Assembly: GCA_036381415.1 (NCBI GenBank)
Contig: DASVCV010000001.1
Coordinates: 69,053-133,052, forward strand
Source: Patescibacteria group bacterium
Lineage (GTDB): Bacteria > Patescibacteriota > Microgenomatia > UBA8517
Direction of reading: 5' to 3'
Length of the DNA stretch: 64,000 nucleotides
Position numbers and translations under genes: made by a program. The notes below the pieces were generated by a model. It was not told the origin of the DNA. It saw only the letters and a program-made list of their open reading frames with translations, and did not search any database. Each line of letters opens with the position of its first letter. Within the stretch, counting starts at the first letter, position 1. Positions 1 to 64,000 of this stretch are shown here, piece by piece.

Positions 1-86
1 TCTGCCTTTTTTCTTCTTCTTTAATTAAAGAAAGTATTTTGTCCATTTGTGGCTATTTTAACACGCAGTTGGCAAATAGTTTACTT

Positions 87-689
87 TTACCTATTATTTC
101 TTTTAGGCTTGCCAGGTACTTGGTGGTGGGAAGGGCATCTTGGAGCATATGCTTCTTCTGCTCCTATTAAAACAATTGGGTCGCTGTAGTTTGCGGGCTT
201 TCCATTTACCAGCCTTTGAGTTCTTGTTGCCTCATCTCCACAGATCTCACCATTATCTTTGTATGTGCAAATGGCAGTAAGTCTTGCAATATCATCGGCC
301 AAGGCAAGAAGAGTTGGCATTTGTCCAAACGGCTCTCCTCTAAAATCTAAAGGCAAACCTGCAAAAACAACTTCAACATTGCGGTCAAGAATTTCTTGAA
401 TTACAGGAATAATTTCAGGTCCCATAAATTGGATTTCGTCTATTGCAACCATTTTGGTGTCTTTTGAAAGAAATCCTAAGATTTCTGGTGGTTCGCATAC
501 TGGGATTGCAGGATGTTCTGAGCCGGCATGAGATCTTACATAATCAACTTTATTCCACCTGTCATCAATTGCCGGCTTAAAAACTAAAACTTCACGTCCT
601 GCAATTTCAGCGCGAGTTACTCTTCTTAAAAGTTCATCAGACTTTCCTGAAAACATGCAGCCTGCAATTCCAATTAGTCTTTCACTCAT
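87..689 (-). CDS. tdk: thymidine kinase
   Basis: N-terminal P-loop CMFSGKSDELLRR and C-terminal Cys/His zinc ribbon; the size and architecture are typical of Tdk. Last gene of a co-directional dTMP operon. Confidence 0.8.
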   Translation of the reverse strand: MSERLIGIAGCMFSGKSDELLRRVTRAEIAGREVLVFKPAIDDRWNKVDYVRSHAGSEHPAIPVCEPPEILGFLSKDTKMVAIDEIQFMGPEIIPVIQEILDRNVEVVFAGLPLDFRGEPFGQMPTLLALADDIARLTAICTYKDNGEICGDEATRTQRLVNGKPANYSDPIVLIGAEEAYAPRCPSHHQVPGKPKRNNR

Positions 690-1390
690 CTTTCTTTTCC
701 CTTTCTTACTCCTTCAATATAGCCGCATTGTCTTAGCTGCTGACAGGAAGCTTCTTTTGCAATGTAAAGTACTTCTTCGGGAGAAGCAGTTGCATTTATA
801 ACTACAAATCTACCTTTTGTATCCTGTACGGCTTCTCTTAAATACTCATACCTTACTTTTTTGTGAAATTCTATTTTTTCTAAATCAAGTCTATTAAGGC
901 TACCATCTTTGTTTTTTCTTTCTATTCCTGTTTCAGGATCAATGTCCAAAAGAAATGTTAAATCTGGAACTAGACCTTGGGTGGAAAGATCATTTAGGTA
1001 ATGAATTACATCTACTCCTAAACCTCTTCCTCCTCCTTGATATGCAATTGAGCTATCCATATATCTATCCAATATGACTACTCTGCCATTATCTAAAGCA
1101 GGTTTAATTACTTTTGAGACTAGTTCTGCACGAGATGCTTGAAAAAGAAGTGCTTCAGCCATTGGATCCAACTTCCTGCCTTTTTTAAGAAGAGTTTTTC
1201 TAATTTCTTCAGACACCTCTGTCCCTCCTGGTTCACTTTTTAAGATTGGTCTAATTCCAAACTCATCAAATAGCCAAAGGGCTAGTTCTTTTGCCAAGCT
1301 GCTTTTTCCAGAACCTTCTCCTCCTTCAAGAGTATAAAAAACACCACCTCGCCTTCCTCTTAAGGTAGATCCGACCGGATATGTTTTCAT
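686..1390 (-). CDS. tmk: thymidylate (dTMP) kinase
   Basis: LEGGEGSGKSS P-loop in the Tmk context and a DRY-like motif (LDRYMDSSIAYQG). It overlaps its neighbours by 4 nt, indicating an operon. Confidence 0.8.
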   Translation of the reverse strand: MKTYPVGSTLRGRRGGVFYTLEGGEGSGKSSLAKELALWLFDEFGIRPILKSEPGGTEVSEEIRKTLLKKGRKLDPMAEALLFQASRAELVSKVIKPALDNGRVVILDRYMDSSIAYQGGGRGLGVDVIHYLNDLSTQGLVPDLTFLLDIDPETGIERKNKDGSLNRLDLEKIEFHKKVRYEYLREAVQDTKGRFVVINATASPEEVLYIAKEASCQQLRQCGYIEGVRKGKER

Positions 1391-2358
1391 ATATTTTCTT
1401 TAATGAGTCCTAGGCTTTTAAATTTATCAAGCAATTCTTGTCTTTCTCTTTTATTAGTTAAGCCTTGTGAATCAGCAACTGTAAGAATGTCAGATTTTGT
1501 AAACTGAACATTCCCGTTTAGCAAGGTTGTAAGAACAGTTTTTTCTGGAAGAGTTAGTTGTGTTGCTTTCATTTCATAATCCTCAAAAGCTTTCCAGGAA
1601 ATAGGAAATGCATCCTCTATAATTTTTGCCATGGCTTCTGCATAAACTCTAATTTCATACTGTGCATGAGGATCCGCTCTTAATGCTAAGAAGTGGAAAA
1701 TATTATGAAGATTTGCTTCCCAGTACCATTGTGTATATACATTTACTCCCAGTGGAAGACGTGCTAGTTCTCTAGCAATCATGGGTCTTTCAACATCTTC
1801 CTGCTTTCCATCTTCGGTGCTATTTAAATAATAGTCATATAAATCATATTGGGAGACAGAGTTTGCTTCTAAGTCTTTCCTAAACTGTTCTGCATATTCT
1901 AAATCAACAGTCTCACCTCTACCTTGTCTGTTGCTGCTTGCCTGAACTCCAATTACAGATGGCTCTGGGATATAGAATTCATTGCTGAGAATTGAATACC
2001 TAGCTGATTCTTCGTTTATACTTGCAGTTCTATGTCGTACCCATTGCCTGGCAACAACAATTGGCATTTTTGCATGTATTTTAAGAACTGCCATTTCAAA
2101 AGGTGTTGTATGGTGATGACGCCTTAAGTACCTTACTAGACCCGTGGTTTCATTTACAGACCTAGTTCCTGCCCCATATGAAACCCTTGCTGCTTGTTCT
2201 ACTGATTGGTCATTACCCATATAATCCACAAGATAGAGAAAGCCGTGATCTAGAACAGGAATTTTTACTCCCAACCACTTTTCTGCACCTGGATTTATGG
2301 GTCTTCTGCTTTCTGTAATTGGGAATTGCTGCTCCCTATCTGTATTTTCTATACTCAT
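1387..2358 (-). CDS. thyX: flavin-dependent thymidylate synthase ThyX
   Basis: ThyX signature RHRTASINEESARY (RHR...S motif). Confidence 0.85.
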   Translation of the reverse strand: MSIENTDREQQFPITESRRPINPGAEKWLGVKIPVLDHGFLYLVDYMGNDQSVEQAARVSYGAGTRSVNETTGLVRYLRRHHHTTPFEMAVLKIHAKMPIVVARQWVRHRTASINEESARYSILSNEFYIPEPSVIGVQASSNRQGRGETVDLEYAEQFRKDLEANSVSQYDLYDYYLNSTEDGKQEDVERPMIARELARLPLGVNVYTQWYWEANLHNIFHFLALRADPHAQYEIRVYAEAMAKIIEDAFPISWKAFEDYEMKATQLTLPEKTVLTTLLNGNVQFTKSDILTVADSQGLTNKRERQELLDKFKSLGLIKENI

Positions 2359-2807
2359 TTTTTACCAGTACTACCAAAACCACCTTCTCCTCTTTGGGTT
2401 TCTGACAACTGCTCTACTTGTAAAATTTTTGCTTGTGGAGCATAAAGAAGGACACCCTGGGCAATTTTTTGGCCTTGCTCAAATACAAAAGTACTATCAT
2501 CTGTGTTGTATAAAATTAACTGCCACTCTCCTCTATAAATAGAGTCGATTACTCCTGCCATCACATGTGTTCCTTCTCTATCTGTTTGGCCGCTTTTGTC
2601 TTTAAAAAAAACAACCCAATCTTGAGGTATTTCTCCAGCTATTCCGAGGGCTATTTTTTTTCTTTTTCTTGGCTCAATTGATCCAGCGATTGGAGAGTAG
2701 AGATCAAAACCTGCATCTCCTGGATGTGCGTATGTGGGAAGTTTTGCATCAGGAGAAAGAATTTTAATATTAAGAACAGGCGCTTCTAAATTTAATCTTT
2801 CTGCCAT
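2355..2807 (-). CDS. dut: dUTP diphosphatase
   Basis: Dut motifs AHPGDAGFDLYS and a C-terminal GxGGFGSTG motif; ~150 aa. Confidence 0.8.
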   Translation of the reverse strand: MAERLNLEAPVLNIKILSPDAKLPTYAHPGDAGFDLYSPIAGSIEPRKRKKIALGIAGEIPQDWVVFFKDKSGQTDREGTHVMAGVIDSIYRGEWQLILYNTDDSTFVFEQGQKIAQGVLLYAPQAKILQVEQLSETQRGEGGFGSTGKK

Positions 2808-2848
2808 TATTATGCTCCAGCTAAAATATCACTTAACAAAGAGCGGTG

Positions 2849-3325
2849 TCAATGATTGGTTTCTTTAAATCTAACAACCTCTATTCCTTTTCCCTTAAAT
2901 AGTTCCATTGCAAAAGAGGTTTCTGGATCATGATAATCTCTACTATACACAACTCTTTGAATTCCAGCGGCAATTATAAATTTTGCACAATCGTTGCAGG
3001 GAAAGTCAGTTGTATAAATTGTTCCTCCATCGGTGCTTGCTCCACCCTGAAATGCTACTTGGATAATTGCATTTAATTCTGCGTGAATTACTCTTTTACA
3101 ATGTCCGTCTTCTTCATAACAACCCACATCGTCACAGTGCGGAGTTCCGCGGGGTGATCCATTGTATCCTGCGGATATTAATCTGTTGTCTTTTGCAATA
3201 ACTGCACCAACACTTCTTTTTGGACAGGTAGCACGTTCTGAGACAGCTGAAGCTATTTTCATAAAATACTCATCCCAAGTTGGACGTCTCTCTTTTACTT
3301 CCGGATGTATTCTTTCACTTGCCAT
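2849..3325 (-). CDS. comEB: dCMP deaminase (ComEB family)
   Basis: Cytidine/deoxycytidylate deaminase zinc motifs HAELNAI and PCNDCAKFI, with a dCMP-deaminase-type N-terminus (WDEYFM). Confidence 0.8.
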   Translation of the reverse strand: MASERIHPEVKERRPTWDEYFMKIASAVSERATCPKRSVGAVIAKDNRLISAGYNGSPRGTPHCDDVGCYEEDGHCKRVIHAELNAIIQVAFQGGASTDGGTIYTTDFPCNDCAKFIIAAGIQRVVYSRDYHDPETSFAMELFKGKGIEVVRFKETNH

Positions 3326-3376
3326 GTCTCATCTTTAATACCTATTTTTGAAAGTGTTGTCAAGAAGAAAAGTTTA

Positions 3377-5356
3377 TTACTTAACGACAGGCTGAGTTTC
3401 TGTTTCTTTGTCTTTTTGCAATTTTGGATTTTTCCAGGATGCCCAATCACACTCAGGATATCTGGAGCAGCCAAAGAATGATCTTCTTTTGGCAGTTCTT
3501 TTAATAATCACTTCTCCTTCATTGCACTTAGGACATTTCATTCCTACTTTTTCTATGTATTTATCAGTGTATTTACATTCTGGAAAATTGGAACAGGATA
3601 CAAATTTTCCAAATCTTCCAATTCTTACCACCAAATCTCCTTTTTTACATTCAGGACATTTAATTCCTAATTTTTCTGTTTCTATTTTTACTCTTTTTGA
3701 ATTTTTAGTTACATCTTCAAGTTTTTTCTCAAAAGGCTTATAGAAAATTCCTATTTCTTTTTCCCACTCCTTTTTGCCATTTGCAACATTATCCAAATCT
3801 TCCTCCATGTCAGCTGTAAATTTGTAATCCAAAACTTCTGGAAAGTTGCTCATTAAAAACTCAGTAACGGCATTTCCAACAGGAGTTGGAAAGAACTTTC
3901 CTTCTTTTTTCTCCACATAAGTTCTTGCCTGAATTGTTGAAATAATTGGAGCATAGGTTGAAGGTCTTCCAATTCCTAACTTTTCCAGAGTTTTAATGAT
4001 GGATGCTTCATTGTATCTAGCTGGAGGTTCTGTAAATTTCTGGTCTGAATTAACTTTAATAAGTGTTAGAGAATCATCTTTTACTACCTCAGGCAAAATG
4101 ACTGCAGACTCATCAGTAAGCTTAGCTGGAATTACTTTTCTCCAGCCATCAAATTTCATTATTTGTCCTCCTGCTCTTAACAAATAGGTATCTGCTTTTA
4201 CATCAATTGTTGTTTCATCATATACGGATGGAGTCATCTGACATGCAATAAATCTTCTTGCTATAAGTTCATATAGTTTTTTGGCATCAAGTGCTCCTCT
4301 TCCATTAAATTCTGGAGATTTATTTGAAACATTGGTTGGACGAATTGCTTCATGGGCTTCTTGTGCAACTTTGGAAGTTGTTTTGTAAAATCTGGGAGAT
4401 TCTGGAAGATATTTTTCTCCAAATTCCTTTTTAATATAATCTCTTACTTTGGCAACTGCGGCTGAAGCAATATTGGTTGAGTCAGTTCTGTGATATGTGA
4501 TTAGTCCTTCTTCATATAGTCCCTGTGCAATAGACATTGTTCTTTTTGCACTCCAACCATAGATGCGGGCTCCTGCCTGGGTCATGGTGGAAGTTGTAAA
4601 AGGAGGATATGGATTTTTTCTTACTTCTTTTTTCCTGACATCTGAAACAATATAGCTAGCCTTATTAAGATCACTTACTACTTTGTCTGCTTCTTTTTTA
4701 TTTGAAACAGAGGCAGTTTTTTCACCTATTTTTGTCAGTGAAACTATGAACTCACTTTTACTTGCTTTTACTGGACTAACTGTACAGTAGATTTCCCAGT
4801 ATTCAACAGGCTTAAACTTTTCTATTTCTTTTTCTTTCTCCACAATAAGCCTGACTGCAACTGACTGGACACGCCCGGCTGAAAGGCCACGTCTAACTTT
4901 TTTCCAAAGAAGGGGTGAGAGCTTGTATCCAACCAATCTATCAAGAACACGACGCGCAATCTGGGCATCAACCAGATTTTTATCTACACTTCTAGGGTGA
5001 GCAAGAGCTTCTTCAACTGCTTCTTTTGTAATTTCATGGAAAACAATTCTTTGAGATTTTTTTCCATCAATTAATTCATTAACATGGGATGAAATGGCTT
5101 CTCCCTCACGGTCAGGATCAGTGGCGAGATATATCTTTTTTGCACTTTTAGCTAATTTTTGAAGTTTTTTAATTACATCTTTCTTTGCAGGAACTTCTAT
5201 ATATTCTGGCTTAAATTTTTTCTCCACATCCACACCTAGAGTTGACTTGGGCAAATCTTTAATATGGCCCATGGTTGCTTCCACTTCATATGGCTTTCCT
5301 AAAAACTTAGAAAGTGTTTTTGCTTTGGTTGGTGACTCAACAATTATTAATTCCAT
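3377..5356 (-). CDS. topA: DNA topoisomerase I
   Basis: TOPRIM N-terminus (IVESPTKAKT), the active-site region GLITYHRTDS, and three C-terminal Cys4 zinc ribbons. Confidence 0.9.
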   Translation of the reverse strand: MELIIVESPTKAKTLSKFLGKPYEVEATMGHIKDLPKSTLGVDVEKKFKPEYIEVPAKKDVIKKLQKLAKSAKKIYLATDPDREGEAISSHVNELIDGKKSQRIVFHEITKEAVEEALAHPRSVDKNLVDAQIARRVLDRLVGYKLSPLLWKKVRRGLSAGRVQSVAVRLIVEKEKEIEKFKPVEYWEIYCTVSPVKASKSEFIVSLTKIGEKTASVSNKKEADKVVSDLNKASYIVSDVRKKEVRKNPYPPFTTSTMTQAGARIYGWSAKRTMSIAQGLYEEGLITYHRTDSTNIASAAVAKVRDYIKKEFGEKYLPESPRFYKTTSKVAQEAHEAIRPTNVSNKSPEFNGRGALDAKKLYELIARRFIACQMTPSVYDETTIDVKADTYLLRAGGQIMKFDGWRKVIPAKLTDESAVILPEVVKDDSLTLIKVNSDQKFTEPPARYNEASIIKTLEKLGIGRPSTYAPIISTIQARTYVEKKEGKFFPTPVGNAVTEFLMSNFPEVLDYKFTADMEEDLDNVANGKKEWEKEIGIFYKPFEKKLEDVTKNSKRVKIETEKLGIKCPECKKGDLVVRIGRFGKFVSCSNFPECKYTDKYIEKVGMKCPKCNEGEVIIKRTAKRRSFFGCSRYPECDWASWKNPKLQKDKETETQPVVK

Positions 5357-5411
5357 AACTTTAAGTAAAGTTTAGTTTACCCCATATGTCAAGGGAGTCA
5401 GAAAAAAATTA

Positions 5412-6056
5412 TCACAAAATTGAATTTACATAATTTATGATAATTTCTGGAGACTTTCCAACAGCTGCTCCATTTTCAATTAAAAAATCTGTAATTGGAG
5501 AACCTGGAACTGCAAATACTTCTTTTCCCTGGTCTGCTGCCCAACCTGCAGTTGACCTTGTGCCACTTCTTAGGTCTCCTTCTATTACAAGAACTGCAAG
5601 TGAAAGTCCTGTGATAATCCTATTTCTTTGTAAAAAGTGGACTTGGTATGGGCCTACCTTTGAGGGATATTCTGAGACGACTGCTCCATTTTTCATTATT
5701 TGGGTATAAAGGCTTCTGTTTTCTGGAGGATATATGACATCAAGACCAGATCCTAAGACTGCAATAGTTCTTCCACCTCCCTTTAAAGCTCCTCTATGTG
5801 CGATTGTGTCAATACCTCTTGCTAAGCCAGACACTATTGTGATGCCTGATCTTGCAATGTTATACGAGAAATCTAAGGCAAGACGCTTGCCGCGCTCTGA
5901 CATTTGTCTTGTTCCAACAATTGCCACAGCCTTTTTATCTTGAGGTTTTATTTCACCATTTATATATAAAACTTGGGGTGCATTGTCTATGGTTTTTAAT
6001 GCCTCAGGATAATTTGTTTGGCTGAAATTTAGCTCCTTCATTGTCTTTGAGTCCAA
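5412..6056 (-). CDS. dprA: DNA processing protein DprA (short form)
   Basis: DprA Rossmann-core motifs IVGTRQMSERG and IVSGLARGIDTIAHRGAL. Confidence 0.75.
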   Translation of the reverse strand: MDSKTMKELNFSQTNYPEALKTIDNAPQVLYINGEIKPQDKKAVAIVGTRQMSERGKRLALDFSYNIARSGITIVSGLARGIDTIAHRGALKGGGRTIAVLGSGLDVIYPPENRSLYTQIMKNGAVVSEYPSKVGPYQVHFLQRNRIITGLSLAVLVIEGDLRSGTRSTAGWAADQGKEVFAVPGSPITDFLIENGAAVGKSPEIIINYVNSIL

Positions 6057-7672
6057 TATGAGATTATATCCTTTGCAATTGGAGCTGCAACTTGGGATCC
6101 TTCTCCACCTTTTTCAACAAGTATTGTTGCTACAATCTGGGCATTTGATTTAGAGTAACTAGGATCTACTGGAGCAATTGCATTAAACCAAGCATGCGTT
6201 TTATCTTTTTCATTTGTTTCAGCAGTTCCAGTTTTACAAGCTACCTGTGGCTTAAAATCAAAGAAAGGATAGGCAGTGCCACCTGTTGAGCAAGCTCCAA
6301 TCATCCCTTCTTTAATTTCATCTAGTGTACTTTGACTTATTCCTAGGTCCTTACATTTAACATCTGCTGCTATCATTCGCGGTTCACAGAGTTTTCCTTT
6401 TGTTGAAATTACAGATGCAATTGCATTTGCCTGTAAAGGAGTGACTGTTAAGTCTCCTTGGCCTATTGCCATGTGATATGTATTTCCCAAAAACCACAAT
6501 TCTCCTTTTGCCTGTCTTTTCCAGGCAGGAGATGGAACTAATCCACTTGCTTCACCCGGAAGATTGACTCCTGTTTTTGTTCCTAATCCAAATTTTTGGG
6601 CCCATTTATCAAGAAGGTCAACTCCTGTTAACTCTCCAACTTTATAAAAGAAGGTGTCAGTGGATCTGGCAATTGCTTTTGTTAGGCCAATTACTCCTTC
6701 TGTACTTCCATACTGGGTGAAATACCAGTTGGTGTAGGAGAAATCTCCAATTTTAATTACACCTGTGTCGTTATATGTAAAATCTGGGGTGATCTTTTTT
6801 TCTTCCAAGGCAGCTGAAGCTGTGACAATTTTAAAAATAGAACCTGGGTGGTACTCACCTGAAATAGTTCTATCAAAAAGAGGAAGATCAGGATTGGCTA
6901 GAAGCTCACCTCTTGTTTTTTTTGAAATAAAATCATTTTGTATAAAAACATTTGGATCATATGAAGGAGAAGAATAAAGAGCAAGAATCTGGCCATGTCC
7001 ATCTGTTACTGCGGCTGCACCTTTTTTGTCCTTCATGGAAAGAGCAGTTTTTCTTTGGATTCCTGCATCAAAGGTTGTAACTAAATCTTTACCGGGAACA
7101 GGCTCTTTGGTTCCTAATACTCTAATTTTGTGGCCCATGGAGTTAACCTCAATTAATTCTTCTCCATCAATCCCACGGAGCTGGCATTCAAAACCTGCTT
7201 CTATACCAGACCTGCCTACACTATTAATAGGCTTAATTGGACCATGGTCTGGACAGTCAGGATCAATTTTTCCTACTTCATCACCAGAAGCTGCTCCTAC
7301 ATACCCTGTGACGTGTCCAAAATCAGCTCCATATGGATATTTCCTTACATATTCACTAATTAACTCATCTGGCTTTGCATCTTTAACATCATCTATTTTT
7401 TTGTAGCCTTCTAATGGATCAAAGACAATTCTTTTTTTAATTTCGGTGTTGCCTGCTAATACCTCTCCGCCTCTTGCTAAAATCCTACCTCTTGGGGCGG
7501 GAATTACAATTCTTCTAATTCTATTGCCATCAGCCAAATCTTTGTAATATGCACCTTTAATAATCTGGAGTTCCCCCAGACGGGAAATTAGAATGGCAAC
7601 AGCTAAGAAAAGAAGTCCTCTAAAAAACCAGGAGAGCCAGGACTGGGAGGAACTTGTGTTAAAGGAATACAT
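6038..7672 (-). CDS. mrdA: penicillin-binding protein 2 (peptidoglycan transpeptidase)
   Basis: N-terminal TM anchor, an SxxK active site (SIFK) and a KTG motif (CKTGTAE). It lies next to mreB. Confidence 0.75.
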   Translation of the reverse strand: MYSFNTSSSQSWLSWFFRGLLFLAVAILISRLGELQIIKGAYYKDLADGNRIRRIVIPAPRGRILARGGEVLAGNTEIKKRIVFDPLEGYKKIDDVKDAKPDELISEYVRKYPYGADFGHVTGYVGAASGDEVGKIDPDCPDHGPIKPINSVGRSGIEAGFECQLRGIDGEELIEVNSMGHKIRVLGTKEPVPGKDLVTTFDAGIQRKTALSMKDKKGAAAVTDGHGQILALYSSPSYDPNVFIQNDFISKKTRGELLANPDLPLFDRTISGEYHPGSIFKIVTASAALEEKKITPDFTYNDTGVIKIGDFSYTNWYFTQYGSTEGVIGLTKAIARSTDTFFYKVGELTGVDLLDKWAQKFGLGTKTGVNLPGEASGLVPSPAWKRQAKGELWFLGNTYHMAIGQGDLTVTPLQANAIASVISTKGKLCEPRMIAADVKCKDLGISQSTLDEIKEGMIGACSTGGTAYPFFDFKPQVACKTGTAETNEKDKTHAWFNAIAPVDPSYSKSNAQIVATILVEKGGEGSQVAAPIAKDIISYWTQRQ

Positions 7673-7688
7673 TAGTTTATTCTACAAC

Positions 7689-8732
7689 CTACTTCAACCC
7701 ACTTGTTACTTTTATTTTTGCAAGAAGTTTTGGATCTTCCAATACCTTTCCACACCCTCTAACTACTGATGTGAGTGGGTCTGGTGCAATCCAGACAGGC
7801 ATTTTAGTAATGTCTGCAACCAATTTATCAATTCCTTCTATTAAAGATCCTCCTCCAGTTAGAACTATTCCTTTTTCCATGATGTCTGAGACTAACTCAG
7901 GAGGAGCTTCTTCAAGAGCTCCTTTAATGTTTGTAACAATTTCAGTTAATGTTGGAGAAAGAGCTTCTCTTACTTCATCACTAGAAAGCTTAATAGATTT
8001 TGGAAGACCAGTTTCTAAGTCCCTTCCTCTAATAACTGAGAATTTTTCTTTTCCGATACTAGCTGATCCTATGGTCATCTTTACTGTTTCTGCAGTTGGC
8101 TGGCCTAAAAGAAGTGAATATTTAAGCTTTACATAATTAATTACTGCTTCATCCATTTCATCTCCAGCAATTCTTACTGATCTTCCAATTACCACTCCTC
8201 CTAATGAAATTAAGGCTATTTCACTTGTTCCTCCACCAATATCAACAACAAATACTCCACCTGGATCATCAATAGGAAGACCAATGCCAATGGCTGCTGC
8301 CATTGGTTCTTCTATTAAGAATGCCTGACGGGCTCCTGCAGATAGTGCTGCGTCAGCTACAGCACGGCGTTCTACTTCTGTTACTCCTGATGGAATTCCA
8401 ATTACAACTCTGGGACGAGGTACTTTAGGAATTACTGTTCCTGATTCATGAACTCTTTTAATGTAGTGATCAAGCATGGCTTGGGTTGCATCAAAATCAG
8501 ATATCACTCCATCTTTTAAAGGACGGATTGCTTCAACAAGCTGTGGAGTTCTTCCTACCATTCTTTTGGCAGAGGTTCCAATGGCTAACACTTCTTTTGT
8601 TTTTTTCTGACGGGCTACAACAGATGGCTCTCTAATTACTATTCCTTTTTCTTTCACCCAAACAAGAGTGTTGGCAGTTCCCAAGTCAATTCCTACATCA
8701 TGGCTGAACAAACCTAAAATACGGTTAAACAT
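7689..8732 (-). CDS. mreB: rod shape-determining protein MreB
   Basis: Actin-fold motifs GIDLGTANTLV and DIGGGTSEIA; ~347 aa. Confidence 0.9.
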   Translation of the reverse strand: MFNRILGLFSHDVGIDLGTANTLVWVKEKGIVIREPSVVARQKKTKEVLAIGTSAKRMVGRTPQLVEAIRPLKDGVISDFDATQAMLDHYIKRVHESGTVIPKVPRPRVVIGIPSGVTEVERRAVADAALSAGARQAFLIEEPMAAAIGIGLPIDDPGGVFVVDIGGGTSEIALISLGGVVIGRSVRIAGDEMDEAVINYVKLKYSLLLGQPTAETVKMTIGSASIGKEKFSVIRGRDLETGLPKSIKLSSDEVREALSPTLTEIVTNIKGALEEAPPELVSDIMEKGIVLTGGGSLIEGIDKLVADITKMPVWIAPDPLTSVVRGCGKVLEDPKLLAKIKVTSGLK

Positions 8733-8839
8733 ATGTAATTGGGAGTATAGCTCGTGGGCACAACCTTATAAAGAGCCTGTTCAAATAAGATAAATTAAGG
8801 GGTTTGGCTGTAAGGCAAGCTGTAGTAAAATAAAAGTTC

Positions 8840-10918
8840 ATGGGAATACCATATTTATTTAATTTACTTTTTTTAATTCTTCCTTTAGTTTTTTTTACAA
8901 ATACCTCAGAAGTATTTGAATTTAATAAACTTGTAACTGTCTATCTCTTTACCATTGTTATAGTTGGACTTTGGATTATTAAAATGGTTCTTCAGAGGAA
9001 AGTAATTTTTCGTCGCACAATACTAGATATTCCTTTACTTTTGTTTTTAGGCACTCAGCTTCTTTCTACAATTCTTTCTATTGATATGAGAACTTCTATA
9101 TTTGGCTACTATTCAAGGTTTAATGGCGGACTTGCTTCATTACTTTGCTATGCCCTACTTTATTGGGCATATGTATCAAATGTAAGTGAGAAAGAAAATA
9201 GAAAAAATATAATTGTTTTATTAATTTCTGGGGTAATTGTAGCTATCTATGGCACTCTGGAGCACTTTGGACATTCTGTCAGCTGTGTTTTTGTTACAGC
9301 AAAATTTGATGATGACTGCTGGGTGCAGGATGTTAAATTTAGGGTCTTTGCAACTTTGGGGCAGCCTAACTGGCTTGCTGCATTTTTGACATCTATTATT
9401 CCTCTTACCTGGGTGTTGACTATTAGTAATGTAGGCAAAAATGTTAGACAAACTTTGGTAAACAAGAAATTTTGGATGTGGAGTGTAGTTTCATTTCTAT
9501 TTTTTTCTACACTTATTTTTACAAGATCAAGATCAGGACTTGCTGCAATTGGACTAGGAGCTATTGTTTTTTGGGGAGGGACCTTACTTTTTAATTTTAC
9601 TCAAAAAGGAAAATTAAATTTAAAAAAATTAAGTACTTCAGGGATAGTATTTGTAGTTATTAATTTACTGCTTATATTGGCAATAGCTATATTTGGAACT
9701 CCTTGGACTCCTTCAATATCAGAATTTATTAATAAACAAAAGGTTAAAGTAGAAGCTTCTTCAACTACTGGTACAACAGCCCTTGAGACTGGAGGAACTG
9801 AATCTGGTGAAATTAGAAAAATTGTTTGGAAAGGAACACTTGATATCTGGAAGGCATATCCAATTACAGGAAGCGGAGTTGAGACCTTTGCCTATTCCTA
9901 TTATCAGTTTAGGCCTGTAGAACATAATTTGGTTTCTGAGTGGGATTTCCTATATAACAAAGCACACAATGAGTTTCTAAATTATTTATCAACTACAGGA
10001 ACACTTGGGTTTTTGGGATATATGGGTTTAATAATTGCTTCTTTGTACCAAATTGGCAAAAACAAAAACATTGCACTTTTGGCAGGTTATATCACTATAT
10101 TAGTAACTAACTTTTTTGGATTTTCAGTTGTGCTTATTTCTTTTCTGTCATTTATTTTCCCTGCAATTGCTTTAGTTAATGCAAATTTAGATAAATGGAG
10201 TGAGAAAGAAACTGAACTTAAATTTGATACTGATTCTAAAAAGATTTGGGTAGGAATAGCTGGTTTTGGAATGTTATTTTTACTGGTTTTGGTAGGAAGA
10301 TACTGGCAGGCTGACTACTTCTATTCTCTAGGAAAAAGAGAATATCAGGCAGCAAAATATACAAATGCTGCAAGAGATATTAGAAGTGCAATAAACCTCT
10401 CACCCACTGAGGCAGTCTTTCATCAAGAGTTATCCACACAGTATGCCAACTATGCTTTAGGCTTACTTGAACAAAAGGATGCAACTTCTGCTGCAACTTT
10501 GGCTGAGGCTGCAATTAACCAAGGACAAGATGCTTTGGAGATGTCGCCCCGCAATGTGGTTATTAGAAGAGCATATATTTCTACACTTATTAATCTTTCT
10601 ATATTTGACCAGTCAATGCTAACAAGTGCAAGAGATCTTTTAAAAGACACAATGGCACTTGCACCAACTGATCCAAGACTACCCTTTACTTTGGGCAAGG
10701 TCTATTACAGGATGGGCCAGGATGGTGAGGCAATAACAGCACTTGAGAAAGCAGTGGAGTTAAAGCCCAACTATGAGGATGCAAGAATTGCTTTAGAAGG
10801 ACTTTATAAAAAGGATGGAAAATTAGACAAAGCCAGAGAGCAATTGGAATATGTCCTAAAATACATTGCCCCTGATGATGCTTCTTTAAAAGAAGAGCTA
10901 AACAGCCTTGGAAAATGA
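8840..10918 (+). CDS. polytopic membrane protein, O-antigen ligase/Wzy-like with C-terminal TPR repeats
   Basis: More than ten predicted TM helices. The central region resembles an O-antigen ligase. The C-terminal ~200 aa is TPR-like (AITALEKAVELKPNYEDARIALEGLY). Confidence 0.5.
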   Translation: MGIPYLFNLLFLILPLVFFTNTSEVFEFNKLVTVYLFTIVIVGLWIIKMVLQRKVIFRRTILDIPLLLFLGTQLLSTILSIDMRTSIFGYYSRFNGGLASLLCYALLYWAYVSNVSEKENRKNIIVLLISGVIVAIYGTLEHFGHSVSCVFVTAKFDDDCWVQDVKFRVFATLGQPNWLAAFLTSIIPLTWVLTISNVGKNVRQTLVNKKFWMWSVVSFLFFSTLIFTRSRSGLAAIGLGAIVFWGGTLLFNFTQKGKLNLKKLSTSGIVFVVINLLLILAIAIFGTPWTPSISEFINKQKVKVEASSTTGTTALETGGTESGEIRKIVWKGTLDIWKAYPITGSGVETFAYSYYQFRPVEHNLVSEWDFLYNKAHNEFLNYLSTTGTLGFLGYMGLIIASLYQIGKNKNIALLAGYITILVTNFFGFSVVLISFLSFIFPAIALVNANLDKWSEKETELKFDTDSKKIWVGIAGFGMLFLLVLVGRYWQADYFYSLGKREYQAAKYTNAARDIRSAINLSPTEAVFHQELSTQYANYALGLLEQKDATSAATLAEAAINQGQDALEMSPRNVVIRRAYISTLINLSIFDQSMLTSARDLLKDTMALAPTDPRLPFTLGKVYYRMGQDGEAITALEKAVELKPNYEDARIALEGLYKKDGKLDKAREQLEYVLKYIAPDDASLKEELNSLGK

Positions 10919-10930
10919 TATAATTGAGGC

Positions 10931-11485
10931 ATGATACGTAAAATTGTTGATGTAAAAAACCCTGTTTTGAGGGAAAAATCAAAAGAAGTTAAAAAAATAG
11001 ACAAAAAAATTAAAGAGTTGGTTGGTGATATGATGGAGACTTTGGAGGTACAGGAGGACCCAGAAGGAGTTGGACTAGCTGCACCCCAAGTAGGACGTGA
11101 TTTAAGAATTTTTGTCATGGATTACAGCGGCAAAAAAAGAGTGGTTATAAATCCTTGCGTACTGGAAGTAAGTGAAGGGTTAAAGGCAAAGCCAAAAACT
11201 AAGGCTAAAAATGGAAAGAAAAAGAAAGACAGAAACATACTTGAAGGGTGTTTGTCTCTTCCTAATTACTATGGCCCTATCAAAAGACCTCAGAGAATTA
11301 AAATAAGCTATATGGATTTAAATGGTAAAAAACAGGTAGAAGAATTTAATGGGTTTTTTGCACAGATAGTCCAGCATGAGATGGACCATCTTAATGGAGT
11401 TTTATTTATAGATAGAATACTAGAACAGAAGTCCCCTTTGTACAAATTTGAGGGTGATGAGTGGGAGGAAGTAGAACTCATATAA
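10931..11485 (+). CDS. def: peptide deformylase
   Basis: PDF motifs GVGLAAPQVG, EGCLS and HEMDHL. Confidence 0.85.
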   Translation: MIRKIVDVKNPVLREKSKEVKKIDKKIKELVGDMMETLEVQEDPEGVGLAAPQVGRDLRIFVMDYSGKKRVVINPCVLEVSEGLKAKPKTKAKNGKKKKDRNILEGCLSLPNYYGPIKRPQRIKISYMDLNGKKQVEEFNGFFAQIVQHEMDHLNGVLFIDRILEQKSPLYKFEGDEWEEVELI

Positions 11486-11536
11486 TTATAAGCAAAGCTT
11501 GGCAAAATATATTTATAATATGAAGAAAGGAATTTT

Positions 11537-12391
11537 GTGAAAATAATCTTTTTTGGAACACCTGAATTTGTAATCCCAGTTGCAGAAGCACTCCGTAAGG
11601 AGTTTGATCATGGGGTGGAAAAAAACCTAGTTGCAGTTGTTACACAGCCTGCAAAACCAGCAGGAAGAGAACAAACAATGAAATATTCCCCTGTTGATAA
11701 CTGGGCTTATAAACATAGAATTCCTATTGTTAGGGATTTAAAAAATGATGAATTGCCTGAAGCTGATTTGGGAGTGGTAGCTGCATATGGAGAGATTATT
11801 CCACAAAATGTGATTGATCATTTTAAATATGGAATTATTAATATTCACCCTTCCCTTCTTCCCCTTTTTAGAGGAGCTTCTCCGATCCAGTCTGCTATAG
11901 CAAGCGGAGAAACTCAAACTGGAGTAAGTGTTATAAAAATGGATGAACAAATGGACCATGGTCCAATTATTTCTTATTTTAAGGAAGATATATTGTCTGA
12001 GGATACCAACGAGACTTTGACTAAAAGATTGTTTGAAAGAGCAAGCGATTTTGTAGTAAATCTAATCCCAAACTATGTAAGCGGAAAAATAAAACTTAAG
12101 GAGCAAGACCATTCCAAGGCAACCTTCACAAAGGTTTTAAAAAGAGAAGATGGATTTATTGATTTAGAAAAAGGGACTGCCCAGGAGGCTGAAAGAAAAA
12201 TAAGGGCAATGCAGCCATGGCCTGGAGCCTGGACAAAGCTGGAGAATGGGAAACGATTAAAGCTCCTAAAAGCACATGTAGAAAATGAAAAATTGATACT
12301 AGATGAAGTACAGCTTGAGGGGAAAACCCCAGTAACAGGAGAAGAATTTAGGCGTGGATACCCAGACTTGAAGCTTGGCTTGAACGGGTAA
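11537..12391 (+). CDS. fmt: methionyl-tRNA formyltransferase
   Basis: Formyltransferase N-domain (IIFFGTPEF, INIHPSLLPLFRGASPIQ) and a C-terminal Fmt domain. It lies downstream of def. Confidence 0.85.
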   Translation: MKIIFFGTPEFVIPVAEALRKEFDHGVEKNLVAVVTQPAKPAGREQTMKYSPVDNWAYKHRIPIVRDLKNDELPEADLGVVAAYGEIIPQNVIDHFKYGIINIHPSLLPLFRGASPIQSAIASGETQTGVSVIKMDEQMDHGPIISYFKEDILSEDTNETLTKRLFERASDFVVNLIPNYVSGKIKLKEQDHSKATFTKVLKREDGFIDLEKGTAQEAERKIRAMQPWPGAWTKLENGKRLKLLKAHVENEKLILDEVQLEGKTPVTGEEFRRGYPDLKLGLNG

Positions 12392-12608
12392 GTCCTTTTC
12401 CTTTAAACTTTTTAATACACTTTGCACAGAGCTTCATTTTTGTCCATGTTCCATCTACCAAGACAGTTGCACTTTGCAGGTTTGGTTTAAAGGTTCTTAG
12501 GGTCATTGGAGCTCTTTTCTTCCAACGTTTACCAGCCACACCTCTATGATGAACTTGAGTGCGGCCTGCTACTATTTTCTTTCCACAGCTTTCGCAAATG
12601 TATGCCAT
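12348..12608 (-). CDS. rpmB: 50S ribosomal protein L28
   Basis: L28-like core (CESCGKK..HHRGVAGKRWKKRAPMTLRTFKPNLQ...KMKLCAKC). I used the internal ATG at 12606..12608 (MAYICE) because the 107-aa ORF-track start would give an atypically long L28. It overlaps fmt convergently by ~40 nt. Confidence 0.55.
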   Translation of the reverse strand: MAYICESCGKKIVAGRTQVHHRGVAGKRWKKRAPMTLRTFKPNLQSATVLVDGTWTKMKLCAKCIKKFKGKGLTRSSQASSLGIHA

Positions 12609-12643
12609 GTCTGGTATTATATAGAAAATACGCTTTTTTTTCA

Positions 12644-13306
12644 ATGTTAAGTTCAATATTTGCCGATCCAACTCGTATTATAATTACAATTGTTTCTTTA
12701 ATTGCAGCAGTGACTGTACATGAATTTGCGCATGCATTTATGGCTAACTATTTGGGTGATCCTACTCCCAGACTCCAAGGTAGGCTTACTCTTAATCCTT
12801 TAGCACACCTTGATCCTTTAGGAAGCCTAGTATTTATAATCACATCCTTTTTCCAGTTTCCTTTTGGTTGGGGAAAACCAGTCCAATTTGATCCATTTAA
12901 TCTGCAAAACCCCAAAAGAGACGCAGCTTTAATCTCAGTTGCAGGGCCTATTTCTAACATTATTTTTGCTAGCACTCTTTCTTTAATACTACGATTTACT
13001 TTCGACCCCTTTTCTCCTTATTCACAAGTTTTTGTTCTAATACGTGCCCTAATCGAACTAAATGTTGTACTTGCTGTATTTAATCTAGTTCCAATTCATC
13101 CACTAGATGGTGGCAAAATTTTAGTAGGACTTCTTCCTACTGGCGAGGCCAGAGCTGTTGATAGATTCTTAAGCCAATATGGCCTTTTTGTACTTTTAAT
13201 TTTAATCTTTCCTCTTTTTGGAGGAGTTCCACTAATTTCAATTATTATCTCTCCAGTTGTTCAATTTCTTCTTAGTGTTTTTATTCCTGGAGCTAGGTTT
13301 ATTTAG
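12644..13306 (+). CDS. site-2 protease family zinc metalloprotease (peptidase M50)
   Basis: HEFAHAF (HExxH) inside a TM helix and a downstream LDGG motif. The start is set at MLSSIF (12644) to avoid overlap with rpmB. Confidence 0.6.
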   Translation: MLSSIFADPTRIIITIVSLIAAVTVHEFAHAFMANYLGDPTPRLQGRLTLNPLAHLDPLGSLVFIITSFFQFPFGWGKPVQFDPFNLQNPKRDAALISVAGPISNIIFASTLSLILRFTFDPFSPYSQVFVLIRALIELNVVLAVFNLVPIHPLDGGKILVGLLPTGEARAVDRFLSQYGLFVLLILIFPLFGGVPLISIIISPVVQFLLSVFIPGARFI

Positions 13307-13342
13307 CTACATTCCCAGCTTTTTAGGACTTGTCTTAATTGA

Positions 13343-13348
13343 TATAAT
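13343..13348 (+). promoter_or_regulatory. extended -10 element (TGaTATAAT) driving the candidate ncRNA
   Basis: aattgaTATAATa; the same 13-mer recurs at 14488..14500 in front of tRNA-Tyr. Confidence 0.45.
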
Positions 13349-13354
13349 AAGTAT

Positions 13355-13549
13355 GACCCTGCAAGTGGGTTTAAGGTTAAGGAATTTTTTCCTTACTACG
13401 AGTTTTATAGGGTGCCGATCTTAATTGAAAGGCCGTCTAGGGGCGAATCTCCATCTACCCGTGGGTTTTTGGATGAGCCCACCCACCTAGTTCATAGGTT
13501 AGGGGAAAACTTGTACCTTGGCCTTATTACCCTATGCAGGGTCTTTTTT
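13355..13549 (+). ncRNA. candidate structured small RNA (~195 nt), identity unknown
   Basis: It begins ~7 nt after the extended -10. The 5' GACCCTGCA (13355..13363) pairs perfectly with the 3' TGCAGGGTC (13535..13543), which is immediately followed by TTTTTT. Internal hairpins include AAGGAAttttTTCCTT and CTAGG..CCTAG. No credible ORF is present. Confidence 0.45.
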
Positions 13550-13565
13550 GGTATAATTTGGGCAT

Positions 13566-13637
13566 GCCGATGTAGCTCAAAAGTAGAGCGAGCGATTTGT
13601 AATCGCTAGGTTGAGATTGCAAAATTCTCCATCGGCT
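13566..13637 (+). tRNA. tRNA-Thr(TGT)-like with atypical D/T loops
   Basis: Hand-folded cloverleaf: acceptor GCCGATG/CATCGGC, D-stem GCTC/GAGC, anticodon stem AGCGA/TCGCT with loop TTTGTAA (anticodon TGT), and discriminator T. Deviations from canon: U19 instead of G19, G55 instead of U55, and a U-U at 53-61. Its own TATAAT lies at 13552..13557. Confidence 0.45.
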
Positions 13638-13679
13638 CAGATATTGACTTCGGATGTAATTCGGACTAATCTGAGATTA

Positions 13680-14477
13680 ATGTCCTTTGGTTTTTATTCG
13701 TCTCCTGAGTATCGAAAATCGCAATCAGATATTGCAAAGAGTAATTGGGAAAATGGGACATATTCTTTTCGCATTAAACCTCTAGAAACTCGGATTTGTA
13801 AAAACCCAGATTGCAATAAAACTTTTAGAGTAAAGCCATATGACCTCAAAATATATTGCTCACACCACTGTTCTGCTCATATTGGAAATATGGGTAGAAA
13901 ACTGTCTCTATTAACAAGACATAAAATGTCTATGTCAGCATCTCTACCCCGCTCTTTACATAAACGAAGAATTCTTCCCCGTATAAGCCTGGTATGCGTT
14001 GGATGTGGGAAAAAATTTGAGGTTGTTCCATATTTAGCTAAAAAAAGAAAATATTGCAGTTCTATGTGTGCAATTAAAACCATTGGGTCAAGAACTACTT
14101 CACCTAAGGCATCAAAAGGCAAACCAGGAATTAGAAAAGATATTGATCCAAACATTTGTTTTTATAGTACTTGGGAGGCAAATATTGCAAGAGTGTTTAA
14201 CTTGGTAGGGTTAAGGTGGGTTTATGCTCCTAAGATATTTGACCTAGGCCAACATACTTATAGACCAGATTTTTACCTTCCTGATTTTGATATGTACATA
14301 GAAGTAAAAAACTTTTTGGGTACTTATTCCCTAGAAAGGCATATTCTTTTTAAGAGAAAATATCCAAAGATAAAGCTCAAATTACTTCTAAAAAGTGATT
14401 ATCTTAAAATACAAGAAAATTACAGAGATTTAATTGATAATTGGGAAGGACCAAATGCTCCCTATCCAAAGGTGTAA
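13680..14477 (+). CDS. PD-(D/E)xK nuclease-fold protein with two N-terminal CxxC..CxHxC zinc ribbons
   Basis: Two zinc-ribbon-like modules (CKNPDCNK..CSHHC and CVGCGKK..CSSMC) and a C-terminal YRPDFYLPDFDMYIEVK motif (PD..D..ExK). The ORF-track start (TTG at 13611) would overlap the tRNA, so I used the first ATG after it. Confidence 0.4.
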   Translation: MSFGFYSSPEYRKSQSDIAKSNWENGTYSFRIKPLETRICKNPDCNKTFRVKPYDLKIYCSHHCSAHIGNMGRKLSLLTRHKMSMSASLPRSLHKRRILPRISLVCVGCGKKFEVVPYLAKKRKYCSSMCAIKTIGSRTTSPKASKGKPGIRKDIDPNICFYSTWEANIARVFNLVGLRWVYAPKIFDLGQHTYRPDFYLPDFDMYIEVKNFLGTYSLERHILFKRKYPKIKLKLLLKSDYLKIQENYRDLIDNWEGPNAPYPKV

Positions 14478-14494
14478 ACCAAGGCTTGAATTGA

Positions 14495-14500
14495 TATAAT
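14495..14500 (+). promoter_or_regulatory. extended -10 (TGaTATAAT) upstream of the tRNA-Tyr/tRNA-Thr unit
   Basis: gaattgaTATAATac lies 16 nt before tRNA-Tyr; the same sequence occurs at 13335..13348. Confidence 0.45.
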
Positions 14501-14516
14501 ACATTGTAATTAGTAG

Positions 14517-14599
14517 GCTGGGATGGCGGAGTGGACAATCGCTCGGGACTGTAAATCCCGCGTCGCAAGACTACCTAGGTTCGAATCCTAGTCCCAGCA
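14517..14599 (+). tRNA. tRNA-Tyr(GTA)
   Basis: Acceptor GCTGGGA/TCCCAGC, anticodon stem CGGGA/TCCCG with loop CTGTAAA, a long variable arm (GTC-GCAA-GAC hairpin) as expected for bacterial Tyr, and T-arm CTAGG-TTCGAAT-CCTAG. Confidence 0.85.
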
Positions 14600-14607
14600 C
14601 ACAATTA

Positions 14608-14681
14608 GCCCGATTAGTTCAACGGCAGAACGGAGTCTTGGTAAGACTCAGACGAGAGTTCAATTCTCTCATTGGGCTCCA
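14608..14681 (+). tRNA. tRNA-Thr(GGT)
   Basis: Acceptor GCCCGAT/ATTGGGC, anticodon stem GAGTC/GACTC with loop TTGGTAA, T-arm GAGAG-TTCAATT-CTCTC, and an encoded CCA. Confidence 0.85.
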
Positions 14682-14744
14682 GAGCAAGCTTAGCTTGGCT
14701 GCTTCACAGTAGAATCTAGCCTCATCTTCTGATACAATATAGCC

Positions 14745-14918
14745 ATGGCAAAAAAAGGAGCTAGAGAAATAGTTGCACTTGTATGTTCTGTGTGTAAATC
14801 TCAGAACTATGTAACTACCCGCAACAAAGTAAATATGGAGGAAAAGCTAGTATTAGAAAAATACTGCAAGAAATGCAAGAAGTACACTTCACACAAAGAA
14901 ACTGCTAAGCTTAAGTAG
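14745..14918 (+). CDS. rpmG: 50S ribosomal protein L33
   Basis: The 57-aa product MAKKGAREIVALVCSVCKSQNYVTTRNK..EKYCKKCKKYTSHKE has the L33 CxxC..CxxC zinc ribbon. It is below the 60-aa threshold of the ORF track. TACAAT lies upstream at ~14733. Confidence 0.8.
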   Translation: MAKKGAREIVALVCSVCKSQNYVTTRNKVNMEEKLVLEKYCKKCKKYTSHKETAKLK

Positions 14919-16225
14919 TGGAATCTACTTTAATTCTTTTTACTGCAGCTCCAACAGGTTTAGGACACATTAGAGTAATGGATGCTCTAAAAGATGGATT
15001 ATATCCTGGAGCTAAATATGAGACAGTAGGATTAGGAAATGTTAATGCTGGCAAAATCCATTCTTTAGGAAGCAGAATCCCCTTTTTAACAAAGCTTACT
15101 GAGTTTTACCAAACCAACCCTTTAGCTGAAAGATTTGTTTCTAAGTTTTACCTAGATTATTTAAAAAGACAAAAAGGAGAAACACTTAGCTATTTAAGTG
15201 ATGTAGCTAAAAAACATCCTGACAGTAAATTTTGGGTTGTAATATCTACCCACTATGCTTTGGCTTTTTCCATTCTTTCTGTAAAGAAAGAAGTAAAAGA
15301 AAAATTTGGAGTGGATATAATGCTTTGTGTTGTTGTTACTGATGATTCACCTCAAAGAGTCTGGGCAGTAAAGGGAGCTGATATTATCTTTGCACCAAGT
15401 ACTAAGACCAGAGATGGACTTGTTAAATTAGGAGTTGATCCGGCAGTAGTAAAAGTCATTTCATTTCCAGTTTCACCCAGGCTTGCTCAACACCTATCTA
15501 ATGATGAACTCCAAGGAGTAATTGAGCAGCTTGATCCGGAAGGATCTTACCCTATGCAAATAGAAATTCCAGTATCAGGAGCTGCAGTACAGCTTCCCTA
15601 TTTAGAAACAATAATTAAAACACTTGCTCCTGAAGCATTTCAGTTTACTGTAATTGGACTTTCATCTTCATACACAGTTGGTTTTTTTGAAAGAATAACA
15701 AAACTTCCTCATGTGCAAACAAGCATTGGAACAACAAGCAAACAGACGGTTGAATTGTATGAGTCTCTTTTTTACCAGCCAATTAGACCAGCGGTAGAAA
15801 TCACAAAACCATCTGAACAGACCTTTAAGGCAATTTTAAAGCCCAGAGAAAGAGGTGGAGTTATCTTACTTTTAACTGCTCCTGTTGGAAGGCAGGAATA
15901 TGACAATCTTAACTTCTTACAAAGACATAGATTAATGCCGAATAAAGAAGAACAGAAAATATTAGAGGAAGTTACAAATGGCAGAAAACTAACTGATGAA
16001 GAGGGAGCAAAACTTCATTATATGGCATCTCACTGGAGGGCAATACAGTTACCAAATGATCCTTTAAAAGCAGCTAGTTTTATAAAAGGATTAAGAAAAC
16101 AAAGAATACTTGCTTCCATGCTTTCATATGTATCAGAGACTTCTGATGAACTTACTTCAGATGGAGTAAAAATGATTTGGGATGAAATAAATAGAAGAAT
16201 AGCCAGCTTTAATAAAAATATCTAA
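14918..16225 (+). CDS. putative glycosyltransferase (MurG/MGDG-synthase-like GT-B fold)
   Basis: N-terminal TAAPTGLGH resembles the G-rich loop of GT28/MGDG synthases. It has a GTG start that overlaps the rpmG stop. The family assignment is tentative. Confidence 0.4.
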   Translation: MESTLILFTAAPTGLGHIRVMDALKDGLYPGAKYETVGLGNVNAGKIHSLGSRIPFLTKLTEFYQTNPLAERFVSKFYLDYLKRQKGETLSYLSDVAKKHPDSKFWVVISTHYALAFSILSVKKEVKEKFGVDIMLCVVVTDDSPQRVWAVKGADIIFAPSTKTRDGLVKLGVDPAVVKVISFPVSPRLAQHLSNDELQGVIEQLDPEGSYPMQIEIPVSGAAVQLPYLETIIKTLAPEAFQFTVIGLSSSYTVGFFERITKLPHVQTSIGTTSKQTVELYESLFYQPIRPAVEITKPSEQTFKAILKPRERGGVILLLTAPVGRQEYDNLNFLQRHRLMPNKEEQKILEEVTNGRKLTDEEGAKLHYMASHWRAIQLPNDPLKAASFIKGLRKQRILASMLSYVSETSDELTSDGVKMIWDEINRRIASFNKNI

Positions 16226-16230
16226 ATAAG

Positions 16231-16608
16231 CTATTTTTTGCCGTTTTCTGCTGGCAATTTGATACCTGAATTTTCTTTGTAATCTTCCAAGTTGTAATAA
16301 ACCCTTTTACCTGGTTTTGAGGCAAGGTCAAATACCCAAGCTTTATTAATTTGACTTACTGTATGGTGGTCGGTGCGTAGAAATTTCCCCTTTTTATGGT
16401 TGTAATAAATTAAGGGGCCTTCTAATACAACTACTGTATCTGTACTAGCCCTGGTAAAGAAACCTCTTGCACGGAGGGCATCTAGGGCATTTATGGCATC
16501 AAGATCACAAAGTGTGCCTTCTCCAGCCTGTTCAAGGCTCCCTAGAACCTCTTCCATGGAGGCTTTTATCTCTTCTTTGGCATGTTCTAATATGTCAGGT
16601 CTAACCAT
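16231..16608 (-). CDS. hypothetical protein
   Basis: 125-aa ORF with no recognisable motif; it fills the gap between the GT gene and tRNA-Trp. Confidence 0.35.
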   Translation of the reverse strand: MVRPDILEHAKEEIKASMEEVLGSLEQAGEGTLCDLDAINALDALRARGFFTRASTDTVVVLEGPLIYYNHKKGKFLRTDHHTVSQINKAWVFDLASKPGKRVYYNLEDYKENSGIKLPAENGKK

Positions 16609-16671
16609 TCGTGTATTATATCAAACTAGAACAACTTGAGGAGCAAAACACATGTTATAATAGCTAGGCAA

Positions 16672-16742
16672 AGGGGTGTCGTTCAGAGGCAGGACAGCGG
16701 TCTCCAAAACCGCTAACGAAGGTTCGATTCCTTCCACCCCTG
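16672..16742 (+). tRNA. tRNA-Trp(CCA)
   Basis: Acceptor AGGGGTG/CACCCCT, anticodon stem GCGGT/ACCGC with loop CTCCAAA, and T-arm GAAGG-TTCGATT-CCTTC. TATAAT lies at ~16656. Confidence 0.85.
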
Positions 16743-16746
16743 CAGA

Positions 16747-17469
16747 TTAACTGTTAAACTTTCCCCATCCTCCATATATGTTTTGAGAAAGGCTGTTGTT
16801 GTTGAATATTCCCCAAATCTGCATTATTCCCCCCATGAAGCTGCCTGCAAAAACTCTCAAGATTCCTACTTTTTTGTATCTTCTGTCACAAGGAACAAAT
16901 TTGTAATTTAAGATATCAAATTTATAATCTTTCTCCACTGCTCTATCTATTAAATCTATATCTTCTGCAATTTTTAAATTCTCATCAAATTCACCTAATT
17001 TTTTGAAGACACTCTTTTTAACCCAAAGACATTGGGCTTCTCCATCAGGCCCTTTTGTCTTTCTTCTTAAATATTTACTGCTGTTCCAAACTCCATAGAT
17101 CATTTTCATTTTGAAAGAAAGTGGATAAGTGTCAAAATAACAGCAGGCAATATCAAGCTTCTGGGTGATAAAGCTTTGGTAGCAGTTTCCTAAAAAATTA
17201 ATATCAAAACTAATGTCTGCATCCAGGAAAAGAAGAATATTTCCTTTGGCAAACTTTACTGCATTGTTTCTGCCAAAAGTTTGATGGCCCCCTTCAACAA
17301 CTCTTGCCCCTGACTTTTTTGCAATTTGCCTTGTTTTATCTTTGGACTTGGCATCTGCAACTATAACTTCAAAATTCTGCCAGGTCTGGTTTTTAAGACA
17401 CTCAAGAAGGATTGATATATATTTTTCTTCGTTGAGGGTAGGAATTATAACTGAGATTAGGCTGCTCAT
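16747..17469 (-). CDS. family 2 glycosyltransferase
   Basis: ISVIIPTLNEEKYI N-terminus and a DAD motif (LFLDADISF), consistent with the GT-A fold. Confidence 0.7.
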   Translation of the reverse strand: MSSLISVIIPTLNEEKYISILLECLKNQTWQNFEVIVADAKSKDKTRQIAKKSGARVVEGGHQTFGRNNAVKFAKGNILLFLDADISFDINFLGNCYQSFITQKLDIACCYFDTYPLSFKMKMIYGVWNSSKYLRRKTKGPDGEAQCLWVKKSVFKKLGEFDENLKIAEDIDLIDRAVEKDYKFDILNYKFVPCDRRYKKVGILRVFAGSFMGGIMQIWGIFNNNSLSQNIYGGWGKFNS

Positions 17470-17562
17470 GAGTTCTATTGTAGGTTAAACTTTCTTATTT
17501 TGAAAGAGAGGCAGATAACTATACTATTTGACAGTATTTTAAATTACACACATAATAAGGTT

Positions 17563-18249
17563 ATGAGACAAAAAGGTTTCTCAGCAATTATTGTAGTGAT
17601 TGCAGCTCTAGCAATTGCACTCATTGCAGGTGGGGTTGTCTATTTTGGATCAAAAGGCGGATATAATGCAGTACCAGCCACTCAACAGACCTCTAGTCCA
17701 ACTCCCGTGACTTTACAAACTCCAACACCAACTCCTTCTACAACTAGCGAGATTCAGGGTGGAAAACTGTACACTTCCCAAGCTCTAGGAGCTTCTTTTT
17801 CATACCCTACCACTGCTGGTGTAAAGGAAGTAGGAAATAAGATTTATGTGTATATGACAGATACTGCAACTGGAGCTGAAGGAGGCCAATATATTGAAAT
17901 GTTTGAGAAACCAAAAGACCAGTCAATTGATGATGCAATTAAAGAAAAATTCTTAGCAGGGAAACCTGACTTTTGTACAGTAAGGGTTTCAACTCAAGAT
18001 AATTCATTTACTAATTATCAAAAAAGAGAAATTGCATACCCAACGGATGATAACTCTGGTGAGCCTTGGTTTGCCAAGCAAGAACAGTGTGGTCCATACT
18101 CCATTTCAAATGGGATTGCCTATTTTATATATGATCCAGCACATCCTACCCAATATGCATACTTAAGTATTGGACAGTATGGAATTACTTTTGACAACAA
18201 CTCAAATCCTCCACAGACTTGGCAAAGCACAATTAAGTTTTTGAAGTAA
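17563..18249 (+). CDS. membrane-anchored/secreted hypothetical protein with PT-rich linker
   Basis: N-terminal hydrophobic anchor (KGFSAIIVVIAALAIALIAGG) followed by a TPTPTP linker. The start was chosen at MRQKG, just before the anchor. Confidence 0.4.
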   Translation: MRQKGFSAIIVVIAALAIALIAGGVVYFGSKGGYNAVPATQQTSSPTPVTLQTPTPTPSTTSEIQGGKLYTSQALGASFSYPTTAGVKEVGNKIYVYMTDTATGAEGGQYIEMFEKPKDQSIDDAIKEKFLAGKPDFCTVRVSTQDNSFTNYQKREIAYPTDDNSGEPWFAKQEQCGPYSISNGIAYFIYDPAHPTQYAYLSIGQYGITFDNNSNPPQTWQSTIKFLK

Positions 18250-18276
18250 ACCACTAGAAGATCTCATAAGTAAAAT

Positions 18277-19518
18277 TCAGTCTTTCCACTTGCCTATTTC
18301 GGTTTGGGGAAGCTTTAACTTTTTGGGAGTTACTATTAGGAGAAAGATTGAGACAATAGCGGTGAGTGCTCCCATATAGACAAAGGTCATTCTCTCTCCT
18401 GAGTTTTTTGTTAAGAGGCCTGCAATTGGTGGCCAAATAATGTATGAGACATTAACAATTGAACTGGTAAAACCAATCATGTGCTTTTTTTCTTTTCCAA
18501 GTCTTTCCATAATGTCAGTAAAGACTCCATCTAGTATGGGGTAGCTAATTCCAAGAGCAATTGAGGAGGCAAGAACCATGGCTAACTGCCAAAGAATATC
18601 TCCGCTTAAAATCATTAGAATCAGGAAAAATCCTGTTAAGAATAAATACTTTTGAGAGAACTTCTTTTTGCCTTTTGAAATGGCAATTTTAGCTACAACA
18701 AATCCTGTAAAAAGGGATGGGAGTTGGTAAAAGCCAAGAAAAAGTGCACCTAATGGATTTACTCTTGCCAGTTTTTCAGTAAAGACTGCTCCTGTTGTCC
18801 AGAAAGTGGAGTCTATAAACCCCATAACCAGAGTCATTATTACTATTGGCCAAACATGAACTAAAAGTGTCAGCCAGTACTTTATTTCCTGCCATGGCTT
18901 AATTTTATTAAGGTTGGGCTCTAATGGCCTATCATGCATTTTGCTCCTAAATGTAAAGAGCATAAAAGCAAGAATTAAAAGAATAAGAGTAAAAAGAGCT
19001 GTTTCTATATTTCCTCTTATTAAAAGCCAGGTTGCAAACAAAGGGCCAAGAAAGTATGCAAGGTTTTTAAAAACTCCAAGTATTCCCCAGGCACCTGAGC
19101 GGGACTCAATTGGAACTGTACTTCCTATAAACTGGTAGGTAGCAAAAATTTCAAGTTCATAGTAAAGACCCCAAATGGTCATTGAGATTAGGAAGAAAAT
19201 CATTATTGGAGTTAAAGAAGAAACTAAAAGTGAAACTGAAGTAAGAGCACTCATTATCATTCCTAAAATCATTAACTTTTTTACAGAGGCATTTTTTAAG
19301 AGATTTGGAAAAATCAGATCTGCACCTAAACCAACTACAGATTGAAAACTAATAACTAATCCCATTTTTACCGGATCATGGAGAGTGTCTAGTAAAAGAT
19401 TGGGTACCCAAAAGGAAACTACTGCATCTGCAATTCTAATAAGTAAAACTACTAAAGAAAAACCAATTACCCTAGACCAAACAGGATCCTCTCTTATTAA
19501 ATTCAGGTACCTCTTCAT
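18277..19518 (-). CDS. MFS-type transporter
   Basis: About 12 predicted TM helices across 413 aa. Confidence 0.55.
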   Translation of the reverse strand: MKRYLNLIREDPVWSRVIGFSLVVLLIRIADAVVSFWVPNLLLDTLHDPVKMGLVISFQSVVGLGADLIFPNLLKNASVKKLMILGMIMSALTSVSLLVSSLTPIMIFFLISMTIWGLYYELEIFATYQFIGSTVPIESRSGAWGILGVFKNLAYFLGPLFATWLLIRGNIETALFTLILLILAFMLFTFRSKMHDRPLEPNLNKIKPWQEIKYWLTLLVHVWPIVIMTLVMGFIDSTFWTTGAVFTEKLARVNPLGALFLGFYQLPSLFTGFVVAKIAISKGKKKFSQKYLFLTGFFLILMILSGDILWQLAMVLASSIALGISYPILDGVFTDIMERLGKEKKHMIGFTSSIVNVSYIIWPPIAGLLTKNSGERMTFVYMGALTAIVSIFLLIVTPKKLKLPQTEIGKWKD

Positions 19519-19586
19519 TTATCTAAGATTAACACTAAACAAAGATGTGGTAAACGATTTGGAAATTAAGTGGTAAAATAGCAAGA

Positions 19587-20648
19587 ATGGCTGAGTCAGA
19601 AAGAGGCCTGGGGAGAAGAACTTTTATAAAGCAGTGTGTTTATGCAGGAGCTGCAACTTTACTAGGAGCAGGGACCAAAGCCATAGATATAGAGAACCGT
19701 CAGCCATACACCATTCCTGAAGAAATTCTACTAGAAAGAATAAGTAAACGTCCTGACAAAAACTTTTTACTTGGAATCTATCCTAACTCCCTTCCAGAAC
19801 TTCAAACATTTAAAAAATATATTGGGGGAGATTTTATTGCAGGAGCTTTTGCCAATGAAAGAACTTTTAGAAATGAAAAAAAAGCAAAAGAGTTTGTTGA
19901 TTTAGTTAACTCATATCATAAAGAAGGTGGAATACCTCTTATAGCTATTGGTTTGGCTGAGTCTTTTAATGATCTTCATCCTTTTGATATAAGAAATGAA
20001 GAGCTAATGACTATTTTTGCAGAAGAAACAGGAAACTTTTTAAACCAGTTCCCATATGAAGTTTGGGTAAGGCCATTTTTTGAGCCGGAATTTGAATCCT
20101 TTAGCTACGGCATTAATCATGGCCTTCCACTAGAAGACCACCAGGAAGGATTTAAAAGATCCTTTGCAATAATGTCGAGAGTTATTAAGGCAAAAAGAAC
20201 AGCTAAAACTCAAATTCATTTTTCTCCCTGGGTAGATACATATCCTTACCACAGGTTTCCTATTGATGGATATTATCCTGGAAATGAGACATTAGATGGA
20301 GCAGGAGGAGATGGATATGACTTTTATCCTGGAAGATTTGAACCTTTAAACAGCCATTTTTGGGAGGGGAAAATTTCTCCTGAGGAGACTTTTGGTGATT
20401 TTTTTGGAAAATTATTAAAAAAGACAAATGGACAGAAACCTTTATATGTTTATGAGTCAGGATCTGCAACTGATAATTCAGGATGGCTAAAGCATGCAGT
20501 CTTTTATGCAATGTCTATTCCACAGGTGCATGGATTTGTTCACTTTGGAGAAGATAAAAGAAAATCTAAAGATAAAATAAACTGGACCCCAAGCCTAGCT
20601 ACTATAGAAATGTATGGGAGTGTACAAAAACTTATTATTAATTCCTAA
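19587..20648 (+). CDS. Tat-signal secreted protein, possibly glycoside-hydrolase-like
   Basis: Twin-arginine motif RRTFIK followed by a hydrophobic stretch (AGAATLLGAG). FEPEFESF and WV(R)PFFEPE motifs are reminiscent of TIM-barrel glycoside hydrolases, but this is weak. Confidence 0.4.
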   Translation: MAESERGLGRRTFIKQCVYAGAATLLGAGTKAIDIENRQPYTIPEEILLERISKRPDKNFLLGIYPNSLPELQTFKKYIGGDFIAGAFANERTFRNEKKAKEFVDLVNSYHKEGGIPLIAIGLAESFNDLHPFDIRNEELMTIFAEETGNFLNQFPYEVWVRPFFEPEFESFSYGINHGLPLEDHQEGFKRSFAIMSRVIKAKRTAKTQIHFSPWVDTYPYHRFPIDGYYPGNETLDGAGGDGYDFYPGRFEPLNSHFWEGKISPEETFGDFFGKLLKKTNGQKPLYVYESGSATDNSGWLKHAVFYAMSIPQVHGFVHFGEDKRKSKDKINWTPSLATIEMYGSVQKLIINS

Positions 20649-20664
20649 ATTGTTTATCAAATAC

Positions 20665-21300
20665 TCATTTGTAATTTAAGAGTAAAAGAACTTGATCATC
20701 AGTTATGGCAGAAAAATCATGGTAGAACTCCCCTATATTTTTAAAAGACTTGGGAGATGCAATACAAACAACTTCATCAGCTTCTTTTTCAATTTTAATC
20801 TTGGCATCAAGTGCACATACTGGACAGGCAAAGATGATTAGGTCAGGATTTAATTTCTTTACAGAGAGAATGGCTGCGAGAGAAGTTACACCACGGGCCA
20901 CTCCATCATCAACCACAATTGCTATTTTTCCTTTAAGATATGGAAGGTCTTTTCCTTTTCTATAAAGATCTACTCTTCTTTCCAATTCTTTTTTTTCTTC
21001 ATTTATTTCTTTACCTACTTCTTCTTCACTAATTCCCAATTCTTTAATTAGTCTGGTGTCTAAAATCACAATTCCTTTTTCTGAAATTGCACCAATCCCT
21101 AGTTCATGATTTGCTGGATCTCCTACTTTTCTTGCTACAACTACTTCCCAGGGAATATTAAGTTCTTTTTGAACAGGAAGGGCAACGGCAACTCCACCTC
21201 TTGGGATTGCAATTAAAATTGCATCTTTATCTTTATAGTCTTTAAGAAGATAAGAAAGTTGCTTACCCGCATCAAACCTGTCTTTAAAAATTTCAGCCAT
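20665..21300 (-). CDS. phosphoribosyltransferase-domain protein
   Basis: Type I PRTase PRPP-binding motif IAIVVDDGVARGVT. Confidence 0.6.
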   Translation of the reverse strand: MAEIFKDRFDAGKQLSYLLKDYKDKDAILIAIPRGGVAVALPVQKELNIPWEVVVARKVGDPANHELGIGAISEKGIVILDTRLIKELGISEEEVGKEINEEKKELERRVDLYRKGKDLPYLKGKIAIVVDDGVARGVTSLAAILSVKKLNPDLIIFACPVCALDAKIKIEKEADEVVCIASPKSFKNIGEFYHDFSAITDDQVLLLLNYK

Positions 21301-21322
21301 TAAAAGATTTTAGCAGGTTTTT

Positions 21323-21796
21323 CTATCTACTCTTAATTTTATTAATCAATCTTTTAACAACTATCACTTTTTCTGTGTCTTCCATGCTTGCCTGTCTTAT
21401 GGATGAATCTATTGTTTTATCCAGCAGTTCTACTATATGCTCTTCAACTCCATCTTTTAACCTTTTGGCATTTATGGTTGTTTCAACCAATGGTTCTATT
21501 ACTGATTTTAAAATATCTTCATCTCTTCTTTTATCTTTTACCTGCAATATGAAGGCATCCTGAAGATCTCCAATTTCTAAATCTCCGCCTATCAACATTT
21601 TAGGTGCAACATTGTAAATTTTTTTAAGATAGGTGGTAACAGCCTGATGGGTTTGTTCTTGGTTCTTGTTTCCTAAAATATCTTCTCTTGAAGCTATCTC
21701 AATAGCTCCATCAATCATTCTTATTACAAAGCCAACTCTGCTTGCTCTTCCTACTCTATTTCCAAATTCTTTAAACATTGTATCAAAATATATCAC
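21323..21796 (-). CDS. hypothetical protein
   Basis: 157-aa ORF with no recognisable motif. Confidence 0.3.
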   Translation of the reverse strand: MIYFDTMFKEFGNRVGRASRVGFVIRMIDGAIEIASREDILGNKNQEQTHQAVTTYLKKIYNVAPKMLIGGDLEIGDLQDAFILQVKDKRRDEDILKSVIEPLVETTINAKRLKDGVEEHIVELLDKTIDSSIRQASMEDTEKVIVVKRLINKIKSR

Positions 21797-21837
21797 CTTT
21801 TGATTCTTAGTTAAAGTTCAGGTAGAATGGCTTTTGA

Positions 21838-23022
21838 ATGAATAAAAAGCTTATTTTGGCTTTTGTCTTAGTACCGCTTGCTTTTGTGACTTTAGTTTTA
21901 GTCATAAGCTACAAAAATCGTACTTCACAAAAAAGTGCCGTACTAGCTAACCAAACTGCAGCTAGCACCCCTGGAAATCCTAAGCTAGAAATATATGACT
22001 ACAATGTTTTTCTTCAATACCCTACCAGTAATGAGTGGATTGCAGGGAAAGACAAAGAAGAAGTACTTCCTGGAACAAAAATTAAAACTGATAATAATGG
22101 AGTGGCTCAGCTAATTTATCCAAATGGGACAGTAACCAGACTTGGGAATGACACCCAGATTACTTTGTCTACCTATGAAGCATCTCCACAAAAAGTTTCT
22201 GTGTTTGTGGAAGCTGGAACAATCTGGTCAAGAATTACAAAATTATTAGGTGGAGAGTCATATGAATCTGAATCTAAAAACTTGGTTGCTACTGTAAGAG
22301 GAACTGTCTATGAACATACTGTACTTGCCACAGGTGAAGATAAAGTATCAGTAGACAGTCATGTAGTTCATGTTAACTGTTTAAAAACTAAGGTTGAAAC
22401 TGATGTAACTGAGGATCAACAGACTCAAACTTCCTGCGCAACTGTCCCTGTTGCCGTTGTTACTCCTATTAAAGAAAAACAGACCAAATGGGTAACATTT
22501 AATAAAGAGGAAGACAAAAAATTAAGGACAAGATTTAAAAATGCAAAGTATGATGAGGATGAGGAAAAAGACAAAGAAACTCCCACTCCTACACCAACTG
22601 CAACTTCCTCTACTTTAGGAGTATCAACTACTAAACCAACAACTACCCCAACCCCTACATCTACTCCCACTGTGACACCAACACCCACTCCTACACCTCT
22701 TCCTTTAAGTGTTACAGGGGTAAGCATAGTATGTGTTCCTAGACAGACCAGGTATTCATCATCTGTCTGTCAGGATGGATCAACTCAGATTGAATTAAAA
22801 GGAACTGGTTTTACTGATGGAATTAAGGTGTTTGCAATACCAACCCAATATACTGCAAGCCCTACTCCAATTGCCTCTGATACAAGTGGAGATTGGCCTT
22901 CTATTAAAAGCAGCAGCGACATGATTGCCCGTTTTACAACTGCCCTACAAGGCACTTACTATGTTAGGATTACTTTAAACAACCAGATTATAGATACCAA
23001 TGCATCTTTTACCATCTATTGA
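21838..23022 (+). CDS. secreted FecR-domain-like protein with PT-rich linker
   Basis: N-terminal TM/signal segment, a FecR-like beta region (NGTVTRLGNDTQITL...RGTVYEH), and a long TPTPT linker (22570..22720). Confidence 0.45.
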   Translation: MNKKLILAFVLVPLAFVTLVLVISYKNRTSQKSAVLANQTAASTPGNPKLEIYDYNVFLQYPTSNEWIAGKDKEEVLPGTKIKTDNNGVAQLIYPNGTVTRLGNDTQITLSTYEASPQKVSVFVEAGTIWSRITKLLGGESYESESKNLVATVRGTVYEHTVLATGEDKVSVDSHVVHVNCLKTKVETDVTEDQQTQTSCATVPVAVVTPIKEKQTKWVTFNKEEDKKLRTRFKNAKYDEDEEKDKETPTPTPTATSSTLGVSTTKPTTTPTPTSTPTVTPTPTPTPLPLSVTGVSIVCVPRQTRYSSSVCQDGSTQIELKGTGFTDGIKVFAIPTQYTASPTPIASDTSGDWPSIKSSSDMIARFTTALQGTYYVRITLNNQIIDTNASFTIY

Positions 23023-24985
23023 CACTAAAGCAGTCTCCCGAAAAGTAGTAAGAGGATTTTTAATAGGTCTTGGTATTTTTGTGCTTCTTAATACTGCCTA
23101 CTCACTTGGTCTTTTTTCATCCTGGCAGGCAAGATTGTCTGATTCTTTGTTTGTTGCAAAGCAATCTAATCCAAATATTGTAATTATTGCAATTGATGAT
23201 AAATCAATTGCAAAGATTGGAAAGTTTCCTTGGAACAGAAGTGTATATGCTGACCTTTTAAACAAAATGTCAGAGGGAAATACAAAGCCAGCTAGTATTG
23301 GACTAGATGTTTCCTTTTTAGAAAAAGGAAGTGAGAGTGAGGATAGCGCACTTGCAAGTAGTATTCATAAACTAGGAAATGTCACTATTTCAGCTGAAGT
23401 AAATCCTGATTCAGCTGTTCTTACACCTGTCGAAACACTAAGCAAGGAAGCAAATGTGGGAATTGCAAATACCAGTGCTGATAGTTTTGGAGTAACTAGG
23501 TTTGCCAAACTTCAACTGGTTTCAACTCAGAACAAACACTATGATGGGTTTGCTTATGCAGTAGCTAGAACATACTTAGGAAATAAATCCCTTCCTACTA
23601 CTTATTTAGACAATCTTCCCCTTTCTACACAAAGTGTAAGAATAAACTATATTGGAGGGCCTGGGTCATATATTACTTATTCTTTTAGTGATGTTTTAGA
23701 TGGCGAGGTTAATCCAAGGGTCTTTAGAGATAAAATAGTTTTAATTGGAGCAACTGCACCTGACTTACATGATAATCAGCTTACTCCTACATCTGGGTCT
23801 GATTTTATGAGCGGAGTTGAGATTCAGGCAAATACTATACAAACACTACTAGATCAAAGGTTTTTGGTTGAGGAATCAAAATTAGCTACAATTTTTACAA
23901 TATTTATTATTTCAGCTTTAGCATCTTCACTTTTTGTTCTCCTTCCTTTAATACCACTTACTTTTGCTTTTGTAGCTCTTGGTGGAGGGTTTATAGCATA
24001 TGTTATTTACTCATTTGACCATGGAGTGATTAGAAATATAATCTATCCTTCTCTTGCTATATTTCTAATTGGAATTACAAATATAGTTTATAAATATTTT
24101 TCAGAGATTAGAAAAAAGCAGTTTGTCAGAAAAGCATTTTCATACTATTTGTCTGAATCGGTAATGAGTGAGGTTTTATCTAATCCATCTAAATTAAAGT
24201 TAGGTGGAGAAAGAAGACCACTTACTGTTCTTTTTTCAGATGTAGCAGGCTTTACAACAATATCTGAAAAAATTCCTCCTGAGACACTTCTTGCACTTTT
24301 AAATCACTATTTAACTGTCATGACAAACATAATTTTTAAGTATAGAGGAGTTTTGGACAAATACATGGGAGATGGTGTGATGGCATTCTGGGGAGCACCT
24401 ATAAAAGAGGCTGATCATGCACTTCTTGCCTGTATGGCAGCTTTAGAAATGTATGACAAAGTTGGAGAAATTAGAAGTAATTGGGTAAAAAAAGGAGTTA
24501 GTTTTGATATAAGGATTGGAGTTAACAGCGGAGATATGATTGTAGGAAACATGGGCTCACATCAAAGATTTAACTATTCACTGGTTGGAGATGGAGTGAA
24601 TTTAGGAGCAAGGTTAGAAAGCATAAACAAGGAGTATGGAACACATATTATCATTAGCGAGAGCACATATAACCTTGTCAAAGAGAAAGTTATAGCCAGA
24701 AAGCTTGATATTGTAGCTGTTAAAGGCAAGGAAAAAGGAATTGCAATATATGAGCTTATTGGGGTAAAAACAGGTACATTTGATGAGACATTTTTGAAAG
24801 AATTTGAAGAAGCTAGAAAAGAATATGAAGATGGAAAATTCCTAGAAGCACTTGGTAAATTTAAAATATTGAGTAAGAAATACCCTAGTGATAGCCCAAC
24901 TGGTATATACTTAGCTCGACTACGAATATTATCCAAAGCTCGACCAAGGAATTGGACTGGAGTATATCACTCACAAACTAAATAG
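23000..24985 (+). CDS. CHASE2 sensor-domain class III adenylate/guanylate cyclase
   Basis: Periplasmic CHASE2-like region, then TM helices, then a cyclase catalytic core (LTVLFSDVAGFTT, RIGVNSGDMIVGNMGS, VGDGVNLGARLES). Confidence 0.75.
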   Translation: MHLLPSIDTKAVSRKVVRGFLIGLGIFVLLNTAYSLGLFSSWQARLSDSLFVAKQSNPNIVIIAIDDKSIAKIGKFPWNRSVYADLLNKMSEGNTKPASIGLDVSFLEKGSESEDSALASSIHKLGNVTISAEVNPDSAVLTPVETLSKEANVGIANTSADSFGVTRFAKLQLVSTQNKHYDGFAYAVARTYLGNKSLPTTYLDNLPLSTQSVRINYIGGPGSYITYSFSDVLDGEVNPRVFRDKIVLIGATAPDLHDNQLTPTSGSDFMSGVEIQANTIQTLLDQRFLVEESKLATIFTIFIISALASSLFVLLPLIPLTFAFVALGGGFIAYVIYSFDHGVIRNIIYPSLAIFLIGITNIVYKYFSEIRKKQFVRKAFSYYLSESVMSEVLSNPSKLKLGGERRPLTVLFSDVAGFTTISEKIPPETLLALLNHYLTVMTNIIFKYRGVLDKYMGDGVMAFWGAPIKEADHALLACMAALEMYDKVGEIRSNWVKKGVSFDIRIGVNSGDMIVGNMGSHQRFNYSLVGDGVNLGARLESINKEYGTHIIISESTYNLVKEKVIARKLDIVAVKGKEKGIAIYELIGVKTGTFDETFLKEFEEARKEYEDGKFLEALGKFKILSKKYPSDSPTGIYLARLRILSKARPRNWTGVYHSQTK

Positions 24986-25231
24986 TTAGGTTTATTTTAT
25001 TTATGAGATCAAAGGAACACTATACAAATGCTAAAAGACAAGAAAGGTGCTATTCCTGCAGCGGCATTTACGACTGTCCTCTTTACCTTATTAAAAACGA
25101 TGGGTCTTACCTATCGAGTGCTATTAAAGTGACCCAGAGGCAGTGTGAAAGCTACAACGCAGTTCCTGGCAAAGGTGAACTGGAATATATTATTAAGGGA
25201 GCATTAAAGTATCCAAACATACAATAGCTAT

Positions 25232-26719
25232 TTAAGGCTCAAGAATTGTGTCATATTTACTAACTGGCTTTGGAGCATACCGTTTAGCAACTTTTCCACA
25301 ACCTGTACATTTTTCTTCTTGCACAACTTTCCTAACCATTCCAGTTCCCTTTCCACCTATTAGCTTATTGTAGTTTGAAACTGCTCCTCCACAATGAGCA
25401 CACTCCTCACCTGTTTCTCCAAAAAAGCCAACAATAAAAGTGGAGCCTGGCCTAATGTTTTCCAGTTCTTTTGCCACCTCTTCAAATTCATTTTGCTCTT
25501 CTGGGGTAACTTCAGGACGGGCATCAAAATCAATAGCTTTTTGTTGTAGACCATCTGGAGGAATCTTTTTAGAAGGCTTAGGAGAATCTATCACATCACT
25601 GCCAGTTTTTAAGTATTGGGTAAGTTGGGGTTTGAAAACTCTTATTGCTTTTGCAAGCCAGGCTATTTGTTCATCTGCTTCTTTTCTATTTTCAATCTCA
25701 AATTTTTCCTGGGTAACAACTCCTGTCCTTTTATCAAACCAGTCATAATACAAATCAACAAAACCTTTAACCTGAAAATAGTGGTTTAGATCATATAAAA
25801 GATAGCAGCCATTTTTTCTTTTCATAAATCCTGTTTTTAAATATTTGGTTGCAAATGCTTCTATAAATTGTGTCATGACAAGAGCCTGCCAGTTGTGGAC
25901 TAACAAATCTTGCGGAGTACTTGGCATTTTGCCGGTTTTTAGATCGGTGGAAGCAACTCTTATTGCTCCATTTACTTCATATACTTGTATGGAATCAAAC
26001 CTTCCTGAAAATGTGACACCACATTTGAGGTTTTCTGCTCCTAAGGCTTCATAGTATTCATAGTAGTCATTAGGGCCAAAGCCTTCTTCTTTATAATTCT
26101 TTGCTATATAGTGGCTAACTAGCTTTCTACCTAGATCTAGAGTAGAAGGAGCAGTTCTTAATCTTTGTTCATACCTCCAGTCTTTAAGATCTCCAATTTC
26201 AATTAAATCAGGATCATTGTAAAAGCTTTCCCAAGCACTAAGTGCAACTGACTGGGCTTTTTCTAGAGAGGCTCCAAGAGGAATTTGATGATTTAAAAGA
26301 GCTCTCTGGTAAGGAACATTTCTTCTATCACTACTTGAAGGAAGTATTTTTTTGACATTATCAGGCTTAATTCTTTGTCCTACAAGGCCTGCTAGGACAC
26401 GGGCTTCATGGAGAGCAGTCCCTTGGACTGAAGCAGGAGAAATTCCTAATTCATATGCAGGGGGTACTTCAATATCACACCCCATTTTGTTGTAAAGGTA
26501 AATAATTATTTTTTCAAGATCGCTTATGCTTACTCTTTTGCCTGCTTCATCTTTTCTTAATTTTTGGTAAGTTGCATATTCTGGGGTGTGTTCAAGCCAG
26601 TAGTTAAGCTGGTACAGGGAAAATTTAAGATTGTCTTCAGGCTTAATAGGTTCTGGATTTTTTAGGGGCAAGGGGGCTATGTTTGGATTTGAAAAATATT
26701 GTCCTAGTTCTAATGACAT
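25232..26719 (-). CDS. RecB/Cas4-family PD-(D/E)xK nuclease-like protein with C-terminal CxxC..CxxC cluster
   Basis: GRFDSIQVYEVNGAIRVASTDLKTGK resembles the RecB-family motif II/III (hhhD ... hhDYKTG). The C-terminus carries CAHCGG..CTGCGK. Confidence 0.35.
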   Translation of the reverse strand: MSLELGQYFSNPNIAPLPLKNPEPIKPEDNLKFSLYQLNYWLEHTPEYATYQKLRKDEAGKRVSISDLEKIIIYLYNKMGCDIEVPPAYELGISPASVQGTALHEARVLAGLVGQRIKPDNVKKILPSSSDRRNVPYQRALLNHQIPLGASLEKAQSVALSAWESFYNDPDLIEIGDLKDWRYEQRLRTAPSTLDLGRKLVSHYIAKNYKEEGFGPNDYYEYYEALGAENLKCGVTFSGRFDSIQVYEVNGAIRVASTDLKTGKMPSTPQDLLVHNWQALVMTQFIEAFATKYLKTGFMKRKNGCYLLYDLNHYFQVKGFVDLYYDWFDKRTGVVTQEKFEIENRKEADEQIAWLAKAIRVFKPQLTQYLKTGSDVIDSPKPSKKIPPDGLQQKAIDFDARPEVTPEEQNEFEEVAKELENIRPGSTFIVGFFGETGEECAHCGGAVSNYNKLIGGKGTGMVRKVVQEEKCTGCGKVAKRYAPKPVSKYDTILEP

Positions 26720-26875
26720 CCTTTATTGATTGGGATGACATATCAGCACTAAAGTACTGATATAAAGCCATTAAACTTGCGGCCCTTATCATCCTATTAT
26801 TAAATGGATGAGCATGAAAATAGTCTCTTTTATATCAGACTATAGGCAAAAGGGGTCAATTTAAAGATGAGTTTA

Positions 26876-27139
26876 TTAATAAACTTGATTGTGGGTACCA
26901 ATATCGACTAGATATAACTCATCTTCAATTAATTGATATAAAACTCTTATATCTCCTGTTATTGAAAAGGAGTGAAGGTGGCTTTTAGACCCCTGAAGGC
27001 GGTGATTTTTTAAAATTGGATCATTGGGGTTTTGTGTAAACAAGGCAAATCTTTCTTTAAACCTTGCATCTAAACCTCTGTTTGGTTTAATTCTTTTCTT
27101 GTAGCTTTTCAAAAAATTCTTAGTGTAGTTAATCCTCAT
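26876..27139 (-). CDS. type II toxin, RelE/YafQ family
   Basis: 87-aa protein with the YafQ-like C-terminus HRLQG...ITGDIRVLY...LYLVDIGTHNQVY. Confidence 0.7.
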   Translation of the reverse strand: MRINYTKNFLKSYKKRIKPNRGLDARFKERFALFTQNPNDPILKNHRLQGSKSHLHSFSITGDIRVLYQLIEDELYLVDIGTHNQVY

Positions 27140-27413
27140 TCAAATGCTTCATTAAATCATCTATGCTTTCTGCTCTATATACATTCTTCCCTTTGTCTAT
27201 CTCATCCAATATTTTATTATATCTTTTAACAGCTTTTGGAGACAAATGAATAACAGGCTCTCCAACATTAAAAGATATTTCTCTTTTGGCAAACTTAGTC
27301 AGGATTACTCTTACTGCTTCCTGGAGAGAAGAAAAACCATGTTCTTTGGCTGCTTCCAAGGCAGATTTTTTTAAATCAGTTGAAATTGGAACCTGTAGAT
27401 TAGTCATGCTCAT
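27129..27413 (-). CDS. type II antitoxin (DinJ/RelB-like)
   Basis: 94-aa ORF that overlaps the toxin start by 11 nt and lies immediately upstream of it; the position is typical of a TA pair. Confidence 0.5.
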   Translation of the reverse strand: MSMTNLQVPISTDLKKSALEAAKEHGFSSLQEAVRVILTKFAKREISFNVGEPVIHLSPKAVKRYNKILDEIDKGKNVYRAESIDDLMKHLNED

Positions 27414-27424
27414 ATGTTATGATT

Positions 27425-27444
27425 ATAACAGTTTGATAACAGTT
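27425..27444 (-). promoter_or_regulatory. tandem direct repeat ATAACAGTT-tg-ATAACAGTT, putative TA operator
   Basis: Two 9-nt repeats 11 nt apart, lying 12-30 nt upstream of the antitoxin start codon. Confidence 0.4.
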
Positions 27445-27553
27445 GTCAATCCCCTTCTTTTTGGAGATTATTTACACATCTGTTACAATACCAGGTAGAG
27501 GTGATTTTTGATGAATTATTTCACTGATCAAAAAACAAGGAGGTGTTATTTTA

Positions 27554-27751
27554 ATGGTTGTGGTCAAAAAACAAAAAGGCGAATCAGACGATCGATTGAT
27601 TGCCAGGTTTCGTAAAAAAGTAATTGATTCTGGTATCCTCATGGATTACCGTGACCGAGAACGCTACAAGAAAAAGGCAGAAAGAAGAAAAGAACAAAAA
27701 TACAGAATTGCACATATTAGGGAGCTTGAAAAGAAAAGAGCTAGCCAGTAA
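27554..27751 (+). CDS. rpsU: 30S ribosomal protein S21
   Basis: The basic 65-aa protein (LIARFRKKVIDSGILMDYRDRERYKKKAERRKEQK) matches the S21 pattern. A strong SD (AAGGAGGTG) sits 8 nt upstream. Confidence 0.75.
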   Translation: MVVVKKQKGESDDRLIARFRKKVIDSGILMDYRDRERYKKKAERRKEQKYRIAHIRELEKKRASQ

Positions 27752-27799
27752 TACAGTTCATGTAATATAAATTAATCTTTCCTTCACACTTTTGGAGTG

Positions 27800-28462
27800 T
27801 TATTTACTTAAAAAGGTTTCTACAAAGAGTGATCTATGCAGATTTGTTGTGCCAAACTCTTTAATGGCATTTTGGTGTTCTCTTGTCCCATATCCTTTAT
27901 TTCTCCCCCATCCATAATTTTGGTATTTGGGGTTTTTAGAAAGAGTGAGCATTATTTTGTCTCTATGCACCTTGGCAATGATTGAGGAAGCTGCAATAGA
28001 AATTGATTTTGCATCTCCTTTAATTAAAGGCATCTGGTTTTTACGTTTTAATCCTTTGATATATGGAAGATAGAAAGCATCTATTAAAAGATAATCAATT
28101 GGAGAGTTAATCTTTTTGTTTGCACTAATAATTGCTTTCCTAAAAGCCATGTAAGTGGAAGGAACTATTCCAAGTTTATTAATAACAGAAACTGAAGCTT
28201 CACCTATTCCCCAAGTTAGACAATTCTTTTTAATCCAAATAGATGCTTTTTCTCTTTGGTTTGGTTTTAATTTTTTAGAATCATTAATGAGAATATCAGA
28301 CGGAATAATTAAATCCTTTTGAAAAACTACACAGGAAGATACAACTGGACCTGCAAAGCAACCCCTGCCTACTTCATCACAACCTGCAACCACTCTGTAT
28401 CCTTTTTTCCAAAGAGATTTTTCATATTTAAAATCAGGAAGAACCATTAGGATATTGTACAC
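27800..28462 (-). CDS. rnhB: ribonuclease HII
   Basis: VAGCDEVGRGCFAGPVV active-site motif. Confidence 0.85.
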   Translation of the reverse strand: MYNILMVLPDFKYEKSLWKKGYRVVAGCDEVGRGCFAGPVVSSCVVFQKDLIIPSDILINDSKKLKPNQREKASIWIKKNCLTWGIGEASVSVINKLGIVPSTYMAFRKAIISANKKINSPIDYLLIDAFYLPYIKGLKRKNQMPLIKGDAKSISIAASSIIAKVHRDKIMLTLSKNPKYQNYGWGRNKGYGTREHQNAIKEFGTTNLHRSLFVETFLSK

Positions 28463-28523
28463 CTGTGAACCTTAATATCTGTGTCATCTTTTTATAAATT
28501 CTTATATTATTAATGCGAATAAT

Positions 28524-29435
28524 CTATGGTGTTGGGGTTGATAATTGATTTATTGCTTCATCAAAGAAGTCTACGATTATATTTGGTGGTATTACTACTC
28601 CAAGGTTTTGATAGTTACCCATTAAAACTGCAGATGGAATACCAACAATACACCCATTTTGATTTACTGCCAAACCTCCTGAGTTGCCACTGTCTATTTT
28701 AGCTGAAGTTAATATGTTGCCATCACTAGCAAAACTACTTATGACTCCTTCAGTGATTGTTAAGTTATAACCCCCACTTGTTACAGGATAGCCATATATT
28801 TTGATAGAGTCACCTAATTTTGGGAGTTCATCCGTGCAAATTTCTGGCTTTTTGAATGCCGGAAAAGTTCTTGGATAAGTTCCCCAAACTTTACCATCTG
28901 AATCAGTGTAGGCATCGTATATATTTAATAGAGCTATGTCGTATTGCTCACTTAATTGTGGAACTATTTCAGGTTTCGCTAGATAAATTCCTGTTGGAGT
29001 TCCAGTTGTTGTGTCTGCTAATGTCACTAAACAGAAGGAAGAACCAGTAATAACATGATTATTTGTCACAATTGTACCACTCTCACTAAATATAGTTCCT
29101 GAGCCTCCTCCTTCATTGTCACAAAAAATATTTACAACAGAGGCTATGTTGTCTTTTTGAGCACTATCTGAACTTGGTGTAGGAGTTGAAGTTGAAGTTT
29201 GATTGGTAGCAATAGTTTCTGTATTGGTTGGAGATGTCGACTGTGTGTCCCCTCCTGATATTCTCATTATAAATAAAAGTGCCAATACCGCTAAAACCGC
29301 AACTACTCGCCCATACTTGTTACGCCACAAGCTTAACCTGGTTTGTATGCTATTTATTACTGGGGCTTTGTATCCACAATTATTACAGAAGATGGCTTCC
29401 GATTTAATTCGTTGCCCGCAATTTTTGCAATACAT
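28524..29435 (-). CDS. membrane-anchored trypsin-like serine protease with N-terminal zinc ribbon
   Basis: N-terminal CKNCG..CNNCG ribbon, one TM helix, a low-complexity T/S linker, and a chymotrypsin-fold domain with GNSGG around the catalytic serine. Confidence 0.55.
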   Translation of the reverse strand: MYCKNCGQRIKSEAIFCNNCGYKAPVINSIQTRLSLWRNKYGRVVAVLAVLALLFIMRISGGDTQSTSPTNTETIATNQTSTSTPTPSSDSAQKDNIASVVNIFCDNEGGGSGTIFSESGTIVTNNHVITGSSFCLVTLADTTTGTPTGIYLAKPEIVPQLSEQYDIALLNIYDAYTDSDGKVWGTYPRTFPAFKKPEICTDELPKLGDSIKIYGYPVTSGGYNLTITEGVISSFASDGNILTSAKIDSGNSGGLAVNQNGCIVGIPSAVLMGNYQNLGVVIPPNIIVDFFDEAINQLSTPTP

Positions 29436-29438
29436 CTT

Positions 29439-29963
29439 TTAAATAGTTGCAGGTAGTTTGTTGCCACACTTAATACAGTATTTTGAATCTGAATCTATCT
29501 GCTTGCCGCAATGAGAGCAGTATATTTTATTATTTATACTTAAGTGGTGTACGCGCATATTTTCAACTTTGTAGGCAACATAATAGGCGTGCATATATAT
29601 TGCCCACCACAAAATGGCTAATATTCCACCGTTTCCATCAATAAGACTAATTAATTTTTCTAAAGTCCAAACAACCATTGCTGCAACCATTGCCCAACGA
29701 TGCCCTTTAAAAATAAAGAAGCCCAAGATTAGAAGAATGAAGACATCGAGTAAATTCCATGCATCCGTCGATCCTACTAAAATAAATAATAAAGTAATAG
29801 TAGCGCTAAATATATTTAGGAGAAAACTTTGCCCTTTTGCTGATTGTGTAATCTTAAGTGTTTCATACTCTCTTGTTTGCTTGTTCAGTTCATCTTTCCC
29901 GACCTGCCACCACAACAACCATTCAAGTATGCTCTTTCCTTTTTTATTATTTATCTCGGACAC
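29439..29963 (-). CDS. membrane protein with C-terminal zinc ribbon
   Basis: Four predicted TM helices and a C-terminal CSHCGK..CIKCGN ribbon. It sits 3 nt upstream of the protease gene. Confidence 0.4.
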   Translation of the reverse strand: MSEINNKKGKSILEWLLWWQVGKDELNKQTREYETLKITQSAKGQSFLLNIFSATITLLFILVGSTDAWNLLDVFILLILGFFIFKGHRWAMVAAMVVWTLEKLISLIDGNGGILAILWWAIYMHAYYVAYKVENMRVHHLSINNKIYCSHCGKQIDSDSKYCIKCGNKLPATI

Positions 29964-30296
29964 AATGTACCTCTATAGTTAGATTATAGTACAAAGTTTG
30001 TAAAATAGTCAGTAGCGATGGAGCTGCCAAAGGTTTATGATTAGCTTACATGAAAGAATTCTTTAAAAAACCATTAAACTTTATTATTTTGATTACCTGT
30101 TTGGTGATTATTACTTATTTTGGAATTAAGATTTACAAAGAAATAATACCTTTAAGTCATAAAGAACAACAAATGCAATGCCTTAAACTAGGTAGCGACT
30201 CCAGAGCCGCAGCCTGTTTAAAACTGCTTGATAAACAGTGAGTTAGGGGATGGGTGCCATTAAATTTTCTCAAAAGGGGGTGTATAATTTAGATAT

Positions 30297-30833
30297 ATGA
30301 AGGGAAAGGGTGGAATTATTGGAGCGATAATTACCCTAGCTATAGGTGGCACGGTCTTCACTGTAAGCAAAACAGATATAGTTAAAAATTTTTCAAAAGA
30401 TACAGGCTTATCACAAGAAGAATCTCAACAATATGTTGAAGGTATAACTGAGGATGACCTTGTTTCTTATGATAAATTAGGGTCAGAATTTATTTCCGAT
30501 GGTCAAAAAATTCTAAGTATTGCCTATGATATAAACTGTGTTGACTACTCGTATAAGTGGGAAACAAACACATTATCTTGCGAAGAAGGAAAATCCCAAC
30601 TTATTAAGCTTGGAAATGATGAAAAATCATTGGGAAATGCATACACAATTCTAGCTTCTAAATCGGCCTCTAGGGAGGATATGTCTTCAACAATTAGTTT
30701 TATCGATAAGCTCAACATAGATTTTCGTTCCGAAGTAGTTACGTCTACATTAGATTCTAAGACAATAGATGAAGTTAGAAAAACAAACTCATATAATAAA
30801 GCACTCCTTCAGTCCGCATTGGAAAGCAAATAG
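30297..30833 (+). CDS. hypothetical membrane-anchored protein
   Basis: N-terminal hydrophobic anchor; no recognisable motifs. Confidence 0.3.
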   Translation: MKGKGGIIGAIITLAIGGTVFTVSKTDIVKNFSKDTGLSQEESQQYVEGITEDDLVSYDKLGSEFISDGQKILSIAYDINCVDYSYKWETNTLSCEEGKSQLIKLGNDEKSLGNAYTILASKSASREDMSSTISFIDKLNIDFRSEVVTSTLDSKTIDEVRKTNSYNKALLQSALESK

Positions 30834-30903
30834 TTTTTCCATTTACCGGAAAGGAATAAAGGGTGAGTTAACGTAAGGGACAGATTTATTACTAGTCAAT
30901 AAA

Positions 30904-31407
30904 TTATTTGTCCTGTCTTTTGTTTGAAGTTATAGCAGCTTTAAACATTGCTTCTCCTATTTCCCCCCACTTAACATGCTTTGTAACTTGATTTGACGGC
31001 ACAAACTTCCTTTCCCAATTTTTACCGTTATCTGGATCTGGAGTTTGGGGTAAAAGTTCATCTACTAAGCAAACACATCTTACCTGGTAGTAATATTTTT
31101 CAGGCGCATCTTTTGGATTTACTTTTTGCACACCTACTACCTTTATGTTTTTTACCTTTATATCTGCTTCTTCAATCATTTCTCTTTTTAGGGTTTCTTC
31201 TATTGTTTCATCTTTTTCTGGGTGTCCACCTGGAATAATCCATTCTCCCATCCCTTCTTTTCTTGCTATTAAAATTTCATTTTTGTCATTAAAGCAAACA
31301 CCATAAACTTGGGTAATTGGAGACAGCCCTTTGACAGAATTTGTTTTTATCCATTCAATTACAAATTTTTCACCTTCCCAGTTAGCTTTTTGAGTTGGAC
31401 GTTTCAT
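30904..31407 (-). CDS. NUDIX hydrolase
   Basis: Nudix box GGHPEKDETIEETLKREMIEEADI. Confidence 0.7.
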   Translation of the reverse strand: MKRPTQKANWEGEKFVIEWIKTNSVKGLSPITQVYGVCFNDKNEILIARKEGMGEWIIPGGHPEKDETIEETLKREMIEEADIKVKNIKVVGVQKVNPKDAPEKYYYQVRCVCLVDELLPQTPDPDNGKNWERKFVPSNQVTKHVKWGEIGEAMFKAAITSNKRQDK

Positions 31408-32131
31408 TTTTGTTTAATGTGGTATCAGGACTATAAACTGATTTCTCAAGTTTGTTAAAAACAACTACATTATCAGGTCCAACTGTTTTTATTTCTGAAT
31501 CATTTACATAAATAGCGCTTTCCTCACTTAAAGCAATTATCTTAATATTTTTATTGTCTATGTATTTTTTAATTTTTTCATCATCATCTGGTGTATAGTG
31601 ACACCAGAGTTGAAAGCCGTTTAAGAGATCAAACCCAGATGTATCTTTTAACCCTACTTCATTGACATCTCCAAACACACCTGCTGGGTCTATACTCTTA
31701 CTAAATATGATTGCACCTGCACTTCCTCCATATATCACTCCCCCTTTTTCAATATAATTTTTTAATAGTTCATAAAAACCTGTCTTTCTAAATTCATTTA
31801 ATAGTTTATACGTGTTTCCCCCTCCAATATAAATTGCGCTAAATTTTTTCAAATCATCAAGTTTTTTGTTATTTAGATCAGTCCACATGGTTATTTTGTT
31901 TACTCCAAAGGGAGCTAATTCGCTTTTAATCCAAGCAAGGCACTCAGGGTACGGATGCTTGTCAGCATTTATTGCAATAGGAATATAAAGAATCTCAGGA
32001 TCTTTAGGAAGAAGACTAACAAAAAGCTCTTTTGAATCTTTAGAATCTCCTCCACCTGAAAGAATTAGCTGTTTCATTATTTGTAAGTATAGCACTATAA
32101 TATATTTCACTAATTTACTCGGAGGAAACAA
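31382..32131 (-). CDS. peptidase S51 (dipeptidase E / cyanophycinase-like) family
   Basis: LILSGGGDS N-terminus and the GGSAGAIIFS nucleophile-elbow motif. Confidence 0.55.
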   Translation of the reverse strand: MFPPSKLVKYIIVLYLQIMKQLILSGGGDSKDSKELFVSLLPKDPEILYIPIAINADKHPYPECLAWIKSELAPFGVNKITMWTDLNNKKLDDLKKFSAIYIGGGNTYKLLNEFRKTGFYELLKNYIEKGGVIYGGSAGAIIFSKSIDPAGVFGDVNEVGLKDTSGFDLLNGFQLWCHYTPDDDEKIKKYIDNKNIKIIALSEESAIYVNDSEIKTVGPDNVVVFNKLEKSVYSPDTTLNKNETSNSKS

Positions 32132-32883
32132 TGAAAGCTAAAATATCTGAACCATTTTTAACTGCCTACAATAAAGTTAAAAATCTTCAAAAGTGTGACA
32201 GATACTTAGGGGCATTTATTTTTGGTTCTGTTGTTCGTGGAGAACAAGATAAAAATAGTGATTTAGACGTTATTGTTCTTGTTAACCAGGATAATGACTG
32301 TAAGGAAATAAACCATCCAATTATAAACGGTATTAAGCTAGATATTACATTCCGTTCACTTAAACAGATTAAAGAAGATAATGAAAATACTGCTAAGAAA
32401 GGTGAGAGAATCCCTATTATTTCTGAATCAATAATTGTATTTGATAAAAAGGGAGATTTAAATAAACTTAAAAATGCGTTTAAAAAAGCAAAGCCAAAAA
32501 AGGTAATGAAGAAAGATTTTCAGTTTATTCATTTCATGCTTTATCATTCTGATAATAAAGCAAAAAGAAATCTCGAAGATGATAAACCAAGTGCTCTTCT
32601 TGCAATGAGTATCAATTTAAATGACATATTAAAGTTTCACTATCAGATTAATGGAAAATGGTGGGTCAGCAACAAAAGATTACTTCCAGATTTAGGAGAT
32701 TGGGATCCTAAGCTTGCAAAACTTGTTGAAAAATTTGTTTCAACATCTGTGGTTTCTAAGAAGTATATACTTTGGAGCAAAATATTAGATCATGTTGCAA
32801 AACCAATTGGAGGAAGAAAAGAAATATCTGAAATAAACTGCAGCTGTAAAGTTTGCAAGAAGGATTTGGCTAACCTTATCTAA
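32131..32883 (+). CDS. nucleotidyltransferase-domain protein (ANT/KNTase-like)
   Basis: Minimal NTase motif GSVVRGEQDKNSDLDVIVLV (GS...DxD). Confidence 0.55.
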   Translation: MKAKISEPFLTAYNKVKNLQKCDRYLGAFIFGSVVRGEQDKNSDLDVIVLVNQDNDCKEINHPIINGIKLDITFRSLKQIKEDNENTAKKGERIPIISESIIVFDKKGDLNKLKNAFKKAKPKKVMKKDFQFIHFMLYHSDNKAKRNLEDDKPSALLAMSINLNDILKFHYQINGKWWVSNKRLLPDLGDWDPKLAKLVEKFVSTSVVSKKYILWSKILDHVAKPIGGRKEISEINCSCKVCKKDLANLI

Positions 32884-33520
32884 TGTGCAGGTGATCATTC
32901 AGATATCTTAATTCCCAATGCTTTCTGTCTGGAACATATTCCAGTAAGGTAATGCTAGTATTTGCAACTGATATGCTTCTAAAGATTTGAGAAAAAACTT
33001 TATCATCATAATCTTCTCCTAATAAGGCAAGAATTACAAAGCATCTTATAAATAATCCATGAGTAACTACTAGGATATTTTGATTATTGTGGTGGCTAAT
33101 TAAATGATCTTTAAAAGAAGCTGCTCTTTTTATCACGTCTCTTATAGATTCCCCTTTTCCTTCAAACTTCCAATCCAAGTCTGAACCAAATTTTTCAACT
33201 TCTTCAATATACTTTTTTTGAATATCACTATTCATATTTGCTCCATATAAAGAAGGGTTTTGCTCTTTTTCGTGAATACCCTCGAATGTTTCTAGTTCTT
33301 TACCTATTTTTTTAGAAACTATTTGAGCAGTTTTCCTTGCTCTATCCCATTTACTAGAAAGTACGACATCTATTTTTTCTTTTCCCATCCTTTGAGCTAA
33401 AGCATTTGCTTGTTTAATTCCTTCCAGGCCCAAGGGTGAGTCAGGAGATTGTCTTTTGTCTCCTTCATGATCAGCGCTTTTCCCGTGCCTTACTAAATAA
33501 ACTTCCATGTTTTCTATCAT
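32876..33520 (-). CDS. histidine phosphatase (phosphoglycerate-mutase-like) family
   Basis: RHG catalytic motif (YLVRHGKS). A paralog lies at 44807..45460. Confidence 0.7.
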   Translation of the reverse strand: MIENMEVYLVRHGKSADHEGDKRQSPDSPLGLEGIKQANALAQRMGKEKIDVVLSSKWDRARKTAQIVSKKIGKELETFEGIHEKEQNPSLYGANMNSDIQKKYIEEVEKFGSDLDWKFEGKGESIRDVIKRAASFKDHLISHHNNQNILVVTHGLFIRCFVILALLGEDYDDKVFSQIFRSISVANTSITLLEYVPDRKHWELRYLNDHLHIR

Positions 33521-33559
33521 GGCTTGATTATATAACAGTTAAGGCAGGATAATACAGGT

Positions 33560-33964
33560 ATGGCAAGAACAGGAATTCGAGCATCTGCAATTATTATTAA
33601 AGGCGGCAAAATATTACTTATTCATAGAAAAAAAGATGGAGAAGAATATTGGGTTTTCCCTGGTGGTGGAATTGAAGACAATGAAACCTGGGATGAAGCA
33701 TTAATTAGAGAAGTCAAAGAAGAAACCGCGTTGGATGTTAAAAAACATAAATTATCCTTCATGAATCTTAGTGACATTGACAACAAAGAACATCCTTTTT
33801 ATATATGTGAAGTATCTGAAGGAGAAGCAAAGATGATTGGAGAGGAAACTCAAAGGAATTCACCTGATAATTGGTATCAACTAGAGTGGGTTGAATTAAA
33901 GAATCTTTCAGAACTTCGTTTGCTTCCAGAGAATGCAAAAGAAAAAGTTATAAAGCTTAAATAA
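33560..33964 (+). CDS. NUDIX hydrolase
   Basis: Nudix box GGGIEDNETWDEALIREVKEETAL. Confidence 0.7.
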   Translation: MARTGIRASAIIIKGGKILLIHRKKDGEEYWVFPGGGIEDNETWDEALIREVKEETALDVKKHKLSFMNLSDIDNKEHPFYICEVSEGEAKMIGEETQRNSPDNWYQLEWVELKNLSELRLLPENAKEKVIKLK

Positions 33965-34478
33965 AGTGTTTTTTGTTTAGGTAAGATAGATAAGCGTTTT
34001 GGATAGCTTCTTCAAAGGCTGTCTTCCTTGAAATTAAAGCTTGAACCAAAGGCATTACATTTTTATCTCCTTTATGCTTTGATTCATATTCTCTAATCAC
34101 TTCCCCAAACTGCTCACCCTTTTTAATCCTTTCTGAAACCTCTTTGGGAAGCTGCAACTTGCCTCCAATTCCTATAGACAAATGACCATCAAAATCATAA
34201 ATAGCAGCAACACATACTAAAAAATATCCTTTGTCTGCAATTTCTTGAAGTCCACCCTCAAGACCAACTGAAAAATCTTTATTTTTAGCTTTGGTTAATG
34301 CGTTTTTAGCTCTGTTTGAAGCACCCTGGATAGTAACCTCTTCATTTAGTGGTTGGTCTGTAATCCCAGACTCTACTTCAAAACCCACTATATCGATTTC
34401 GCTCTCAACCAGAGATTTAAGAGCGTCTTTTAAAATTGAAATCTTGCTGTCGCTTGTTGAACCCAATGCTATCTTCAT
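33957..34478 (-). CDS. putative non-canonical NTP pyrophosphatase (YjjX/Ham1-like)
   Basis: KIALGSTSDSKISIL N-terminus and GLEGG central motif resemble the inosine/xanthosine triphosphatase family. This is tentative. Confidence 0.4.
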   Translation of the reverse strand: MKIALGSTSDSKISILKDALKSLVESEIDIVGFEVESGITDQPLNEEVTIQGASNRAKNALTKAKNKDFSVGLEGGLQEIADKGYFLVCVAAIYDFDGHLSIGIGGKLQLPKEVSERIKKGEQFGEVIREYESKHKGDKNVMPLVQALISRKTAFEEAIQNAYLSYLNKKHFI

Positions 34479-34617
34479 AATTTTAAACCTTACCTAATGT
34501 GCAGACGGTCATTAAAATCTTTTAACTTTCAGTGATAATTTCGTACCTTCCACCCAAAATAGGTTGAGTTTTGAAGGCGGTATGAATGTGTCTACTGATA
34601 TTGATTTACCACTCGAA

Positions 34618-35511
34618 TCATACTTTTGTATTGTTTCGATTTATAAACTTGGTAATCTCTTTTCTAGCTTCCTTTTCTCTGGTCTCAAAGCCATGAGTTG
34701 CGTTTTTAATTGCAGAAATAGTAAGTTGCTTAGATCTCGTGTTGGATTTAAACCACTCTTGTAATTTAGAAGTTGGCCTATCTCTATATTCATCTTTATC
34801 TGCAAAGATGATCAAAATTGGTATTTTTACTTTTTGCAAAATTTCTGCACTTTTATCAGTTTGAGCATAGCAAAATATCTCTTCAGGGCTATCGGGAGAA
34901 TATAAACTTAAGAATCTCTGTGCATCATGTAAGTCTGGCCATATATCAAACGGCATCATTTTATGAGGGTTATCTTTTAACATCTCTCTCGCGATTTCGT
35001 ATAGGTGTTTAATTTTTTCAGGTTCAACGGATTTTATAAAAAAGGCATAATCGCTTAGCGGACAAAGCAAGGCCACACCAGCAACACTTTTTTGTTTCCC
35101 TCGTTGGCTCAGATAATATATAGATTTTTGACACCCTGTTGAGTGACCGATCAAATAGATTTCCTTGGCACCTTTTCCCTTAGTTAAATTTATTGCTCCT
35201 TCTATATCATCTACACAATCAGTAAATATCTCATGTGCTTCTCCCATAAGAAAAGAGGTACTCCCTTTTCTTTTTCTTTTATCAATTTTCTTAATTTTAG
35301 ATATTTTGGCAGTCCCCCTATTTGAAAATGTTAATAAGGAGGTCTCTTTATTTACTAATGGAACTAGTATTTTAAGACTCGAAAATGCACTTCCATTCAA
35401 TCCATGAATGAATATAAGTGCTTTTTTGGGATTTTCAGGTCCAAACCAGAGCCCATTAAGTCTGAATTTTTTCGGGGTAATTATGTCTACTGTTTCACAT
35501 TTTTCGCCCAT
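34618..35511 (-). CDS. alpha/beta hydrolase
   Basis: Nucleophile elbow GHSTG; ~297 aa. Confidence 0.6.
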   Translation of the reverse strand: MGEKCETVDIITPKKFRLNGLWFGPENPKKALIFIHGLNGSAFSSLKILVPLVNKETSLLTFSNRGTAKISKIKKIDKRKRKGSTSFLMGEAHEIFTDCVDDIEGAINLTKGKGAKEIYLIGHSTGCQKSIYYLSQRGKQKSVAGVALLCPLSDYAFFIKSVEPEKIKHLYEIAREMLKDNPHKMMPFDIWPDLHDAQRFLSLYSPDSPEEIFCYAQTDKSAEILQKVKIPILIIFADKDEYRDRPTSKLQEWFKSNTRSKQLTISAIKNATHGFETREKEARKEITKFINRNNTKV

Positions 35512-35554
35512 AGTTTTGAACCGAACCTAGTCTGTAGTATACTACATAACTACT

Positions 35555-36124
35555 ATGAATCAAAGCAAACTCGAGTCGCTTTTTGAGCAGGTTGTTGATG
35601 AAATTGATCCTGACTCGATGAGAGCCGGGTTAAAAGAAACGCCGCGACGTGTGGTCAAGTCATTTAAAGAGCTCACGTATTATAATCGTCACAAATCTGA
35701 CCTTGACAAACACTTTGTTTTCTTTCCAACCAAGGCCAGCGATCACTTAATTATTGTTTCTAATATTTTCTTTGCTAGCCTTTGTGAACACCATTTACTT
35801 CCCTATTTTGGCCATATAAGCATCGGTTATATACCGAGTAATAAAATTTTAGGCCTTTCAAAGTTTAAAAGAGTAATAGATTTAATTACTAAACAACTTT
35901 CTGTGCAAGAAGATCTTGCCCAGCAAATCCATGAACTTTTCTGGAAAAAGCTAGAACCGAAAGCTCTTATTGTATATGTTGAGGGCAAGCACACTTGTTC
36001 TTTAGTGCGCGGAGCAAAGGACGAACAATCAACTTTTTCGGTTATAAATAAATCTGACTACTTTTCTAAACATTCAACAGAATTAGATTTATTTCTTAAA
36101 GTAATAAGCAACTCCAAAAAATAA
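35555..36124 (+). CDS. folE: GTP cyclohydrolase I
   Basis: FolE motifs ETPRRVVKSF and CEHHLLPYFG. Confidence 0.8.
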   Translation: MNQSKLESLFEQVVDEIDPDSMRAGLKETPRRVVKSFKELTYYNRHKSDLDKHFVFFPTKASDHLIIVSNIFFASLCEHHLLPYFGHISIGYIPSNKILGLSKFKRVIDLITKQLSVQEDLAQQIHELFWKKLEPKALIVYVEGKHTCSLVRGAKDEQSTFSVINKSDYFSKHSTELDLFLKVISNSKK

Positions 36125-36126
36125 AG

Positions 36127-38106
36127 ATGGAAAGACCAAGACCTGAATCAGAATTAGTTAATAATCTTAAACCCCCTTTTGATTTAAATGTCGAAGAATT
36201 ACAAGATTTAAGTGTTTATTTAAGAAGGAAAGTTTTTGAAATTTGTGTGCGTTCGGCAAGCGGACACATAGGTGGAAGCTCATCTTCGGTAGAGCTAATG
36301 ACATCACTTTATTTTGGTGGGGTTCTTAATTATGACCCTCGAAATCTACACCACCCAGACCGTGACAGAGTTTTGGTTAGAGGACACCTTGGCCCTTTGA
36401 GGTATCCGATACTTTCCTTGCTTGGAGAAGTTGAAGATGAAGAACTTACCACTTATAGAGAATTGGGGTCGAGACTGCAAGGACATGAAGAGCATCAACG
36501 ACTACCTGGTGTTGATTTAACGCCAAGCGGATCTCTTGGTATGCTCTTATCTTATGGTGTAGGTGCAGCTATTGCGTCGAGAGATAGCGGTAGAATTTAT
36601 AAAACTTATGTTTTCTTAGGAGATGGCGAGGAGCAGGAAGGAAACGTGAGCGAGGCTGCCCGCCATGCAGCACATCTGAATTTAGATAATCTAATTGTAA
36701 TCTTGGACAAAAATAAGAAACAGCTTTCTAATCCAACATCAGGAACTGACAACGCAGACATTATAAAGACCTGGTCCGGGTATGGATGGAATACGTTAGA
36801 AATAAAAAATGGACATGATATAAATGAAATCCTTTCTGTCTTAGAGAAAGCCAAAGAGATAAAAGGTCCAGTATTTGTCGTTGCAAATACAGTTAAAGGT
36901 TACGGACTGGAAGGAGCTGAAGAGCATTTTAGCGGTTATCACACCATAAGAACATGCCCCCCCACTATAGCCGAAGCGGCAATAACCAAACTCAACCAGG
37001 AAATTAATATAAATGAAGATAGATATGATGTTTTATTCAATAAAATAAAACAGAAAGGTAAAGACAGCATAGACGCCCGGCCTGAGAAACTATTTGAGGA
37101 AATAACTCTAGATATTCAGCCAACTACCAACACTTCCAGGAATCTGAATGCAGCTCAGGGTGAATACTTCATTAGATTGGGAGAATTATTAAAAAATAGA
37201 CCAGCAGATATGCCTCCAATTTATTTTTTTACAGCCGATGTCGTGAGACAAGACGATGTTGAAGCAGCTAGGCTTAGAGATTTTGCTCAATTTATAAACG
37301 TAGGTATAAGAGAGCAGCATATGGTTGCTATGTCTCATGGATTAAGCCTCTCTTCTCCTGAGGCAAGAATAATAATTAGTAGTTTTGATGCCTTTACTTA
37401 TCGTTCTATTGATCAGCTTAATTCTTTATCTCTTGGGGATGGTAGTGTTGTGATCATTGGTGATATTGCTGGCATAACAAATGCAAAAAATGGAGCCACT
37501 CATCAGGCTGCAAGTCAGCCTGGAGCTTTGTTGAGTATGCCAAAAGTTACGATGCTTGAACCGGCAGATGTTACAGATCTTTTTAACTGCCTAAACTGGT
37601 CAATTGGAAAAAGTCGGGGGCCAGTTTACATTAGAGTGCACAATTCGAGTGTTAAAGATCTAGAACGGATGCCTATTGAGAGTGACTCGAGAAAACTCGA
37701 TTATTATGTTGTGAAACCAGCCAGCAACAAAAAGATTGAACTTACTATTGTTGCAAGCGGTCTTACCACGGGACATTCCATAGAAGCTGCAGGGATTTTA
37801 GACAATATGGGTATTGGTGTACAGGTTATAAATGTTATAAATCAGAAATCGCTTGATAAAGAGTTCGCACAACTATTCCCTGCCAATAAGCCCGTTCTAA
37901 CCGTTTATAACGGCGAACCTCAGATTCTTCAAAATAGTGTAGCAAGAGTGATACTTGAAAATGGAGGCTCATCGTTACCCTCAAAAATAATTGGTCATGG
38001 TTTTCAAGTTGGCACTTCTGGAAGCTTAAGTGATTTAATTAAACACTACAAACTTGATGCTAAAGGTATTGTCAGCGTGGTTTTTGAAAAATTAATTCAA
38101 AGGTAG
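36127..38106 (+). CDS. tkt: transketolase-family TPP-dependent enzyme
   Basis: N-terminal SGHIGGSSSSVELMTSLY and a TPP-binding GDGEEQEGNVSEA..NLDNLIVILDKN motif. It starts 3 nt after the folE stop. Confidence 0.65.
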   Translation: MERPRPESELVNNLKPPFDLNVEELQDLSVYLRRKVFEICVRSASGHIGGSSSSVELMTSLYFGGVLNYDPRNLHHPDRDRVLVRGHLGPLRYPILSLLGEVEDEELTTYRELGSRLQGHEEHQRLPGVDLTPSGSLGMLLSYGVGAAIASRDSGRIYKTYVFLGDGEEQEGNVSEAARHAAHLNLDNLIVILDKNKKQLSNPTSGTDNADIIKTWSGYGWNTLEIKNGHDINEILSVLEKAKEIKGPVFVVANTVKGYGLEGAEEHFSGYHTIRTCPPTIAEAAITKLNQEININEDRYDVLFNKIKQKGKDSIDARPEKLFEEITLDIQPTTNTSRNLNAAQGEYFIRLGELLKNRPADMPPIYFFTADVVRQDDVEAARLRDFAQFINVGIREQHMVAMSHGLSLSSPEARIIISSFDAFTYRSIDQLNSLSLGDGSVVIIGDIAGITNAKNGATHQAASQPGALLSMPKVTMLEPADVTDLFNCLNWSIGKSRGPVYIRVHNSSVKDLERMPIESDSRKLDYYVVKPASNKKIELTIVASGLTTGHSIEAAGILDNMGIGVQVINVINQKSLDKEFAQLFPANKPVLTVYNGEPQILQNSVARVILENGGSSLPSKIIGHGFQVGTSGSLSDLIKHYKLDAKGIVSVVFEKLIQR

Positions 38107-39477
38107 ATGGAAAGAATTCGTTTTTTTGATGCTTCAATTTCACAACATATGGGCAGAAAGATTCCTGCCAATACCGAGGTTACTGTCCAAGAAGTTCTAC
38201 ATGAAGCTAAAGATTTGAATCCTCAAGTCTTCCGTTCAGAAAATTTTATTCAGGACTTTAACAATTGGAGCATAGACCCATTAGCCAGAGCTAAAACTCA
38301 AAAGTGGGAAATGGCAGTGGGGACGGTCATGTATGCAATTTCAGGTCAAATACCTGACAGAGCTGATGTTTTAAGAGGCAGACAAATAATAGATAAACTA
38401 CCCAAAGCAATTAAGGCTGACCTGGATTTACATTTTACGCTATCCTATCTTCCCTATCTTCTCGTAGGTTTCAATATCGATCCTCGTAATGTACATGTTG
38501 ATGAAGCAAATAAGATTGATAATGCCGTTGCATTTATTTTAGAGACTTACAACACTTCATCTGTGACTTCCTTGTCTTTTCTGTGTGCCCATCGTGAGTT
38601 GACCGTAAGGAAACCTATGAGTTTGGTTTCTGAACTTGCAGGAGAAAAAATCAAAAAGACAGTAAATTTGCAGTTAGGCATATTTTGTAACGCGAATATA
38701 GACGGTGCTCTACTTCTATGGAAACAGCAGGAAGCTAGCGAAAAAGCCGGTTCTAATATGTTTCCAGATATGTTTATAAACTATATGACTCATGGTCAAA
38801 TTTCGGACATGCTTCTTCTTTTAGACTCACATTTTCAACAAATGAAGGTAATTCTTGAGGAAAAAAATACTGATAAAGTAAAAATTTTACTTGAAGGACA
38901 AGATGAATACTCTTCACAACTTGAGCAGGAATTATCTCGTATATTCCATGCAAATTGGAAATATTCACCTGCTAGCGACAATTGCGCATGGCCTAATAAA
39001 TTATTATCAATTGCCGAGGAACTAACAATACATGACATTGACAGATTAAAGCCGTACTTTGAAGTTTCAAAAGAAAATGAATGGAAAAGCCACCTTGAAC
39101 AGCTAATTGATAAAAATCTTGCTCGAGCAAGAACCCTTGAAGCTGAAGGGCAAAAACTTTCTTCTGGTAAACCACTAAGTGATCTAACAGAGGCAGCGAT
39201 AAAATGGTTCAGTGAAAATCAAGGTATGACTTTTTCGGCAAAATCTCTTTATGAGACACTCTTTTATTTTTATTGGGGGCAACAAGCGGCAAAAAACAAA
39301 CAAGTTGGGGTAGGAATTGATAGAGATTATTCATCCTTTCAAACAGCTGCTTGGGAGGCCGGATATTGCATGGACAGCTCTAAAAGGGCACCTATATTAT
39401 ACGCAAGAAGAATTGATGATGAGAAGGCCGGCGGAAGGCTTAGGGAAATTTCATACAGACAGTTTTGGAGAAAATAA
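38107..39477 (+). CDS. hypothetical protein (456 aa)
   Basis: Its start abuts the tkt stop; no recognisable motifs. Confidence 0.35.
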   Translation: MERIRFFDASISQHMGRKIPANTEVTVQEVLHEAKDLNPQVFRSENFIQDFNNWSIDPLARAKTQKWEMAVGTVMYAISGQIPDRADVLRGRQIIDKLPKAIKADLDLHFTLSYLPYLLVGFNIDPRNVHVDEANKIDNAVAFILETYNTSSVTSLSFLCAHRELTVRKPMSLVSELAGEKIKKTVNLQLGIFCNANIDGALLLWKQQEASEKAGSNMFPDMFINYMTHGQISDMLLLLDSHFQQMKVILEEKNTDKVKILLEGQDEYSSQLEQELSRIFHANWKYSPASDNCAWPNKLLSIAEELTIHDIDRLKPYFEVSKENEWKSHLEQLIDKNLARARTLEAEGQKLSSGKPLSDLTEAAIKWFSENQGMTFSAKSLYETLFYFYWGQQAAKNKQVGVGIDRDYSSFQTAAWEAGYCMDSSKRAPILYARRIDDEKAGGRLREISYRQFWRK

Positions 39478-39481
39478 TTAT

Positions 39482-40480
39482 TTATCTCAGTTTCTTAACT
39501 TCTTCTTCCAATTTTGTTAAATTATTTTTGTACCAACGGACAATATTAAAATCTTCGCGGATCATTTGTTCTTTAACATCAACTTTATTTACATACAATC
39601 TAATCAATGAATGTATGTTGGTAATAAGAAAATAGTAATAGGCTCTGAAAATCTTTGATGCTGAATTATCTTTAAAACTCGATTTTAAATATGGTTGGAT
39701 TGATGTGAGAATATTCGCTATCTCAGAGACTTCGAGGTTTACCCTTTCAGGATCAGGTTTAAATAGTGTAAATGTAATTGTTTTCATCAGGTCGACTTCT
39801 ACGAAACCATAGTCAGATTTTTCCCAATCAACAATCCAGAAGTTATTATTTTTATCTCTAATAATGTTTTGCTTTAAAAAATCCCCATGAAGAATTTGTC
39901 CTTTTGTTTGAAAATTTAATATTTCCGATCTATTATTCTCCACTTCTGTTTTTAAGAACTCTAAATATTCTAAATCTCTTGGAGCAGAGGGGAATTGGCT
40001 GCTTTTGATTGCGGTTTCAAGCTGGTTTACATTTCTCATAAAAAGCCAATACCTGTCCTCAAAGGACACTGTTCGTTCTTTGCTTATTTTTTTAAGCTCA
40101 GTATTGGTTTGCGAATATAGTGGGAAAAATTCTGGATTATTGTCACGCATTTGCACTTCTGCTTCGGTACGCAAATCTACTCCATCTATATATCTTGAAA
40201 CGGTAAATATACTACCTTGAAATTCAGTTAGATATTCGTTGTCTTTATTTCTTATTAGCTGTGGTATTTGAATTGTTGTGTTGGCCAAATATTGAGTTGA
40301 TTTTTCCACATCGTTTTTTGCCCTGCCTATTTGAGACTGATAATATTTTTTTACAAAGAATATTCCTTGGGTTGTTTCAACTATCGAAAACAAGGATGAT
40401 GGATCATTAAATTTGGAAAAAATCGGCACAAAGGGTTTGACTTCAACCACATCTCCAATAGAATATCTTTCTTTAATCAT
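39482..40480 (-). CDS. APH/choline-kinase-family phosphotransferase
   Basis: Catalytic loop HGDFLKQNII and IVDWEKSDYG (Brenner motif plus DxE). Confidence 0.6.
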   Translation of the reverse strand: MIKERYSIGDVVEVKPFVPIFSKFNDPSSLFSIVETTQGIFFVKKYYQSQIGRAKNDVEKSTQYLANTTIQIPQLIRNKDNEYLTEFQGSIFTVSRYIDGVDLRTEAEVQMRDNNPEFFPLYSQTNTELKKISKERTVSFEDRYWLFMRNVNQLETAIKSSQFPSAPRDLEYLEFLKTEVENNRSEILNFQTKGQILHGDFLKQNIIRDKNNNFWIVDWEKSDYGFVEVDLMKTITFTLFKPDPERVNLEVSEIANILTSIQPYLKSSFKDNSASKIFRAYYYFLITNIHSLIRLYVNKVDVKEQMIREDFNIVRWYKNNLTKLEEEVKKLR

Positions 40481-40482
40481 AA

Positions 40483-41421
40483 TTATATTTCCTTTGCTCT
40501 TTGTTCGGCACTTAAAAGCGCGCCTGGAATGTTAATTTTCTTTTTATTTAATGCAAGGTCTAGGTCTCCTATACAAATAAAATCTTCAACACTACAGTTA
40601 ACCAACTTTGGCCACCTTCCTTCAAAACCTATAAAAACACCTACATATGCTCCATGAGGTGCCTTTATCTGATATTGACTGTCCGTGGAGATGATTTTCT
40701 CAACTAAATTATTTTCATTTAATTTTATTTCTTCTATTTGCCAACAGTTATCAATAATTTGAATGGTTCCTTTTTTAACATAAGACTCTACATCTCTTAC
40801 AAAATCAGGGTTTGCGTGATCGGCAAACTTATTTTTAACAAAAATTGTTATTGGCCCACGAGGAATTTGTGTATATTTTTCCTCTATGTGCTTAGCAACT
40901 CTTGCGGCTTTAAGTAATGTTTTATCCCCACTACCAATAAGAATTATTTCGTGGTTAGAGAAATCGATTTTCTTTAGATCTTCTGCTGAAAAGCTAGATA
41001 TGTTAAATTCCTGGGCGGGCAATCTTCTTATGGCATCAATTTGTTTAAGTCTTGCGCCCGTGGCTAAAACTACATTTTCTGCTTTATATACTTCTCCACT
41101 TTCAGTTGCTAGCTGATATATGTTTTCAGTTTTAGTTATTTGCTTTATTTCGGAATATTGGACTACTCCGTTAAATCCTTTTTGAAAATAATCTGCAATT
41201 CCAGAACCTAGGTGTTTTCCGTCAACTAAAAAGTCCCATTTGGTTTTCTCGTCGGCTTCATGGTTCCTAACAAATAGGCCGTAAGTAGACAGTTCAGAAC
41301 ACAACTCGTTCCCTTTTTCAAATAGAATAATGTTTGTCTTGTGACTTTTGACTAATTCCTGATAGAAAACGATTCCAGCAGGACCACCTCCAACAATGGC
41401 ATATTCGTATTCTTTTTTCAT
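40483..41421 (-). CDS. FAD-dependent pyridine-nucleotide-disulfide-type oxidoreductase
   Basis: N-terminal Rossmann motif AIVGGGPAG and a second GSGD motif; ~312 aa, thioredoxin-reductase-like. Confidence 0.55.
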   Translation of the reverse strand: MKKEYEYAIVGGGPAGIVFYQELVKSHKTNIILFEKGNELCSELSTYGLFVRNHEADEKTKWDFLVDGKHLGSGIADYFQKGFNGVVQYSEIKQITKTENIYQLATESGEVYKAENVVLATGARLKQIDAIRRLPAQEFNISSFSAEDLKKIDFSNHEIILIGSGDKTLLKAARVAKHIEEKYTQIPRGPITIFVKNKFADHANPDFVRDVESYVKKGTIQIIDNCWQIEEIKLNENNLVEKIISTDSQYQIKAPHGAYVGVFIGFEGRWPKLVNCSVEDFICIGDLDLALNKKKINIPGALLSAEQRAKEI

Positions 41422-42377
41422 CTCGAGCTAAGTGCAAGCAGGTGTTGTTCTATTGAAGCCACAAGTGCTTGAGCGTTATATCCTCCTTCCAGGACAGAAA
41501 TGACTGGTATATTAGCAAAGGTGTCTGTTAATTTTTTGGTCATCTCAAAGTAAGCTTTCTCTTCAAGTGAAAATCCACGCATTGGGTCTCTTTTGTGCGT
41601 ATCGAATCCCGCTGAAACCAAAACAATATCAGGAGAGAATGTTTGTTGTATCTTTTCTACCTGACTGGAGAATTTTTTAAGATATTCAGATTGTGTAGAA
41701 GATCGCGGTACTTGAATGAGGCTCTGCCTGTTCTTAATCTCGGGTTTTTTTGGTTTTCCAATGATAGGAAAGTCTATTGTTGATATATCAAAAAAATAAA
41801 TTGAGTCTATTTTCTTAACAACAGAGAATGTGCCATTTCCAAAATGGGTATCCCAATCTATAACCAGCACCTTCTTTTCTGGGTGGAGATTTAGAAAGAA
41901 TTTACTGGCAATCGCAACATTATTGAAAATACAGAACCCGGCCGCTTCCCTGCGAGAAGCATGGTGTCCCGGTGGTCGGATAGCACAAAAAGCATAGTCA
42001 AGCTTATTCTCGGTTATATATGTAATAGCGGCACATGCGGTAGAAGCGGCCAAATAGGCGGCTTCAAACGTTCCACTATCAATGTATGTATCTTTTCTGT
42101 CTAAATACCAGTTTCGTTTTTTAACTTTTCTAGAAATACGCTTAATTTTTTCAATATATTTGGAATCGTGTACAAGTTCTACACACCCAGCTATTAATTC
42201 TGATTGAGGAACGAATTTTAAATTCTGTAGATCTGGATTTTGTTTTAGATGTTCTTCCAAAGATGCTAATCTTTTTCCAGATTCGGGATGGGAAAAATCT
42301 CTACATTCGTGTTGAACGGCGGTGGCAACATAGAAGAGACCAACTCGGTTATTTTTTTCTACTGAAGATCTTTCCAT
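41418..42377 (-). CDS. histone-deacetylase-family (acetylpolyamine/acetoin-type) amidohydrolase
   Basis: HHASRREAAGFCIFNNVAIA and IDWDTHFGNGT metal-site motifs. Confidence 0.7.
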   Translation of the reverse strand: MERSSVEKNNRVGLFYVATAVQHECRDFSHPESGKRLASLEEHLKQNPDLQNLKFVPQSELIAGCVELVHDSKYIEKIKRISRKVKKRNWYLDRKDTYIDSGTFEAAYLAASTACAAITYITENKLDYAFCAIRPPGHHASRREAAGFCIFNNVAIASKFFLNLHPEKKVLVIDWDTHFGNGTFSVVKKIDSIYFFDISTIDFPIIGKPKKPEIKNRQSLIQVPRSSTQSEYLKKFSSQVEKIQQTFSPDIVLVSAGFDTHKRDPMRGFSLEEKAYFEMTKKLTDTFANIPVISVLEGGYNAQALVASIEQHLLALSSR

Positions 42378-42391
42378 TTTAGATTACCTAT

Positions 42392-42916
42392 TCAGCCTTT
42401 CAAGGCATTCGTAAATTCCTCTGAATATGGGTAATCGTGGGTATCGGCAGGTTTAGAAATTACTTTTAGGTTCGGATTTATAGAATGGAGGAATTCTCTA
42501 ATTTCCTCAAAACTGCCGTGGTTGTCTTGTTCGTTTTGAATACAGATAAAGTTGTTATCTGGAAATGTTTTCAATATTTGGTATGACTTTTTCTCTTCTT
42601 CTCCCAAATCTCTTAGTGGAATTCCACAGAGGACCAGTTTATTGACTGTGTTTGGGTTTGTCTTCAGAATATTCATAGCAACTGCGGTTCCAATAGATTT
42701 TGCTAAGATATTTAGCTTCTCGCCTTCCATTTTTTTTGCTACACGAGAAACCTCTACTTTCATCCACTCTCCCCAGTCAGCAAAAGAGGTATTGTTAGTA
42801 GTCCAATGGTCCCATTCCACCACCTCGGCCGGAATTTCAGGTTCCAGTGCCTTTTTGGTCTCGTATGCCCAATCCTTATTTTTGATCGAAAAACCCGGCA
42901 AAATCATTGTTTTCAT
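42392..42916 (-). CDS. hypothetical protein (possible small alpha/beta-hydrolase-like)
   Basis: AKSIGTAV resembles a nucleophile elbow. It is the first gene of the four-gene minus-strand operon. Confidence 0.3.
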   Translation of the reverse strand: MKTMILPGFSIKNKDWAYETKKALEPEIPAEVVEWDHWTTNNTSFADWGEWMKVEVSRVAKKMEGEKLNILAKSIGTAVAMNILKTNPNTVNKLVLCGIPLRDLGEEEKKSYQILKTFPDNNFICIQNEQDNHGSFEEIREFLHSINPNLKVISKPADTHDYPYSEEFTNALKG

Positions 42917-42945
42917 GGAGATAGTTTAACATAAATAGCTGATTT

Positions 42946-43308
42946 ATGAGAATTACTGAGGATAAGTATGACAAGTTTTATCAGTCTTTCTGTGACCGTA
43001 TAGCAGAAATAGATACGCGACTGGCTATGCTTCAGGGCGCCGAAGACAACTATTACATCACGGCTAAATATATACTGGAATTAGCAAATCGAGCGTATGA
43101 TTTATTCAAAAGTTCTGAAATTGAGGAAAGACGCCAACTTTTGAAGCTCACACTTCAAAACATAACCCTAGGTGGTAAAACAGTCCGATTCCAAGCTCAA
43201 AAACTCTTTGATACAATCTTAAATTTCGCAGATAGTCCTTCTTGGCTCCACCTGATGGATGAAGTTAGAACTTATTGTCAAAATATCTGTTGTATAATTT
43301 ATATATGA
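42946..43308 (+). CDS. hypothetical protein
   Basis: 120-aa ORF that overlaps the start of the next gene. Confidence 0.25.
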   Translation: MRITEDKYDKFYQSFCDRIAEIDTRLAMLQGAEDNYYITAKYILELANRAYDLFKSSEIEERRQLLKLTLQNITLGGKTVRFQAQKLFDTILNFADSPSWLHLMDEVRTYCQNICCIIYI

Positions 43309-43709
43309 AAATCAAGATACTTCTTGAGGAACTAGATAAGCTTGGTATTCCAAAGGACAAAATGGCTATCACTTCCTCTGGGCCTTTAGGGATAAGGAAT
43401 TTGCGTGAAATCAATGACTTGGACATAATTGTACTTCCAGAAGTTTGGAGTGATCTTGTCAAAAAATATGATGTAACAAAGGAGGACAACTTTGAATCAA
43501 TTTATATTGGCAACGTACAAGTTTTGGGCGAAGGTTCTTGGTTTACTGATCCGAAGCTTGGAAGTGTAGAAGAAGATATTAAAAACGCCGATGTGATTAA
43601 TGGATACAGATACGTAAAATTAGACAAAATATTAAAAATAAAAAGACTTAAAGATAGAGAGAAAGATATTAAAGATGTAAAAATAATTGAAGAGTATATG
43701 AAAAAGTGA
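43305..43709 (+). CDS. putative nucleotidyltransferase-fold protein
   Basis: SSGPLGIRNLREINDLDIIV resembles a GS...DxD NTase motif. The start is set at MKIKIL. Confidence 0.3.
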   Translation: MKIKILLEELDKLGIPKDKMAITSSGPLGIRNLREINDLDIIVLPEVWSDLVKKYDVTKEDNFESIYIGNVQVLGEGSWFTDPKLGSVEEDIKNADVINGYRYVKLDKILKIKRLKDREKDIKDVKIIEEYMKK

Positions 43710-43788
43710 AGAAGGTCTCCCTTCCTTCCCAAACTATCTAGCTCTACTTGGTGGATAAAGCCAGAACTTGTTGTACAGCAAGATGGGC

Positions 43789-43815
43789 TATGGAGCTATT
43801 TCTCTCCAGATAACT
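43789..43815. repeat. 27-bp direct repeat copy A (tatggagctatttctctccagataact)
   Basis: Exact match to 47936..47962. Read on the minus strand it encodes ..VIWREIAP*, the same C-terminus as the gene at 47935..49650. Confidence 0.8.
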
Positions 43816-43892
43816 GGTTTCTCCAGAGCGCTAAATTTAAATTTTGTCTAGTGCAGCTTGTGTCAGGCTGATATAATGCTTGTTGAATCTAA

Positions 43893-44813
43893 ATGCCAGG
43901 AATAGAACATTTTTCCACAGTTAATACTCCCTTGGATCAATATAGAGAATCTATTGAGTTGGAATTAGTGAAAAGAGTTGAAGTTCCATTCACGAAGGGA
44001 GAAATTATTTATGCACAGACTGAGTCAGGTGTGAGTGTGGTGGTTAAAAAACCTCTGCGCAAAGAGCAAGCAGAGCACGAATGGGTAGGATTAAACAAGG
44101 CACATTCAACAGGAATTTTAGTACCATTGCCGATTGCACTTATAAATTACAGCCAAGAACAGTTGGCTATTGTTTCTGCTCTAGTTGACGGAAATAACCT
44201 ATATTATTTCCCTAACCCCAAAATTAAATCTGAGATTGGTAGGCAAGTCAGGATAATGCATGACCTAGCAGAAGTTGACGGAAGAACTTGGGAATCAAGC
44301 GGACGAAAAACTTTTGAGTATTACGACAAATATAAATTTAATTGGTCTAGAGGGAAAATCGAAGAACTTAGCATTGATAGCGAGACATCTTTATTATTGA
44401 CTTCTCTTGCAATAAATATGGAGGTTTTTTGCAGAGAGTCCCAACCCACCTTTAATCACAACGATTTGCATGACGGTCAGATTATTGTAGATAAAAACAA
44501 CACTCCTGTGATTATAGATTTCGGCAACTGGAATGAAGAAACGTGGCTCAATGACCTGGGTTACTACTTATTTCATTTAATAAGAACTGATAGAAATAAT
44601 GATGACTTTGGAAATTTTTTAGATGGCTACACTGGAGGTAAAAAATTTTCTGATGTTGAGAAATCCAACTTAGCATTCTACTTGTTATTTATATCATCAA
44701 GGGCTCTAGCCTACTTTTACAGAAACAATAGTCCATACCTTGCAATAGCTAAAGATACACACACGAAAGTATTAGCTTACTTAGCTGATGAAGTATTATG
44801 GAAATCTTATTGA
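43893..44813 (+). CDS. APH/protein-kinase-like phosphotransferase
   Basis: Catalytic loop HNDLHDGQII and IIDFGNW (DFG-like). Confidence 0.55.
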   Translation: MPGIEHFSTVNTPLDQYRESIELELVKRVEVPFTKGEIIYAQTESGVSVVVKKPLRKEQAEHEWVGLNKAHSTGILVPLPIALINYSQEQLAIVSALVDGNNLYYFPNPKIKSEIGRQVRIMHDLAEVDGRTWESSGRKTFEYYDKYKFNWSRGKIEELSIDSETSLLLTSLAINMEVFCRESQPTFNHNDLHDGQIIVDKNNTPVIIDFGNWNEETWLNDLGYYLFHLIRTDRNNDDFGNFLDGYTGGKKFSDVEKSNLAFYLLFISSRALAYFYRNNSPYLAIAKDTHTKVLAYLADEVLWKSY

Positions 44814-45460
44814 TTCGACTTTTTTTCTAAGTACTTAAGGTGAGAGTAGTTATTTATATAGTTAATTTGCCAAGTTTGCCATTGGCTGCTGTGGATTAAA
44901 AGCGAGAGACCTGTATTGTTGATTGCTAGATTGTTGATAGCTCTAAACATACTTTCGTGTGAATAGTTCCTGCCTAACAAAACATTGCTTAATAGACACC
45001 TTATAAAAAGATCGTGAGATACAACTAAAACGCGTTTACCTTGGTAGTTTTTTGTTAAAAACAGCAACAACTTAGAAGTACGGTCTAGAACTTCGCGGGT
45101 TGATTCTTCTTTTCCTTCAAATTTCCAGTCCAAATTTCCAAAGTTTTTACGGTATTCATTAGCATATTTCATAGAAATTTCGCTGTTTCTTAAAGCGCCA
45201 TACATATCAGGAAGTTGTTTTCTCTCGTGGATATAATCCAAAATCTCAAAGTCAATTTGAGCTTCTTTAGAAATAATTTCTGCGGTTTTGCGAGATCGCT
45301 CCCAATCGCTCGAAAAAATTTTATCTATTTTGTAAAATTTCACCTGTTTACCAAGAGCTTCGGCTTGTTTCTTACCGATATCGCTAAGCTTTGAATTTGG
45401 CGTTTGCCAACGATCTTTTACGGCTTCACCCTCGGCGTGTCTAGCAAGAAATAAGAACAT
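44807..45460 (-). CDS. histidine phosphatase family protein
   Basis: LARHAEGEA N-terminus. It is a clear paralog of the gene at 32876..33520 (SDWERSRKTAEIISKE vs SKWDRARKTAQIVSKK; VLVVSHDLFIRC vs ILVVTHGLFIRC). Confidence 0.65.
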   Translation of the reverse strand: MFLFLARHAEGEAVKDRWQTPNSKLSDIGKKQAEALGKQVKFYKIDKIFSSDWERSRKTAEIISKEAQIDFEILDYIHERKQLPDMYGALRNSEISMKYANEYRKNFGNLDWKFEGKEESTREVLDRTSKLLLFLTKNYQGKRVLVVSHDLFIRCLLSNVLLGRNYSHESMFRAINNLAINNTGLSLLIHSSQWQTWQINYINNYSHLKYLEKKSNQ

Positions 45461-45473
45461 CTAGAGAATTATA

Positions 45474-46244
45474 CTATAAAGTCCCTATCGCGATAACCCC
45501 AATTACACTTTCGTCTATTTTGTCGAAATCCAGTAATTGGTTTAATCCATCATCTATAAATCCTCCAATAGAACAGGCACCTAACCCAAGCTCTTGTGCA
45601 ATTAGATTTATGTTTTGAGCATAATGCCCATATTCTGTATAAATGTGTCGCAGGCCTCGATCTCCGTACTTACTTTCTGTTCTATCAAAGATAGCAGATA
45701 CAATGATTAAAAGAGACGCTTTGCGTATCCATGGCTGGTTAAATTGCTTTATGGTTTTGATGAAAAATGACTTATCGTAAATTTTTTCCAGTGAATGGCT
45801 TTTAACGTGATAATGATATATTCCTGGTTTTATATTTTCAGATCGAAAAACAATAGGATAAATTTCCAAAGGATATCTTGCTCCTGCCGATGGGTAAAAC
45901 CTTCTCTCACCGGCTTTTTTGAATAATAGTTGTTTTAGACCTCCGGAAAAATATAACAGATTGGAAAGGTCACTAATCTTAATATATTTTTTGGTAAATT
46001 TTCTTGTAGAGACTCTTTTGACCAATGCATCGTTTAGACTCCATTTTGCGGCAACTGGAACAGGTAGCAAAGCTTGGTTCATTCTCGGATAAGCTTTGTA
46101 ATAAATCTTTTTCCACTGTTCAGGCCAAGTACTATATGGAGTTTTTTTGTAATTACTGAAATCCTTTATTTTTATACTATTGTTGAACTTTCTCGACAAA
46201 GAAAGATCCAATTTCTCTAAAATACTTACAGTTTTATTTTTCAT
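45474..46244 (-). CDS. SagB/McbC-type FMN-dependent dehydrogenase (azoline oxidase)
   Basis: RRFYPSAGARYPLEIY...PGIYHYH, the hallmark of the SagB-type dehydrogenase domain, and a nitroreductase-fold C-terminus (GHYAQNINLIAQELGLGACSIGGF). Confidence 0.7.
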   Translation of the reverse strand: MKNKTVSILEKLDLSLSRKFNNSIKIKDFSNYKKTPYSTWPEQWKKIYYKAYPRMNQALLPVPVAAKWSLNDALVKRVSTRKFTKKYIKISDLSNLLYFSGGLKQLLFKKAGERRFYPSAGARYPLEIYPIVFRSENIKPGIYHYHVKSHSLEKIYDKSFFIKTIKQFNQPWIRKASLLIIVSAIFDRTESKYGDRGLRHIYTEYGHYAQNINLIAQELGLGACSIGGFIDDGLNQLLDFDKIDESVIGVIAIGTL

Positions 46245-47560
46245 AAGAATGGATGTGGGTAAGCGTTTAGTTTAGCGTTGCGTTTGTATCCTAACTTAGA
46301 TGGCACGTCATATAGCCTTTTCCCTCCCCATAGTGGAAACTTTTCGTCTAAGTATAAGGGTTGCATACCTGGAACTAAAACTTTTACAGCCTTGAAAGGA
46401 ATATTTTTAAAATACATTGGAGTTATATCTTTATAATAAATTGTATAGTTCCTTTTTCTTAAAATATTCTTTAACTGTGTAATTTGTGCCTGCACTGACA
46501 CTCTCTTATTTTTAGGTCCAATATTTTTGATTTTCAGTTCTTTAATTAAAAAGTTAATTTTAGAAATTGATCTAGGATGGTACCAAAGCAACCCTCTGTT
46601 TTTTATACTTGAATCCTCAAACAGTTTCACTTTCGAAATACTCACAGGGTTTTTAATGTATGCTTCTCTAATCCAACTCCTAGTATGAAAAGCTTCATTA
46701 ATAGATCCGACAATAGCCTTTTCCACATCTAAATTAGCTTTAAGGCCGACAGAGACAGCCTTACTTAACCCTGAACGGTCAATTAATATAGAAGCAACAA
46801 CAGGTATATCTAAATCTGTACTAATATCTACTGAATATAACTCCATGTTATACCTATCTGTAATTTCAACTAATGAACTTATAATTTTATTTTTAGAGGA
46901 TCTCAAATCATATTTTTTTGGCTTCAGTTTGTTCAAATAGTAGATCATAAAAGAATCTCTCTCAATAATTTCGTAAATTCCTGCTAAAATTGCTGAATCC
47001 AAATTAGAATGACCTGCAGCACCTGTGCTTATTGAAGGGTGTATTATTGGTTCGCTTTGAATTGGATCGTATGAAAGATAAATTGATTGGCAAGGGACAA
47101 GGTATTCTTTGCTGTTAGTTAATGATTTAACTTTTGTCCATCTAAACCTAGACTTTTCATCAATTAGAAATTTTTTATACTCGTTAATATGTAGTTGTTT
47201 CTCAGAAAAATACACAAACAACCTTGGGTTTATTGCACTAGTTTTAACATCTGAATATGTACCTGTAAAATCAACATCTTTTTGGAAAAAAGCAAAATTA
47301 CTATATCTCTCCAAAGCCTCAACTAAAGCTTTGAGTACAGCCATCTTTTGTGAGAAAAAAGAAACGCCAGAAGAATTAGAACTAAAGTGCAGACCATCAT
47401 GTGTTAGGTTCTTATCGCTTAACGTTGCAGAGTAAAACCAAAATTTAGGCTCATCATAATGTTGCCTAGTTCTTTCAAAAGACTCAACTAGATTGATTTG
47501 ACCTAGAGCAGAATCAAGCCCTTTGATTATGTTAGAAGTACTTTTTTTCATAAAACACAA
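46241..47560 (-). CDS. YcaO-domain cyclodehydratase (standalone)
   Basis: YcaO N-motif SGVSFFSQKMAVLKALVEALERYS and ATP-binding region ISTGAAGHSNLDSAILAGIYEIIERDSF. It overlaps the SagB gene by 4 nt. Confidence 0.75.
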   Translation of the reverse strand: MCFMKKSTSNIIKGLDSALGQINLVESFERTRQHYDEPKFWFYSATLSDKNLTHDGLHFSSNSSGVSFFSQKMAVLKALVEALERYSNFAFFQKDVDFTGTYSDVKTSAINPRLFVYFSEKQLHINEYKKFLIDEKSRFRWTKVKSLTNSKEYLVPCQSIYLSYDPIQSEPIIHPSISTGAAGHSNLDSAILAGIYEIIERDSFMIYYLNKLKPKKYDLRSSKNKIISSLVEITDRYNMELYSVDISTDLDIPVVASILIDRSGLSKAVSVGLKANLDVEKAIVGSINEAFHTRSWIREAYIKNPVSISKVKLFEDSSIKNRGLLWYHPRSISKINFLIKELKIKNIGPKNKRVSVQAQITQLKNILRKRNYTIYYKDITPMYFKNIPFKAVKVLVPGMQPLYLDEKFPLWGGKRLYDVPSKLGYKRNAKLNAYPHPFL

Positions 47561-47605
47561 TCAAAACTACAAAGACACTATATATCGATTCAAAGAGATA
47601 ATGCC

Positions 47606-47803
47606 TTATTTGTTCGTTTTTCTATTTTTACTACCACCATCGCATCCGCAGCTCGCGCATGATGAGCAGCTACCGCAGCTATTTGACCCACAAGCACAAT
47701 TGGAACAATTTCCACAGCTTTGTGCGCAATCGTCCTCATTGCCTGCTACAGGAATATTTTGGTGTGGTATGGCTTCAGTTAAGCTTCTTTCTTCTCTACT
47801 CAT
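47606..47803 (-). CDS. RiPP precursor peptide with Cys/Ser/Gly-rich core
   Basis: 65 aa. The leader is MSREERSLTEAIPHQNIPVAGNEDD and the core is CAQSCGNCSNCACGSNSCGSCSSCASCGCDGG. A strong SD (AAGGGGGTGA) sits 5 nt upstream of the ATG, and the stop is 45 nt upstream of ycaO. Confidence 0.6.
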   Translation of the reverse strand: MSREERSLTEAIPHQNIPVAGNEDDCAQSCGNCSNCACGSNSCGSCSSCASCGCDGGSKNRKTNK

Positions 47804-47840
47804 TCAACTCACCCCCTTTAGTACAAGACATGTGGATATC

Positions 47841-47869
47841 AATATATTCTTTGTTATAGGGTCTGTCAA
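47841..47869 (-). promoter_or_regulatory. sigma70-like promoter TTGACA-N17-TATATT for the precursor-ycaO-sagB operon
   Basis: Minus strand: TTGACA (47864..47869), a 17-nt spacer, then TATATT (47841..47846), ~37 nt upstream of the precursor ATG. Confidence 0.5.
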
Positions 47870-47934
47870 GAGTAGACAACTTTCAAAACTTGATTTATGG
47901 AGTAAGAGCCTAAGTAATGTTGGTTTATTTTACG

Positions 47935-49650
47935 TTATGGAGCTATTTCTCTCCAGATAACTCTGGTTCTTGTCAGGTCTCTTGGATATGAGAAAAGAAA
48001 GTCAGGAGCATATTGTATAAACTCTGCTGGTGTTGTTGTATTTAAGGCACCTAAATCTCTTTGAAGATTAATGCCAGATAACCCTGCTAAAGAGCCTCTA
48101 ATAGAAAGCTGACTGGCTCCTAGACCTGTTGAAATTACTCCATCTGCCAGAAACAATCCTTCAGCAGCAGGAGTTCCGGGATTGGAAGTAAGTGTAGGAT
48201 CAAAAATTATATTTCCTCCACTTCCTCCTGCATCTTTTCCTGCTATTGCCATGAAGAATCCATCTCCAACTTTTGAAACTCTAATGCTTGATGCAACTGT
48301 AAGATTTCCTCCTTTAACTAGGATTATGTATTTTCTAGAAGAATTAACATTAACATTTCCAGTTAAAGTTAGATCTCCATTTCTTCTAAACCAGACAAAT
48401 CCATGAGATGGGGTTCCGTTTGCTTGAAGGTATGCACCGCTAATTGAATCAGTTGGAATATCATTTACCTGAATATCTGATGGAATAAGTCCTTCAAAGT
48501 AAGCATAGTTATATGTTTTTCCCTGATATGTAGTATTGGTTAACCACTTCTTGGATGATACTGTTCCATTGGTTGCACCTGCTGAAAAGTCTGCAGTTGC
48601 TCCTCCATACGTAACTACTCCTGGAAAAGTTCCTGTTCCATCTAAGTTAAATGAAGGAATGCAGCCTGGAAGAGTACACGTGAGGGGAATTAAAGAAGTT
48701 AAATTTCCATTTGTAATTACATCTCCATCTTTTACCTGCCACCATGCTTTAGATGGGGCTACATTTACCGCTGTTTGTGCACTACACCTTATAGAGCCTC
48801 CCATTACTACTGAAGCACTCATAACTGTATTGCCTATTCCAACTCCTCTTACTGCTGTTCTAAATGGAGAAGAAGTTATAGGACTGGTTGCTGTTGCAAT
48901 TGCCGCATTTCCAGTATTGTAATCAATCTCAGAAATAGACCCGTTTGTAGTAGTTAGTGTTGGGGTAACACTAGTTTCACCTCCAACAAAGGCTTGTACT
49001 GATGGAGGAAGAGAGATTGTACATGTTGGTGGAGGAGGACAAAGACACGTACCTCCCTGATTTGTAAGACCAGGGGCGCAGCCACTACAAGTTCCGTAAG
49101 TAGAACAGGTTGCATCACAGTAATTTCCCTCACCATAGTTACATCTTGGATATCCAGTTGCTCCTGTATCCCAAGCACAGCCTGGAACATACCCACCACC
49201 ACAGCCAACATAGCTTTTAACACAAGACCCATTACCACAACAAATGTTGCTTTGAGCAGGATCACAATTAGATGCATTACAGCCTCCCCCACCTCCACCA
49301 CCAGGAGGAGTAGGTGTGGGACTAGAGCTTGCTATCCAGCATTTACCAGGGTTTGTTGTTGTACTACCTCCACAGTTACCGCTTCCATATTGTCCTGGAG
49401 AACAGCTAAAAGAAAAGGCAGTATAATCACACCATCCTCCCGACCCTGTTTCAAAATTACAGCTCACGTAACGGCAATTACTTGAAGGACCGTTGCATTG
49501 GTATATACCGCCTGGTATTGATGAGCAGACGTAATCATCTGTGCAAACATAGCAGGATTGAGCTTTCACTGGTTTGGGTAACAGCAATAAAACAAGTGAT
49601 AAAATTCCGAACAAAATGGAACCAAAAAGAAGATTTTTGTATATATGCAT
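47935..49650 (-). CDS. secreted Cys/Gly-rich protein (571 aa)
   Basis: N-terminal signal peptide (LFGSILFGILSLVLLLLPKPVKA) and an N-terminal half very rich in Cys/Gly/Ser/Thr with poly-Gly and PTPTPP tracts. The C-terminal half has beta-rich repeats. Confidence 0.5.
   Translation of the reverse strand: MHIYKNLLFGSILFGILSLVLLLLPKPVKAQSCYVCTDDYVCSSIPGGIYQCNGPSSNCRYVSCNFETGSGGWCDYTAFSFSCSPGQYGSGNCGGSTTTNPGKCWIASSSPTPTPPGGGGGGGCNASNCDPAQSNICCGNGSCVKSYVGCGGGYVPGCAWDTGATGYPRCNYGEGNYCDATCSTYGTCSGCAPGLTNQGGTCLCPPPPTCTISLPPSVQAFVGGETSVTPTLTTTNGSISEIDYNTGNAAIATATSPITSSPFRTAVRGVGIGNTVMSASVVMGGSIRCSAQTAVNVAPSKAWWQVKDGDVITNGNLTSLIPLTCTLPGCIPSFNLDGTGTFPGVVTYGGATADFSAGATNGTVSSKKWLTNTTYQGKTYNYAYFEGLIPSDIQVNDIPTDSISGAYLQANGTPSHGFVWFRRNGDLTLTGNVNVNSSRKYIILVKGGNLTVASSIRVSKVGDGFFMAIAGKDAGGSGGNIIFDPTLTSNPGTPAAEGLFLADGVISTGLGASQLSIRGSLAGLSGINLQRDLGALNTTTPAEFIQYAPDFLFSYPRDLTRTRVIWREIAP
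47936..47962. repeat. 27-bp direct repeat copy B
   Basis: Exact match to 43789..43815. It forms the last 8 codons plus stop of the 47935..49650 gene. Confidence 0.8.
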
Positions 49651-49721
49651 AACTATTTCATTATTGGTTTTTTTAGGAGAAAAATCAATGCCTTGATTTT
49701 ATAGGATAATGAAGAACGATA

Positions 49722-52007
49722 TTACTTATTTACGGTTATTCCAACACCGCCTCTAATGTCAATCCAGTCATTAAATTTTTGAGAAGCAAGGCTTAATAAT
49801 ATATCTGAATCGTCTATTGAACTTAATAGTTGCAGCTTTTGAGATAATTCTTCAAATCCAACCCCATTGTTTAATTTTAATTCTAAGACTTTGGCGTAAA
49901 GCTCTTTAGACAAGACAGGCTCGCCCACACCTATCATGATTTGATCGCCAGGTTTCAACATCGACAATAAGTTACTCCAGCTTATTGCCTGATCAGACTT
50001 TCCATCTGTTGAATAGGTTGGATCACCATAGCCCTCAGGTCTTTTAACATCAGAGTAATCTGGGAATAAAAATCTTACTTTGGAATAACCACCCTGAGAT
50101 GAAGGGACTATTGTACTGACTCCAATCCAATTTGTCCCATCTGGTTTTTGGACTTTTTCTCCACCTTTAACAAATATTACTCCTACGCCATACATTTTTA
50201 GATTAATATCTTTGACTTCAAATCTTAGGTGCGCTCCATATTGAGGTTTGACAAATTTACCATTAACCTGTTCAACAACTTTTTTACCTAATGGTGTAAC
50301 TGTAGCTTTCACACCCTCAATCTCGATTGAGCTTATATTCGTGCCTGATCCATTAACTTTTACATTTATATTTTCCGGTTGGCTGGAACTTCCTGCATCT
50401 GGATTTATTTTTGGACTAAATGGTGCTTCTTGAGGAACTTCAGTTGGTGCAATATCAGATAGAACATCTGAATCAGGATTTGCTAGAGGAATTGATCCGT
50501 TGTCTGCAAAAAGAACAAGAGGGCGGCCGTCTCTGGTTAGTTGAGCAAATGTCCAATCTCCTTCTACTGCATCAAATGTGGTTCCATTTTTACCCACTAC
50601 CCCTTTGACTATTTTCTTGAGTGCTTCAGTTACCTTAATTACTTTTGTAACAGTTTCAGGAATTCCTTTGAATTTTATGGGATCTACATATTTAAGCTGA
50701 TTGTCTTTTGCTCCAAAAAGGCCATTGTTGCCAAGGTATATATTTTTATTCTTTTCTGCATAATCAGTAAGAGATACTTTGTTTCCATCATTTAATCCCC
50801 AAACCCTTACAAGAGGATATACATAGATTTCTCCACTTGGAAGCTTGGTTGCTATATATTCAAGATTTAATTTGGCTCCCTGCTCTTTAGCAAATTTCAT
50901 GAAGGGAATTAAGCTTCCAACCATTTGTCCTAATGGAGAATCAGCTTCTAATAACATGGATCCTTCAATATTTATAAATAACTTGCCATCTTTTTGAACA
51001 AGTGGATTTGCTGGGATATTTATATCTTTAGAAATTGCAGCAAAGTCATCTGCTTTAACTTCATATGATTTAAGCAACCTATCCTGTTGGTCAGGAGTGA
51101 GTTTGATACGTGGAAGTGAAATTAAATTCTCAACTTCTCCAGGAGCAAATTCTTTTCCTCCAGCAAGTACAGGAAATGCATATGGAGCATTACTTTCCTG
51201 AATACTATTAGGACTTACTCTTTTTGAAAGATCAAATATTTTGTCTACATTTTTGGCAGCATTTATTCCTGGCCAAGGATCTCCACCTTTAAAATTTTCT
51301 GGAGCTGGAAGAGTTTTGGCAATAGACAGCAGGGTTGCTATTTCACCAATTTTAAATTCAAATGTTTGTGGTTGAGGTTTTCTTTGCTGTTCAGCGTAGG
51401 CCACTGATCCTGCTCCAACTGCTCCTGCTGTTGCAACTGCAACGGCTGCAGCTACTTTTTTATTGACTATGTGTTTTACAGCTGGACCTTCTTGAGGAAT
51501 AGATTGCAAAAATCTTTCTTTTGCATCTTCAATCTGGGCTTTTAACTGTCTTGTTTGAATAGCAGCTTCTGTGTTGTTTTTGCGTTTGTGTTTTAAGAAG
51601 TCTGAAATTTGCCCCAAATTTTCATCAACCTGGTCTAATTTTTTAACTGCATCCAATGCTTTTATTTCTTTGTCTGTCTCAGATATTTCAGTCTTTCCGA
51701 CTTGCTTTTGCACAGCTTTGGTAAACTCTGTGACTCTATCCAAGTCGCTTTGGTGGACTGTTATTACATCTGGGTTAATTGTGAGGTCGTGTGCTTCATA
51801 GAGCTTCTTACCTACAACTTCATTGCCTTCTCTTATTAGTTTGCTGTAGAGGCCAACATTATGCTGGATGGCAGCATCAAGATTCTGTCTCTTTTCTGCG
51901 AGACCTAATTCTTCAAGGGTTTTTGCCCTTCTTGATTGTTCTGATAGGTTTATCTGTTCTGCACTCATATCTTTTAAGTTTTTTACCTCTACTTGCTGAT
52001 CAGTCAT
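49722..52007 (-). CDS. large hypothetical membrane-anchored protein (761 aa)
   Basis: N-terminal coiled-coil region, one TM segment (VAAAVAVATAGAVGAG), and a large C-terminal domain with no recognised motifs. Confidence 0.45.
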   Translation of the reverse strand: MTDQQVEVKNLKDMSAEQINLSEQSRRAKTLEELGLAEKRQNLDAAIQHNVGLYSKLIREGNEVVGKKLYEAHDLTINPDVITVHQSDLDRVTEFTKAVQKQVGKTEISETDKEIKALDAVKKLDQVDENLGQISDFLKHKRKNNTEAAIQTRQLKAQIEDAKERFLQSIPQEGPAVKHIVNKKVAAAVAVATAGAVGAGSVAYAEQQRKPQPQTFEFKIGEIATLLSIAKTLPAPENFKGGDPWPGINAAKNVDKIFDLSKRVSPNSIQESNAPYAFPVLAGGKEFAPGEVENLISLPRIKLTPDQQDRLLKSYEVKADDFAAISKDINIPANPLVQKDGKLFINIEGSMLLEADSPLGQMVGSLIPFMKFAKEQGAKLNLEYIATKLPSGEIYVYPLVRVWGLNDGNKVSLTDYAEKNKNIYLGNNGLFGAKDNQLKYVDPIKFKGIPETVTKVIKVTEALKKIVKGVVGKNGTTFDAVEGDWTFAQLTRDGRPLVLFADNGSIPLANPDSDVLSDIAPTEVPQEAPFSPKINPDAGSSSQPENINVKVNGSGTNISSIEIEGVKATVTPLGKKVVEQVNGKFVKPQYGAHLRFEVKDINLKMYGVGVIFVKGGEKVQKPDGTNWIGVSTIVPSSQGGYSKVRFLFPDYSDVKRPEGYGDPTYSTDGKSDQAISWSNLLSMLKPGDQIMIGVGEPVLSKELYAKVLELKLNNGVGFEELSQKLQLLSSIDDSDILLSLASQKFNDWIDIRGGVGITVNK

Positions 52008-52177
52008 ATGGTTAAATTTATATTAATTATAACCACAAGGCAAGTGGCTTGACTTATAGTGGGAAATTATAACAACTTCTATCCTAAAGTCAAATATTAT
52101 AAGCTGTAACTTATACTTGAGCTTGATCCTAAATATCCTTATATATAGGTTATTTAGCTCAACAATATTTATGGCGT

Positions 52178-52200
52178 AAAAAAGCCGCCCTATTGGCGGC
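52178..52200 (-). terminator. rho-independent terminator (GCCGCC-aatag-GGCGGC + U6) on the minus strand
   Basis: 6-bp GC stem immediately followed by TTTTTT on the minus strand. It lies between the 49722..52007 gene start and the ORF-poor region. Confidence 0.5.
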
Positions 52201-53008
52201 TCCCGGCCTTACCCTTTTTTAGAGTAAGTAACCAACTTACAGCTGGTATATTTAATTGCATTCCGTATACTATTATACCATGTTTCTCAAACAGAAGAAT
52301 AACTTTGTGAACATTGAAGCAGACAAGACTTAAATGAATGAATCGTGACGTCAACAACTAATTTGACACACGTTAGGTTTAATAATATATTATAGGTTGC
52401 ATATTCTTAATGGATATATTTTTCTAAAAGCACGTTTACACAAGGTTCAAATCTTTACTGGTAAGACCATTATTCATTCTGCATAGTTGATATCTTGCCA
52501 ATAAAGACAAGAATCATACTCACCTCTTTTTTGAGGTAACTCCAGACCAGAAGCGGTCTGATAGTTACAACAATGAAAAGATCCTTGAAGGAACAGTCAG
52601 ACAGGCTAAATTGCCCAGATGGTGCAAAACCGCTTACTCTCACCCTGTGAGAGGAAAACTGTAGCGAAACAAGAAAACACCAAGAGTGGCAGAAGCTAGT
52701 CTAAACTCAAACCTTAAGCACGGCTTTAAAGCCAGTAGCCCAATAAAGGGAACCTGTAAGGATTTCTCCTTACGCAAGATCATCGATGAGGTGATAGTTG
52801 ACACAATACGACCAAAACGATGCTGCACGAGACACTGACAGCAGTACTAGTGACGTTCGAGATGCATGGCATGACGCACGTACTGATGCAGAAGATTCGG
52901 GATATCTCGACAGAGGTTCCGATTCTGGTAGCAGCGGACAAGGTGGAAGCGGTACTGATTCGACCGGAACCCATTCGGACGACTAAAGTCAGCCGCTGAC
53001 AACTGAAT

Positions 53009-53048
53009 CATTCGCACCAGGTATGCGTTTTACGCATACCTGCGAATG
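53009..53048 (+). other. long bulged hairpin (core GGTATGCG-TTTTA-CGCATACC)
   Basis: 8-bp perfect core stem extended by TTCGCA/TGCGAA pairing; it lies 40 nt upstream of the M16 peptidase gene. Confidence 0.4.
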
Positions 53049-53087
53049 GTATAAACATTTTTCATTGAGAATGTATATAATAACCCT

Positions 53088-54404
53088 ATGCAATATGATC
53101 TAAATGACCTTTTGATTAAGCCTTCTTCAAACGAAGAAGAGAAATATTGTAAAAAGTACAATATCCATATTAGAAGATTAGAAAACGGCGCTACTATTTT
53201 AGGGATCCCCTGTAAAAAAGACTTTACTTCTTGGGCTCAAATTAAATATGAATTTTTAGAGGGAGCTTATGGCAATAAACCAGGCAGTGTGCATCTTTTG
53301 GAACACTTTATAAACAAAAAAACAAAGCGTACTGCTAACGAAAACTCACTTAATATCGGTGCTTATACGAATTTAACTGAAATCGGAGAAGAAGTATCAG
53401 GCATTGCAAACCCGGCCGCCCTCGATTATGGAGTTTGGACAATTTTAGATCAGATTAGAAAGTCTCTCGAGTCTCCTTTAATAAATGTTGATAATATTGA
53501 AAAAACTCTAGAAACAGAGCGAGATGTCATAAAAGCAGAAATTCAAAAACGCGATAGCGACCAAAACTTTCAGATTAGCAAGCACTTTAACCATGTAGTT
53601 TTTTCTAAGGAAAATCCTCTACACGATGTTTCTTTAATAACTGGAACGGAAAAAGATTTGAATAAATTATCATCCGATATGTTAAAGGACATTGAAAGAA
53701 GGATTTTGATTGCTAAAAATCTTTTGATTAGCTTCTATACCGAAGGAGATCTTTCAATAGCAGATGTTATCGAAAAAGAGTTGGAAAATTCTTTTTCAGA
53801 CTTCCCAACAGATGAAAAAGAAGGATTAAATAGAAGATTGTTGGAAAAAATTAACCCCAACCTTTTGCCTGGCAGTACTTATTCCCAGGATTCAGGTATT
53901 AAAAATGGAATCATTACGACAGAATTTGTGTGGACCCTAAATCATAAATTTCCCTCTGATAAACATTTAGGTTTACTGCTCCTTTATAAAATAATCGCAA
54001 CTGAACTGTTTTTATATTCTAGAAAAATGGGTTGGGGTTATTTTACGGATACTATTTTAACCAGACCAACTAACAATTTAGTACTTTTAAGGTTAAGGAT
54101 TGATGCTAGGAAGGATAACCAAAAAGAATTATTAAAGGGTATAAAAGAAGTGCTGCTTTCTATAAAAAAGGTCAGCCAGTCGGTTGTTGAAAACGAAAAG
54201 AAAAGACAGAAAGCTATTCCAATAAATGCGGTTGCTAGACTCTCTTGGATAGTAAATGGAATTAAAGACTATGGTGCAATGATAGATGCAGATAAAGTTA
54301 GAGATAATAAATTAGGTGTAACACCGCAAATTTTAAATGAATTAGTGGATGAACTAATATCTATTCCACCCACAATAATTGTTACCGGAGACATAAATTA
54401 TTAA
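53088..54404 (+). CDS. M16-family (pitrilysin-like) zinc peptidase
   Basis: Inverted zinc motif HLLEH in the context GSVHLLEHFINKKTKRT (HxxEH...). Confidence 0.5.
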   Translation: MQYDLNDLLIKPSSNEEEKYCKKYNIHIRRLENGATILGIPCKKDFTSWAQIKYEFLEGAYGNKPGSVHLLEHFINKKTKRTANENSLNIGAYTNLTEIGEEVSGIANPAALDYGVWTILDQIRKSLESPLINVDNIEKTLETERDVIKAEIQKRDSDQNFQISKHFNHVVFSKENPLHDVSLITGTEKDLNKLSSDMLKDIERRILIAKNLLISFYTEGDLSIADVIEKELENSFSDFPTDEKEGLNRRLLEKINPNLLPGSTYSQDSGIKNGIITTEFVWTLNHKFPSDKHLGLLLLYKIIATELFLYSRKMGWGYFTDTILTRPTNNLVLLRLRIDARKDNQKELLKGIKEVLLSIKKVSQSVVENEKKRQKAIPINAVARLSWIVNGIKDYGAMIDADKVRDNKLGVTPQILNELVDELISIPPTIIVTGDINY

Positions 54405-54471
54405 TTAATTGTGAAGGGGCTCTTTGGATTTTGGCCTCATTTAATCTCAGTCCTGATTTTAAAACCTATAG

Positions 54472-57108
54472 TTGTGCTATTGTGCTAAAATAGCCATAAT
54501 TCCACTATCGGAATGCACGTTAACAAATCTAGTTCAAATGGAGGGCACAATGGCCGCCAAACGGATAACTCCCACTCTCGTTTTTATTCTTGTTGGATTG
54601 CTCGTTGCAACTCTGACTAGAACCTATGCACAAGGAGGACCATCATTTAACGTTACCTTTAATCCTGGTAGTTCTGCCCAAGTCGGGCAGAACGTCAACA
54701 TTCATGTAAAAGTGAATGCGACAACCTATGGAGCTTCCAAGATTACCCCCTCTTGCGGCGGGGTATCTAAATCCGAGACTTCGGAATTAGAGTATGACTC
54801 AAATTGGGACACCAGCGGTTGCCAGGGTGGTATGCAAAGCGTCCAGGTCTGCAGCAAAATGGCAGCAGATGAACAATGGATGCAAGGCAATTGCCAAAAC
54901 TTTGCCTATTCTTTGACGGGGTCAAATTCGAACATTCCCACTATTTCACTCTTCGGAGCTGATACTGGGAATCTGCAGCCGGGACAGTGTACAACAATGC
55001 ATTGGAGAACAAGCGGAGCAAGCAGCGTCAACATTGATGGCCATACATATAGCCCTAACGGGGATTTGCAAATTTGCCCTACAGTGACAACAAAATACTC
55101 ACTGTCGGCTGCTGGGCCGAATGGTACAGCATATGAAAATTTTGAGGTTACTGTTTCTACAGTTCCCCAAACTCAAAATCAGGGTCCCACGAATGAACAG
55201 GCTAACAACTCTGCTAATGTTCAATCACAACCGGGTAGGCCAACGCTTGCGCAAGCACAGCAGCAAGGAACATCAGGGGGTGTTGATGTAGTTGTCTATT
55301 GTGAAGCAAAAGGGTTGGGTGGTCCAAGCAATGCGCCGGATAACAGCCCAAATGCAGCCTACTCTTGGAAATGTGGTGGAGTTGCGCTTGGAGACTTCTC
55401 GCAGGTTTGCAGAGAGGTGTACGGAGGCGACTATCGCTCACAAAACGTGATGGGCAATAACCGTCTGGGTGGTTGGAGATGTGTGAGAAATGGAAGTGGA
55501 ACAAACAACGTTCCAAACAATCCTCCATCATCGGGATGCGGTCCATCACCAAGCAGGCTGCATGGAGGCGACATAGCGGTTGTATCTGACTATGATGCTG
55601 ATCCACTTGAGGTCTTTAATGAACGAGATGTCAGGTCTGGGTTAAAGTTTACTGTTCCCATTAGGGAAATGGTAAGCATTATCCAAGGCGCATCTTGTGC
55701 ATATGGAGTCACCTGGGTGGAAGTTGGATACCAAGGCAAAGGCGGCTGGGCAGTTGAGGTAACCTCGAAAGGGTTTTACAACCTCATCCCAAATGGAATG
55801 TCCTTGCCAGGACCAGGGGGATCTAACAGCGGCAGCTCTAATCCACAAAACAGTGGACAGCAGGGAAACCCAAGTACAAACCAAACGAATGCGGTGGGTC
55901 AACCTTTAATTGTTCTGCCAAATGGCGATTTGGTCTACCCTATTGCCTATGGGAGTAACCGGCCACCAGCAAGCGGAAGCTACATTCATGTTCCAGGAAA
56001 GTATCATAGTCTATATTTGAGAACCACACAGGTTCCAGATCAGACTAGGAAAAATGTCATTGGAACAATGAATCCAAATGACTACTATTCTGTAGTCCAA
56101 GTTGGAAATGGCTGGATTCAAGTCCAGACATCATTGGGAGTTGGTTGGGTAAGTGCTGACTATGTTGAATTGACTACTAGAAATGGTCAGCCAGTTCAGA
56201 CAGCAACCGTTCCACCTTCTCAAAATCAGAGAGGAAACCAGAGCCAAAACCAGCAGGAAGATCCTTGCGAAGCGTATGCCTACATTGGTGGCATTGAGGG
56301 GATCGCTCTGGCATCTTGGCACTTTAACCCAAAGTCTGGTGGAACGTTGCAACAGCCTACGTCTACATTCTGGCAGTGTGGTGTCTACGTCCGTACCTAT
56401 CTACTCGACCATTATGGTTTTGATATGCTGAACTATAATGGTCAGGTCTGTACATCTAGCCCAGTAAAAAACTGGAAGGATTCAGCCAGTAGATGTGGAT
56501 TGAAAGTGGATCATGATATCAGATCTGCTCAGACCGGAGACATTGCTCTTTGGACCGAGAATTGCGGAATTGCCGGAGACGATGGGCATGTTGCTGTTGT
56601 GCTTGTTCCTCCATCTACCACCAACGACGGCAAGATTGAGGTAACAGATGCAAACCATGTCGATAGCAAGACACACCAGCCAGATGGCCAGATCTATTTA
56701 GATTACAAGTGGCCCATTGCCCCTTGTATGTATGTGATACACACATCTCTTGCATTTGGAAATCATCCAAGTCAAGATGGCGGTGGTATCCAGCCTGGCA
56801 CAGGAGTTGCAAGCGGCAGTACAACAGCTACAAGCATTACTTGGAGCTTTTGTATTGCTTGCACTTCGCATGTATGGGTTGCTTTCACGCTACCAAGTGG
56901 ACACTACAAACTCGATGGTTACAGGATTACTTTTATGGGTAGAGATCTACCTGTAGTGGGAACTCCTGCAATTGAAAAGGGTTCTAGTGTTGACAAGGTC
57001 ATATTTCACATAGGAGCAGATATAGTCCAGCAGCAAATCAATGCTGGAGATGGAGACAAGTTGAATGACGTAAACAACTGGCGTCTGTTTTACACCATCA
57101 TCAAATGA
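54472..57108 (+). CDS. secreted multidomain protein with C-terminal CHAP-like amidase/peptidase and SH3b-like domains
   Basis: Signal peptide (LVFILVGLLVATLTRTYAQG), Ig/PKD-like segments, Q/N/S/G-rich linkers, an SH3b-like segment (GWIQVQTSLGVGWVSADYVEL), and a CHAP-like region (QCGVYV...GDIALW...GHVAVVL). The gene is visibly GC-richer than its neighbours. Confidence 0.5.
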   Translation: MCYCAKIAIIPLSECTLTNLVQMEGTMAAKRITPTLVFILVGLLVATLTRTYAQGGPSFNVTFNPGSSAQVGQNVNIHVKVNATTYGASKITPSCGGVSKSETSELEYDSNWDTSGCQGGMQSVQVCSKMAADEQWMQGNCQNFAYSLTGSNSNIPTISLFGADTGNLQPGQCTTMHWRTSGASSVNIDGHTYSPNGDLQICPTVTTKYSLSAAGPNGTAYENFEVTVSTVPQTQNQGPTNEQANNSANVQSQPGRPTLAQAQQQGTSGGVDVVVYCEAKGLGGPSNAPDNSPNAAYSWKCGGVALGDFSQVCREVYGGDYRSQNVMGNNRLGGWRCVRNGSGTNNVPNNPPSSGCGPSPSRLHGGDIAVVSDYDADPLEVFNERDVRSGLKFTVPIREMVSIIQGASCAYGVTWVEVGYQGKGGWAVEVTSKGFYNLIPNGMSLPGPGGSNSGSSNPQNSGQQGNPSTNQTNAVGQPLIVLPNGDLVYPIAYGSNRPPASGSYIHVPGKYHSLYLRTTQVPDQTRKNVIGTMNPNDYYSVVQVGNGWIQVQTSLGVGWVSADYVELTTRNGQPVQTATVPPSQNQRGNQSQNQQEDPCEAYAYIGGIEGIALASWHFNPKSGGTLQQPTSTFWQCGVYVRTYLLDHYGFDMLNYNGQVCTSSPVKNWKDSASRCGLKVDHDIRSAQTGDIALWTENCGIAGDDGHVAVVLVPPSTTNDGKIEVTDANHVDSKTHQPDGQIYLDYKWPIAPCMYVIHTSLAFGNHPSQDGGGIQPGTGVASGSTTATSITWSFCIACTSHVWVAFTLPSGHYKLDGYRITFMGRDLPVVGTPAIEKGSSVDKVIFHIGADIVQQQINAGDGDKLNDVNNWRLFYTIIK

Positions 57109-57131
57109 TGGCGTGACTATGCGATGTGTGC

Positions 57132-57170
57132 GTTGTGGATCTCATCTGAGATCCACAACCATCTCTTTTG
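57132..57170 (+). terminator. rho-independent terminator (13-bp stem GTTGTGGATCTCA/TGAGATCCACAAC + T-rich tail)
   Basis: Perfect inverted repeat 24 nt after the stop of the CHAP-protein gene, followed by catctcttttg. Confidence 0.55.
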
Positions 57171-57325
57171 AACTAGAACTTAAATTGGAGAGGTAAAACA
57201 ATATTTACTTAATTGCGAGTATTTTTAATTGTTTTTATGTAAAAATTTAAGAAGTATTAAAGCGGTAGATATTATTTATCTTTCACTAAAGCTTGTGAAT
57301 AGATGAAGTGCCTACCGCTTTTTTA

Positions 57326-57934
57326 TTACGGATTCTTTACGACTTTTATGCTTTGTACTATTTTGTAAAATGTTTGTTCTTCATTTTTAGAACAAGTACT
57401 AAGGCCCGCAAAGGTTGTGCTTTGACCTGGATTTGGATTTAGATCTAAGGCGGCAATAAAAAATTCTTGATTTTGATATCTAACTAGTTCTACCTTTCCT
57501 TGTTTATCGTTGACTGTTATGTTTTGGCTAGAGAGAATAGAAGTAGCTGGAAGTTGTGTAATACTCCAATTTGATCCAATGTAAGCTATCTCTTTGTCAA
57601 TGTTTTTGTAATCCTCAGAAATAGAAAACATTATGCACTGACTTTTATCAGGATTATAGATTGTTGCATAGTTCGGATGACCTGCTGCATCTGAATTAGG
57701 ATAGACGATAGTCCAATCAGATGGGTATTTGTAAGAGAGAGTTCCCAACTTTGAATCTGTCCTAGTAATTGTTTTCCAGTCATTTGGAATTTCAACCGAG
57801 TTTGAAGGTAGCAAATTTTGTGTATTGGCTTTTTGCTTAGCCAATATAAGAATTCCAGCCAGAACAACTATCCCCCCCAATATAATGACTAAAATTTTAC
57901 TTACTTTGAGTTTTAGGTTTTCCAGAAATCTCAT
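57326..57934 (-). CDS. hypothetical membrane-anchored protein
   Basis: N-terminal TM segment (ILVIILGGIVVLAGILILA); no motifs. Confidence 0.35.
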   Translation of the reverse strand: MRFLENLKLKVSKILVIILGGIVVLAGILILAKQKANTQNLLPSNSVEIPNDWKTITRTDSKLGTLSYKYPSDWTIVYPNSDAAGHPNYATIYNPDKSQCIMFSISEDYKNIDKEIAYIGSNWSITQLPATSILSSQNITVNDKQGKVELVRYQNQEFFIAALDLNPNPGQSTTFAGLSTCSKNEEQTFYKIVQSIKVVKNP

Positions 57935-58040
57935 ATAAAGAAATTATATCAAATTTCAGACGTAAAAACTAATCGACTATAGGTTTTTTCTAGTTTATGA
58001 CTTTTTTACAAAAAGACAAAATAGATGCTAAAATATATTT

Positions 58041-59102
58041 ATGACTTCTTTACAAAATCCTACTCGGTTCATGTCACTTTTGCGCAGAAAATGGGTTAAT
58101 TTATTATTTTTGTTTATATCTACAATTTGTTTTTCTATTGTAGTTTTAGTAGCTTTTTTTGACGCCATTATTAGATACTCCATTTTAAGCAAAATACCCC
58201 TTGAGACACAAAGGGATCTAATCATTATTCTTATTTTCTTTGGAATCTTATCGCTTTTGATCTGTTTTGCTTTTACAAAAATTAAGGCGCTAAAAATCGC
58301 TTCTGGAATATTTTTGGTAGTTGCTCTTATAAATATTTTTCTGTTTCTGTTTATAATTAAACCGCACCGTATAAGTGGGAGTTCTATGGCTCCAATAATT
58401 TTAGATCAAGAGTACGTATTGGGAAACTGGGCACTTTACAACTTTAGCCCAGTTAAAAGAGGAGACATTGTTATCTTTAGCGCACCGGATTTCCCAGATG
58501 AGGATCGTATATCTAGAATTATTGGCCTTCCTGGTGAATACATATCAATTCGCCAAGGAAAAGTATATATTAACGGTAATCCTTTAAGCGAACCATATCT
58601 CACTTCTGGTACTACAACCGGTTCTGGCAGGTTCATCACTGATAAAGATGTGTTAATACCAAACTTACACTACGTTGTTTTAGGAGACCAAAGACAGCAT
58701 TCGTTTGATTCGAGGTTTTATGGTTTTGTTGGTGCTGGTTCAATAAAGGAGACGGTATTTTATATATATTGGCCTTTAAATCGTATGCGTTCTATCGTGT
58801 CAGGTGTCACCAGTCTACCTTTTTATTCTTGTCGAACATTAAATACAAAAATGATAGTCGGGCCAGATGGTAAGGGTGAAATAGGTTGTGATATTGAGGT
58901 TGATGGACAAATTGATTTATCTCAAAGCTACTGCGAAGGGCAAAAAACTCACACTAAAAAGGCTTTAATTCCCGACTCTTATGAAAGACCTAATAGATAC
59001 TTTGAAACCCTTACTGGACTTTATTTAGATGAAGAAGTTAAAGTGTTTGTGTACACAAACACAGGTTTTAAAATTGAATGTTTGCCTTCTTTAAATAAAT
59101 AA
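58041..59102 (+). CDS. lepB: signal peptidase I (S26) with N-terminal multi-TM extension
   Basis: Catalytic Ser region GSSMAPII and Lys region GDIVIFS...RIIGLPGEYISIRQGKVYING. It carries extra N-terminal TM helices and a C-terminal extension. Confidence 0.65.
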   Translation: MTSLQNPTRFMSLLRRKWVNLLFLFISTICFSIVVLVAFFDAIIRYSILSKIPLETQRDLIIILIFFGILSLLICFAFTKIKALKIASGIFLVVALINIFLFLFIIKPHRISGSSMAPIILDQEYVLGNWALYNFSPVKRGDIVIFSAPDFPDEDRISRIIGLPGEYISIRQGKVYINGNPLSEPYLTSGTTTGSGRFITDKDVLIPNLHYVVLGDQRQHSFDSRFYGFVGAGSIKETVFYIYWPLNRMRSIVSGVTSLPFYSCRTLNTKMIVGPDGKGEIGCDIEVDGQIDLSQSYCEGQKTHTKKALIPDSYERPNRYFETLTGLYLDEEVKVFVYTNTGFKIECLPSLNK

Positions 59103-59119
59103 TATTGACGTTATCGCCC

Positions 59120-61246
59120 TCATTTTTTTGCCCTTCTTCCCCATCTTTCTTGTGAGACTCTAATTACTTTTTCTTTGTTTTGGTTTTTTGATTTAGGTAG
59201 AGGGAGGGTGGTTGCAAGGAAAGGCCTTTGGGAGTGCCCATCTATAATGAGCTTGGTAGCTATTTGATAGTTTTGGAGGTTTATTAAATTTTCTTCTGTA
59301 AAGACTTCTCCAAATTCTTTATTTAAAACATGTGCATCTTCAGCACCAGATGAAAAAGATATTAATGTGCCTGCATTTCCTAATATTGCCTTTTGAACAT
59401 TAGGTGGAATTTGGGCCATATATTGATTGGCAAGCATTAGGTTTAAATGGTATTTTCTTGCTTCTGAAAGGATTTTAATGAAAGAGGTTGTTGCAAAGTT
59501 TTGAAACTCATCTACATATAAATAAAAGTCTTTCCTTTTTTCTTCTTCCATATTTACTCTTCTCATTGCAGCTAGCTGGAACTTAGTAATTAGCATTGCT
59601 CCTAAAAGTTGAGCATTATCCTCACCAATTTTTCCTTGAGACAGATTTGCTATTAAAATCTTTTCTTCATTTATAATTTTTTCCAAATCTACTGAGCTTT
59701 TAGGATGTCCAATAATATTTCTAATGGTTGGTGAGGTCACAAATTGTCCGATTTTATTAAGAATTGGAAAGATTACTTCTTTTTGCAAATTTGGCGGCAA
59801 GTTTTCAAATTCATTAATCCAGAAGTTTTTAAGTACCTGATCCTTAAGGTTACTAACTGTCTTTGTCCTAAAGTCTTTATTTGTAAGAATTAGGGGAACA
59901 TCAAGAAGGGTTGAATTTGGAACTTCTGTTAAGGTTAAAAGTGCATTTCTTAAAACGTACTCTAGTCTTGGTCCCCAGAATTTTCCAAATATTTTACTAA
60001 AGACTGCAATTGTAGCTGACACCACAAACTCAGCTTCATTTTTGTTTGTTACTTCTAATGGATTAATTGAAACAGAAAATTCCTTGTCTGAAGGGTTAAA
60101 GTAAATTACATCATTAATACGCTCTTTTGGAACAAAATTAAGTAAAACTTCTGACAAATCTCCATGGGGATCAATTACTGCCAATCCTCTTCCCTTCTTC
60201 ATGTCATCTATTGCCATATTGGCAATTAATGTTGACTTGCCTGTTCCTGTCTTTCCAATTGCCCAGATATGGCGCATTCTGTCACCATCTTTTATACCAA
60301 ACACTACTTCTTTGTTTTTGAATGTTGTTTTCGCAAAGAAATTAATATTTCTTTTCTCCCCTTCTGAAATATCTTCTGATATTGGTAGATTTGAAGGAGG
60401 CTCAGATAAAACTGATGCTCCCCAGCTTACTCCTTGTGTTTTTATCTTCTCAGATGGCAAGTGCCAAAGAGTAGCCAACTCTTCGATATTTACTATTTGA
60501 TTATCAGACACTTTCCTTTGATTAAAATCTTTCAAAAGTTTTCTTTTTGTTAAAGAAAATGGTCTTTTGACAGTAAAACTATTTCCTTCAGGACGGGTGT
60601 AAACATTAAATGATTGTTCAATTTGGCTTAAGAGATGAGTATTGTTTGATGCAATTCTAACCGAAACTTTAAATCCCGGATTTTTGATTTTTTCTTTGAC
60701 AATGTTGGCATCAGGTCTAGGAATAAAGTTGCCATCTTCCTTTTTTGTTCCATGGCTGGCAAAGTTTTCAGCAAGAACTTGCCAGGAAGTAGAGACTCCC
60801 TCTAAAGCAAACTGGATTATTGCAATATCTTGCGTTTCACCTTTTGAAAGAACTGTTAAAACTGAGGATAATGGATCGACGTCCTTGAAATCTTTAAAAG
60901 TTTTAATTGGGTAGTAGCTTCCATTTTTTAGGACAAGCTTTTCTATTTTAAAGGTTTTATGGGCATCAATTTTCATTCCCTTTTCTATTACTACCAAAGG
61001 ATAAGCTGACTCGAGCTGGCTTTCTATAAAGTTTGTAAGGTCAGGATGGGCTGCTATCTGAAAGGAAATTTCCTGATTTTTTAAAACAATCTCTAGACCG
61101 AGCGGCTTAGGGGATTTTTTAAGCAGCTTATGGAGGCGGCTTGTTTTGTTTATTTCTAGAAGTGAAGCAAAAAAAGTTTGTGCAGATTCAGGTGTTATAT
61201 CTACTTTTCTTGGAAGTTTGAGAGTAAGGCTAATTAATTCATCCAC
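59120..61246 (-). CDS. AAA-like (DUF87/HerA-FtsK-VirB4 superfamily) P-loop ATPase
   Basis: Walker A GKTGTGKST, AVIDPHGDL, and Walker B YVDEFQNF. The 708-aa size is typical of T4SS/conjugation-type or HerA-type ATPases. Confidence 0.45.
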   Translation of the reverse strand: MDELISLTLKLPRKVDITPESAQTFFASLLEINKTSRLHKLLKKSPKPLGLEIVLKNQEISFQIAAHPDLTNFIESQLESAYPLVVIEKGMKIDAHKTFKIEKLVLKNGSYYPIKTFKDFKDVDPLSSVLTVLSKGETQDIAIIQFALEGVSTSWQVLAENFASHGTKKEDGNFIPRPDANIVKEKIKNPGFKVSVRIASNNTHLLSQIEQSFNVYTRPEGNSFTVKRPFSLTKRKLLKDFNQRKVSDNQIVNIEELATLWHLPSEKIKTQGVSWGASVLSEPPSNLPISEDISEGEKRNINFFAKTTFKNKEVVFGIKDGDRMRHIWAIGKTGTGKSTLIANMAIDDMKKGRGLAVIDPHGDLSEVLLNFVPKERINDVIYFNPSDKEFSVSINPLEVTNKNEAEFVVSATIAVFSKIFGKFWGPRLEYVLRNALLTLTEVPNSTLLDVPLILTNKDFRTKTVSNLKDQVLKNFWINEFENLPPNLQKEVIFPILNKIGQFVTSPTIRNIIGHPKSSVDLEKIINEEKILIANLSQGKIGEDNAQLLGAMLITKFQLAAMRRVNMEEEKRKDFYLYVDEFQNFATTSFIKILSEARKYHLNLMLANQYMAQIPPNVQKAILGNAGTLISFSSGAEDAHVLNKEFGEVFTEENLINLQNYQIATKLIIDGHSQRPFLATTLPLPKSKNQNKEKVIRVSQERWGRRAKK

Positions 61247-61312
61247 ACTAAAATTATATATCTTCAGCCAGTTATTTGCATAATTAATGGCAGAAGTTCT
61301 ATATTTAAATTA

Positions 61313-61903
61313 ATGGAATCTAGTGTTTCCAATACTCCTAAAAAGACTGAGCCTCCTTTAGTTGATATTAAAGTTACCAATCCACTCACCTATTTAAAGA
61401 AATGGTGGAATAAAGTTATTGGAAATGAAGGAATTAACTTTAGCTTTAAAATAAGACCTCTTACTGCAATTGCAATAACTACTGTTATTGCATCCATTGC
61501 TTTTGGAGTGGGAAGATTTGTTTTTCCCTTTCAAGTTCCCTTTTTTAGATATGAAGAGATTGGAAATGCAGGACCTACCCCAAGTCCGGAAATTATCTGG
61601 AAATCAACAGCCTTTACTGGCACTTTACAGTATTCTTCTTTAATTTCCAGGTACTATTTAGTTACTACATCAAGCGAGGCCATAAACCTGGATGTCCCCA
61701 GCTATATTGATTTACAAAGTTTAATAGGAAAAAGAGTGCTTGCCATGGGAGACTACAATAAAACAACAAGACTTTTAAAGGTAACTGATGCAAAGGATTT
61801 AGAGGTACTTTCTAAATCTCCAGTTCCAATCCCTACTATTACTCCTACACCTACTCCCACTCTAGAGCCAACACCGACTCTAATGCCTAGTCCTACTCCT
61901 TAA
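61313..61903 (+). CDS. hypothetical membrane-anchored protein with C-terminal PT-rich tail
   Basis: TM segment (AIAITTVIASIAFGV) and a PTITPTPTPTLEPTPTLMPSPTP tail. Confidence 0.35.
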   Translation: MESSVSNTPKKTEPPLVDIKVTNPLTYLKKWWNKVIGNEGINFSFKIRPLTAIAITTVIASIAFGVGRFVFPFQVPFFRYEEIGNAGPTPSPEIIWKSTAFTGTLQYSSLISRYYLVTTSSEAINLDVPSYIDLQSLIGKRVLAMGDYNKTTRLLKVTDAKDLEVLSKSPVPIPTITPTPTPTLEPTPTLMPSPTP

Positions 61904-61957
61904 AAGGATAGAGTTTGTTTTATTGACAGAGTATTTTGCACAAACTATATTGAGGTT

Positions 61958-62236
61958 ATGAACAAAAAAGATTTAGGAGAGATAAAAGAGATTGTTTCAG
62001 ATGCTCTAAACGAAGCTGTGGTTCCCGTTCTTGAAAAAATAGATACTAAAGTAGATAAATTGGAAATGCGTGTGGAGAAATTGGAAGAGCGTGTTGAGCA
62101 TATTGAAGAAAGAGCCGAAAACCATGAGCAGAGCTTAGACAGAATTGAGAGAAAGCTTGATGCAACCATTGAAAGATTTGACGACCATGGCCAACGAATA
62201 GAAGTATTAGAAAAGCAAGCCTCAATTGCCTCCTAA
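61958..62236 (+). CDS. hypothetical coiled-coil protein
   Basis: 92-aa ORF with a heptad-like E/K/R-rich sequence. Confidence 0.3.
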   Translation: MNKKDLGEIKEIVSDALNEAVVPVLEKIDTKVDKLEMRVEKLEERVEHIEERAENHEQSLDRIERKLDATIERFDDHGQRIEVLEKQASIAS

Positions 62237-62453
62237 ATTATATTGTGGTAAAATCAAGCCTGTGACAAGACTCTTGCCTTTTAAGTATTTATCTGAAGTA
62301 AGAAGCGAACTAAGTAAAGTTATTTGGCCTAAAAAAGGTGAAGTAATTAAACTTACAGTTCTAGTAATACTTATATCGGCAATAATTGGAGGCTACGTAG
62401 GAGGGCTAGATTTAGCCTTTACCAAGCTTTTAACAGTAGTTTTGACTAAATAA
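62226..62453 (+). CDS. secE: preprotein translocase subunit SecE
   Basis: [46 protein letters not shown] matches the SecE TM/hinge pattern. It lies directly upstream of nusG. The true start is probably an internal GTG. Confidence 0.55.
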
Positions 62454-62458
62454 ATAAT

Positions 62459-63079
62459 ATGGATTCAACAGACAATAAAAATATAGGAGTAAGCGAGCGC
62501 GGAACCGGGAGTGCAAAAATCCCTGGACACATTGTCATTAAAAAAACTGACAGTCCTTCTGCCATGTGGTATGTAGTTCATACTTCAAGCGGACATGAAG
62601 CAAGAGTTGCTGAAACTCTAAGGCAAAGAGTCCACTCTTTGGGATTTGAAGGAAGAATTTTTGAGCTATTAATTCCTACTCAGGATAAAGTTATTGTAAG
62701 AGGAGGAAAGAAAGCTACTGTAAAAGAAAAGATTTTCCCTGGATATCTTCTAGTTAAAATGATCTTAGATGACAATGCATGGCTAGCTGTAAGAACAGCT
62801 CCTGGAGTTACTGGGTTTGTGGGAGCAGGAAGTACTCCTACCCCACTTTCTGGAAGTGAAGTTGCCAATATACAGAAATTTATTTCATCTCCTGCACCTA
62901 GATTTAAATCAAAGATGACAGTTGGAGAAGCAGTTAAAATTACAGATGGACCATTTACTGATTTTCTTGGAACAATTCATGAGATAGATGAAGAAAAAGG
63001 GAAAGTAAAAGTATTGGTATCAATATTTGGACGTGAGACTCCAGTGGAACTTGACTTCCTACAAGTACAAAAGGTTTAA
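62459..63079 (+). CDS. nusG: transcription termination/antitermination factor NusG
   Basis: NGN domain ([20 protein letters not shown]) and a C-terminal KOW motif ([19 protein letters not shown]). Confidence 0.85.
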
Positions 63080-63123
63080 CTATACCTTGATATTTAAGGT
63101 GTTTTTAAGATATAAAGGATAAT

Positions 63124-63786
63124 ATGGATAATATGAATTGGGTGGAACAAGGTCTATCAATACAAGACATAAAAACAGTTAAAGATTTAAGTAAGGAGCC
63201 AATACCTGGCTGCAGTGTTGTTGATTCAAAAGATAAAGTTCCGCAAGATGAGAGTGTGGTTTATCTAAATGGAGGCCATGCAGAGAATTTACCTATTGGA
63301 TTAATTAAGAATAAATCGGAAATTTATTATGTAAAACAGGTAAACAAAGATACCGGGAAGGTTCATTACTCCAAACATGTAGCCATAAATGTAGATGGTT
63401 TAATTCAGAATCCTTTGTTTAAAGAAAACACTGAAGCAAAAGATGAACTGTTTAAGGGTGTTTATCAACAACTTGGGCAAACAACTCCAACTCAAAGGTT
63501 AGAAGTTTTAGTAGGTTCACTCAAGAGAAGTAAGGCAAATCCAACAAATGAAAGAGCCAGAGAGGCTACTGATTATCTATTAGGCACGATAGAGACAATT
63601 TTAGTAAATGAATATAATCAAGCCTTAGCTGCAAGGAAAGTGCTAAAAGCTGCTGGAGACTATCCCACAACCCAAAAAGGTCGGGAAATTACACAAGAAC
63701 AAGTAGATAGGATTCTTAAAGCAGGAAGCCTGGAAAGCCAACTTGAATTCACAAGGAGTGAAATCAAAAAGACACAGGCAGCTTAA
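63124..63786 (+). CDS. hypothetical protein
   Basis: 220-aa ORF downstream of nusG; it is not rplK-like. Confidence 0.3.
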   Translation: MDNMNWVEQGLSIQDIKTVKDLSKEPIPGCSVVDSKDKVPQDESVVYLNGGHAENLPIGLIKNKSEIYYVKQVNKDTGKVHYSKHVAINVDGLIQNPLFKENTEAKDELFKGVYQQLGQTTPTQRLEVLVGSLKRSKANPTNERAREATDYLLGTIETILVNEYNQALAARKVLKAAGDYPTTQKGREITQEQVDRILKAGSLESQLEFTRSEIKKTQAA

Positions 63787-64000
63787 GGAAGGATTTTCAG
63801 TTCAGGAAGAGCTGGAAACTTTACTTTGTGTTTTGTTGTAAACACCGAAATGTCTGCCTTGTTTAGTTCCCCTTCTCTTTCAAAAAGAACTCCAATGGTA
63901 ACTGATTTTGGCTTAAACAAAACATTCAAACTATTGCCAAAAAATAGCAAGTTGGTTACATTTTGATTTCCAACAATTACAAGATTGTCATCTTCGGGAA

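Follow-up and report, generated by a model that had tools for sequence, protein, structure and literature searches.

What does the interval between an M50 site-2 protease gene and a tRNA-Thr(UGU) gene encode in a 64-kb stretch of Microgenomates DNA (64,000 nucleotides, here called the window)? A first-pass annotation, read from the letters, had proposed an end-clamped, structured RNA of about 190 nt with its own promoter and U-tail, and had left its identity between 6S RNA, SRP RNA, and other families. 6S RNA is a global transcription regulator. The analysis described below indicates that the locus very probably encodes the 6S RNA (SsrS) of a Patescibacteria/Microgenomates bacterium, in a divergent form that has gone unannotated.

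The candidate RNA has its own promoter and U-run

The locus comprises the following elements.

13336 to 13348, plus strand: promoter, the extended -10 element TGATATAAT within the 13-mer AATTGATATAATA, recognized by sequence and by a -10 element at like spacing in 27 family members
13355 to 13543, plus strand: RNA proper, 189 nt, very probably a divergent 6S RNA (ssrS homologue), delimited by CM and profile searches and by the Rfam 6S matches of homologues
13544 to 13549, plus strand: U-run (T6), a likely terminator tail, recognized by sequence, with a terminator-like site flagged at 13529 to 13542 plus CTTTTTT

Every sequence element that had been read by eye (the extended -10, the pairing 9-mers at the two ends, and the TTTTTT tail) was confirmed. 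The 9-mer GACCCTGCA was located at 13355–13363 and its exact reverse complement TGCAGGGTC at 13535–13543, with TTTTTT at 13544–13549 directly 3′ of the latter; the extended -10 TGATATAAT occupied 13340–13348, and 6 nt (AAGTAT) separated it from GACCCTGCA. The originally proposed extent of ~195 nt was refined to an RNA proper of 189 nt plus the U-run. The minimum free energy of the 195-nt stretch was −78.2 kcal/mol, compared with −55.7 ± 4.6 kcal/mol for 200 dinucleotide shuffles (z = −4.92), none of which folded as well. Together with compensatory changes in the closing helix of homologues, this bears out the end-clamped structured RNA of ~190 nt that had been postulated. The GC content of the region was 47% versus ~35% in the flanks, and the tRNAs were likewise GC-enriched. 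The only ORFs overlapping the region were two short ones with alternative start codons (13257–13424 and 13412–13609), and a Pfam search matched neither, in agreement with the earlier statement that no credible ORF is present.

On the 5′ side lie def, fmt, rpmB (minus strand), and the M50 site-2 protease gene, the relatives of which belong to Patescibacteria/Microgenomates (Woese-, Gottesman-, Blackburn-, and Roizmanbacteria). On the 3′ side, tRNA-Thr(UGU) at 13566–13637, which was detected by Rfam and missed by ARAGORN, is followed by an endonuclease-like ORF and then by tRNA-Tyr, tRNA-Thr(GGU), and tRNA-Trp. Another -10 element, GGTATAAT (13550–13557), abuts the U-run and belongs to the tRNA-Thr(UGU) gene. 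The same order was found in close relatives, where TTTTTT or ATTTTT (loci L085, L086, and L088) or AATTTT (L083) is followed by the same GGTATAAT. The U-run was absent in more distant members, and the L007 RNA continues straight into the tRNA; the 3′ ends may therefore also arise by processing.

The 13-mer AATTGATATAATA was present at 13336–13348 and again at 14488–14500, 16 nt 5′ of tRNA-Tyr, so that the recurrence of the promoter at the tRNA-Tyr unit noted in the first-pass annotation was verified. The TGATATAAT element occurred 6 times in the 64-kb window versus 1.2 times expected. The candidate RNA may be co-regulated with the tRNAs through the 13-mer, the one basis for this being the identical promoter sequence.

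Homologous RNAs occur in at least 27 Patescibacteria/Microgenomates loci

By blastn/nhmmer, synteny, and CM searches, at least 27 Patescibacteria/Microgenomates loci were found to carry homologues, with members 142–190 nt in length. When the RNA was used as query, blastn and nhmmer placed a related element just 3′ of the protease gene in L036 and L009, and a three-sequence profile led to the further members L007, L032, and L021. Close relatives (L083/84, L085, L086/87, and L088) were obtained from the contigs encoding the nearest protease homologues. A second, more distant subtype was found at 14 further loci, no more than 350 nt upstream of tRNA-Thr(UGU). A metagenome pattern scan, run with too strict a pattern, contributed a single locus, L082.

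A profile of 5 non-window homologues recovered 13355–13510 at E = 3e-10 as the sole significant match in the 64 kb. The CM built from window-type members (R1) scored the window RNA at 136.4 bits, its only plus-strand match in the window, and this window-type CM also retrieved members that were not in its training set, namely L040 (55 bits), L015 (37 bits), about a dozen of the second subtype, and a new one in L008.

Every one of the 27 members had a -10-like hexamer that ended 5–7 nt short of the first base of the closing stem; window-type members show it within TGnTAnAAT, the second subtype within TTGACA-N17-TACGAT. This fixed spacing is a strong comparative argument for a transcription start at the terminal helix. 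Judged from sequence, the -10 spacing kept in all 27 members, the U-run, and the separate downstream tRNA promoter support the claim, already made in the first-pass annotation, that the candidate RNA would form its own transcription unit.

Covariation supports a conserved rod with a predicted central bubble

The comparative model consists of the following parts, to which a lineage-specific insertion is added below.

13355 to 13363, plus strand: closing stem, 5′ strand GACCCUGCA, pairing with 13535–13543 (helix 1)
13367 to 13382, plus strand: closing-stem extension, 5′ strand (GGGU, U, UAAGGUUAAGG), pairing with 13516–13532
13387 to 13394, plus strand: internal stem, 5′ strand UUUUCCUU, pairing with GGGGAAAA; predicted start of the pRNA template
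13395 to 13409, plus strand: central bubble, 5′ strand ACUACGAGUUUUAUA, 15 nt, between two covarying helices; presumed pRNA initiation region
13410 to 13484, plus strand: terminal (apical) stem-loop, helices 6–9
13485 to 13501, plus strand: central bubble, 3′ strand ACCUAGUUCAUAGGUUA, 17 nt, with ACCU plus a small hairpin CCUA/UAGG (13486–13498)
13502 to 13509, plus strand: internal stem, 3′ strand GGGGAAAA, from helix 5 covariation and the hand table
13516 to 13532, plus strand: closing-stem extension, 3′ strand (CCUUGGCCUUA, UU, ACCC), from the fold and close relatives
13535 to 13543, plus strand: closing stem, 3′ strand UGCAGGGUC, from sequence and helix 1

Pairing was recounted on a model-based alignment of 12 sequences restricted to E ≤ 1e-8 (A5), because alignment A4 carried reverse-strand matches, rod-like RNAs being able to fold in the reverse complement too. 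In A5, 85.2% of cells were paired versus 72.4 ± 0.9% in shuffles, 27 of 43 pairs showed double changes versus 11.8 expected, and the covariation score was 0.399 versus 0.174 in shuffles. Neither the observed pairing, nor the double-change count, nor the covariation score was attained by any of 500 shuffles, and when partners were slid by 1–3 columns, pairing was at most 57%. An alignment fitted to a model is biased toward pairing; the slid and shuffled controls and an independent hand table agree with the A5 counts. The covariation check on homologous regions that had been suggested at the outset thus came out positive, and the comparison of sequences supports a structured, conserved RNA.

The closing stem (helix 1) was 100% paired in the 12 sequences, with double changes in 7 of its 9 pairs. 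In the second subtype, the closing stems are wholly different in sequence and still complementary (GCCUAAG/CUUAGGC and GCUCGUGGA/UCCGCGAGC). Pairing of the closing-stem extension was kept in L083, L085, and L086 through changes such as GGUU/GGCC to AGCU/GGCU; across subclades, this extension (helices 2–4) aligned poorly. The 8-bp internal stem (helix 5) was 94.8% paired, with double changes in 5 of 8 pairs among the 12 sequences, and in the hand table of 27 members 213 of 216 cells were paired, position 5 being C-G (18 members) or U-A (7 members). This stem corresponds to cccCuGAgCC/GGuUCaAggg of the Rfam 6S consensus.

Between the internal and terminal stems lies the bubble, which measures 15–16 nt on the 5′ side in short members and 16–21 nt on the 3′ side; in homologues, the 5′ strand aligns with a 16-nt unpaired stretch of the 6S model. 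The small hairpin of the 3′ strand (helix 10) was 28% paired in A5, where it is badly aligned, and was judged by folding each sequence. The terminal stem opens with GGG and closes with ACCC, its base being GGG/CCC (13410–12 with 13482–84). Above it come GGGC/GCCC (13441–44 with 13477–80), an internal loop GAAUCU/AUGA, and an apical hairpin (13451–13472) with a CGUG loop. GGGC/GCCC was 100% paired in the 12 sequences, with 3 of 4 pairs covarying, and across 27 members it was paired in 108 of 108 cells, position 3 being G-C in 13 and A-U in 14 without a mismatch. Both apical helices had compensatory changes in 3 of 3 pairs, and in L083, L086, and L088 they are wholly replaced by compensating sequences. 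UUUUCCUC, GGGGAAAA, and the apical internal loop stood out by their unusually strong sequence conservation.

The two internal hairpins pointed out in the first-pass annotation, AAGGAA-TTTT-TTCCTT and CTAGG...CCTAG, are present in the sequence; they are not the conserved pairings. The former is invariant within the subclade and competes with the covarying internal stem, since in the comparative model the partner of TTCCTT is GGGGAAAA at 13502–13509. The latter is not conserved in relatives such as L082. A pseudoknot considered for the second subtype (UGAGGUA/UACUUCA with UUUUCCUC/GGGGAAAA) was dropped in favor of a nested rod, CUUGAAG/CUUCAAG, plus the internal stem; this arrangement has compensatory changes from C-G to G-C in L025 and from A-U to G-C in L013.

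A structured insertion expands the terminal stem in the window lineage

Comparison with short members revealed one additional part.

13413 to 13440, plus strand: lineage-specific insertion of 27 nt, comprising a hairpin (13414–13433, GCC...GGC) and the linker CGUCUAG

The insertion site, between GGG and GGGC, is the 1-nt bulge of the 6S consensus (GGG-a-gccc). The insertion was absent from L036, L009, L007, L032, and L021. Hairpins of other sequence occupied the same site in L083, L086, and L088 (GCyUAAUC.../...GAUUnAGC) and in L085 (UCCUGA-AUAAG-UCAGGA), and L082 carried two hairpins there. Since a hairpin is kept while its sequence differs between lineages, the insertion is a structured expansion rather than junk. 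It creates a three-way junction in the terminal stem just above the bubble.

The RNA carries the architecture and signature of 6S RNA

Rfam searches of the window RNA (as 551 nt and as 201 nt, at the gathering threshold and at E ≤ 10) returned no match to the 6S family RF00013, the only match being a chance one of miRNA type. The library held 4227 families, and the gathering score of RF00013 is 46.4 bits; E. coli ssrS, the positive control, scored 139.8 bits against it. The miss of the window copy is attributable to the insertion and to general sequence divergence.

Homologues gave a different result. With tRNA models set aside, Rfam ranked RF00013 first for L032 (36.2 bits; E = 8e-4 in 51 kb and 3e-6 locally), L007 (29.2 bits; E = 0.043 in 59 kb and 1.5e-4 locally), and L036 (28.4 bits; E = 2e-4 locally). 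Because all three score below 46.4 bits, formal membership in RF00013 is not reached. The three alignments covered model positions 1–187 on the correct strand and ended 2–3 nt from the closing-stem ends. The Rfam check proposed in the first-pass annotation thus drew a blank on the window RNA itself and found 6S, below the gathering score, in its homologues.

The three homologues have the signature GGGA...CACCCACCUGGA in common with the 6S consensus, and the most conserved blocks of the candidate family are matched, at high posterior probability, by GGGagccc, gggcaCCCACCUggaA, and CaGG of that consensus. The motif ACCCACCU (13481–13488) is the most conserved one of the candidate family, as it is of 6S RNA, and CACCCACCU, which is invariant in window-type members, is the same as caCCCACCUgga of the Rfam 6S consensus (GGGa...caCCCACCUgga). 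In the window, GGG lies at 13410–13412 and CACCCACCUAG at 13480–13490, and in homologues this motif aligned to the consensus with posterior-probability "*". L036 and the window RNA have both GGGCGAAUCUCC and GGAUGAGCUCACCCACCU in common, which makes the link from homologue to window a close one. Furthermore, the overall architecture is the 6S layout, in which the paired ends make up a closing stem, and an internal stem, a central bubble, a terminal stem, and a 3′-side hairpin are also present. In a reciprocal search, the family CM did not match E. coli ssrS, even with filters off; as this CM is too lineage-specific, that result is uninformative rather than contradictory. The 6S option raised at the outset is supported by RF00013 as the best full-length match for L032, L007, and L036 and by 6S architecture and signature.

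Other explanations are much less probable

The RNA could instead be a stable RNA specific to Microgenomates with another function, for example as part of an RNP, with a likeness to 6S RNA limited to overall shape and a single short motif. Such a reading would accommodate the fact that every family member falls short of the Rfam 6S gathering score, the lack of any match for the window copy, the failure of the family CM to find E. coli 6S, an MFE fold without an open bubble, and the marked conservation of UUUUCCUC, GGGGAAAA, and the apical internal loop. It is nevertheless unlikely, given that 6S was the best of 4227 families for three independent members with end-to-end alignments, that the conserved blocks coincide exactly with those of the 6S consensus, and that in the comparative model all 6S architectural elements are present and backed by covariation. 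We considered it less likely still, indeed very unlikely, that the element is a cis-acting leader or processing element of the tRNA-Thr/tRNA-Tyr operon, cotranscribed with the tRNAs and acting on their transcription or maturation. The position directly upstream of tRNA-Thr(UGU) in many loci fits this view, as do the 13-mer promoter common to the tRNA-Tyr unit and the L007 RNA, which ends 7 nt before the tRNA with no U-run. Against it, the window and close relatives have the U-run and a separate GGTATAAT promoter before the tRNA, and several second-subtype loci have 150–300 nt and another TTGACA...TACAAT promoter in between. In L032 and L021, the nearby tRNAs are encoded by the opposite strand, which argues that the RNA is not cis-regulatory. 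No riboswitch, T-box, or leader model matched in Rfam at E ≤ 10, and these classes were rejected on that ground together with the RNA's own terminator, the tRNA's own promoter, and the opposite-strand tRNAs of L032 and L021.

SRP RNA, in its long or small form, shares with the candidate paired ends, a length of ~190 nt, a rod-like shape, and a conserved apical domain, and its long form had been named as an option because of end pairing and size. The bacterial small, bacterial large, and archaeal SRP models were unmatched at E ≤ 10 in the window and 19 homologous loci, the apical loop is a variable YNNG tetraloop (CGUG, CUUG, CGAG, UGUG, and GAAA), and a conserved GNAR loop with the symmetric and asymmetric loops of helix 8 was not found; this option was dismissed as highly improbable. 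An equally slim chance was given to a degraded coding remnant or a fortuitous inverted repeat in an intergenic spacer. Two short ORFs do overlap the region, and a perfect 9-bp inverted repeat in 195 nt, with ~0.07 expected by our estimate, is not very improbable alone. Those ORFs, however, are without a Pfam match, the promoter is conserved at a fixed distance, and the fold has z = −4.9. The substitutions are compensatory base-pair changes rather than codon-like ones, and this covariation excludes a coding remnant.

Proposed mechanism and an alternative closed fold

Read as a 6S RNA, the molecule would mimic an open promoter and fill the active-site cleft of the sigma-A/sigma-70 holoenzyme. 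By extension from 6S biology, polymerase would be bound by the RNA under nutrient scarcity, and transcription would be damped. On return of NTPs, the polymerase would copy the 5′ bubble strand and the 5′ strand of the internal stem into a short product RNA, predicted to be ~5′-AGUAAGGAAAAAA and to start near U13397, on the model of E. coli, where synthesis begins three bases into the bubble. The product RNA would displace GGGGAAAA, and the freed strand would pair back on ACCCACCUA to form a "bubble-collapse" hairpin, whereupon the polymerase would be released. When the 3′ bubble strand and the 3′ strand of the internal stem were folded alone, a hairpin formed in 20 of 20 members, with energies of −5.3 to −9.8 kcal/mol and 2–8 nt borrowed from the stem. 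In these folding models, the 3′-side hairpin represents a potential for rearrangement induced by product RNA, and only that.

The thermodynamic optimum of the window RNA was −77.0 kcal/mol versus −63.7 kcal/mol for the 6S-like open fold. In the MFE fold, most of the 5′ bubble is taken up by UACGAGUUUU/AAAACUUGUA pairing and by a local AAGGAA/UUCCUU hairpin. In the UACGAGUUUU/AAAACUUGUA pairing, relatives alter one side only, and across the family the 5′ bubble strand has no conserved partner.

It is conceivable, if rather improbable, that the Microgenomates 6S RNA is a self-masking or switchable variant, with a regulatory layer not described for 6S RNAs. A conserved 5′-proximal segment (AAGGAA in the window lineage, GUGGAG in members of the second subtype) has the sequence of the predicted product-RNA start and can pair with the product-RNA template (UUCCUU or CUCCAC, respectively), and UACGAGUUUU of the 5′ bubble can pair with the nucleotides immediately 3′ of the internal stem. 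Free RNA would then be closed and bubble-less, a state 13 kcal/mol more stable in the window copy, and would open only when bound to polymerase or in certain conditions. The added three-way junction over the bubble would be part of this layer.

Comparison with known systems and implications

The candidate resembles canonical 6S/SsrS (RF00013) in its similar size, in being an independent gene with a strong housekeeping-type promoter, and in having closing, internal, and terminal stems around a large predicted central bubble flanked by the consensus GGGA...CACCCACCUGGA. As in E. coli 6S RNA (CCUUGAACC/GGUUCAAGG), the 3′-bubble hairpin overlaps the 3′ strand of the internal stem. It differs in having diverged beyond the gathering threshold, in its AU/GU-rich internal stem (UUUUCCUU/GGGGAAAA), and in the 27-nt hairpin insertion in the terminal stem of the window lineage. 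The genomic context differs as well, being M50 protease-6S-tRNA-Thr/Tyr here and zapA-ssrS-fau in E. coli.

Some 6S subfamilies are divergent enough to need models of their own, such as 6S-Flavo (RF01685). The present RNA is comparable to them in belonging to a phylum-level lineage whose 6S RNA the general model misses; no such Rfam model matches the window RNA at E ≤ 10. Ms1 RNA binds core polymerase, measures ~300 nt, and is without the 6S sequence signature, whereas the present RNA has both 6S signature and 6S size. Common to the two is that they are rod-like small RNAs, Ms1 being abundant and associated with RNA polymerase. The Ms1 RNA of mycobacteria has been described as 6S-like (PMC11077062). 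SRP RNA (4.5S/scRNA) is likewise end-paired, rod-like, and stable; the present RNA differs from it in having no helix-8 motif, no model match, and a variable apical loop.

In canonical 6S RNAs, an outer closing stem leads into a large central bulge on the 5′ side; a hairpin faces this bulge, and internal loops interrupt the apical stem (PMC8414754). Such a hairpin opposite the 5′ central bulge is common to Bacillus subtilis 6S-1, the 6S RNAs of lactic acid bacteria (PMC8414754), and the present RNA. Known product RNAs carry GG at positions 4/5 or 5/6 and AA at 9/10 (PMC8414754). The product predicted here would have GG at ~6–7 followed by an A-run, which is close to this pattern, its start being placed by analogy only. 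In the window template, an adenine stands just 3′ of the predicted product-RNA start (ACU-A). The flanking genes differ from those of lactic acid bacteria, where 6S RNA lies in a rarA/uspA context (PMC8414754).

6S RNA has been described as present in nearly all bacteria (PMC8414754), and our full-text literature searches yielded no paper that describes one from the candidate phyla radiation. Because the standard model misses the window copy, annotation pipelines that rely on Rfam probably leave the gene unlabelled. In kind the RNA would be ordinary, belonging to a near-universal family from which it has diverged and gained a lineage-specific expansion, and conceptually it would not surprise a specialist. 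Its identification would account for an abundant-RNA locus beside the tRNA-Thr/Tyr cluster and document a site at which the 6S terminal stem expands naturally, and the 27 sequences with their structure could seed a model that recovers the 6S gene across the group. Even the tiny, reduced genomes of this group would, on this evidence, keep RNA-based sequestration of polymerase.

Strand and structure of the probable 6S RNA genes

The covariance model built from window-type members of the 6S family also matched the minus strand of 6S loci in the window, L009, L036, L082 and other members, with up to 39.5 bits. The reason is the large degree of symmetry in the rod-like fold, which lets the reverse complement score as well. 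Plus-strand scores at these loci were much higher, at 83-136 bits. Together with the promoter and the U-run, these scores establish that the 6S RNA is encoded on the plus strand.

The more distant branch of the family, the second-subtype 6S loci, has a conserved, asymmetric internal loop with the sequence GUGGAG. It is located some 19 bp outside the central bubble, as in L025 (around 3733-3745) and L016 (around 4560-4566). This loop is complementary to CUCCAC, which spans the end of the internal stem and the first part of the bubble. The loop may imitate the -35 region, or it may pair into an alternative hairpin and so hide the template of the product RNA.

Upstream protease gene

Upstream of the window 6S RNA, two ORFs overlap:

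12506-13306, mechanical ORF of the M50 protease (266 aa)
12348-12671, minus strand, ORF occupying the site of rpmB (L28) in relatives

The database version of the protease has 220 aa versus 266 aa in the mechanical ORF, and the true start is therefore probably near 12644.

The tRNA-Thr/tRNA-Tyr interval

Downstream of the 6S RNA, the window carries the following features:

13550-13557, the tRNA's own -10 element, GGTATAAT, immediately 3' of the 6S U-run
13566-13637, plus strand, tRNA-Thr(UGU) (Rfam, 56.6 bits)
13680-14477, plus strand, 265-aa ORF between tRNA-Thr(UGU) and tRNA-Tyr

ARAGORN made no call for the tRNA-Thr(UGU) at 13566-13637. Its T-arm and loop are aberrant, with GAGAUUGCAAAAUUCUC in place of a GGUUCGAAUCC-like sequence, and its 5' sequence is identical in the relative L085. 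At other loci, partial copies of the tRNA-Thr 5' half (e.g., GCCTCTCTAGCTCAACGGCAG...) precede the intact tRNA-Thr(UGU) by about 100-210 nt (annotated tRNA starts: L004:5324, L025:4110 and L040:3435); some copies carry inserted GC-rich hairpins. An element that inserted or excised here may have left these duplicates behind, or they may represent split or intron-like tRNA arrangements.

The 265-aa ORF resembled PHROG Holliday-junction-resolvase/endonuclease families (phrog_9019, 1e-14) and also matched the HNH-endonuclease-associated region phrog_1271 (1e-11), together with a sub-threshold match to Pfam Phage_endo_I. Its product resembles a free-standing endonuclease, possibly of the homing type, whose gene would have inserted into the tRNA cluster. 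Across Microgenomates, tRNA-Thr(UGU) and tRNA-Tyr are separated by 0.5-1.4 kb in many loci (L004, L005, L013, L014, L016, L019, L020, L023 and L077) and are adjacent in others (comparison set L007, L036 and L040). The interval between the two tRNA genes appears to have attracted insertions repeatedly, as a hot-spot would.

What the first reader, a model, noticed from the sequence alone, without database searches (positions are those of the whole stretch)
43789..47962. Exact 27-bp direct repeats bracket the ~4.1-kb RiPP/kinase/phosphatase cassette and duplicate a gene 3' end
tatggagctatttctctccagataact occurs at 43789..43815 and at 47936..47962 in the same orientation. Copy B is the last 8 codons plus stop (..VIWREIAP*) of the Cys/Gly-rich secreted-protein gene. 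Copy A is an orphan of the same coding end in an intergenic spacer. An insertion into the 3' end of a gene that regenerates the target's terminal codons is the signature of site-specific integration (att duplication), or of a deletion/duplication junction. Between the repeats lie the APH-like kinase, a histidine phosphatase, sagB, ycaO, the precursor and its promoter. The RiPP cassette therefore looks like an acquired module, although I see no integrase or transposase inside it.
Basis: seen in the sequence. Interest (0 to 1): 0.75.

Follow-up and report, generated by a model that had tools for sequence, protein, structure and literature searches.

The report
Mobile peptide-antibiotic cassette with attachment-site repeats
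The two identical 27-base repeats are real and most likely mark where a small, mobile gene cassette for a modified-peptide natural product was spliced into the very end of a secreted-protein gene in a Patescibacteria (CPR) genome; this is a known kind of genomic island, and the same cassette turns up at several other insertion sites in related bacteria.

Summary
The exact 27-nt direct repeat occurs only at 43789-43815 and 47936-47962, with 0 matches expected by chance. A second assembler reproduces both junctions.

The interpretation (attachment-site duplication around an acquired module) is supported, mainly by comparison with other genomes:
- The five-gene unit precursor-YcaO-SagB-His-phosphatase-APH kinase is conserved as a block (66-74% nt identity to the window's cassette) in at least 10 other Patescibacteria loci with unrelated flanks.
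- In one genome it lies in a 7.2-kb island with a tyrosine integrase, bounded by an exact 50-nt tRNA-Val 3' repeat.
- In others it sits beside a large serine recombinase (LSR) at tRNA-Trp, or between duplicated 3' ends of comM.
- In a distant genome (L092/L169) the cassette again follows a gene of the same '...WxEVAP*' family. There it is bracketed by a different exact 25-nt repeat that covers the same last codons and ends at the same 'TA' of the stop codon.

The window's cassette carries no recombinase. Base composition is not distinctive, and no same-species empty site was available.

Best reading: an integrase-less island flanked by att sites (like a CIME or pseudo-SCC element). It is a new member of a known kind.

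The parts
47936..47962 (-). Repeat copy B, the gene-proximal att-like site. It forms the last base of codon -9, the codons VIWREIAP and the 'TA' of the stop codon of the target gene.
43789..43815 (-). Repeat copy A, the distal att-like site. It is an orphan copy of the same coding end ('...KPVIWREIAP*', stop TAG), with 12 open codons upstream and no start codon, in an intergenic spacer.
47935..49650 (-). Target gene: a 571-aa Cys/Gly-rich secreted protein. It belongs to a Patescibacteria family with a conserved C-terminus ...W[RKQE]E[VI]AP*. The gene is intact.
47841..47869 (-). Promoter-like site (TTGACA-17-TATATT, 11/12 matches) upstream of the precursor gene. DNA homology with the cassette of L008/L009 begins here (47869).
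47606..47803 (-). Precursor peptide, 65 aa, with a Cys/Ser/Gly-rich core. It is conserved (60-69% identity) next to the YcaO gene in the other loci.
46241..47560 (-). YcaO cyclodehydratase (SagD-type; TIGR03604, 251.5 bits against a cut-off of 219).
45474..46244 (-). SagB-type FMN dehydrogenase (TIGR03605, 147.5 bits against a cut-off of 78).
44807..45460 (-). Histidine phosphatase (His_Phos_1), a conserved member of the cassette.
43893..44813 (+). APH-like kinase, transcribed in the opposite direction. It is the last gene of the cassette in every locus.
43709..43730 (-). Terminator-like hairpin plus T-run on the strand of the target gene, 60-80 nt beyond orphan copy A. It is plausibly the original terminator of the Cys-rich gene, now separated from it by the insertion.
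43275..43709 (+). ORF of 144 aa (134 aa from the ATG at 43305) of unknown function (phrog_12854). It lies between the recombinase remnant and copy A, and may belong to a decayed neighbouring element.
42946..43308 (+). Truncated large serine recombinase gene. Only the C-terminal ~100 aa of a ~490-510-aa Resolvase+Recombinase+Zn_ribbon_recom protein remain. It points towards copy A, the same convergent arrangement as the intact recombinases seen at tRNA targets in L093 and L176.

Best explanation
The two 27-nt repeats are the left and right attachment sites (attL/attR) left by Campbell-type, site-specific integration. A ~4.1-kb circular element carrying a TOMM-type RiPP cassette (precursor, YcaO, SagB, His-phosphatase, APH kinase) integrated into the last codons of a secreted-protein gene of the '...WxEVAP*' family.

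The element carried its own copy (a 'mimic') of the gene's final ~9 codons and a stop codon. The target gene therefore stays intact at the gene-proximal junction (copy B). The displaced original gene end, and probably the gene's terminator, sit on the far side as an orphan (copy A).

The cassette has no recombinase of its own, so it must have been integrated in trans or have lost its recombinase. The most concrete candidate is the large serine recombinase whose truncated remnant lies 480 bp beyond copy A. That remnant could be what is left of a neighbouring element that integrated in tandem at the same site. With that gene destroyed, the cassette is probably now fixed in place.

Shown: the repeats, their exact relation to the gene end, the modular conservation of the cassette, its presence in true integrase/att islands elsewhere, and a second independent case at the same gene family.
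Inferred: the circular intermediate, the identity of the recombinase, tandem accretion, and present immobility.
For: 1. The 27/27 repeat is unique in the window, with 0 matches expected by chance. Homology stops abruptly inside the stop codon on one side and after ~33 nt on the other. Orthologous gene ends in other genomes differ at synonymous sites, so exact identity means recent common origin rather than protein-level conservation.
2. The five-gene cassette is conserved as one block (window 43863-47869 is 74% and 70% nt identical to L008 and L009; 66-68% to eight further loci) in non-syntenic contexts. The block ends 48-66 nt inside the repeats.
3. L009-L012: the same cassette lies in a 7.2-kb island bounded by an exact 50-nt repeat equal to the 3' part of tRNA-Val, with a tyrosine integrase next to the tRNA.
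4. L093/L095: tRNA-Trp, then a large serine recombinase, then the cassette, with a 22/23-nt flanking repeat in L093.
5. L090/L178/L179: the cassette lies between two orphan 3' fragments of comM that are still open reading frames. They differ from comM by 46-48 synonymous-only codon changes against 38-41 amino-acid changes, so they evolved as coding gene ends.
6. L013: a ~120-nt repeat at ~93% identity flanks the cassette.
7. L092/L169/L170 (YcaO 64% identical; family gene only 34% identical): the cassette again follows a WxEVAP-family gene and is bracketed by an exact 25-nt repeat. Over 33 nt there are 3 differences, all synonymous (Arg CGA/AGA, Pro CCT/CCG, stop TAG/TAA). The repeat ends at the same 'TA' of the stop codon as in the window.
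8. Insertion site does not follow cassette relatedness. The window groups with L008/L009. L092 groups with L090 (comM) and L013 at 79-84% nt. The WxEVAP site was therefore used in two cassette lineages, and close cassettes sit in different sites.
9. The closest homologues of the target gene (53-72% identity) have no cassette downstream.
10. Recombinase remnant: 42946-43308 matches the last ~100 aa of ~500-aa large serine recombinases. An intact relative (P0151) ends directly against the 3' end of a convergent tRNA, the same arrangement as remnant versus copy A.
11. A terminator-like hairpin on the target gene's strand lies just beyond copy A.
Against: - No intact recombinase lies inside the repeats or anywhere in the 64-kb window. 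The serine-recombinase remnant lies outside the repeat-bounded segment and is separated from copy A by another ORF.
- No element with a recombinase was found integrated at a WxEVAP gene end, so the enzyme for this att site is unidentified.
- Base composition, GC3 and tetranucleotide usage of the cassette are indistinguishable from the rest of the window.
- No same-species empty site, circular junction or size polymorphism could be examined.
- The 27-mer has only a weak 5-bp internal inverted repeat and no obvious recombinase-type dyad symmetry.
- WxEVAP-family genes also lie within 10 kb of more distant YcaO-SagB loci that have no orphan repeats (L022, L025, L026, L101). Some of the adjacency could therefore reflect an old linkage or a shared variable region rather than targeting.
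- L008 shows no flanking repeats, and L014 only degenerate multi-copy ones.
Confidence: 0.75

Rival explanations
1. Integration by general homologous recombination rather than a dedicated recombinase. A circular or transformed DNA carrying a short copy of the gene end recombined with the chromosomal gene end through RecA. This single crossover also leaves direct repeats, and heteroduplex repair would keep them identical.
For: No recombinase lies inside the repeats in four repeat-bounded units (window, L092, L090, L013). The repeats are perfectly identical over 25-27 nt, close to the minimal length for RecA-dependent recombination (own knowledge). DprA, a natural-transformation protein, is encoded at 5412-6056.
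Against: Recombination at 27 nt of homology is very inefficient. The repeat boundaries coincide to within 1 nt in two very divergent genomes, which fits a fixed crossover or mimic better than random crossovers. The same cargo is demonstrably moved by integrases elsewhere.
Confidence: 0.1
2. Non-mobile origin. Copy A would be the last remnant of a second (paralogous or tandemly duplicated) family gene whose body was deleted. The repeats would then be a duplication/deletion scar, not an integration signature.
For: The gene family has many members with a conserved C-terminus. Copy A keeps a stop codon and shows weak extra similarity ('F.FS', plus 6 nt after an indel).
Against: 27/27 nt identity with an abrupt loss of all similarity on both sides is not the pattern of a decaying paralogue. 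Orthologues differ at synonymous sites within these codons. A second genome has the same architecture with a different repeat sequence and the same boundaries. The segment between the repeats is a module found at other att sites. No paralogue exists in the window.
Confidence: 0.07
3. The repeat is a selected cis-element rather than a scar. For example, a transcript through copy A on the + strand (upstream of the APH kinase gene) would be perfectly antisense to the 3' end of the Cys-rich mRNA and could couple their expression.
For: Copy A lies 78 nt upstream of the APH start codon, on the strand antisense to the Cys-rich gene. The orphan copy is maintained without mutation in two genomes.
Against: The best promoter-like sequence I read for APH (TTGTCT...TGATATAAT, ~43845-43878; my reading, not listed by the scan) lies downstream of copy A. 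The transcriptional context of the orphan differs between the window (co-directional upstream gene) and L092 (divergent gene). No Rfam family matches and no strong structure is apparent. This idea does not explain the comM, tRNA or intergenic repeats around the same cassette.
Confidence: 0.04
4. Assembly artefact: a chimeric join or collapse at a short repeat.
For: The data come from a metagenome-assembled genome. The Logan contig ends at 43220, close to copy A.
Against: A second assembler gives an identical sequence across both junctions. The repeat is shorter than k=31. The equivalent architecture in another organism was recovered from three separate data sets (L092, L169, L170).
Confidence: 0.02

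Closest known systems
CIMEs (cis-mobilizable elements) of the ICESt1/ICESt3 family in Streptococcus. These are decayed islands that keep attL/attR at the 3' end of a protein-coding gene but have lost their integrase and transfer genes, and that build tandem arrays by accretion.
   Same: [quoted passage not shown] No recombination or transfer genes inside. A decayed recombinase gene next door is compatible with tandem accretion. The definition and the accretion scenario are in PMC5704250.
   Different: No functional partner element with the same att specificity has been found. The nearby recombinase remnant is a serine, not a tyrosine, recombinase. The host is a CPR bacterium and the cargo is a 4-kb RiPP cluster. 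Mobilisation was not tested.
SCCmec / enterococcal cassette chromosome (ECC), including ccr-less pseudo-SCC remnants.
   Same: Large serine recombinases insert these cassettes into the 3' region of a conserved protein-coding gene (rlmH). They leave direct repeats as attL/attR and the gene stays intact. Recombinase-less remnants with attL inside the gene and attR downstream are described (PMC6222049). Here too a serine-recombinase gene, now truncated, lies beside the cassette.
   Different: The target gene is different (WxEVAP family, not rlmH). No intact ccr-like genes are present. The repeat lacks the conserved TATCATAA-type core and clear dyad symmetry. The element is much smaller.
tRNA-gene-targeting genomic islands with a tyrosine integrase (P4-like type).
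   Same: The 3' end of the target gene is duplicated as an exact direct repeat. The identical cargo cassette occurs in exactly such an island in L009 (tRNA-Val, 50-nt repeat, integrase).
   Different: In the window the target is a protein-coding gene, the repeat is 27 nt, and no integrase is present.
Prophages and elements that carry a substitute 3' end for a protein-coding target, such as e14 and phage 21 in icd of E. coli (own knowledge).
   Same: The element supplies an alternative coding 3' end, so the gene remains functional, and the displaced original end persists as an orphan. The comM case (L090) and the all-synonymous differences in L092 show this behaviour.
   Different: The mimic is only ~9 codons long in the window, against 50-odd codons in icd. 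There are no phage genes.

Membership tests
Site-specifically integrated genomic island (att-flanked) | Direct repeats bound the inserted DNA. | tested here: met
   Exact 27-nt repeat at 43789-43815 and 47936-47962, 0 expected by chance. The conserved cassette block (43863-47869) is nested 48-66 nt inside the repeats.
Site-specifically integrated genomic island (att-flanked) | One repeat overlaps the 3' end of the target gene and leaves it intact. | tested here: met
   Copy B encodes ...VIWREIAP plus the stop codon. The C-terminus matches the family consensus.
Site-specifically integrated genomic island (att-flanked) | A recombinase (integrase) is encoded in the element. | tested here: not met
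   No recombinase domain lies between the repeats, and no intact one anywhere in the window. Only a truncated serine recombinase is present, outside copy A.
Site-specifically integrated genomic island (att-flanked) | Presence/absence polymorphism: an empty site in relatives. | tested here: inconclusive
   The closest homologues of the target gene (53-72% identity; L002, L005, L006) have no cassette downstream. They are not the same species and their flanks are not syntenic. No other contig carries the flanking 134-aa gene.
Site-specifically integrated genomic island (att-flanked) | The same cargo is found at other integration sites, with integrases. | tested here: met
   tRNA-Val with a tyrosine integrase (L009). 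tRNA-Trp with a serine recombinase (L093/L095). comM 3' end (L090). WxEVAP gene end in a second genome (L092).
Site-specifically integrated genomic island (att-flanked) | Excision to a circular form, or a restored attB. | not testable with these tools
   This needs reads or an experiment.
Site-specifically integrated genomic island (att-flanked) | Atypical base composition. | tested here: not met
   Tetranucleotide distance is at the median of same-size windows. GC is 0.348 against 0.365 for the window. This feature is not required for membership.
CIME (cis-mobilizable element) | Retains attL and attR but lacks integration and transfer genes. | tested here: met
   definition in PMC5704250.
CIME (cis-mobilizable element) | Related to, or mobilised by, an element with a recombinase of the same att specificity. 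| tested here: inconclusive
   A recombinase remnant lies adjacent. No recombinase-bearing element was found at a WxEVAP att site in any fetched locus.
SCC-type cassette chromosome | ccr-type large serine recombinase(s) in the element. | tested here: not met
   Only a C-terminal fragment is present, outside the repeats.
SCC-type cassette chromosome | Integration in the 3' region of rlmH, with a conserved att core. | tested here: not met
   The target is a WxEVAP-family gene, and no TATCATAA-like core is present.
Transposon with target-site duplication | A short target-site duplication (2-15 bp), terminal inverted repeats and a transposase. | tested here: not met
   The repeat is 27 nt. No inverted repeat links the two ends among the 25 longest pairs listed. 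No transposase is present. In L092 the copies differ only at synonymous sites, which a fill-in duplication does not predict.
TOMM-type (thiazole/oxazole) RiPP gene cluster | SagD-type YcaO cyclodehydratase. | tested here: met
   TIGR03604, 251.5 bits against a cut-off of 219.25; Pfam YcaO E=1.9e-53.
TOMM-type (thiazole/oxazole) RiPP gene cluster | SagB-type dehydrogenase. | tested here: met
   TIGR03605, 147.5 bits against a cut-off of 78.4.
TOMM-type (thiazole/oxazole) RiPP gene cluster | Cys/Ser/Thr-rich precursor peptide next to the enzymes. | tested here: met
   65-aa ORF with the core ...CAQSCGNCSNCACGSNSCGSCSSCASCGCDGG..., conserved in the other loci. No curated family matches it.
TOMM-type (thiazole/oxazole) RiPP gene cluster | E1-like / SagC (or Ocin-ThiF) partner protein. 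| tested here: not met
   None of the five cassette proteins has such a domain. Whether the YcaO works alone is unknown.

The most novel reading that the evidence does not exclude
The ~4-kb RiPP unit may be a still-active, recombinase-less mobile 'gene cassette' of Patescibacteria. It would travel as a circle carrying an interchangeable mimic of a host gene's 3' end (WxEVAP gene, comM, tRNA). Recombinases encoded elsewhere would insert and excise it, as with integron cassettes or CIMEs. Excision between the direct repeats would switch peptide production off and restore the original gene-terminator arrangement. Four of the six repeat-bounded units examined contain no recombinase, which is what this reading predicts.
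Probability: 0.2. Interest if true: 0.7.

Novelty: new member of a known kind. Interest (0 to 1): 0.5.

Why it matters
Mobile elements and natural-product clusters of Patescibacteria (CPR) are poorly characterised. This work indicates that one compact TOMM-type RiPP cluster, always accompanied by a kinase and a phosphatase, moves as a unit between CPR genomes. It has used at least four different identified targets (two tRNAs, comM and the conserved C-terminal codons of a secreted-protein family), plus an intergenic repeat pair in L013.

This gives three practical benefits:
- Clear boundaries for the biosynthetic unit, useful for heterologous expression.
- A candidate new attachment site with a conserved '...WxEVAP*' coding motif.
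- A set of natural att pairs (25-50 nt) and associated serine and tyrosine recombinases from an under-explored phylum that could be tested as recombination tools.

The principle itself, gene-end-targeting islands and their integrase-less derivatives, is well established.

Tried and rejected
- Composition as evidence of foreign origin: GC, GC3 and tetranucleotide distance of 43816-47935 are ordinary for this window.
- Third, degenerate repeat copy that would delimit a tandem neighbour: none above background.
- Known RNA family or tRNA at the repeats: no Rfam hit in 42800-48200, and none in the L013 repeats. The only tRNAs in the window are at 14.5-16.7 kb.
- Tyrosine integrase like that of L009, or other parts of the serine recombinase, elsewhere in the window: none. 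Pfam on nearly all ORFs of 100-150 aa or more found no integrase or transposase.
- Same-species empty site: the best homologue of the target gene is only 53% identical over most of its length. Exact-protein look-ups returned only the same Logan contig.
- Cassette on known phages or plasmids: no phage hit, and plasmid YcaO hits are at most 31% identical.
- Viral-contig scan for '...W[KR]E[VI]AP*' ends as possible element-borne mimics: one hit, which lies inside a tail-fibre-like gene on the other strand and is a chance match.
- Conserved element-end sequences between the window and L092: DNA homology is confined to the coding cassette.
- Orphan gene ends near the more distant YcaO loci that also have a WxEVAP gene nearby (L022, L025, L026, L101): none.
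- Literature: no paper in the library describes this cassette or YcaO islands in Patescibacteria.

Full report
**Observation.** The 27-mer TATGGAGCTATTTCTCTCCAGATAACT occurs exactly twice in the window, at 43789-43815 and 47936-47962, in the same orientation. No further match appears even with three mismatches allowed, and none appeared in 100 shuffles. It is the only long exact direct repeat between 38 and 54 kb.

Read on the minus (coding) strand, copy B is the last base of codon -9, the eight codons V-I-W-R-E-I-A-P and the first two bases of the stop codon of the 571-aa Cys/Gly-rich ORF 47935-49650. Copy A encodes '...KPVIWREIAP*' with only 12 open codons upstream and no start codon. It lies in the spacer between the ORF ending at 43709 and the APH kinase gene starting at 43893.

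The two copies differ at the third base of the stop codon (TAA in the gene, TAG in the orphan). On the other side, allowing a 2-nt AG indel, six more bases match, so the homologous tract is about 33 nt. Beyond it there is no similarity.

A Logan contig from run SRR25158368 is identical to window 43220-59650 without a single mismatch and spans both copies. The repeat is shorter than that assembler's k-mer (k=31, my own knowledge). An assembly artefact is therefore unlikely.

**What lies between and around the repeats.**
- APH-like kinase, 43893-44813, plus strand.
- Histidine phosphatase, 44807-45460.
- SagB-type dehydrogenase, 45474-46244 (TIGR03605 above its cut-off).
- SagD-type YcaO, 46241-47560 (TIGR03604 above its cut-off).
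- A 65-aa Cys/Ser/Gly-rich precursor, 47606-47803, with a strong promoter-like site at 47869-47841.

The organism is a Patescibacteria (CPR) MAG. The target gene belongs to a family of large secreted proteins whose C-terminus is conserved as ...W[RKQE]E[VI]AP*. Orthologues in other genomes encode the same last residues with different synonymous codons. The 27/27 nucleotide identity of the two copies in this genome therefore reflects recent common origin, not protein-level constraint alone.

**Comparative evidence that the cassette is a mobile module.** Homologues of the YcaO protein (75-59% identity) led to loci in which precursor, YcaO, SagB, His-phosphatase and the opposed APH kinase occur in the same order.

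At the DNA level, window 43863-47869 aligns to L008 (74%) and L009 (70%), and slightly shorter stretches align to eight further loci (66-68%). The conserved block thus ends 48-66 nt inside the two repeats. The flanking genes differ in every genome.

The contexts are informative:
- **L009-L012.** The cassette lies in a 7.2-kb island bounded by an exact 50-nt direct repeat. This repeat is the 3' part of tRNA-Val(GAC), and a tyrosine integrase sits next to the tRNA. This is a textbook integrated island.
- **L093 and L095.** The order is tRNA-Trp, a full-length large serine recombinase convergent with the tRNA, then the cassette. In L093 a 22/23-nt repeat starting at the tRNA 3' end recurs beyond the APH gene.
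- **L090 (= L178; also the independent L179).** The cassette is bracketed by two orphan 3' fragments of comM. A second small island lies between the intact comM gene and the first fragment, and no recombinase occurs within 21 kb. The fragments are still open reading frames. They differ from comM by 46-48 synonymous-only codon changes against 38-41 amino-acid changes, so they evolved as functional gene ends.
- **L013.** A ~120-nt, ~93% identical intergenic repeat flanks the cassette plus a DpnII-like nuclease gene.

**A second case at the same gene family.** In L092 (JGI), reproduced in the ENA contigs L169 and L170, the YcaO is 64% identical to the window's, and the adjacent WxEVAP-family gene is only 34% identical to the window's target gene. 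There the cassette again follows the family gene directly.

An exact 25-nt repeat (GAATTACCTGGAAAGAAGTGGCACC) forms the gene end '...ERITWKEVAP*' and recurs as an orphan just beyond the APH gene. Aligned without gaps over 33 nt, the two copies differ at three positions, all synonymous: Arg CGA/AGA, Pro CCT/CCG and stop TAG/TAA.

The repeat starts within one nucleotide of the window's repeat (end of codon -9) and ends at the same place (the 'TA' of the stop codon, with the third base differing). Both copies therefore evolved as coding ends. This is what one expects if an integrating element carries a substitute for the target's last codons. It is not what a fill-in target-site duplication or a decaying paralogue would give.

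**Insertion site does not follow cassette relatedness.** A pairwise identity matrix shows these groupings:
- The window's cassette groups with L008 and L009 (70-74%).
- L092 groups with L090, L013 and L014 (78-84%).
- L093 groups with L095 (86%).

The WxEVAP gene end was thus used in two different cassette lineages, and closely related cassettes (L092 and L090, 82%) sit in different targets. The nearest homologues of the window's target gene (L002, L005, L006) have no cassette downstream. This pattern argues for repeated relocation rather than one ancient, vertically inherited insertion.

**Recombinase.** Nothing between the repeats, and no ORF of 100-150 aa or more elsewhere in the window, has an integrase or transposase domain. 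tblastn with the L009 integrase and five serine recombinases found no other recombinase sequence.

The 120-aa ORF at 42946-43308, 480 bp outside copy A, is the C-terminal ~100 residues of a large serine recombinase. It has 1305 relatives (320 with E-value up to 1e-10). The full-length ones are 486-509 aa, match at their last ~100 residues, and carry Resolvase, Recombinase and Zn_ribbon_recom domains.

The remnant points towards copy A. Intact relatives point the same way towards their targets: L093, and L176, where the gene ends directly against a convergent tRNA 3' end.

I therefore propose, as inference, that a recombinase-bearing element once occupied this att site. The cassette joined it in tandem or used its enzyme in trans. 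A later deletion then removed most of the recombinase gene and froze the arrangement. A terminator-like hairpin on the target gene's strand, 60-80 nt beyond copy A, fits the idea that this flank is the gene's original 3' region (weak evidence).

**What speaks against the proposal, or remains open.**
- The enzyme for the WxEVAP att site is not identified.
- No recombinase-bearing element was found at such a site.
- The 27-mer has no clear dyad symmetry.
- Composition gives no signal.
- No empty site or circular junction could be examined.
- WxEVAP-family genes also lie near more distant YcaO-SagB loci without orphan repeats. Part of the adjacency may therefore reflect a shared variable region. 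T4SS-like genes are nearby in the window and in L173.
- RecA-mediated single crossover at a short mimic cannot be excluded.

**Comparison with known systems.** In behaviour this is closest to two kinds of element:
- Integrase-less, att-flanked islands: the CIMEs of the ICESt1 family, whose definition and tandem accretion at the att site containing the gene end are described in PMC5704250.
- SCCmec/ECC elements and their ccr-less remnants, which large serine recombinases place into the 3' region of rlmH with direct repeats as attL/attR (PMC6222049).

It is not a member of either family. The target gene, att core and recombinase complement all differ. The cargo meets the enzyme and precursor criteria of a TOMM-type RiPP cluster but lacks a recognisable SagC/E1-like partner.

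**Verdict.** The repeat is real. The result is a new member of a known kind of element. It is of moderate interest, mainly because it documents a compact, repeatedly relocated RiPP cassette and a protein-coding att site in Patescibacteria.

Noticed in passing
window 42946-43308 (+): The 120-aa ORF is the C-terminal tail of a ~500-aa large serine recombinase. The protein library holds 1305 relatives, and most of the 150 best-scoring ones listed are themselves only 80-250 aa long. Either such truncated tails are common relics in CPR genomes, or a free-standing tail domain exists.
   Followed up: partly
window 43220 (end of Logan contig L001/L175): The independent Logan contig stops inside the recombinase remnant. 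This could be an assembly-graph branch, meaning sequence shared with an intact recombinase gene or a strain variant in the same sample.
   Followed up: no
window 47935-49650; loci L002-L007, L022, L025, L026, L092, L101: This is a family of large Cys/Gly-rich secreted Patescibacteria proteins with a conserved ~270-aa C-terminal domain ending ...W[RKQE]E[VI]AP*. It has no Pfam or NCBIfam model. Members lie within 10 kb of YcaO-SagB loci more often than chance would suggest, including distant YcaO types (L101: family gene, 1.5 kb, YcaO, SagB, then a homologue of window ORF 53088-54404).
   Followed up: partly
window 39482-42916 (-): A second APH-like kinase, an FAD/NAD oxidoreductase, a histone-deacetylase-like enzyme and a small alpha/beta hydrolase form a tight co-directional block just beyond the recombinase remnant. 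It could be cargo of a decayed neighbouring element or an unrelated small-molecule-modifying operon.
   Followed up: no
window 53088-61246; L173 12539-17284: A VirD4/TraG-like coupling ATPase (59120-61246), an S26 peptidase (58041-59102) and large unannotated proteins lie on the other side of the target gene. In L173 the same cassette sits directly next to T4SS genes (T4SS pilin, PrgI, TraC-like, VirB4-like). The cassette may favour a variable region associated with a type IV secretion locus.
   Followed up: no
L090 5074-14097 (= L178, L179): Two recombinase-less islands are inserted in tandem in the 3' end of comM, each followed by its own still-open copy of the last ~120 codons of comM. The first island carries a Bro-N protein, a 251-aa protein and a NUDIX hydrolase.
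   Followed up: partly
L014 6090-7685 and 14584-14624: Several diverged copies of a 41-58-nt unit (three of them in tandem at 7542-7685) lie upstream of the cassette, and one lies downstream. These may be eroded att sites from repeated accretion. No tRNA was detected there.
   Followed up: no
window 32876-33520 (-): A second histidine-phosphatase gene is 43% identical to the cassette's phosphatase. It sits among NUDIX, nucleotidyltransferase and NTPase genes 11 kb away.
   Followed up: no
window 43893-47803 and all cassette loci: The kinase and the phosphatase accompany YcaO and SagB in every locus with at least 50% YcaO identity, but no SagC/E1-like partner is present. This suggests a TOMM variant in which phosphorylation and dephosphorylation form part of maturation or immunity.
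   Followed up: no
window 21838-24985; L009 16402-19239: A FecR-like protein followed by a CHASE2-adenylate/guanylate cyclase occurs both in the window and a few kb from the cassette island of L009.
   Followed up: no

Follow-up and report, generated by a model that had tools for sequence, protein, structure and literature searches.

The locus analysed here, in a 64-kb window (the whole stretch of DNA under study) from a Patescibacteria (CPR) bacterium, is a genuine thiazole/oxazole-peptide RiPP cluster of the LAP/TOMM type. We consider it likely that its five genes, which span 4.1 kb, form an inserted cassette specifying a linear azole peptide, with a YcaO that works without a partner protein and with self-protection as the favoured reading of an accompanying kinase and phosphatase. 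Three aspects appear to be new: the conserved unit comprises five genes, including those for a histidine phosphatase and an APH-fold kinase; neither the 64 kb nor any CPR-type locus encodes a ThiF- or E1-like partner, in contrast to archaeal-type relatives, which have one; and perfect 27-nt direct repeats bound exactly the five genes. A preliminary description of this DNA had proposed genes for a Cys/Ser-rich peptide, a YcaO and a SagB in a CPR-like host. Every feature that it named was found in the sequence, and the assignment of the host to the Patescibacteria was confirmed. The features of the locus are listed below in order of position.

43789 to 43815: distal direct repeat (TATGGAGCTATTTCTCTCCAGATAACT), a non-coding copy of the final 8 codons and two stop-codon bases of gene 47935-49650
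43893 to 44813, plus strand: APH-fold kinase of the antibiotic or small-molecule type, 306 aa (PF01636, 35.8 bits; cutoff 23.2)
44807 to 45460, minus strand: histidine phosphatase, superfamily branch 1 (His_Phos_1), 217 aa (PF00300, 102 bits)
45474 to 46244, minus strand: SagB-type FMN-dependent azoline dehydrogenase, 256 aa, containing YPSAGARYPLEIY (TIGR03605, PF00881)
46241 to 47551, minus strand: single-domain SagD-family YcaO, 436 aa from the ATG at 47551 (TIGR03604, PF02624)
47606 to 47803, minus strand: precursor peptide, 65 aa (MSREERSLTEAIPHQNIPVAGNEDDCAQSCGNCSNCACGSNSCGSCSSCASCGCDGGSKNRKTNK), with homologues preceding the YcaO at about 20 type A loci
47808 to 47818, minus strand: Shine-Dalgarno sequence AAGGGGGTGAG, 4 nt ahead of the ATG of the precursor, conserved in loci L009, L001, and L016
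47841 to 47869, minus strand: sigma-70-like promoter TTGACA-N17-TATATT (11/12), the top promoter-like site of the region
47936 to 47962: direct repeat, proximal copy, the genuine 3' end (..VIWREIAP and the first two stop-codon bases) of gene 47935-49650 on the minus strand

The classification as an azol(in)e RiPP cluster, already made in the preliminary description, holds: a precursor stands beside a SagD-type YcaO and a SagB dehydrogenase that are identified by family models. When the family-model check that had been proposed was run, both enzymes scored above the curated cutoffs, the YcaO with TIGR03604 (251.5 bits; cutoff 219.25) and PF02624 (182 bits), and the SagB with TIGR03605 (147.5 bits; cutoff 78.4) and PF00881 (79.5). 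The YcaO open reading frame spans positions 46241-47560 on the minus strand and contains ISTGAAGHS and YEIIERD; its true start is likely the ATG at 47551, which gives a length of 436 aa, equal to that of the public protein P0001. Residues E77, E80, R81, S174-T175-G176, E193, E196, R197, and D198 are invariant. The C-terminal P-H-P-F-L is likewise invariant in 19 homologues and ends in Leu, as opposed to the Pro of the proline-rich C-terminal PxPxP motif that Dunbar et al. are said to have described in 2014 for azoline-forming YcaOs, enzymes that also have acidic residues for binding ATP/Mg2+. An AF2 model of the protein (pLDDT 89.5) has as its best fold matches the YcaO domain of LynD (TMq 0.78), MusD, and MJ1094 (TMt 0.81-0.83), and it matches McbD distantly (TMq 0.51-0.55); the nearest solved structures and sequences are those of the cyanobactin heterocyclases LynD, TruD, and MusD (E=3e-21 by sequence). 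The start of the SagB gene and the stop of the YcaO gene overlap by 4 nt. Among 63 SagB homologues R77, S79, R81, K192, and Y193 are invariant, and we take the Lys-Tyr pair to be the catalytic motif of SagB/McbC-type dehydrogenases.

Azole formation, like any phosphorylation of the peptide, is predicted from these genes. With ATP, the YcaO would cyclodehydrate the core Cys residues, and probably also the Ser residues that precede them, to azolines, which the FMN-dependent SagB would then oxidise to thiazoles and oxazoles; the product would be a polyazole with several possible oxazole-thiazole pairs. This putative two-step chemistry, in which a YcaO 'D' protein and an FMN dehydrogenase 'B' act on a Gly/Ser/Cys-rich core, is shared with McbBCD (microcin B17) and SagBCD (streptolysin S). 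Microcin B17 has oxazole-thiazole bis-heterocycles, and the Ser-Cys pairs of the window's peptide could give such structures. Unlike those two systems, the cassette lacks an E1-like 'C' protein (McbB/SagC), and it encodes neither a dedicated exporter or immunity pump (McbEFG/SagGHI) nor a leader protease. It is very unlikely that the YcaO carries out some other amide activation (to a thioamide or an amidine), or that the Cys-rich peptide is mainly metal-binding rather than an azole antibiotic. In favour of these readings, YcaO enzymes as a superfamily catalyse diverse reactions, the model is also similar to MJ1094, a standalone thioamide enzyme, and the regular CxxC spacing and acidic residues of the peptide are like those of metal-binding peptides. 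However, the protein scores above the cutoff of the SagD-family model and far below that of the thioamidation model TIGR03266 (74 against a cutoff of 365), TfuA is absent, the closest fold is that of LynD, a cyanobactin heterocyclase, and the YcaO gene overlaps that of a SagB with the invariant Lys-Tyr, a type of dehydrogenase needed only for azoline oxidation.

The precursor peptide joins a leader with a conserved L-x-(E/D)-A-x-P-x-Q motif (D-A-x-P) to a core with 10 Cys residues, most of which are preceded by Ser, and it matched none of the curated precursor models in Pfam and NCBIfam. Conservation of the peptide, a second check that had been suggested, was examined in related loci, and the open reading frame and its Cys pattern are kept in about 20 of them. 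Among the precursors of these type A loci D/E-A-x-P and DC..SC...SCG.C are invariant, the cores are Ser-rich with conserved S-C pairs, and the leader motif and Cys pattern are retained in loci down to 46% YcaO identity. An Ala/Val-rich frame, in which public gene calls place the peptide at L008 and L009, was dropped, as conservation down to 46% YcaO identity is seen for the Cys-rich frame alone, which is also the frame behind the conserved Shine-Dalgarno sequence. The consensus-like promoter and strong Shine-Dalgarno sequence previously noted ahead of the peptide are both present, and both are conserved in relatives. In four diverged loci TTGACA is invariant and the -10 element is conserved, and the -35, the -10, and the AAGGGGGTGA Shine-Dalgarno sequence are kept in three diverged relatives in which the remaining spacer is not conserved. 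This one promoter probably drives the precursor, YcaO, SagB, and histidine phosphatase genes, with the kinase gene transcribed convergently.

The statement that the locus has neither an E1-like C partner nor a fused docking domain was borne out, as no such partner is encoded in the 64 kb and the YcaO has a single domain. In archaeal-type relatives the partner is a ThiF protein (PF00899) whose N-terminal part is a winged helix. An HMM built from seven of these ThiF-like partners gave no match at E<=10 when all open reading frames of at least 50 codons in the 64 kb were searched, and no ThiF-like open reading frame lies within ~4 kb of any of ~70 CPR-type loci. The possibility of an RRE fused to the YcaO was rejected, since one N-terminal helix and three strands of the AF2 model align within the YcaO fold of LynD and do not form a winged helix. 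LynD, TruD, and MusD differ in being fusions of ~750 aa in which the N-terminal E1-like/RRE half binds the leader, whereas the window's protein is the YcaO domain alone. Because there is no E1/ThiF partner, and because the YcaO and SagB are the only proteins common to all CPR-type clusters, we infer that one of these two must itself read the D-A-x-P leader motif; azoline formation by the SagD-family YcaO of this clade is predicted to be partner-independent.

LAP clusters encode an RRE-bearing partner, E1-like (C) or ThiF-like (F), 'in most cases', though it is not obligatory (PMC7136475). Most characterised azoline-forming YcaOs require an E1/ThiF-type partner, and partner-free YcaOs are known from bottromycin biosynthesis, where they act on a ribosomal peptide as the window's enzyme would (PMC7136475). 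The bottromycin enzymes differ from the latter in being divergent, in making a single thiazoline and a single macroamidine on a substrate with a follower peptide, and in having neither a multi-Cys core substrate nor a paired SagB dehydrogenase. An E1/ThiF-like or other RRE protein encoded elsewhere might supply leader recognition in trans to a YcaO that needs it. The requirement of most characterised azoline-forming YcaOs for a partner (PMC7136475) would fit this explanation, as would the partner found in archaeal-type members of the same YcaO-SagB family, and the visible DNA is 64 kb of the genome. We regard it as quite unlikely, given that ThiF-like open reading frames are missing from the window and from the surroundings of the ~70 CPR-type loci, that the bottromycin YcaOs work partner-free, and that the cassette inserts as a unit in different genes and genomes, so that the host factor would be needed everywhere.

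The three genes of the operon were correctly recognised in the preliminary description, but its coordinates for the unit were too narrow. The co-oriented phosphatase gene, 13 nt downstream of SagB, continues the operon as its fourth gene, and the conserved unit further includes the kinase gene, which converges on the operon with a tail-to-tail overlap of 7 nt and is preceded by a TATAAT box at 43872-43877. Nor did the idea of a minimal three-gene set survive, since the direct repeats delimit exactly a five-gene block and the phosphatase and kinase accompany YcaO-SagB, completing this block, wherever YcaO identity is 46% or more and the contig provides enough flank. In three distant loci (L033, L037, and L063) the two genes are present in a changed gene order. 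The flanks beyond the five genes vary by locus and include, among others, pilus genes, NUDIX genes, and a gene resembling comM. Of 91 loci, 78 have YcaO and SagB side by side and most of the others end at or just past the YcaO; the kinase is linked to YcaO-SagB in ~22 loci.

Both additional enzymes retain their catalytic residues. The phosphatase keeps the RHG-type catalytic set, with R7, H8, R55, and H149 invariant and E79 near-invariant in 20 sequences; its closest solved relative is the phosphoserine phosphatase 4ij5 (E=4e-8), and it passed none of the equivalog models. In the kinase K52, E63, H189, N190, Q196, D209, and F210 are invariant and D191 and G211 near-invariant among 32 homologues, and the Asn of the APH catalytic loop HxDxxxxN is replaced by the invariant Gln (Q196); the conserved residues include the ATP-binding Lys (K52) and the DFG/DxD Mg2+ site (D209-F210-G211). 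The top Foldseek PDB matches of its AF2 model (pLDDT 92.8) are FN3K, YtaA, APH(9), APH(3'), and Mph. Identity to solved APH-type kinases is 12-20%, a sequence search against PDB chains returned noise only (E>0.09), and the fold search pointed to the APH/FN3K/Mph/choline-kinase group with no subfamily singled out. Because neither protein has an N-terminal extension able to hold a signal peptide (the catalytic R7-H8 of the phosphatase lies at the extreme N-terminus), both are probably cytoplasmic. A literature search for a kinase or phosphatase in YcaO clusters found nothing specific.

For this pair we tentatively favour a role in self-protection by reversible phosphorylation, in which the kinase would O-phosphorylate the peptide to protect the producer and the phosphatase would reverse this modification. 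In support of this role, the kinase fold belongs to the antibiotic and small-molecule kinase group, and the kinase outlasts the other genes in degraded loci: L095 retains SagB, phosphatase, and kinase, L093 the phosphatase and kinase, and L099 an intact kinase with a truncated phosphatase. Two APH-like self-resistance kinases encoded in biosynthetic gene clusters offer an analogy, ComG, which inactivates corramycin (PMC10996006), and Cph, which inactivates capreomycin (PMC10730852). These are also APH-fold kinases from peptide-antibiotic clusters, but the resemblance of the window's kinase is at the level of the fold only, their antibiotics are non-ribosomal peptides, and the corramycin cluster encodes no phosphatase (PMC10996006). 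An argument against self-protection is that a cytoplasmic kinase/phosphatase pair acting on one substrate would be futile unless the two activities were separated in time or by substrate form. Because no exporter or dedicated leader peptidase is encoded within the cassette, an extracellular antibiotic role of the peptide is putative.

An unlikely alternative is that the kinase and phosphatase are tailoring enzymes. The kinase would O-phosphorylate core Ser residues. The phosphate would either remain in a phosphopeptide product or serve as a leaving or protecting group that directs which Ser are turned into oxazoles or dehydroalanines, and the phosphatase would trim the remaining phosphates. 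APH-like kinases serve as Ser/Thr kinases in class V lanthipeptide pathways, and lasso-peptide precursors are phosphorylated by a kinase. The position of the phosphatase gene in line with the biosynthetic genes is consistent with tailoring, as are its phosphoserine phosphatase relative and the Ser-rich type A cores with their conserved S-C pairs. However, a phospho-lyase is absent, the kinase is transcribed separately from the opposite strand, and its persistence in intact form in loci that have lost YcaO and precursor and even phosphatase genes (L093, L095, and L099) is unexpected for a pure tailoring enzyme. In L093 the pair stands by itself, in an island that also has Bro-N, GIY-YIG, S24 peptidase, and Phd/ParE genes, and in L033, L037, and L063 it lies on either side of YcaO-SagB. 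The two genes could instead be an autonomous module, an addiction/toxin-antitoxin-like or small-molecule salvage pair, that is carried along with the RiPP genes and does not act on the peptide. Such a module is rather improbable in view of the close homologues of the kinase, all 33 of which come from one narrow clade and most of which, among those examined, sit in a full cassette. The pair is moreover co-inherited to 46% YcaO identity across unrelated flanks, and none of the cassette proteins matched a PADLOC defence system.

The 27-nt repeat is present in exactly two perfect copies in the 64 kb (0 expected, 100 shuffles), and gene 47935-49650, from which it derives, encodes a Cys-rich secreted or surface protein next to the cassette. 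Judged from the sequence, the proximal repeat is the insertion site of the cassette and the distal repeat marks its other end. Repeats were also found at L016 (25 nt), L010 and L011 (232-241 nt), L002 (28 nt), and L015 (42 nt), and flanking repeats measure 36 nt in L046 and 33 nt in L062, two peptidase-type cassettes at the same gene end; among type A loci with enough flank, roughly one in two showed no detectable repeat. Homologues of the surface protein in L103-L105 have no cassette downstream. These loci were considered as isogenic empty sites and rejected, as their downstream DNA is not homologous to that of the window; they show presence/absence variation and give no clean before-and-after pair. 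The duplicated 3' end of the target gene is as expected for a site-specific integrative element or genomic islet, but the integrase or recombinase of such an element is missing: each of the five genes enclosed by the repeats has an identity, and none encodes such an enzyme. No circular form or recombinase was seen, and a search of IMG/VR viral contigs for phage carriage yielded no relative of the YcaO. Because the repeats duplicate the last codons of the neighbouring gene and analogous repeats flank related cassettes, the cassette is interpreted as an insertion without a recombinase of its own. It would have entered at the 3' end of a CPR surface-protein gene, and its movement was probably by Campbell-type recombination, either RecA-dependent or with a recombinase supplied in trans. 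A more speculative model, which we consider doubtful, treats the cassette as a recombinase-less mobile RiPP module that targets the surface-gene end with its conserved coding sequence ..W-x-E-[VI]-A-P*; it would make a polyazole peptide, its YcaO would read D-A-x-P without an RRE partner, its kinase would keep the peptide inert, its phosphatase would re-arm it, and the whole would be exchanged as a toxin-plus-immunity unit within populations of ultra-small bacteria.

A RiPP locus had been expected to be unusual in CPR genomes, but such clusters are already published. The LAP passages of Sharrar et al. 2020 (mBio, PMC7298704) report 110 LAP clusters in 93 further CPR genomes, with a nitroreductase adjoining the YcaO in 89 of them. 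The clusters described in those passages are from the same phylum group (Patescibacteria: Microgenomates, Woesebacteria) and resemble the window's in having a YcaO that adjoins a nitroreductase/SagB, with a short precursor rich in Cys and Ser next to it, and in the absence of a C protein from their description. They differ in that the third enzyme of the example given is a peptidase, whereas the window's clade has the phosphatase and APH-fold kinase instead, and in that the passages mention neither a repeat-bounded insertion nor a shared leader motif. CPR azole-peptide clusters are known from surveys and none is characterised; a literature search for a characterised CPR azole peptide found nothing specific. 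With its small size and conserved leader motif, the window's cassette represents a clade that is a very small, well-delimited system for addressing how an azoline-forming YcaO recognises its substrate without an E1/ThiF/RRE partner, what purpose a kinase and phosphatase serve in a RiPP pathway, and how accessory cassettes are gained and lost in ~0.8-Mb genomes without dedicated mobile-element machinery. Should the kinase turn out to confer immunity, it would represent a new lineage of peptide-antibiotic phosphotransferases.

An M16-like open reading frame at 53088-54404 in the window (divergent, with an HLLEH motif) was considered as a leader peptidase and rejected, as it lies outside the repeats and is absent from the other type A flanks except that of L010. 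The peptidase of the published example matches the type B clusters, which encode an M16 peptidase and comprise 27 loci, and the precursors of the more distant peptidase-type clusters carry a related leader motif, DAKEF.

The locus is a cassette of five genes, of which those for the precursor peptide, YcaO, SagB and a histidine phosphatase share the minus strand and converge on a plus-strand kinase gene, with a direct repeat on either side:

47936-47962: direct repeat, proximal copy (27 nt, perfect), at the true 3' end of gene 47935-49650 (..VIWREIAP plus two stop-codon bases)
47869-47841, minus strand: sigma-70-like promoter TTGACA-N17-TATATT, an 11/12 match and the top match of the region
47606-47803, minus strand: precursor peptide, 65 aa, with a leader of 25 residues and a core with 10 Cys
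46241-47560 (ATG at 47551), minus strand: YcaO, 436 aa from the ATG, the same length as the identical public protein P0001
45474-46244, minus strand: SagB (nitroreductase fold), 256 aa, its start overlapping the YcaO stop
44807-45460, minus strand: histidine phosphatase, beginning 13 nt past SagB
43893-44813, plus strand: APH-family kinase, with a 7-nt tail-to-tail overlap with the phosphatase
43789-43815: direct repeat, distal copy (27 nt, perfect), 77 nt upstream of the kinase start

The three minus-strand ORFs named in the preliminary description (peptide, YcaO and SagB) were all found, and the two enzymes scored above the cutoffs of TIGR03604 (251.5 bits, cutoff 219.25; 182 bits with PF02624) and TIGR03605 (147.5 bits, cutoff 78.4), respectively. 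Their functions and the host type had been named correctly, but two of the five genes of the unit, the phosphatase and the kinase, had been overlooked. The promoter and Shine-Dalgarno sequence (AAGGGGGTGAG, 4 nt upstream of the precursor ATG) reported at the same time were recovered as well, and the -35, -10 and Shine-Dalgarno elements, though not the intervening spacer, are kept in three diverged relatives. The guess of a CPR-like host agrees with public entries for YcaO, the kinase and the neighbouring surface protein, which are identical to those of the window and are assigned to a 'Patescibacteria group bacterium' MAG (137-kb contig), and with the annotation of relatives as Woesebacteria, one of which carries its cluster on an 810-kb 'chromosome'. 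Several MAG records that contain this cassette (L001-L005) bear the titles 'Gammaproteobacteria', 'Clostridia' or 'Pseudomonadales'. These titles conflict with the protein-level name Patescibacteria and with the genome size, and the taxonomy given for the records is probably incorrect.

A RiPP locus had also been thought unusual for CPR, a view that is outdated and overrates the novelty. Sharrar et al. 2020 describe one LAP cluster from a Microgenomates genome and another 110 spread over 93 additional CPR genomes, with a nitroreductase adjoining YcaO in 89 of those 110 (PMC7298704). In its essentials the locus belongs to this published kind; its five-gene form, which bears a kinase and phosphatase, lacks a partner and is bounded by repeats, is an undescribed variant as far as our searches of the literature show. 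All of the chemistry that we ascribe to the locus is predicted.

Scans of species-representative genomes and metagenome contigs yielded 87 related loci, and further loci were added through single-protein look-ups. ORFs were called in the first 92 loci and the window and scored with the window proteins, and the neighbours were clustered. YcaO adjoins SagB in 78 of 91 loci, the remainder mostly ending at or shortly beyond YcaO. Type A, the clade of the window, takes in all loci with at least ~46% YcaO identity and sufficient flank, and has the order precursor, YcaO, SagB and histidine phosphatase, followed by the convergent APH-family kinase. Beyond these five genes the flanks are unrelated from one locus to the next (pilus genes in L010, NUDIX in L009, a comM-like gene in L095); phosphatase and kinase are also present, rearranged, in three distant loci (L033, L037 and L063). 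Type B, in which an M16 peptidase follows YcaO and SagB, comprises 27 loci and matches the CPR example published in PMC7298704. In type C, which is archaeal-looking (DPANN-like), a ThiF-family protein (PF00899) with an N-terminal winged helix lies 5' of YcaO and a ~190-aa HExxH-motif protein lies on either side of YcaO-SagB. In seven loci (L006, L007, L044, L067, L083, L087 and L089) the two flanking ~190-aa proteins are paralogous copies without a Pfam match (motif example NLIHELVHNN), and the majority of these loci also have the ThiF-like partner; the HExxH protein is a candidate for an undescribed leader protease. Some peptidase-type clusters (L034, L035, L041, L042, L048 and L049) encode upstream a protein of 535-714 aa that bears a radical-SAM-like CxxxCxxC motif (a weak match to PF04055, 21 bits) and, after it, a GNAT-like acetyltransferase, which suggests extra tailoring.

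Immediately 5' of YcaO, most loci have a short ORF that ends in a Cys-rich tail. As the preliminary description had required, the peptide and its Cys pattern recur in related genomes: among 18 distinct type A peptides aligned, the A-x-P of the leader, which follows D or E, is invariant (LTEAIPHQN in the window), and in the core the C..SC and SCG.C positions are invariant, with Ser mostly before Cys. Type B leaders carry a related D-A-K-E-F motif before basic, Pro/Cys-rich cores. Since only YcaO and SagB are common to types A and B, we infer that one of them reads the leader motif. Public calls at L008:9813-9962 and L009:9794-9985 place an Ala/Val-rich ORF in another frame of the same strand; the Cys-rich frame alone is conserved across the family, and the precursor is probably missing from the annotation of these contigs. 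Outside the repeats, 5.3 kb from the precursor, the window encodes a 438-aa protein (53088-54404, plus strand) that lacks a Pfam match at E<=0.001, matches the cluster-associated M16 profile (E=9e-9) and retains an HLLEH zinc motif; a role as leader peptidase is conceivable but unsupported.

No E1-like partner had been noticed earlier, and a profile HMM of the type C ThiF-like proteins matched no ORF in the 64-kb window; likewise, none of the type A or B clusters has a ThiF-like gene within ~4 kb. The AF2 model of YcaO (pLDDT 89.5) consists of one YcaO domain only, which can be overlaid on the YcaO half of LynD (TMq 0.78) as well as on MusD and the standalone MJ1094. No RRE was found in the model, where residues 1-66 form one helix and three strands. 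The acidic and Arg residues E77, E80, R81, E193, E196, R197 and D198 are invariant, as is PHPFL at the C-terminus. Because the review PMC7136475 describes a partner 'in most cases' but bottromycin YcaOs as working alone, partner-free action would be unusual, but with precedent.

The cassette is an insertion. The 27-nt repeat has only two copies in 64 kb (chance expectation 0), and the 4,147 bp between equivalent repeat points hold exactly the five genes and promoter. Further loci show this pattern independently:

L016: 25 nt, perfect; same gene end as the window, different sequence
L046: 36 nt, perfect; type B cassette, same gene end
L062: 33 nt at 91%; type B cassette, same gene end
L010/L011: 232-241 nt at 97-99%; duplicate of the pilC 3' end
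L095: 104 nt at 76%; duplicate of a comM-like gene end
L002/L020 and L015: weaker repeats

In L010 (8500-14017) the cassette lies within a type IV pilus/T2SS operon, and the 241-nt pilC duplicate downstream encodes a 67-aa T2SSF fragment. No recombinase is encoded by the five cassette genes, and the repeats measure between 25 and 241 nt. The simplest mechanism would be Campbell-type integration, through homologous recombination or a trans-acting recombinase. Roughly half of the type A loci show no flanking repeat, which fits older insertions.

The gene at the proximal repeat (47935-49650, minus strand) belongs to a family of secreted, Cys/Gly-rich surface proteins of ~550-1000 aa that end in ..W-x-E-[VI]-[AT]-P* and have no Pfam or NCBIfam match; further members occur in L016, L026, L027, L004, L030, L046, L062 and L103-L105. 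Such a gene lies immediately 5' of the YcaO cluster in 9 of 91 loci, and because the flanking repeat consists of its final codons in four (the window, L016, L046 and L062), its 3' end seems to be used repeatedly for insertion. The homologues in L103-L105 end in ..W-R-E-[VI]-A-P* with no cassette downstream. In L103, a 19-nt, 95% repeat of the gene tail (8824-8842 and 9368-9386) surrounds a single NUDIX gene (8876-9322; weak, E=8e-4), a faint hint that other cargo uses the site.

The phosphatase retains R7-H8, R55, E79 and H149; it scored above no equivalog model cutoff, and its closest solved structure is a metal-independent phosphoserine phosphatase (4ij5, E=4e-8). The kinase retains K52, E63, H189-N190-D191 and D209-F210-G211, with an invariant Gln at the position of Asn in APH enzymes. 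Its model (pLDDT 92.8) matches FN3K, YtaA/CotS, APH(9), APH(3'), macrolide phosphotransferases and choline kinases (TM ~0.55-0.6), which places the predicted fold in the small-molecule/antibiotic kinase group and not among Hanks protein kinases. Only 33 close homologues were found among 5.8 billion proteins, all at least 48% identical, and the majority of those examined lie within a full cassette. Three remnants keep SagB, phosphatase and kinase without YcaO (L095/L096), phosphatase and kinase alone (L093), or an intact kinase beside a truncated phosphatase (L099). The two enzymes could be tailoring enzymes or an autonomous two-gene module; we favour producer self-protection through phosphorylation by the kinase, because this gene is retained longest and separately transcribed and because ComG (PMC10996006) and Cph (PMC10730852) are precedents for peptide-antibiotic kinases.

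Beside the cassette, a four-gene block (39482-42916, minus strand) encodes a second APH-family kinase (39482-40480), a pyridine-nucleotide-disulphide oxidoreductase, a histone-deacetylase-family enzyme and a small alpha/beta hydrolase; it is not kept beside the cassette in other loci. Elsewhere in the window, Rfam identified a fourth tRNA (13566-13637, plus strand; 56.6 bits) that is absent from the ARAGORN output and overlaps the start of the listed ORF 13611-14477.
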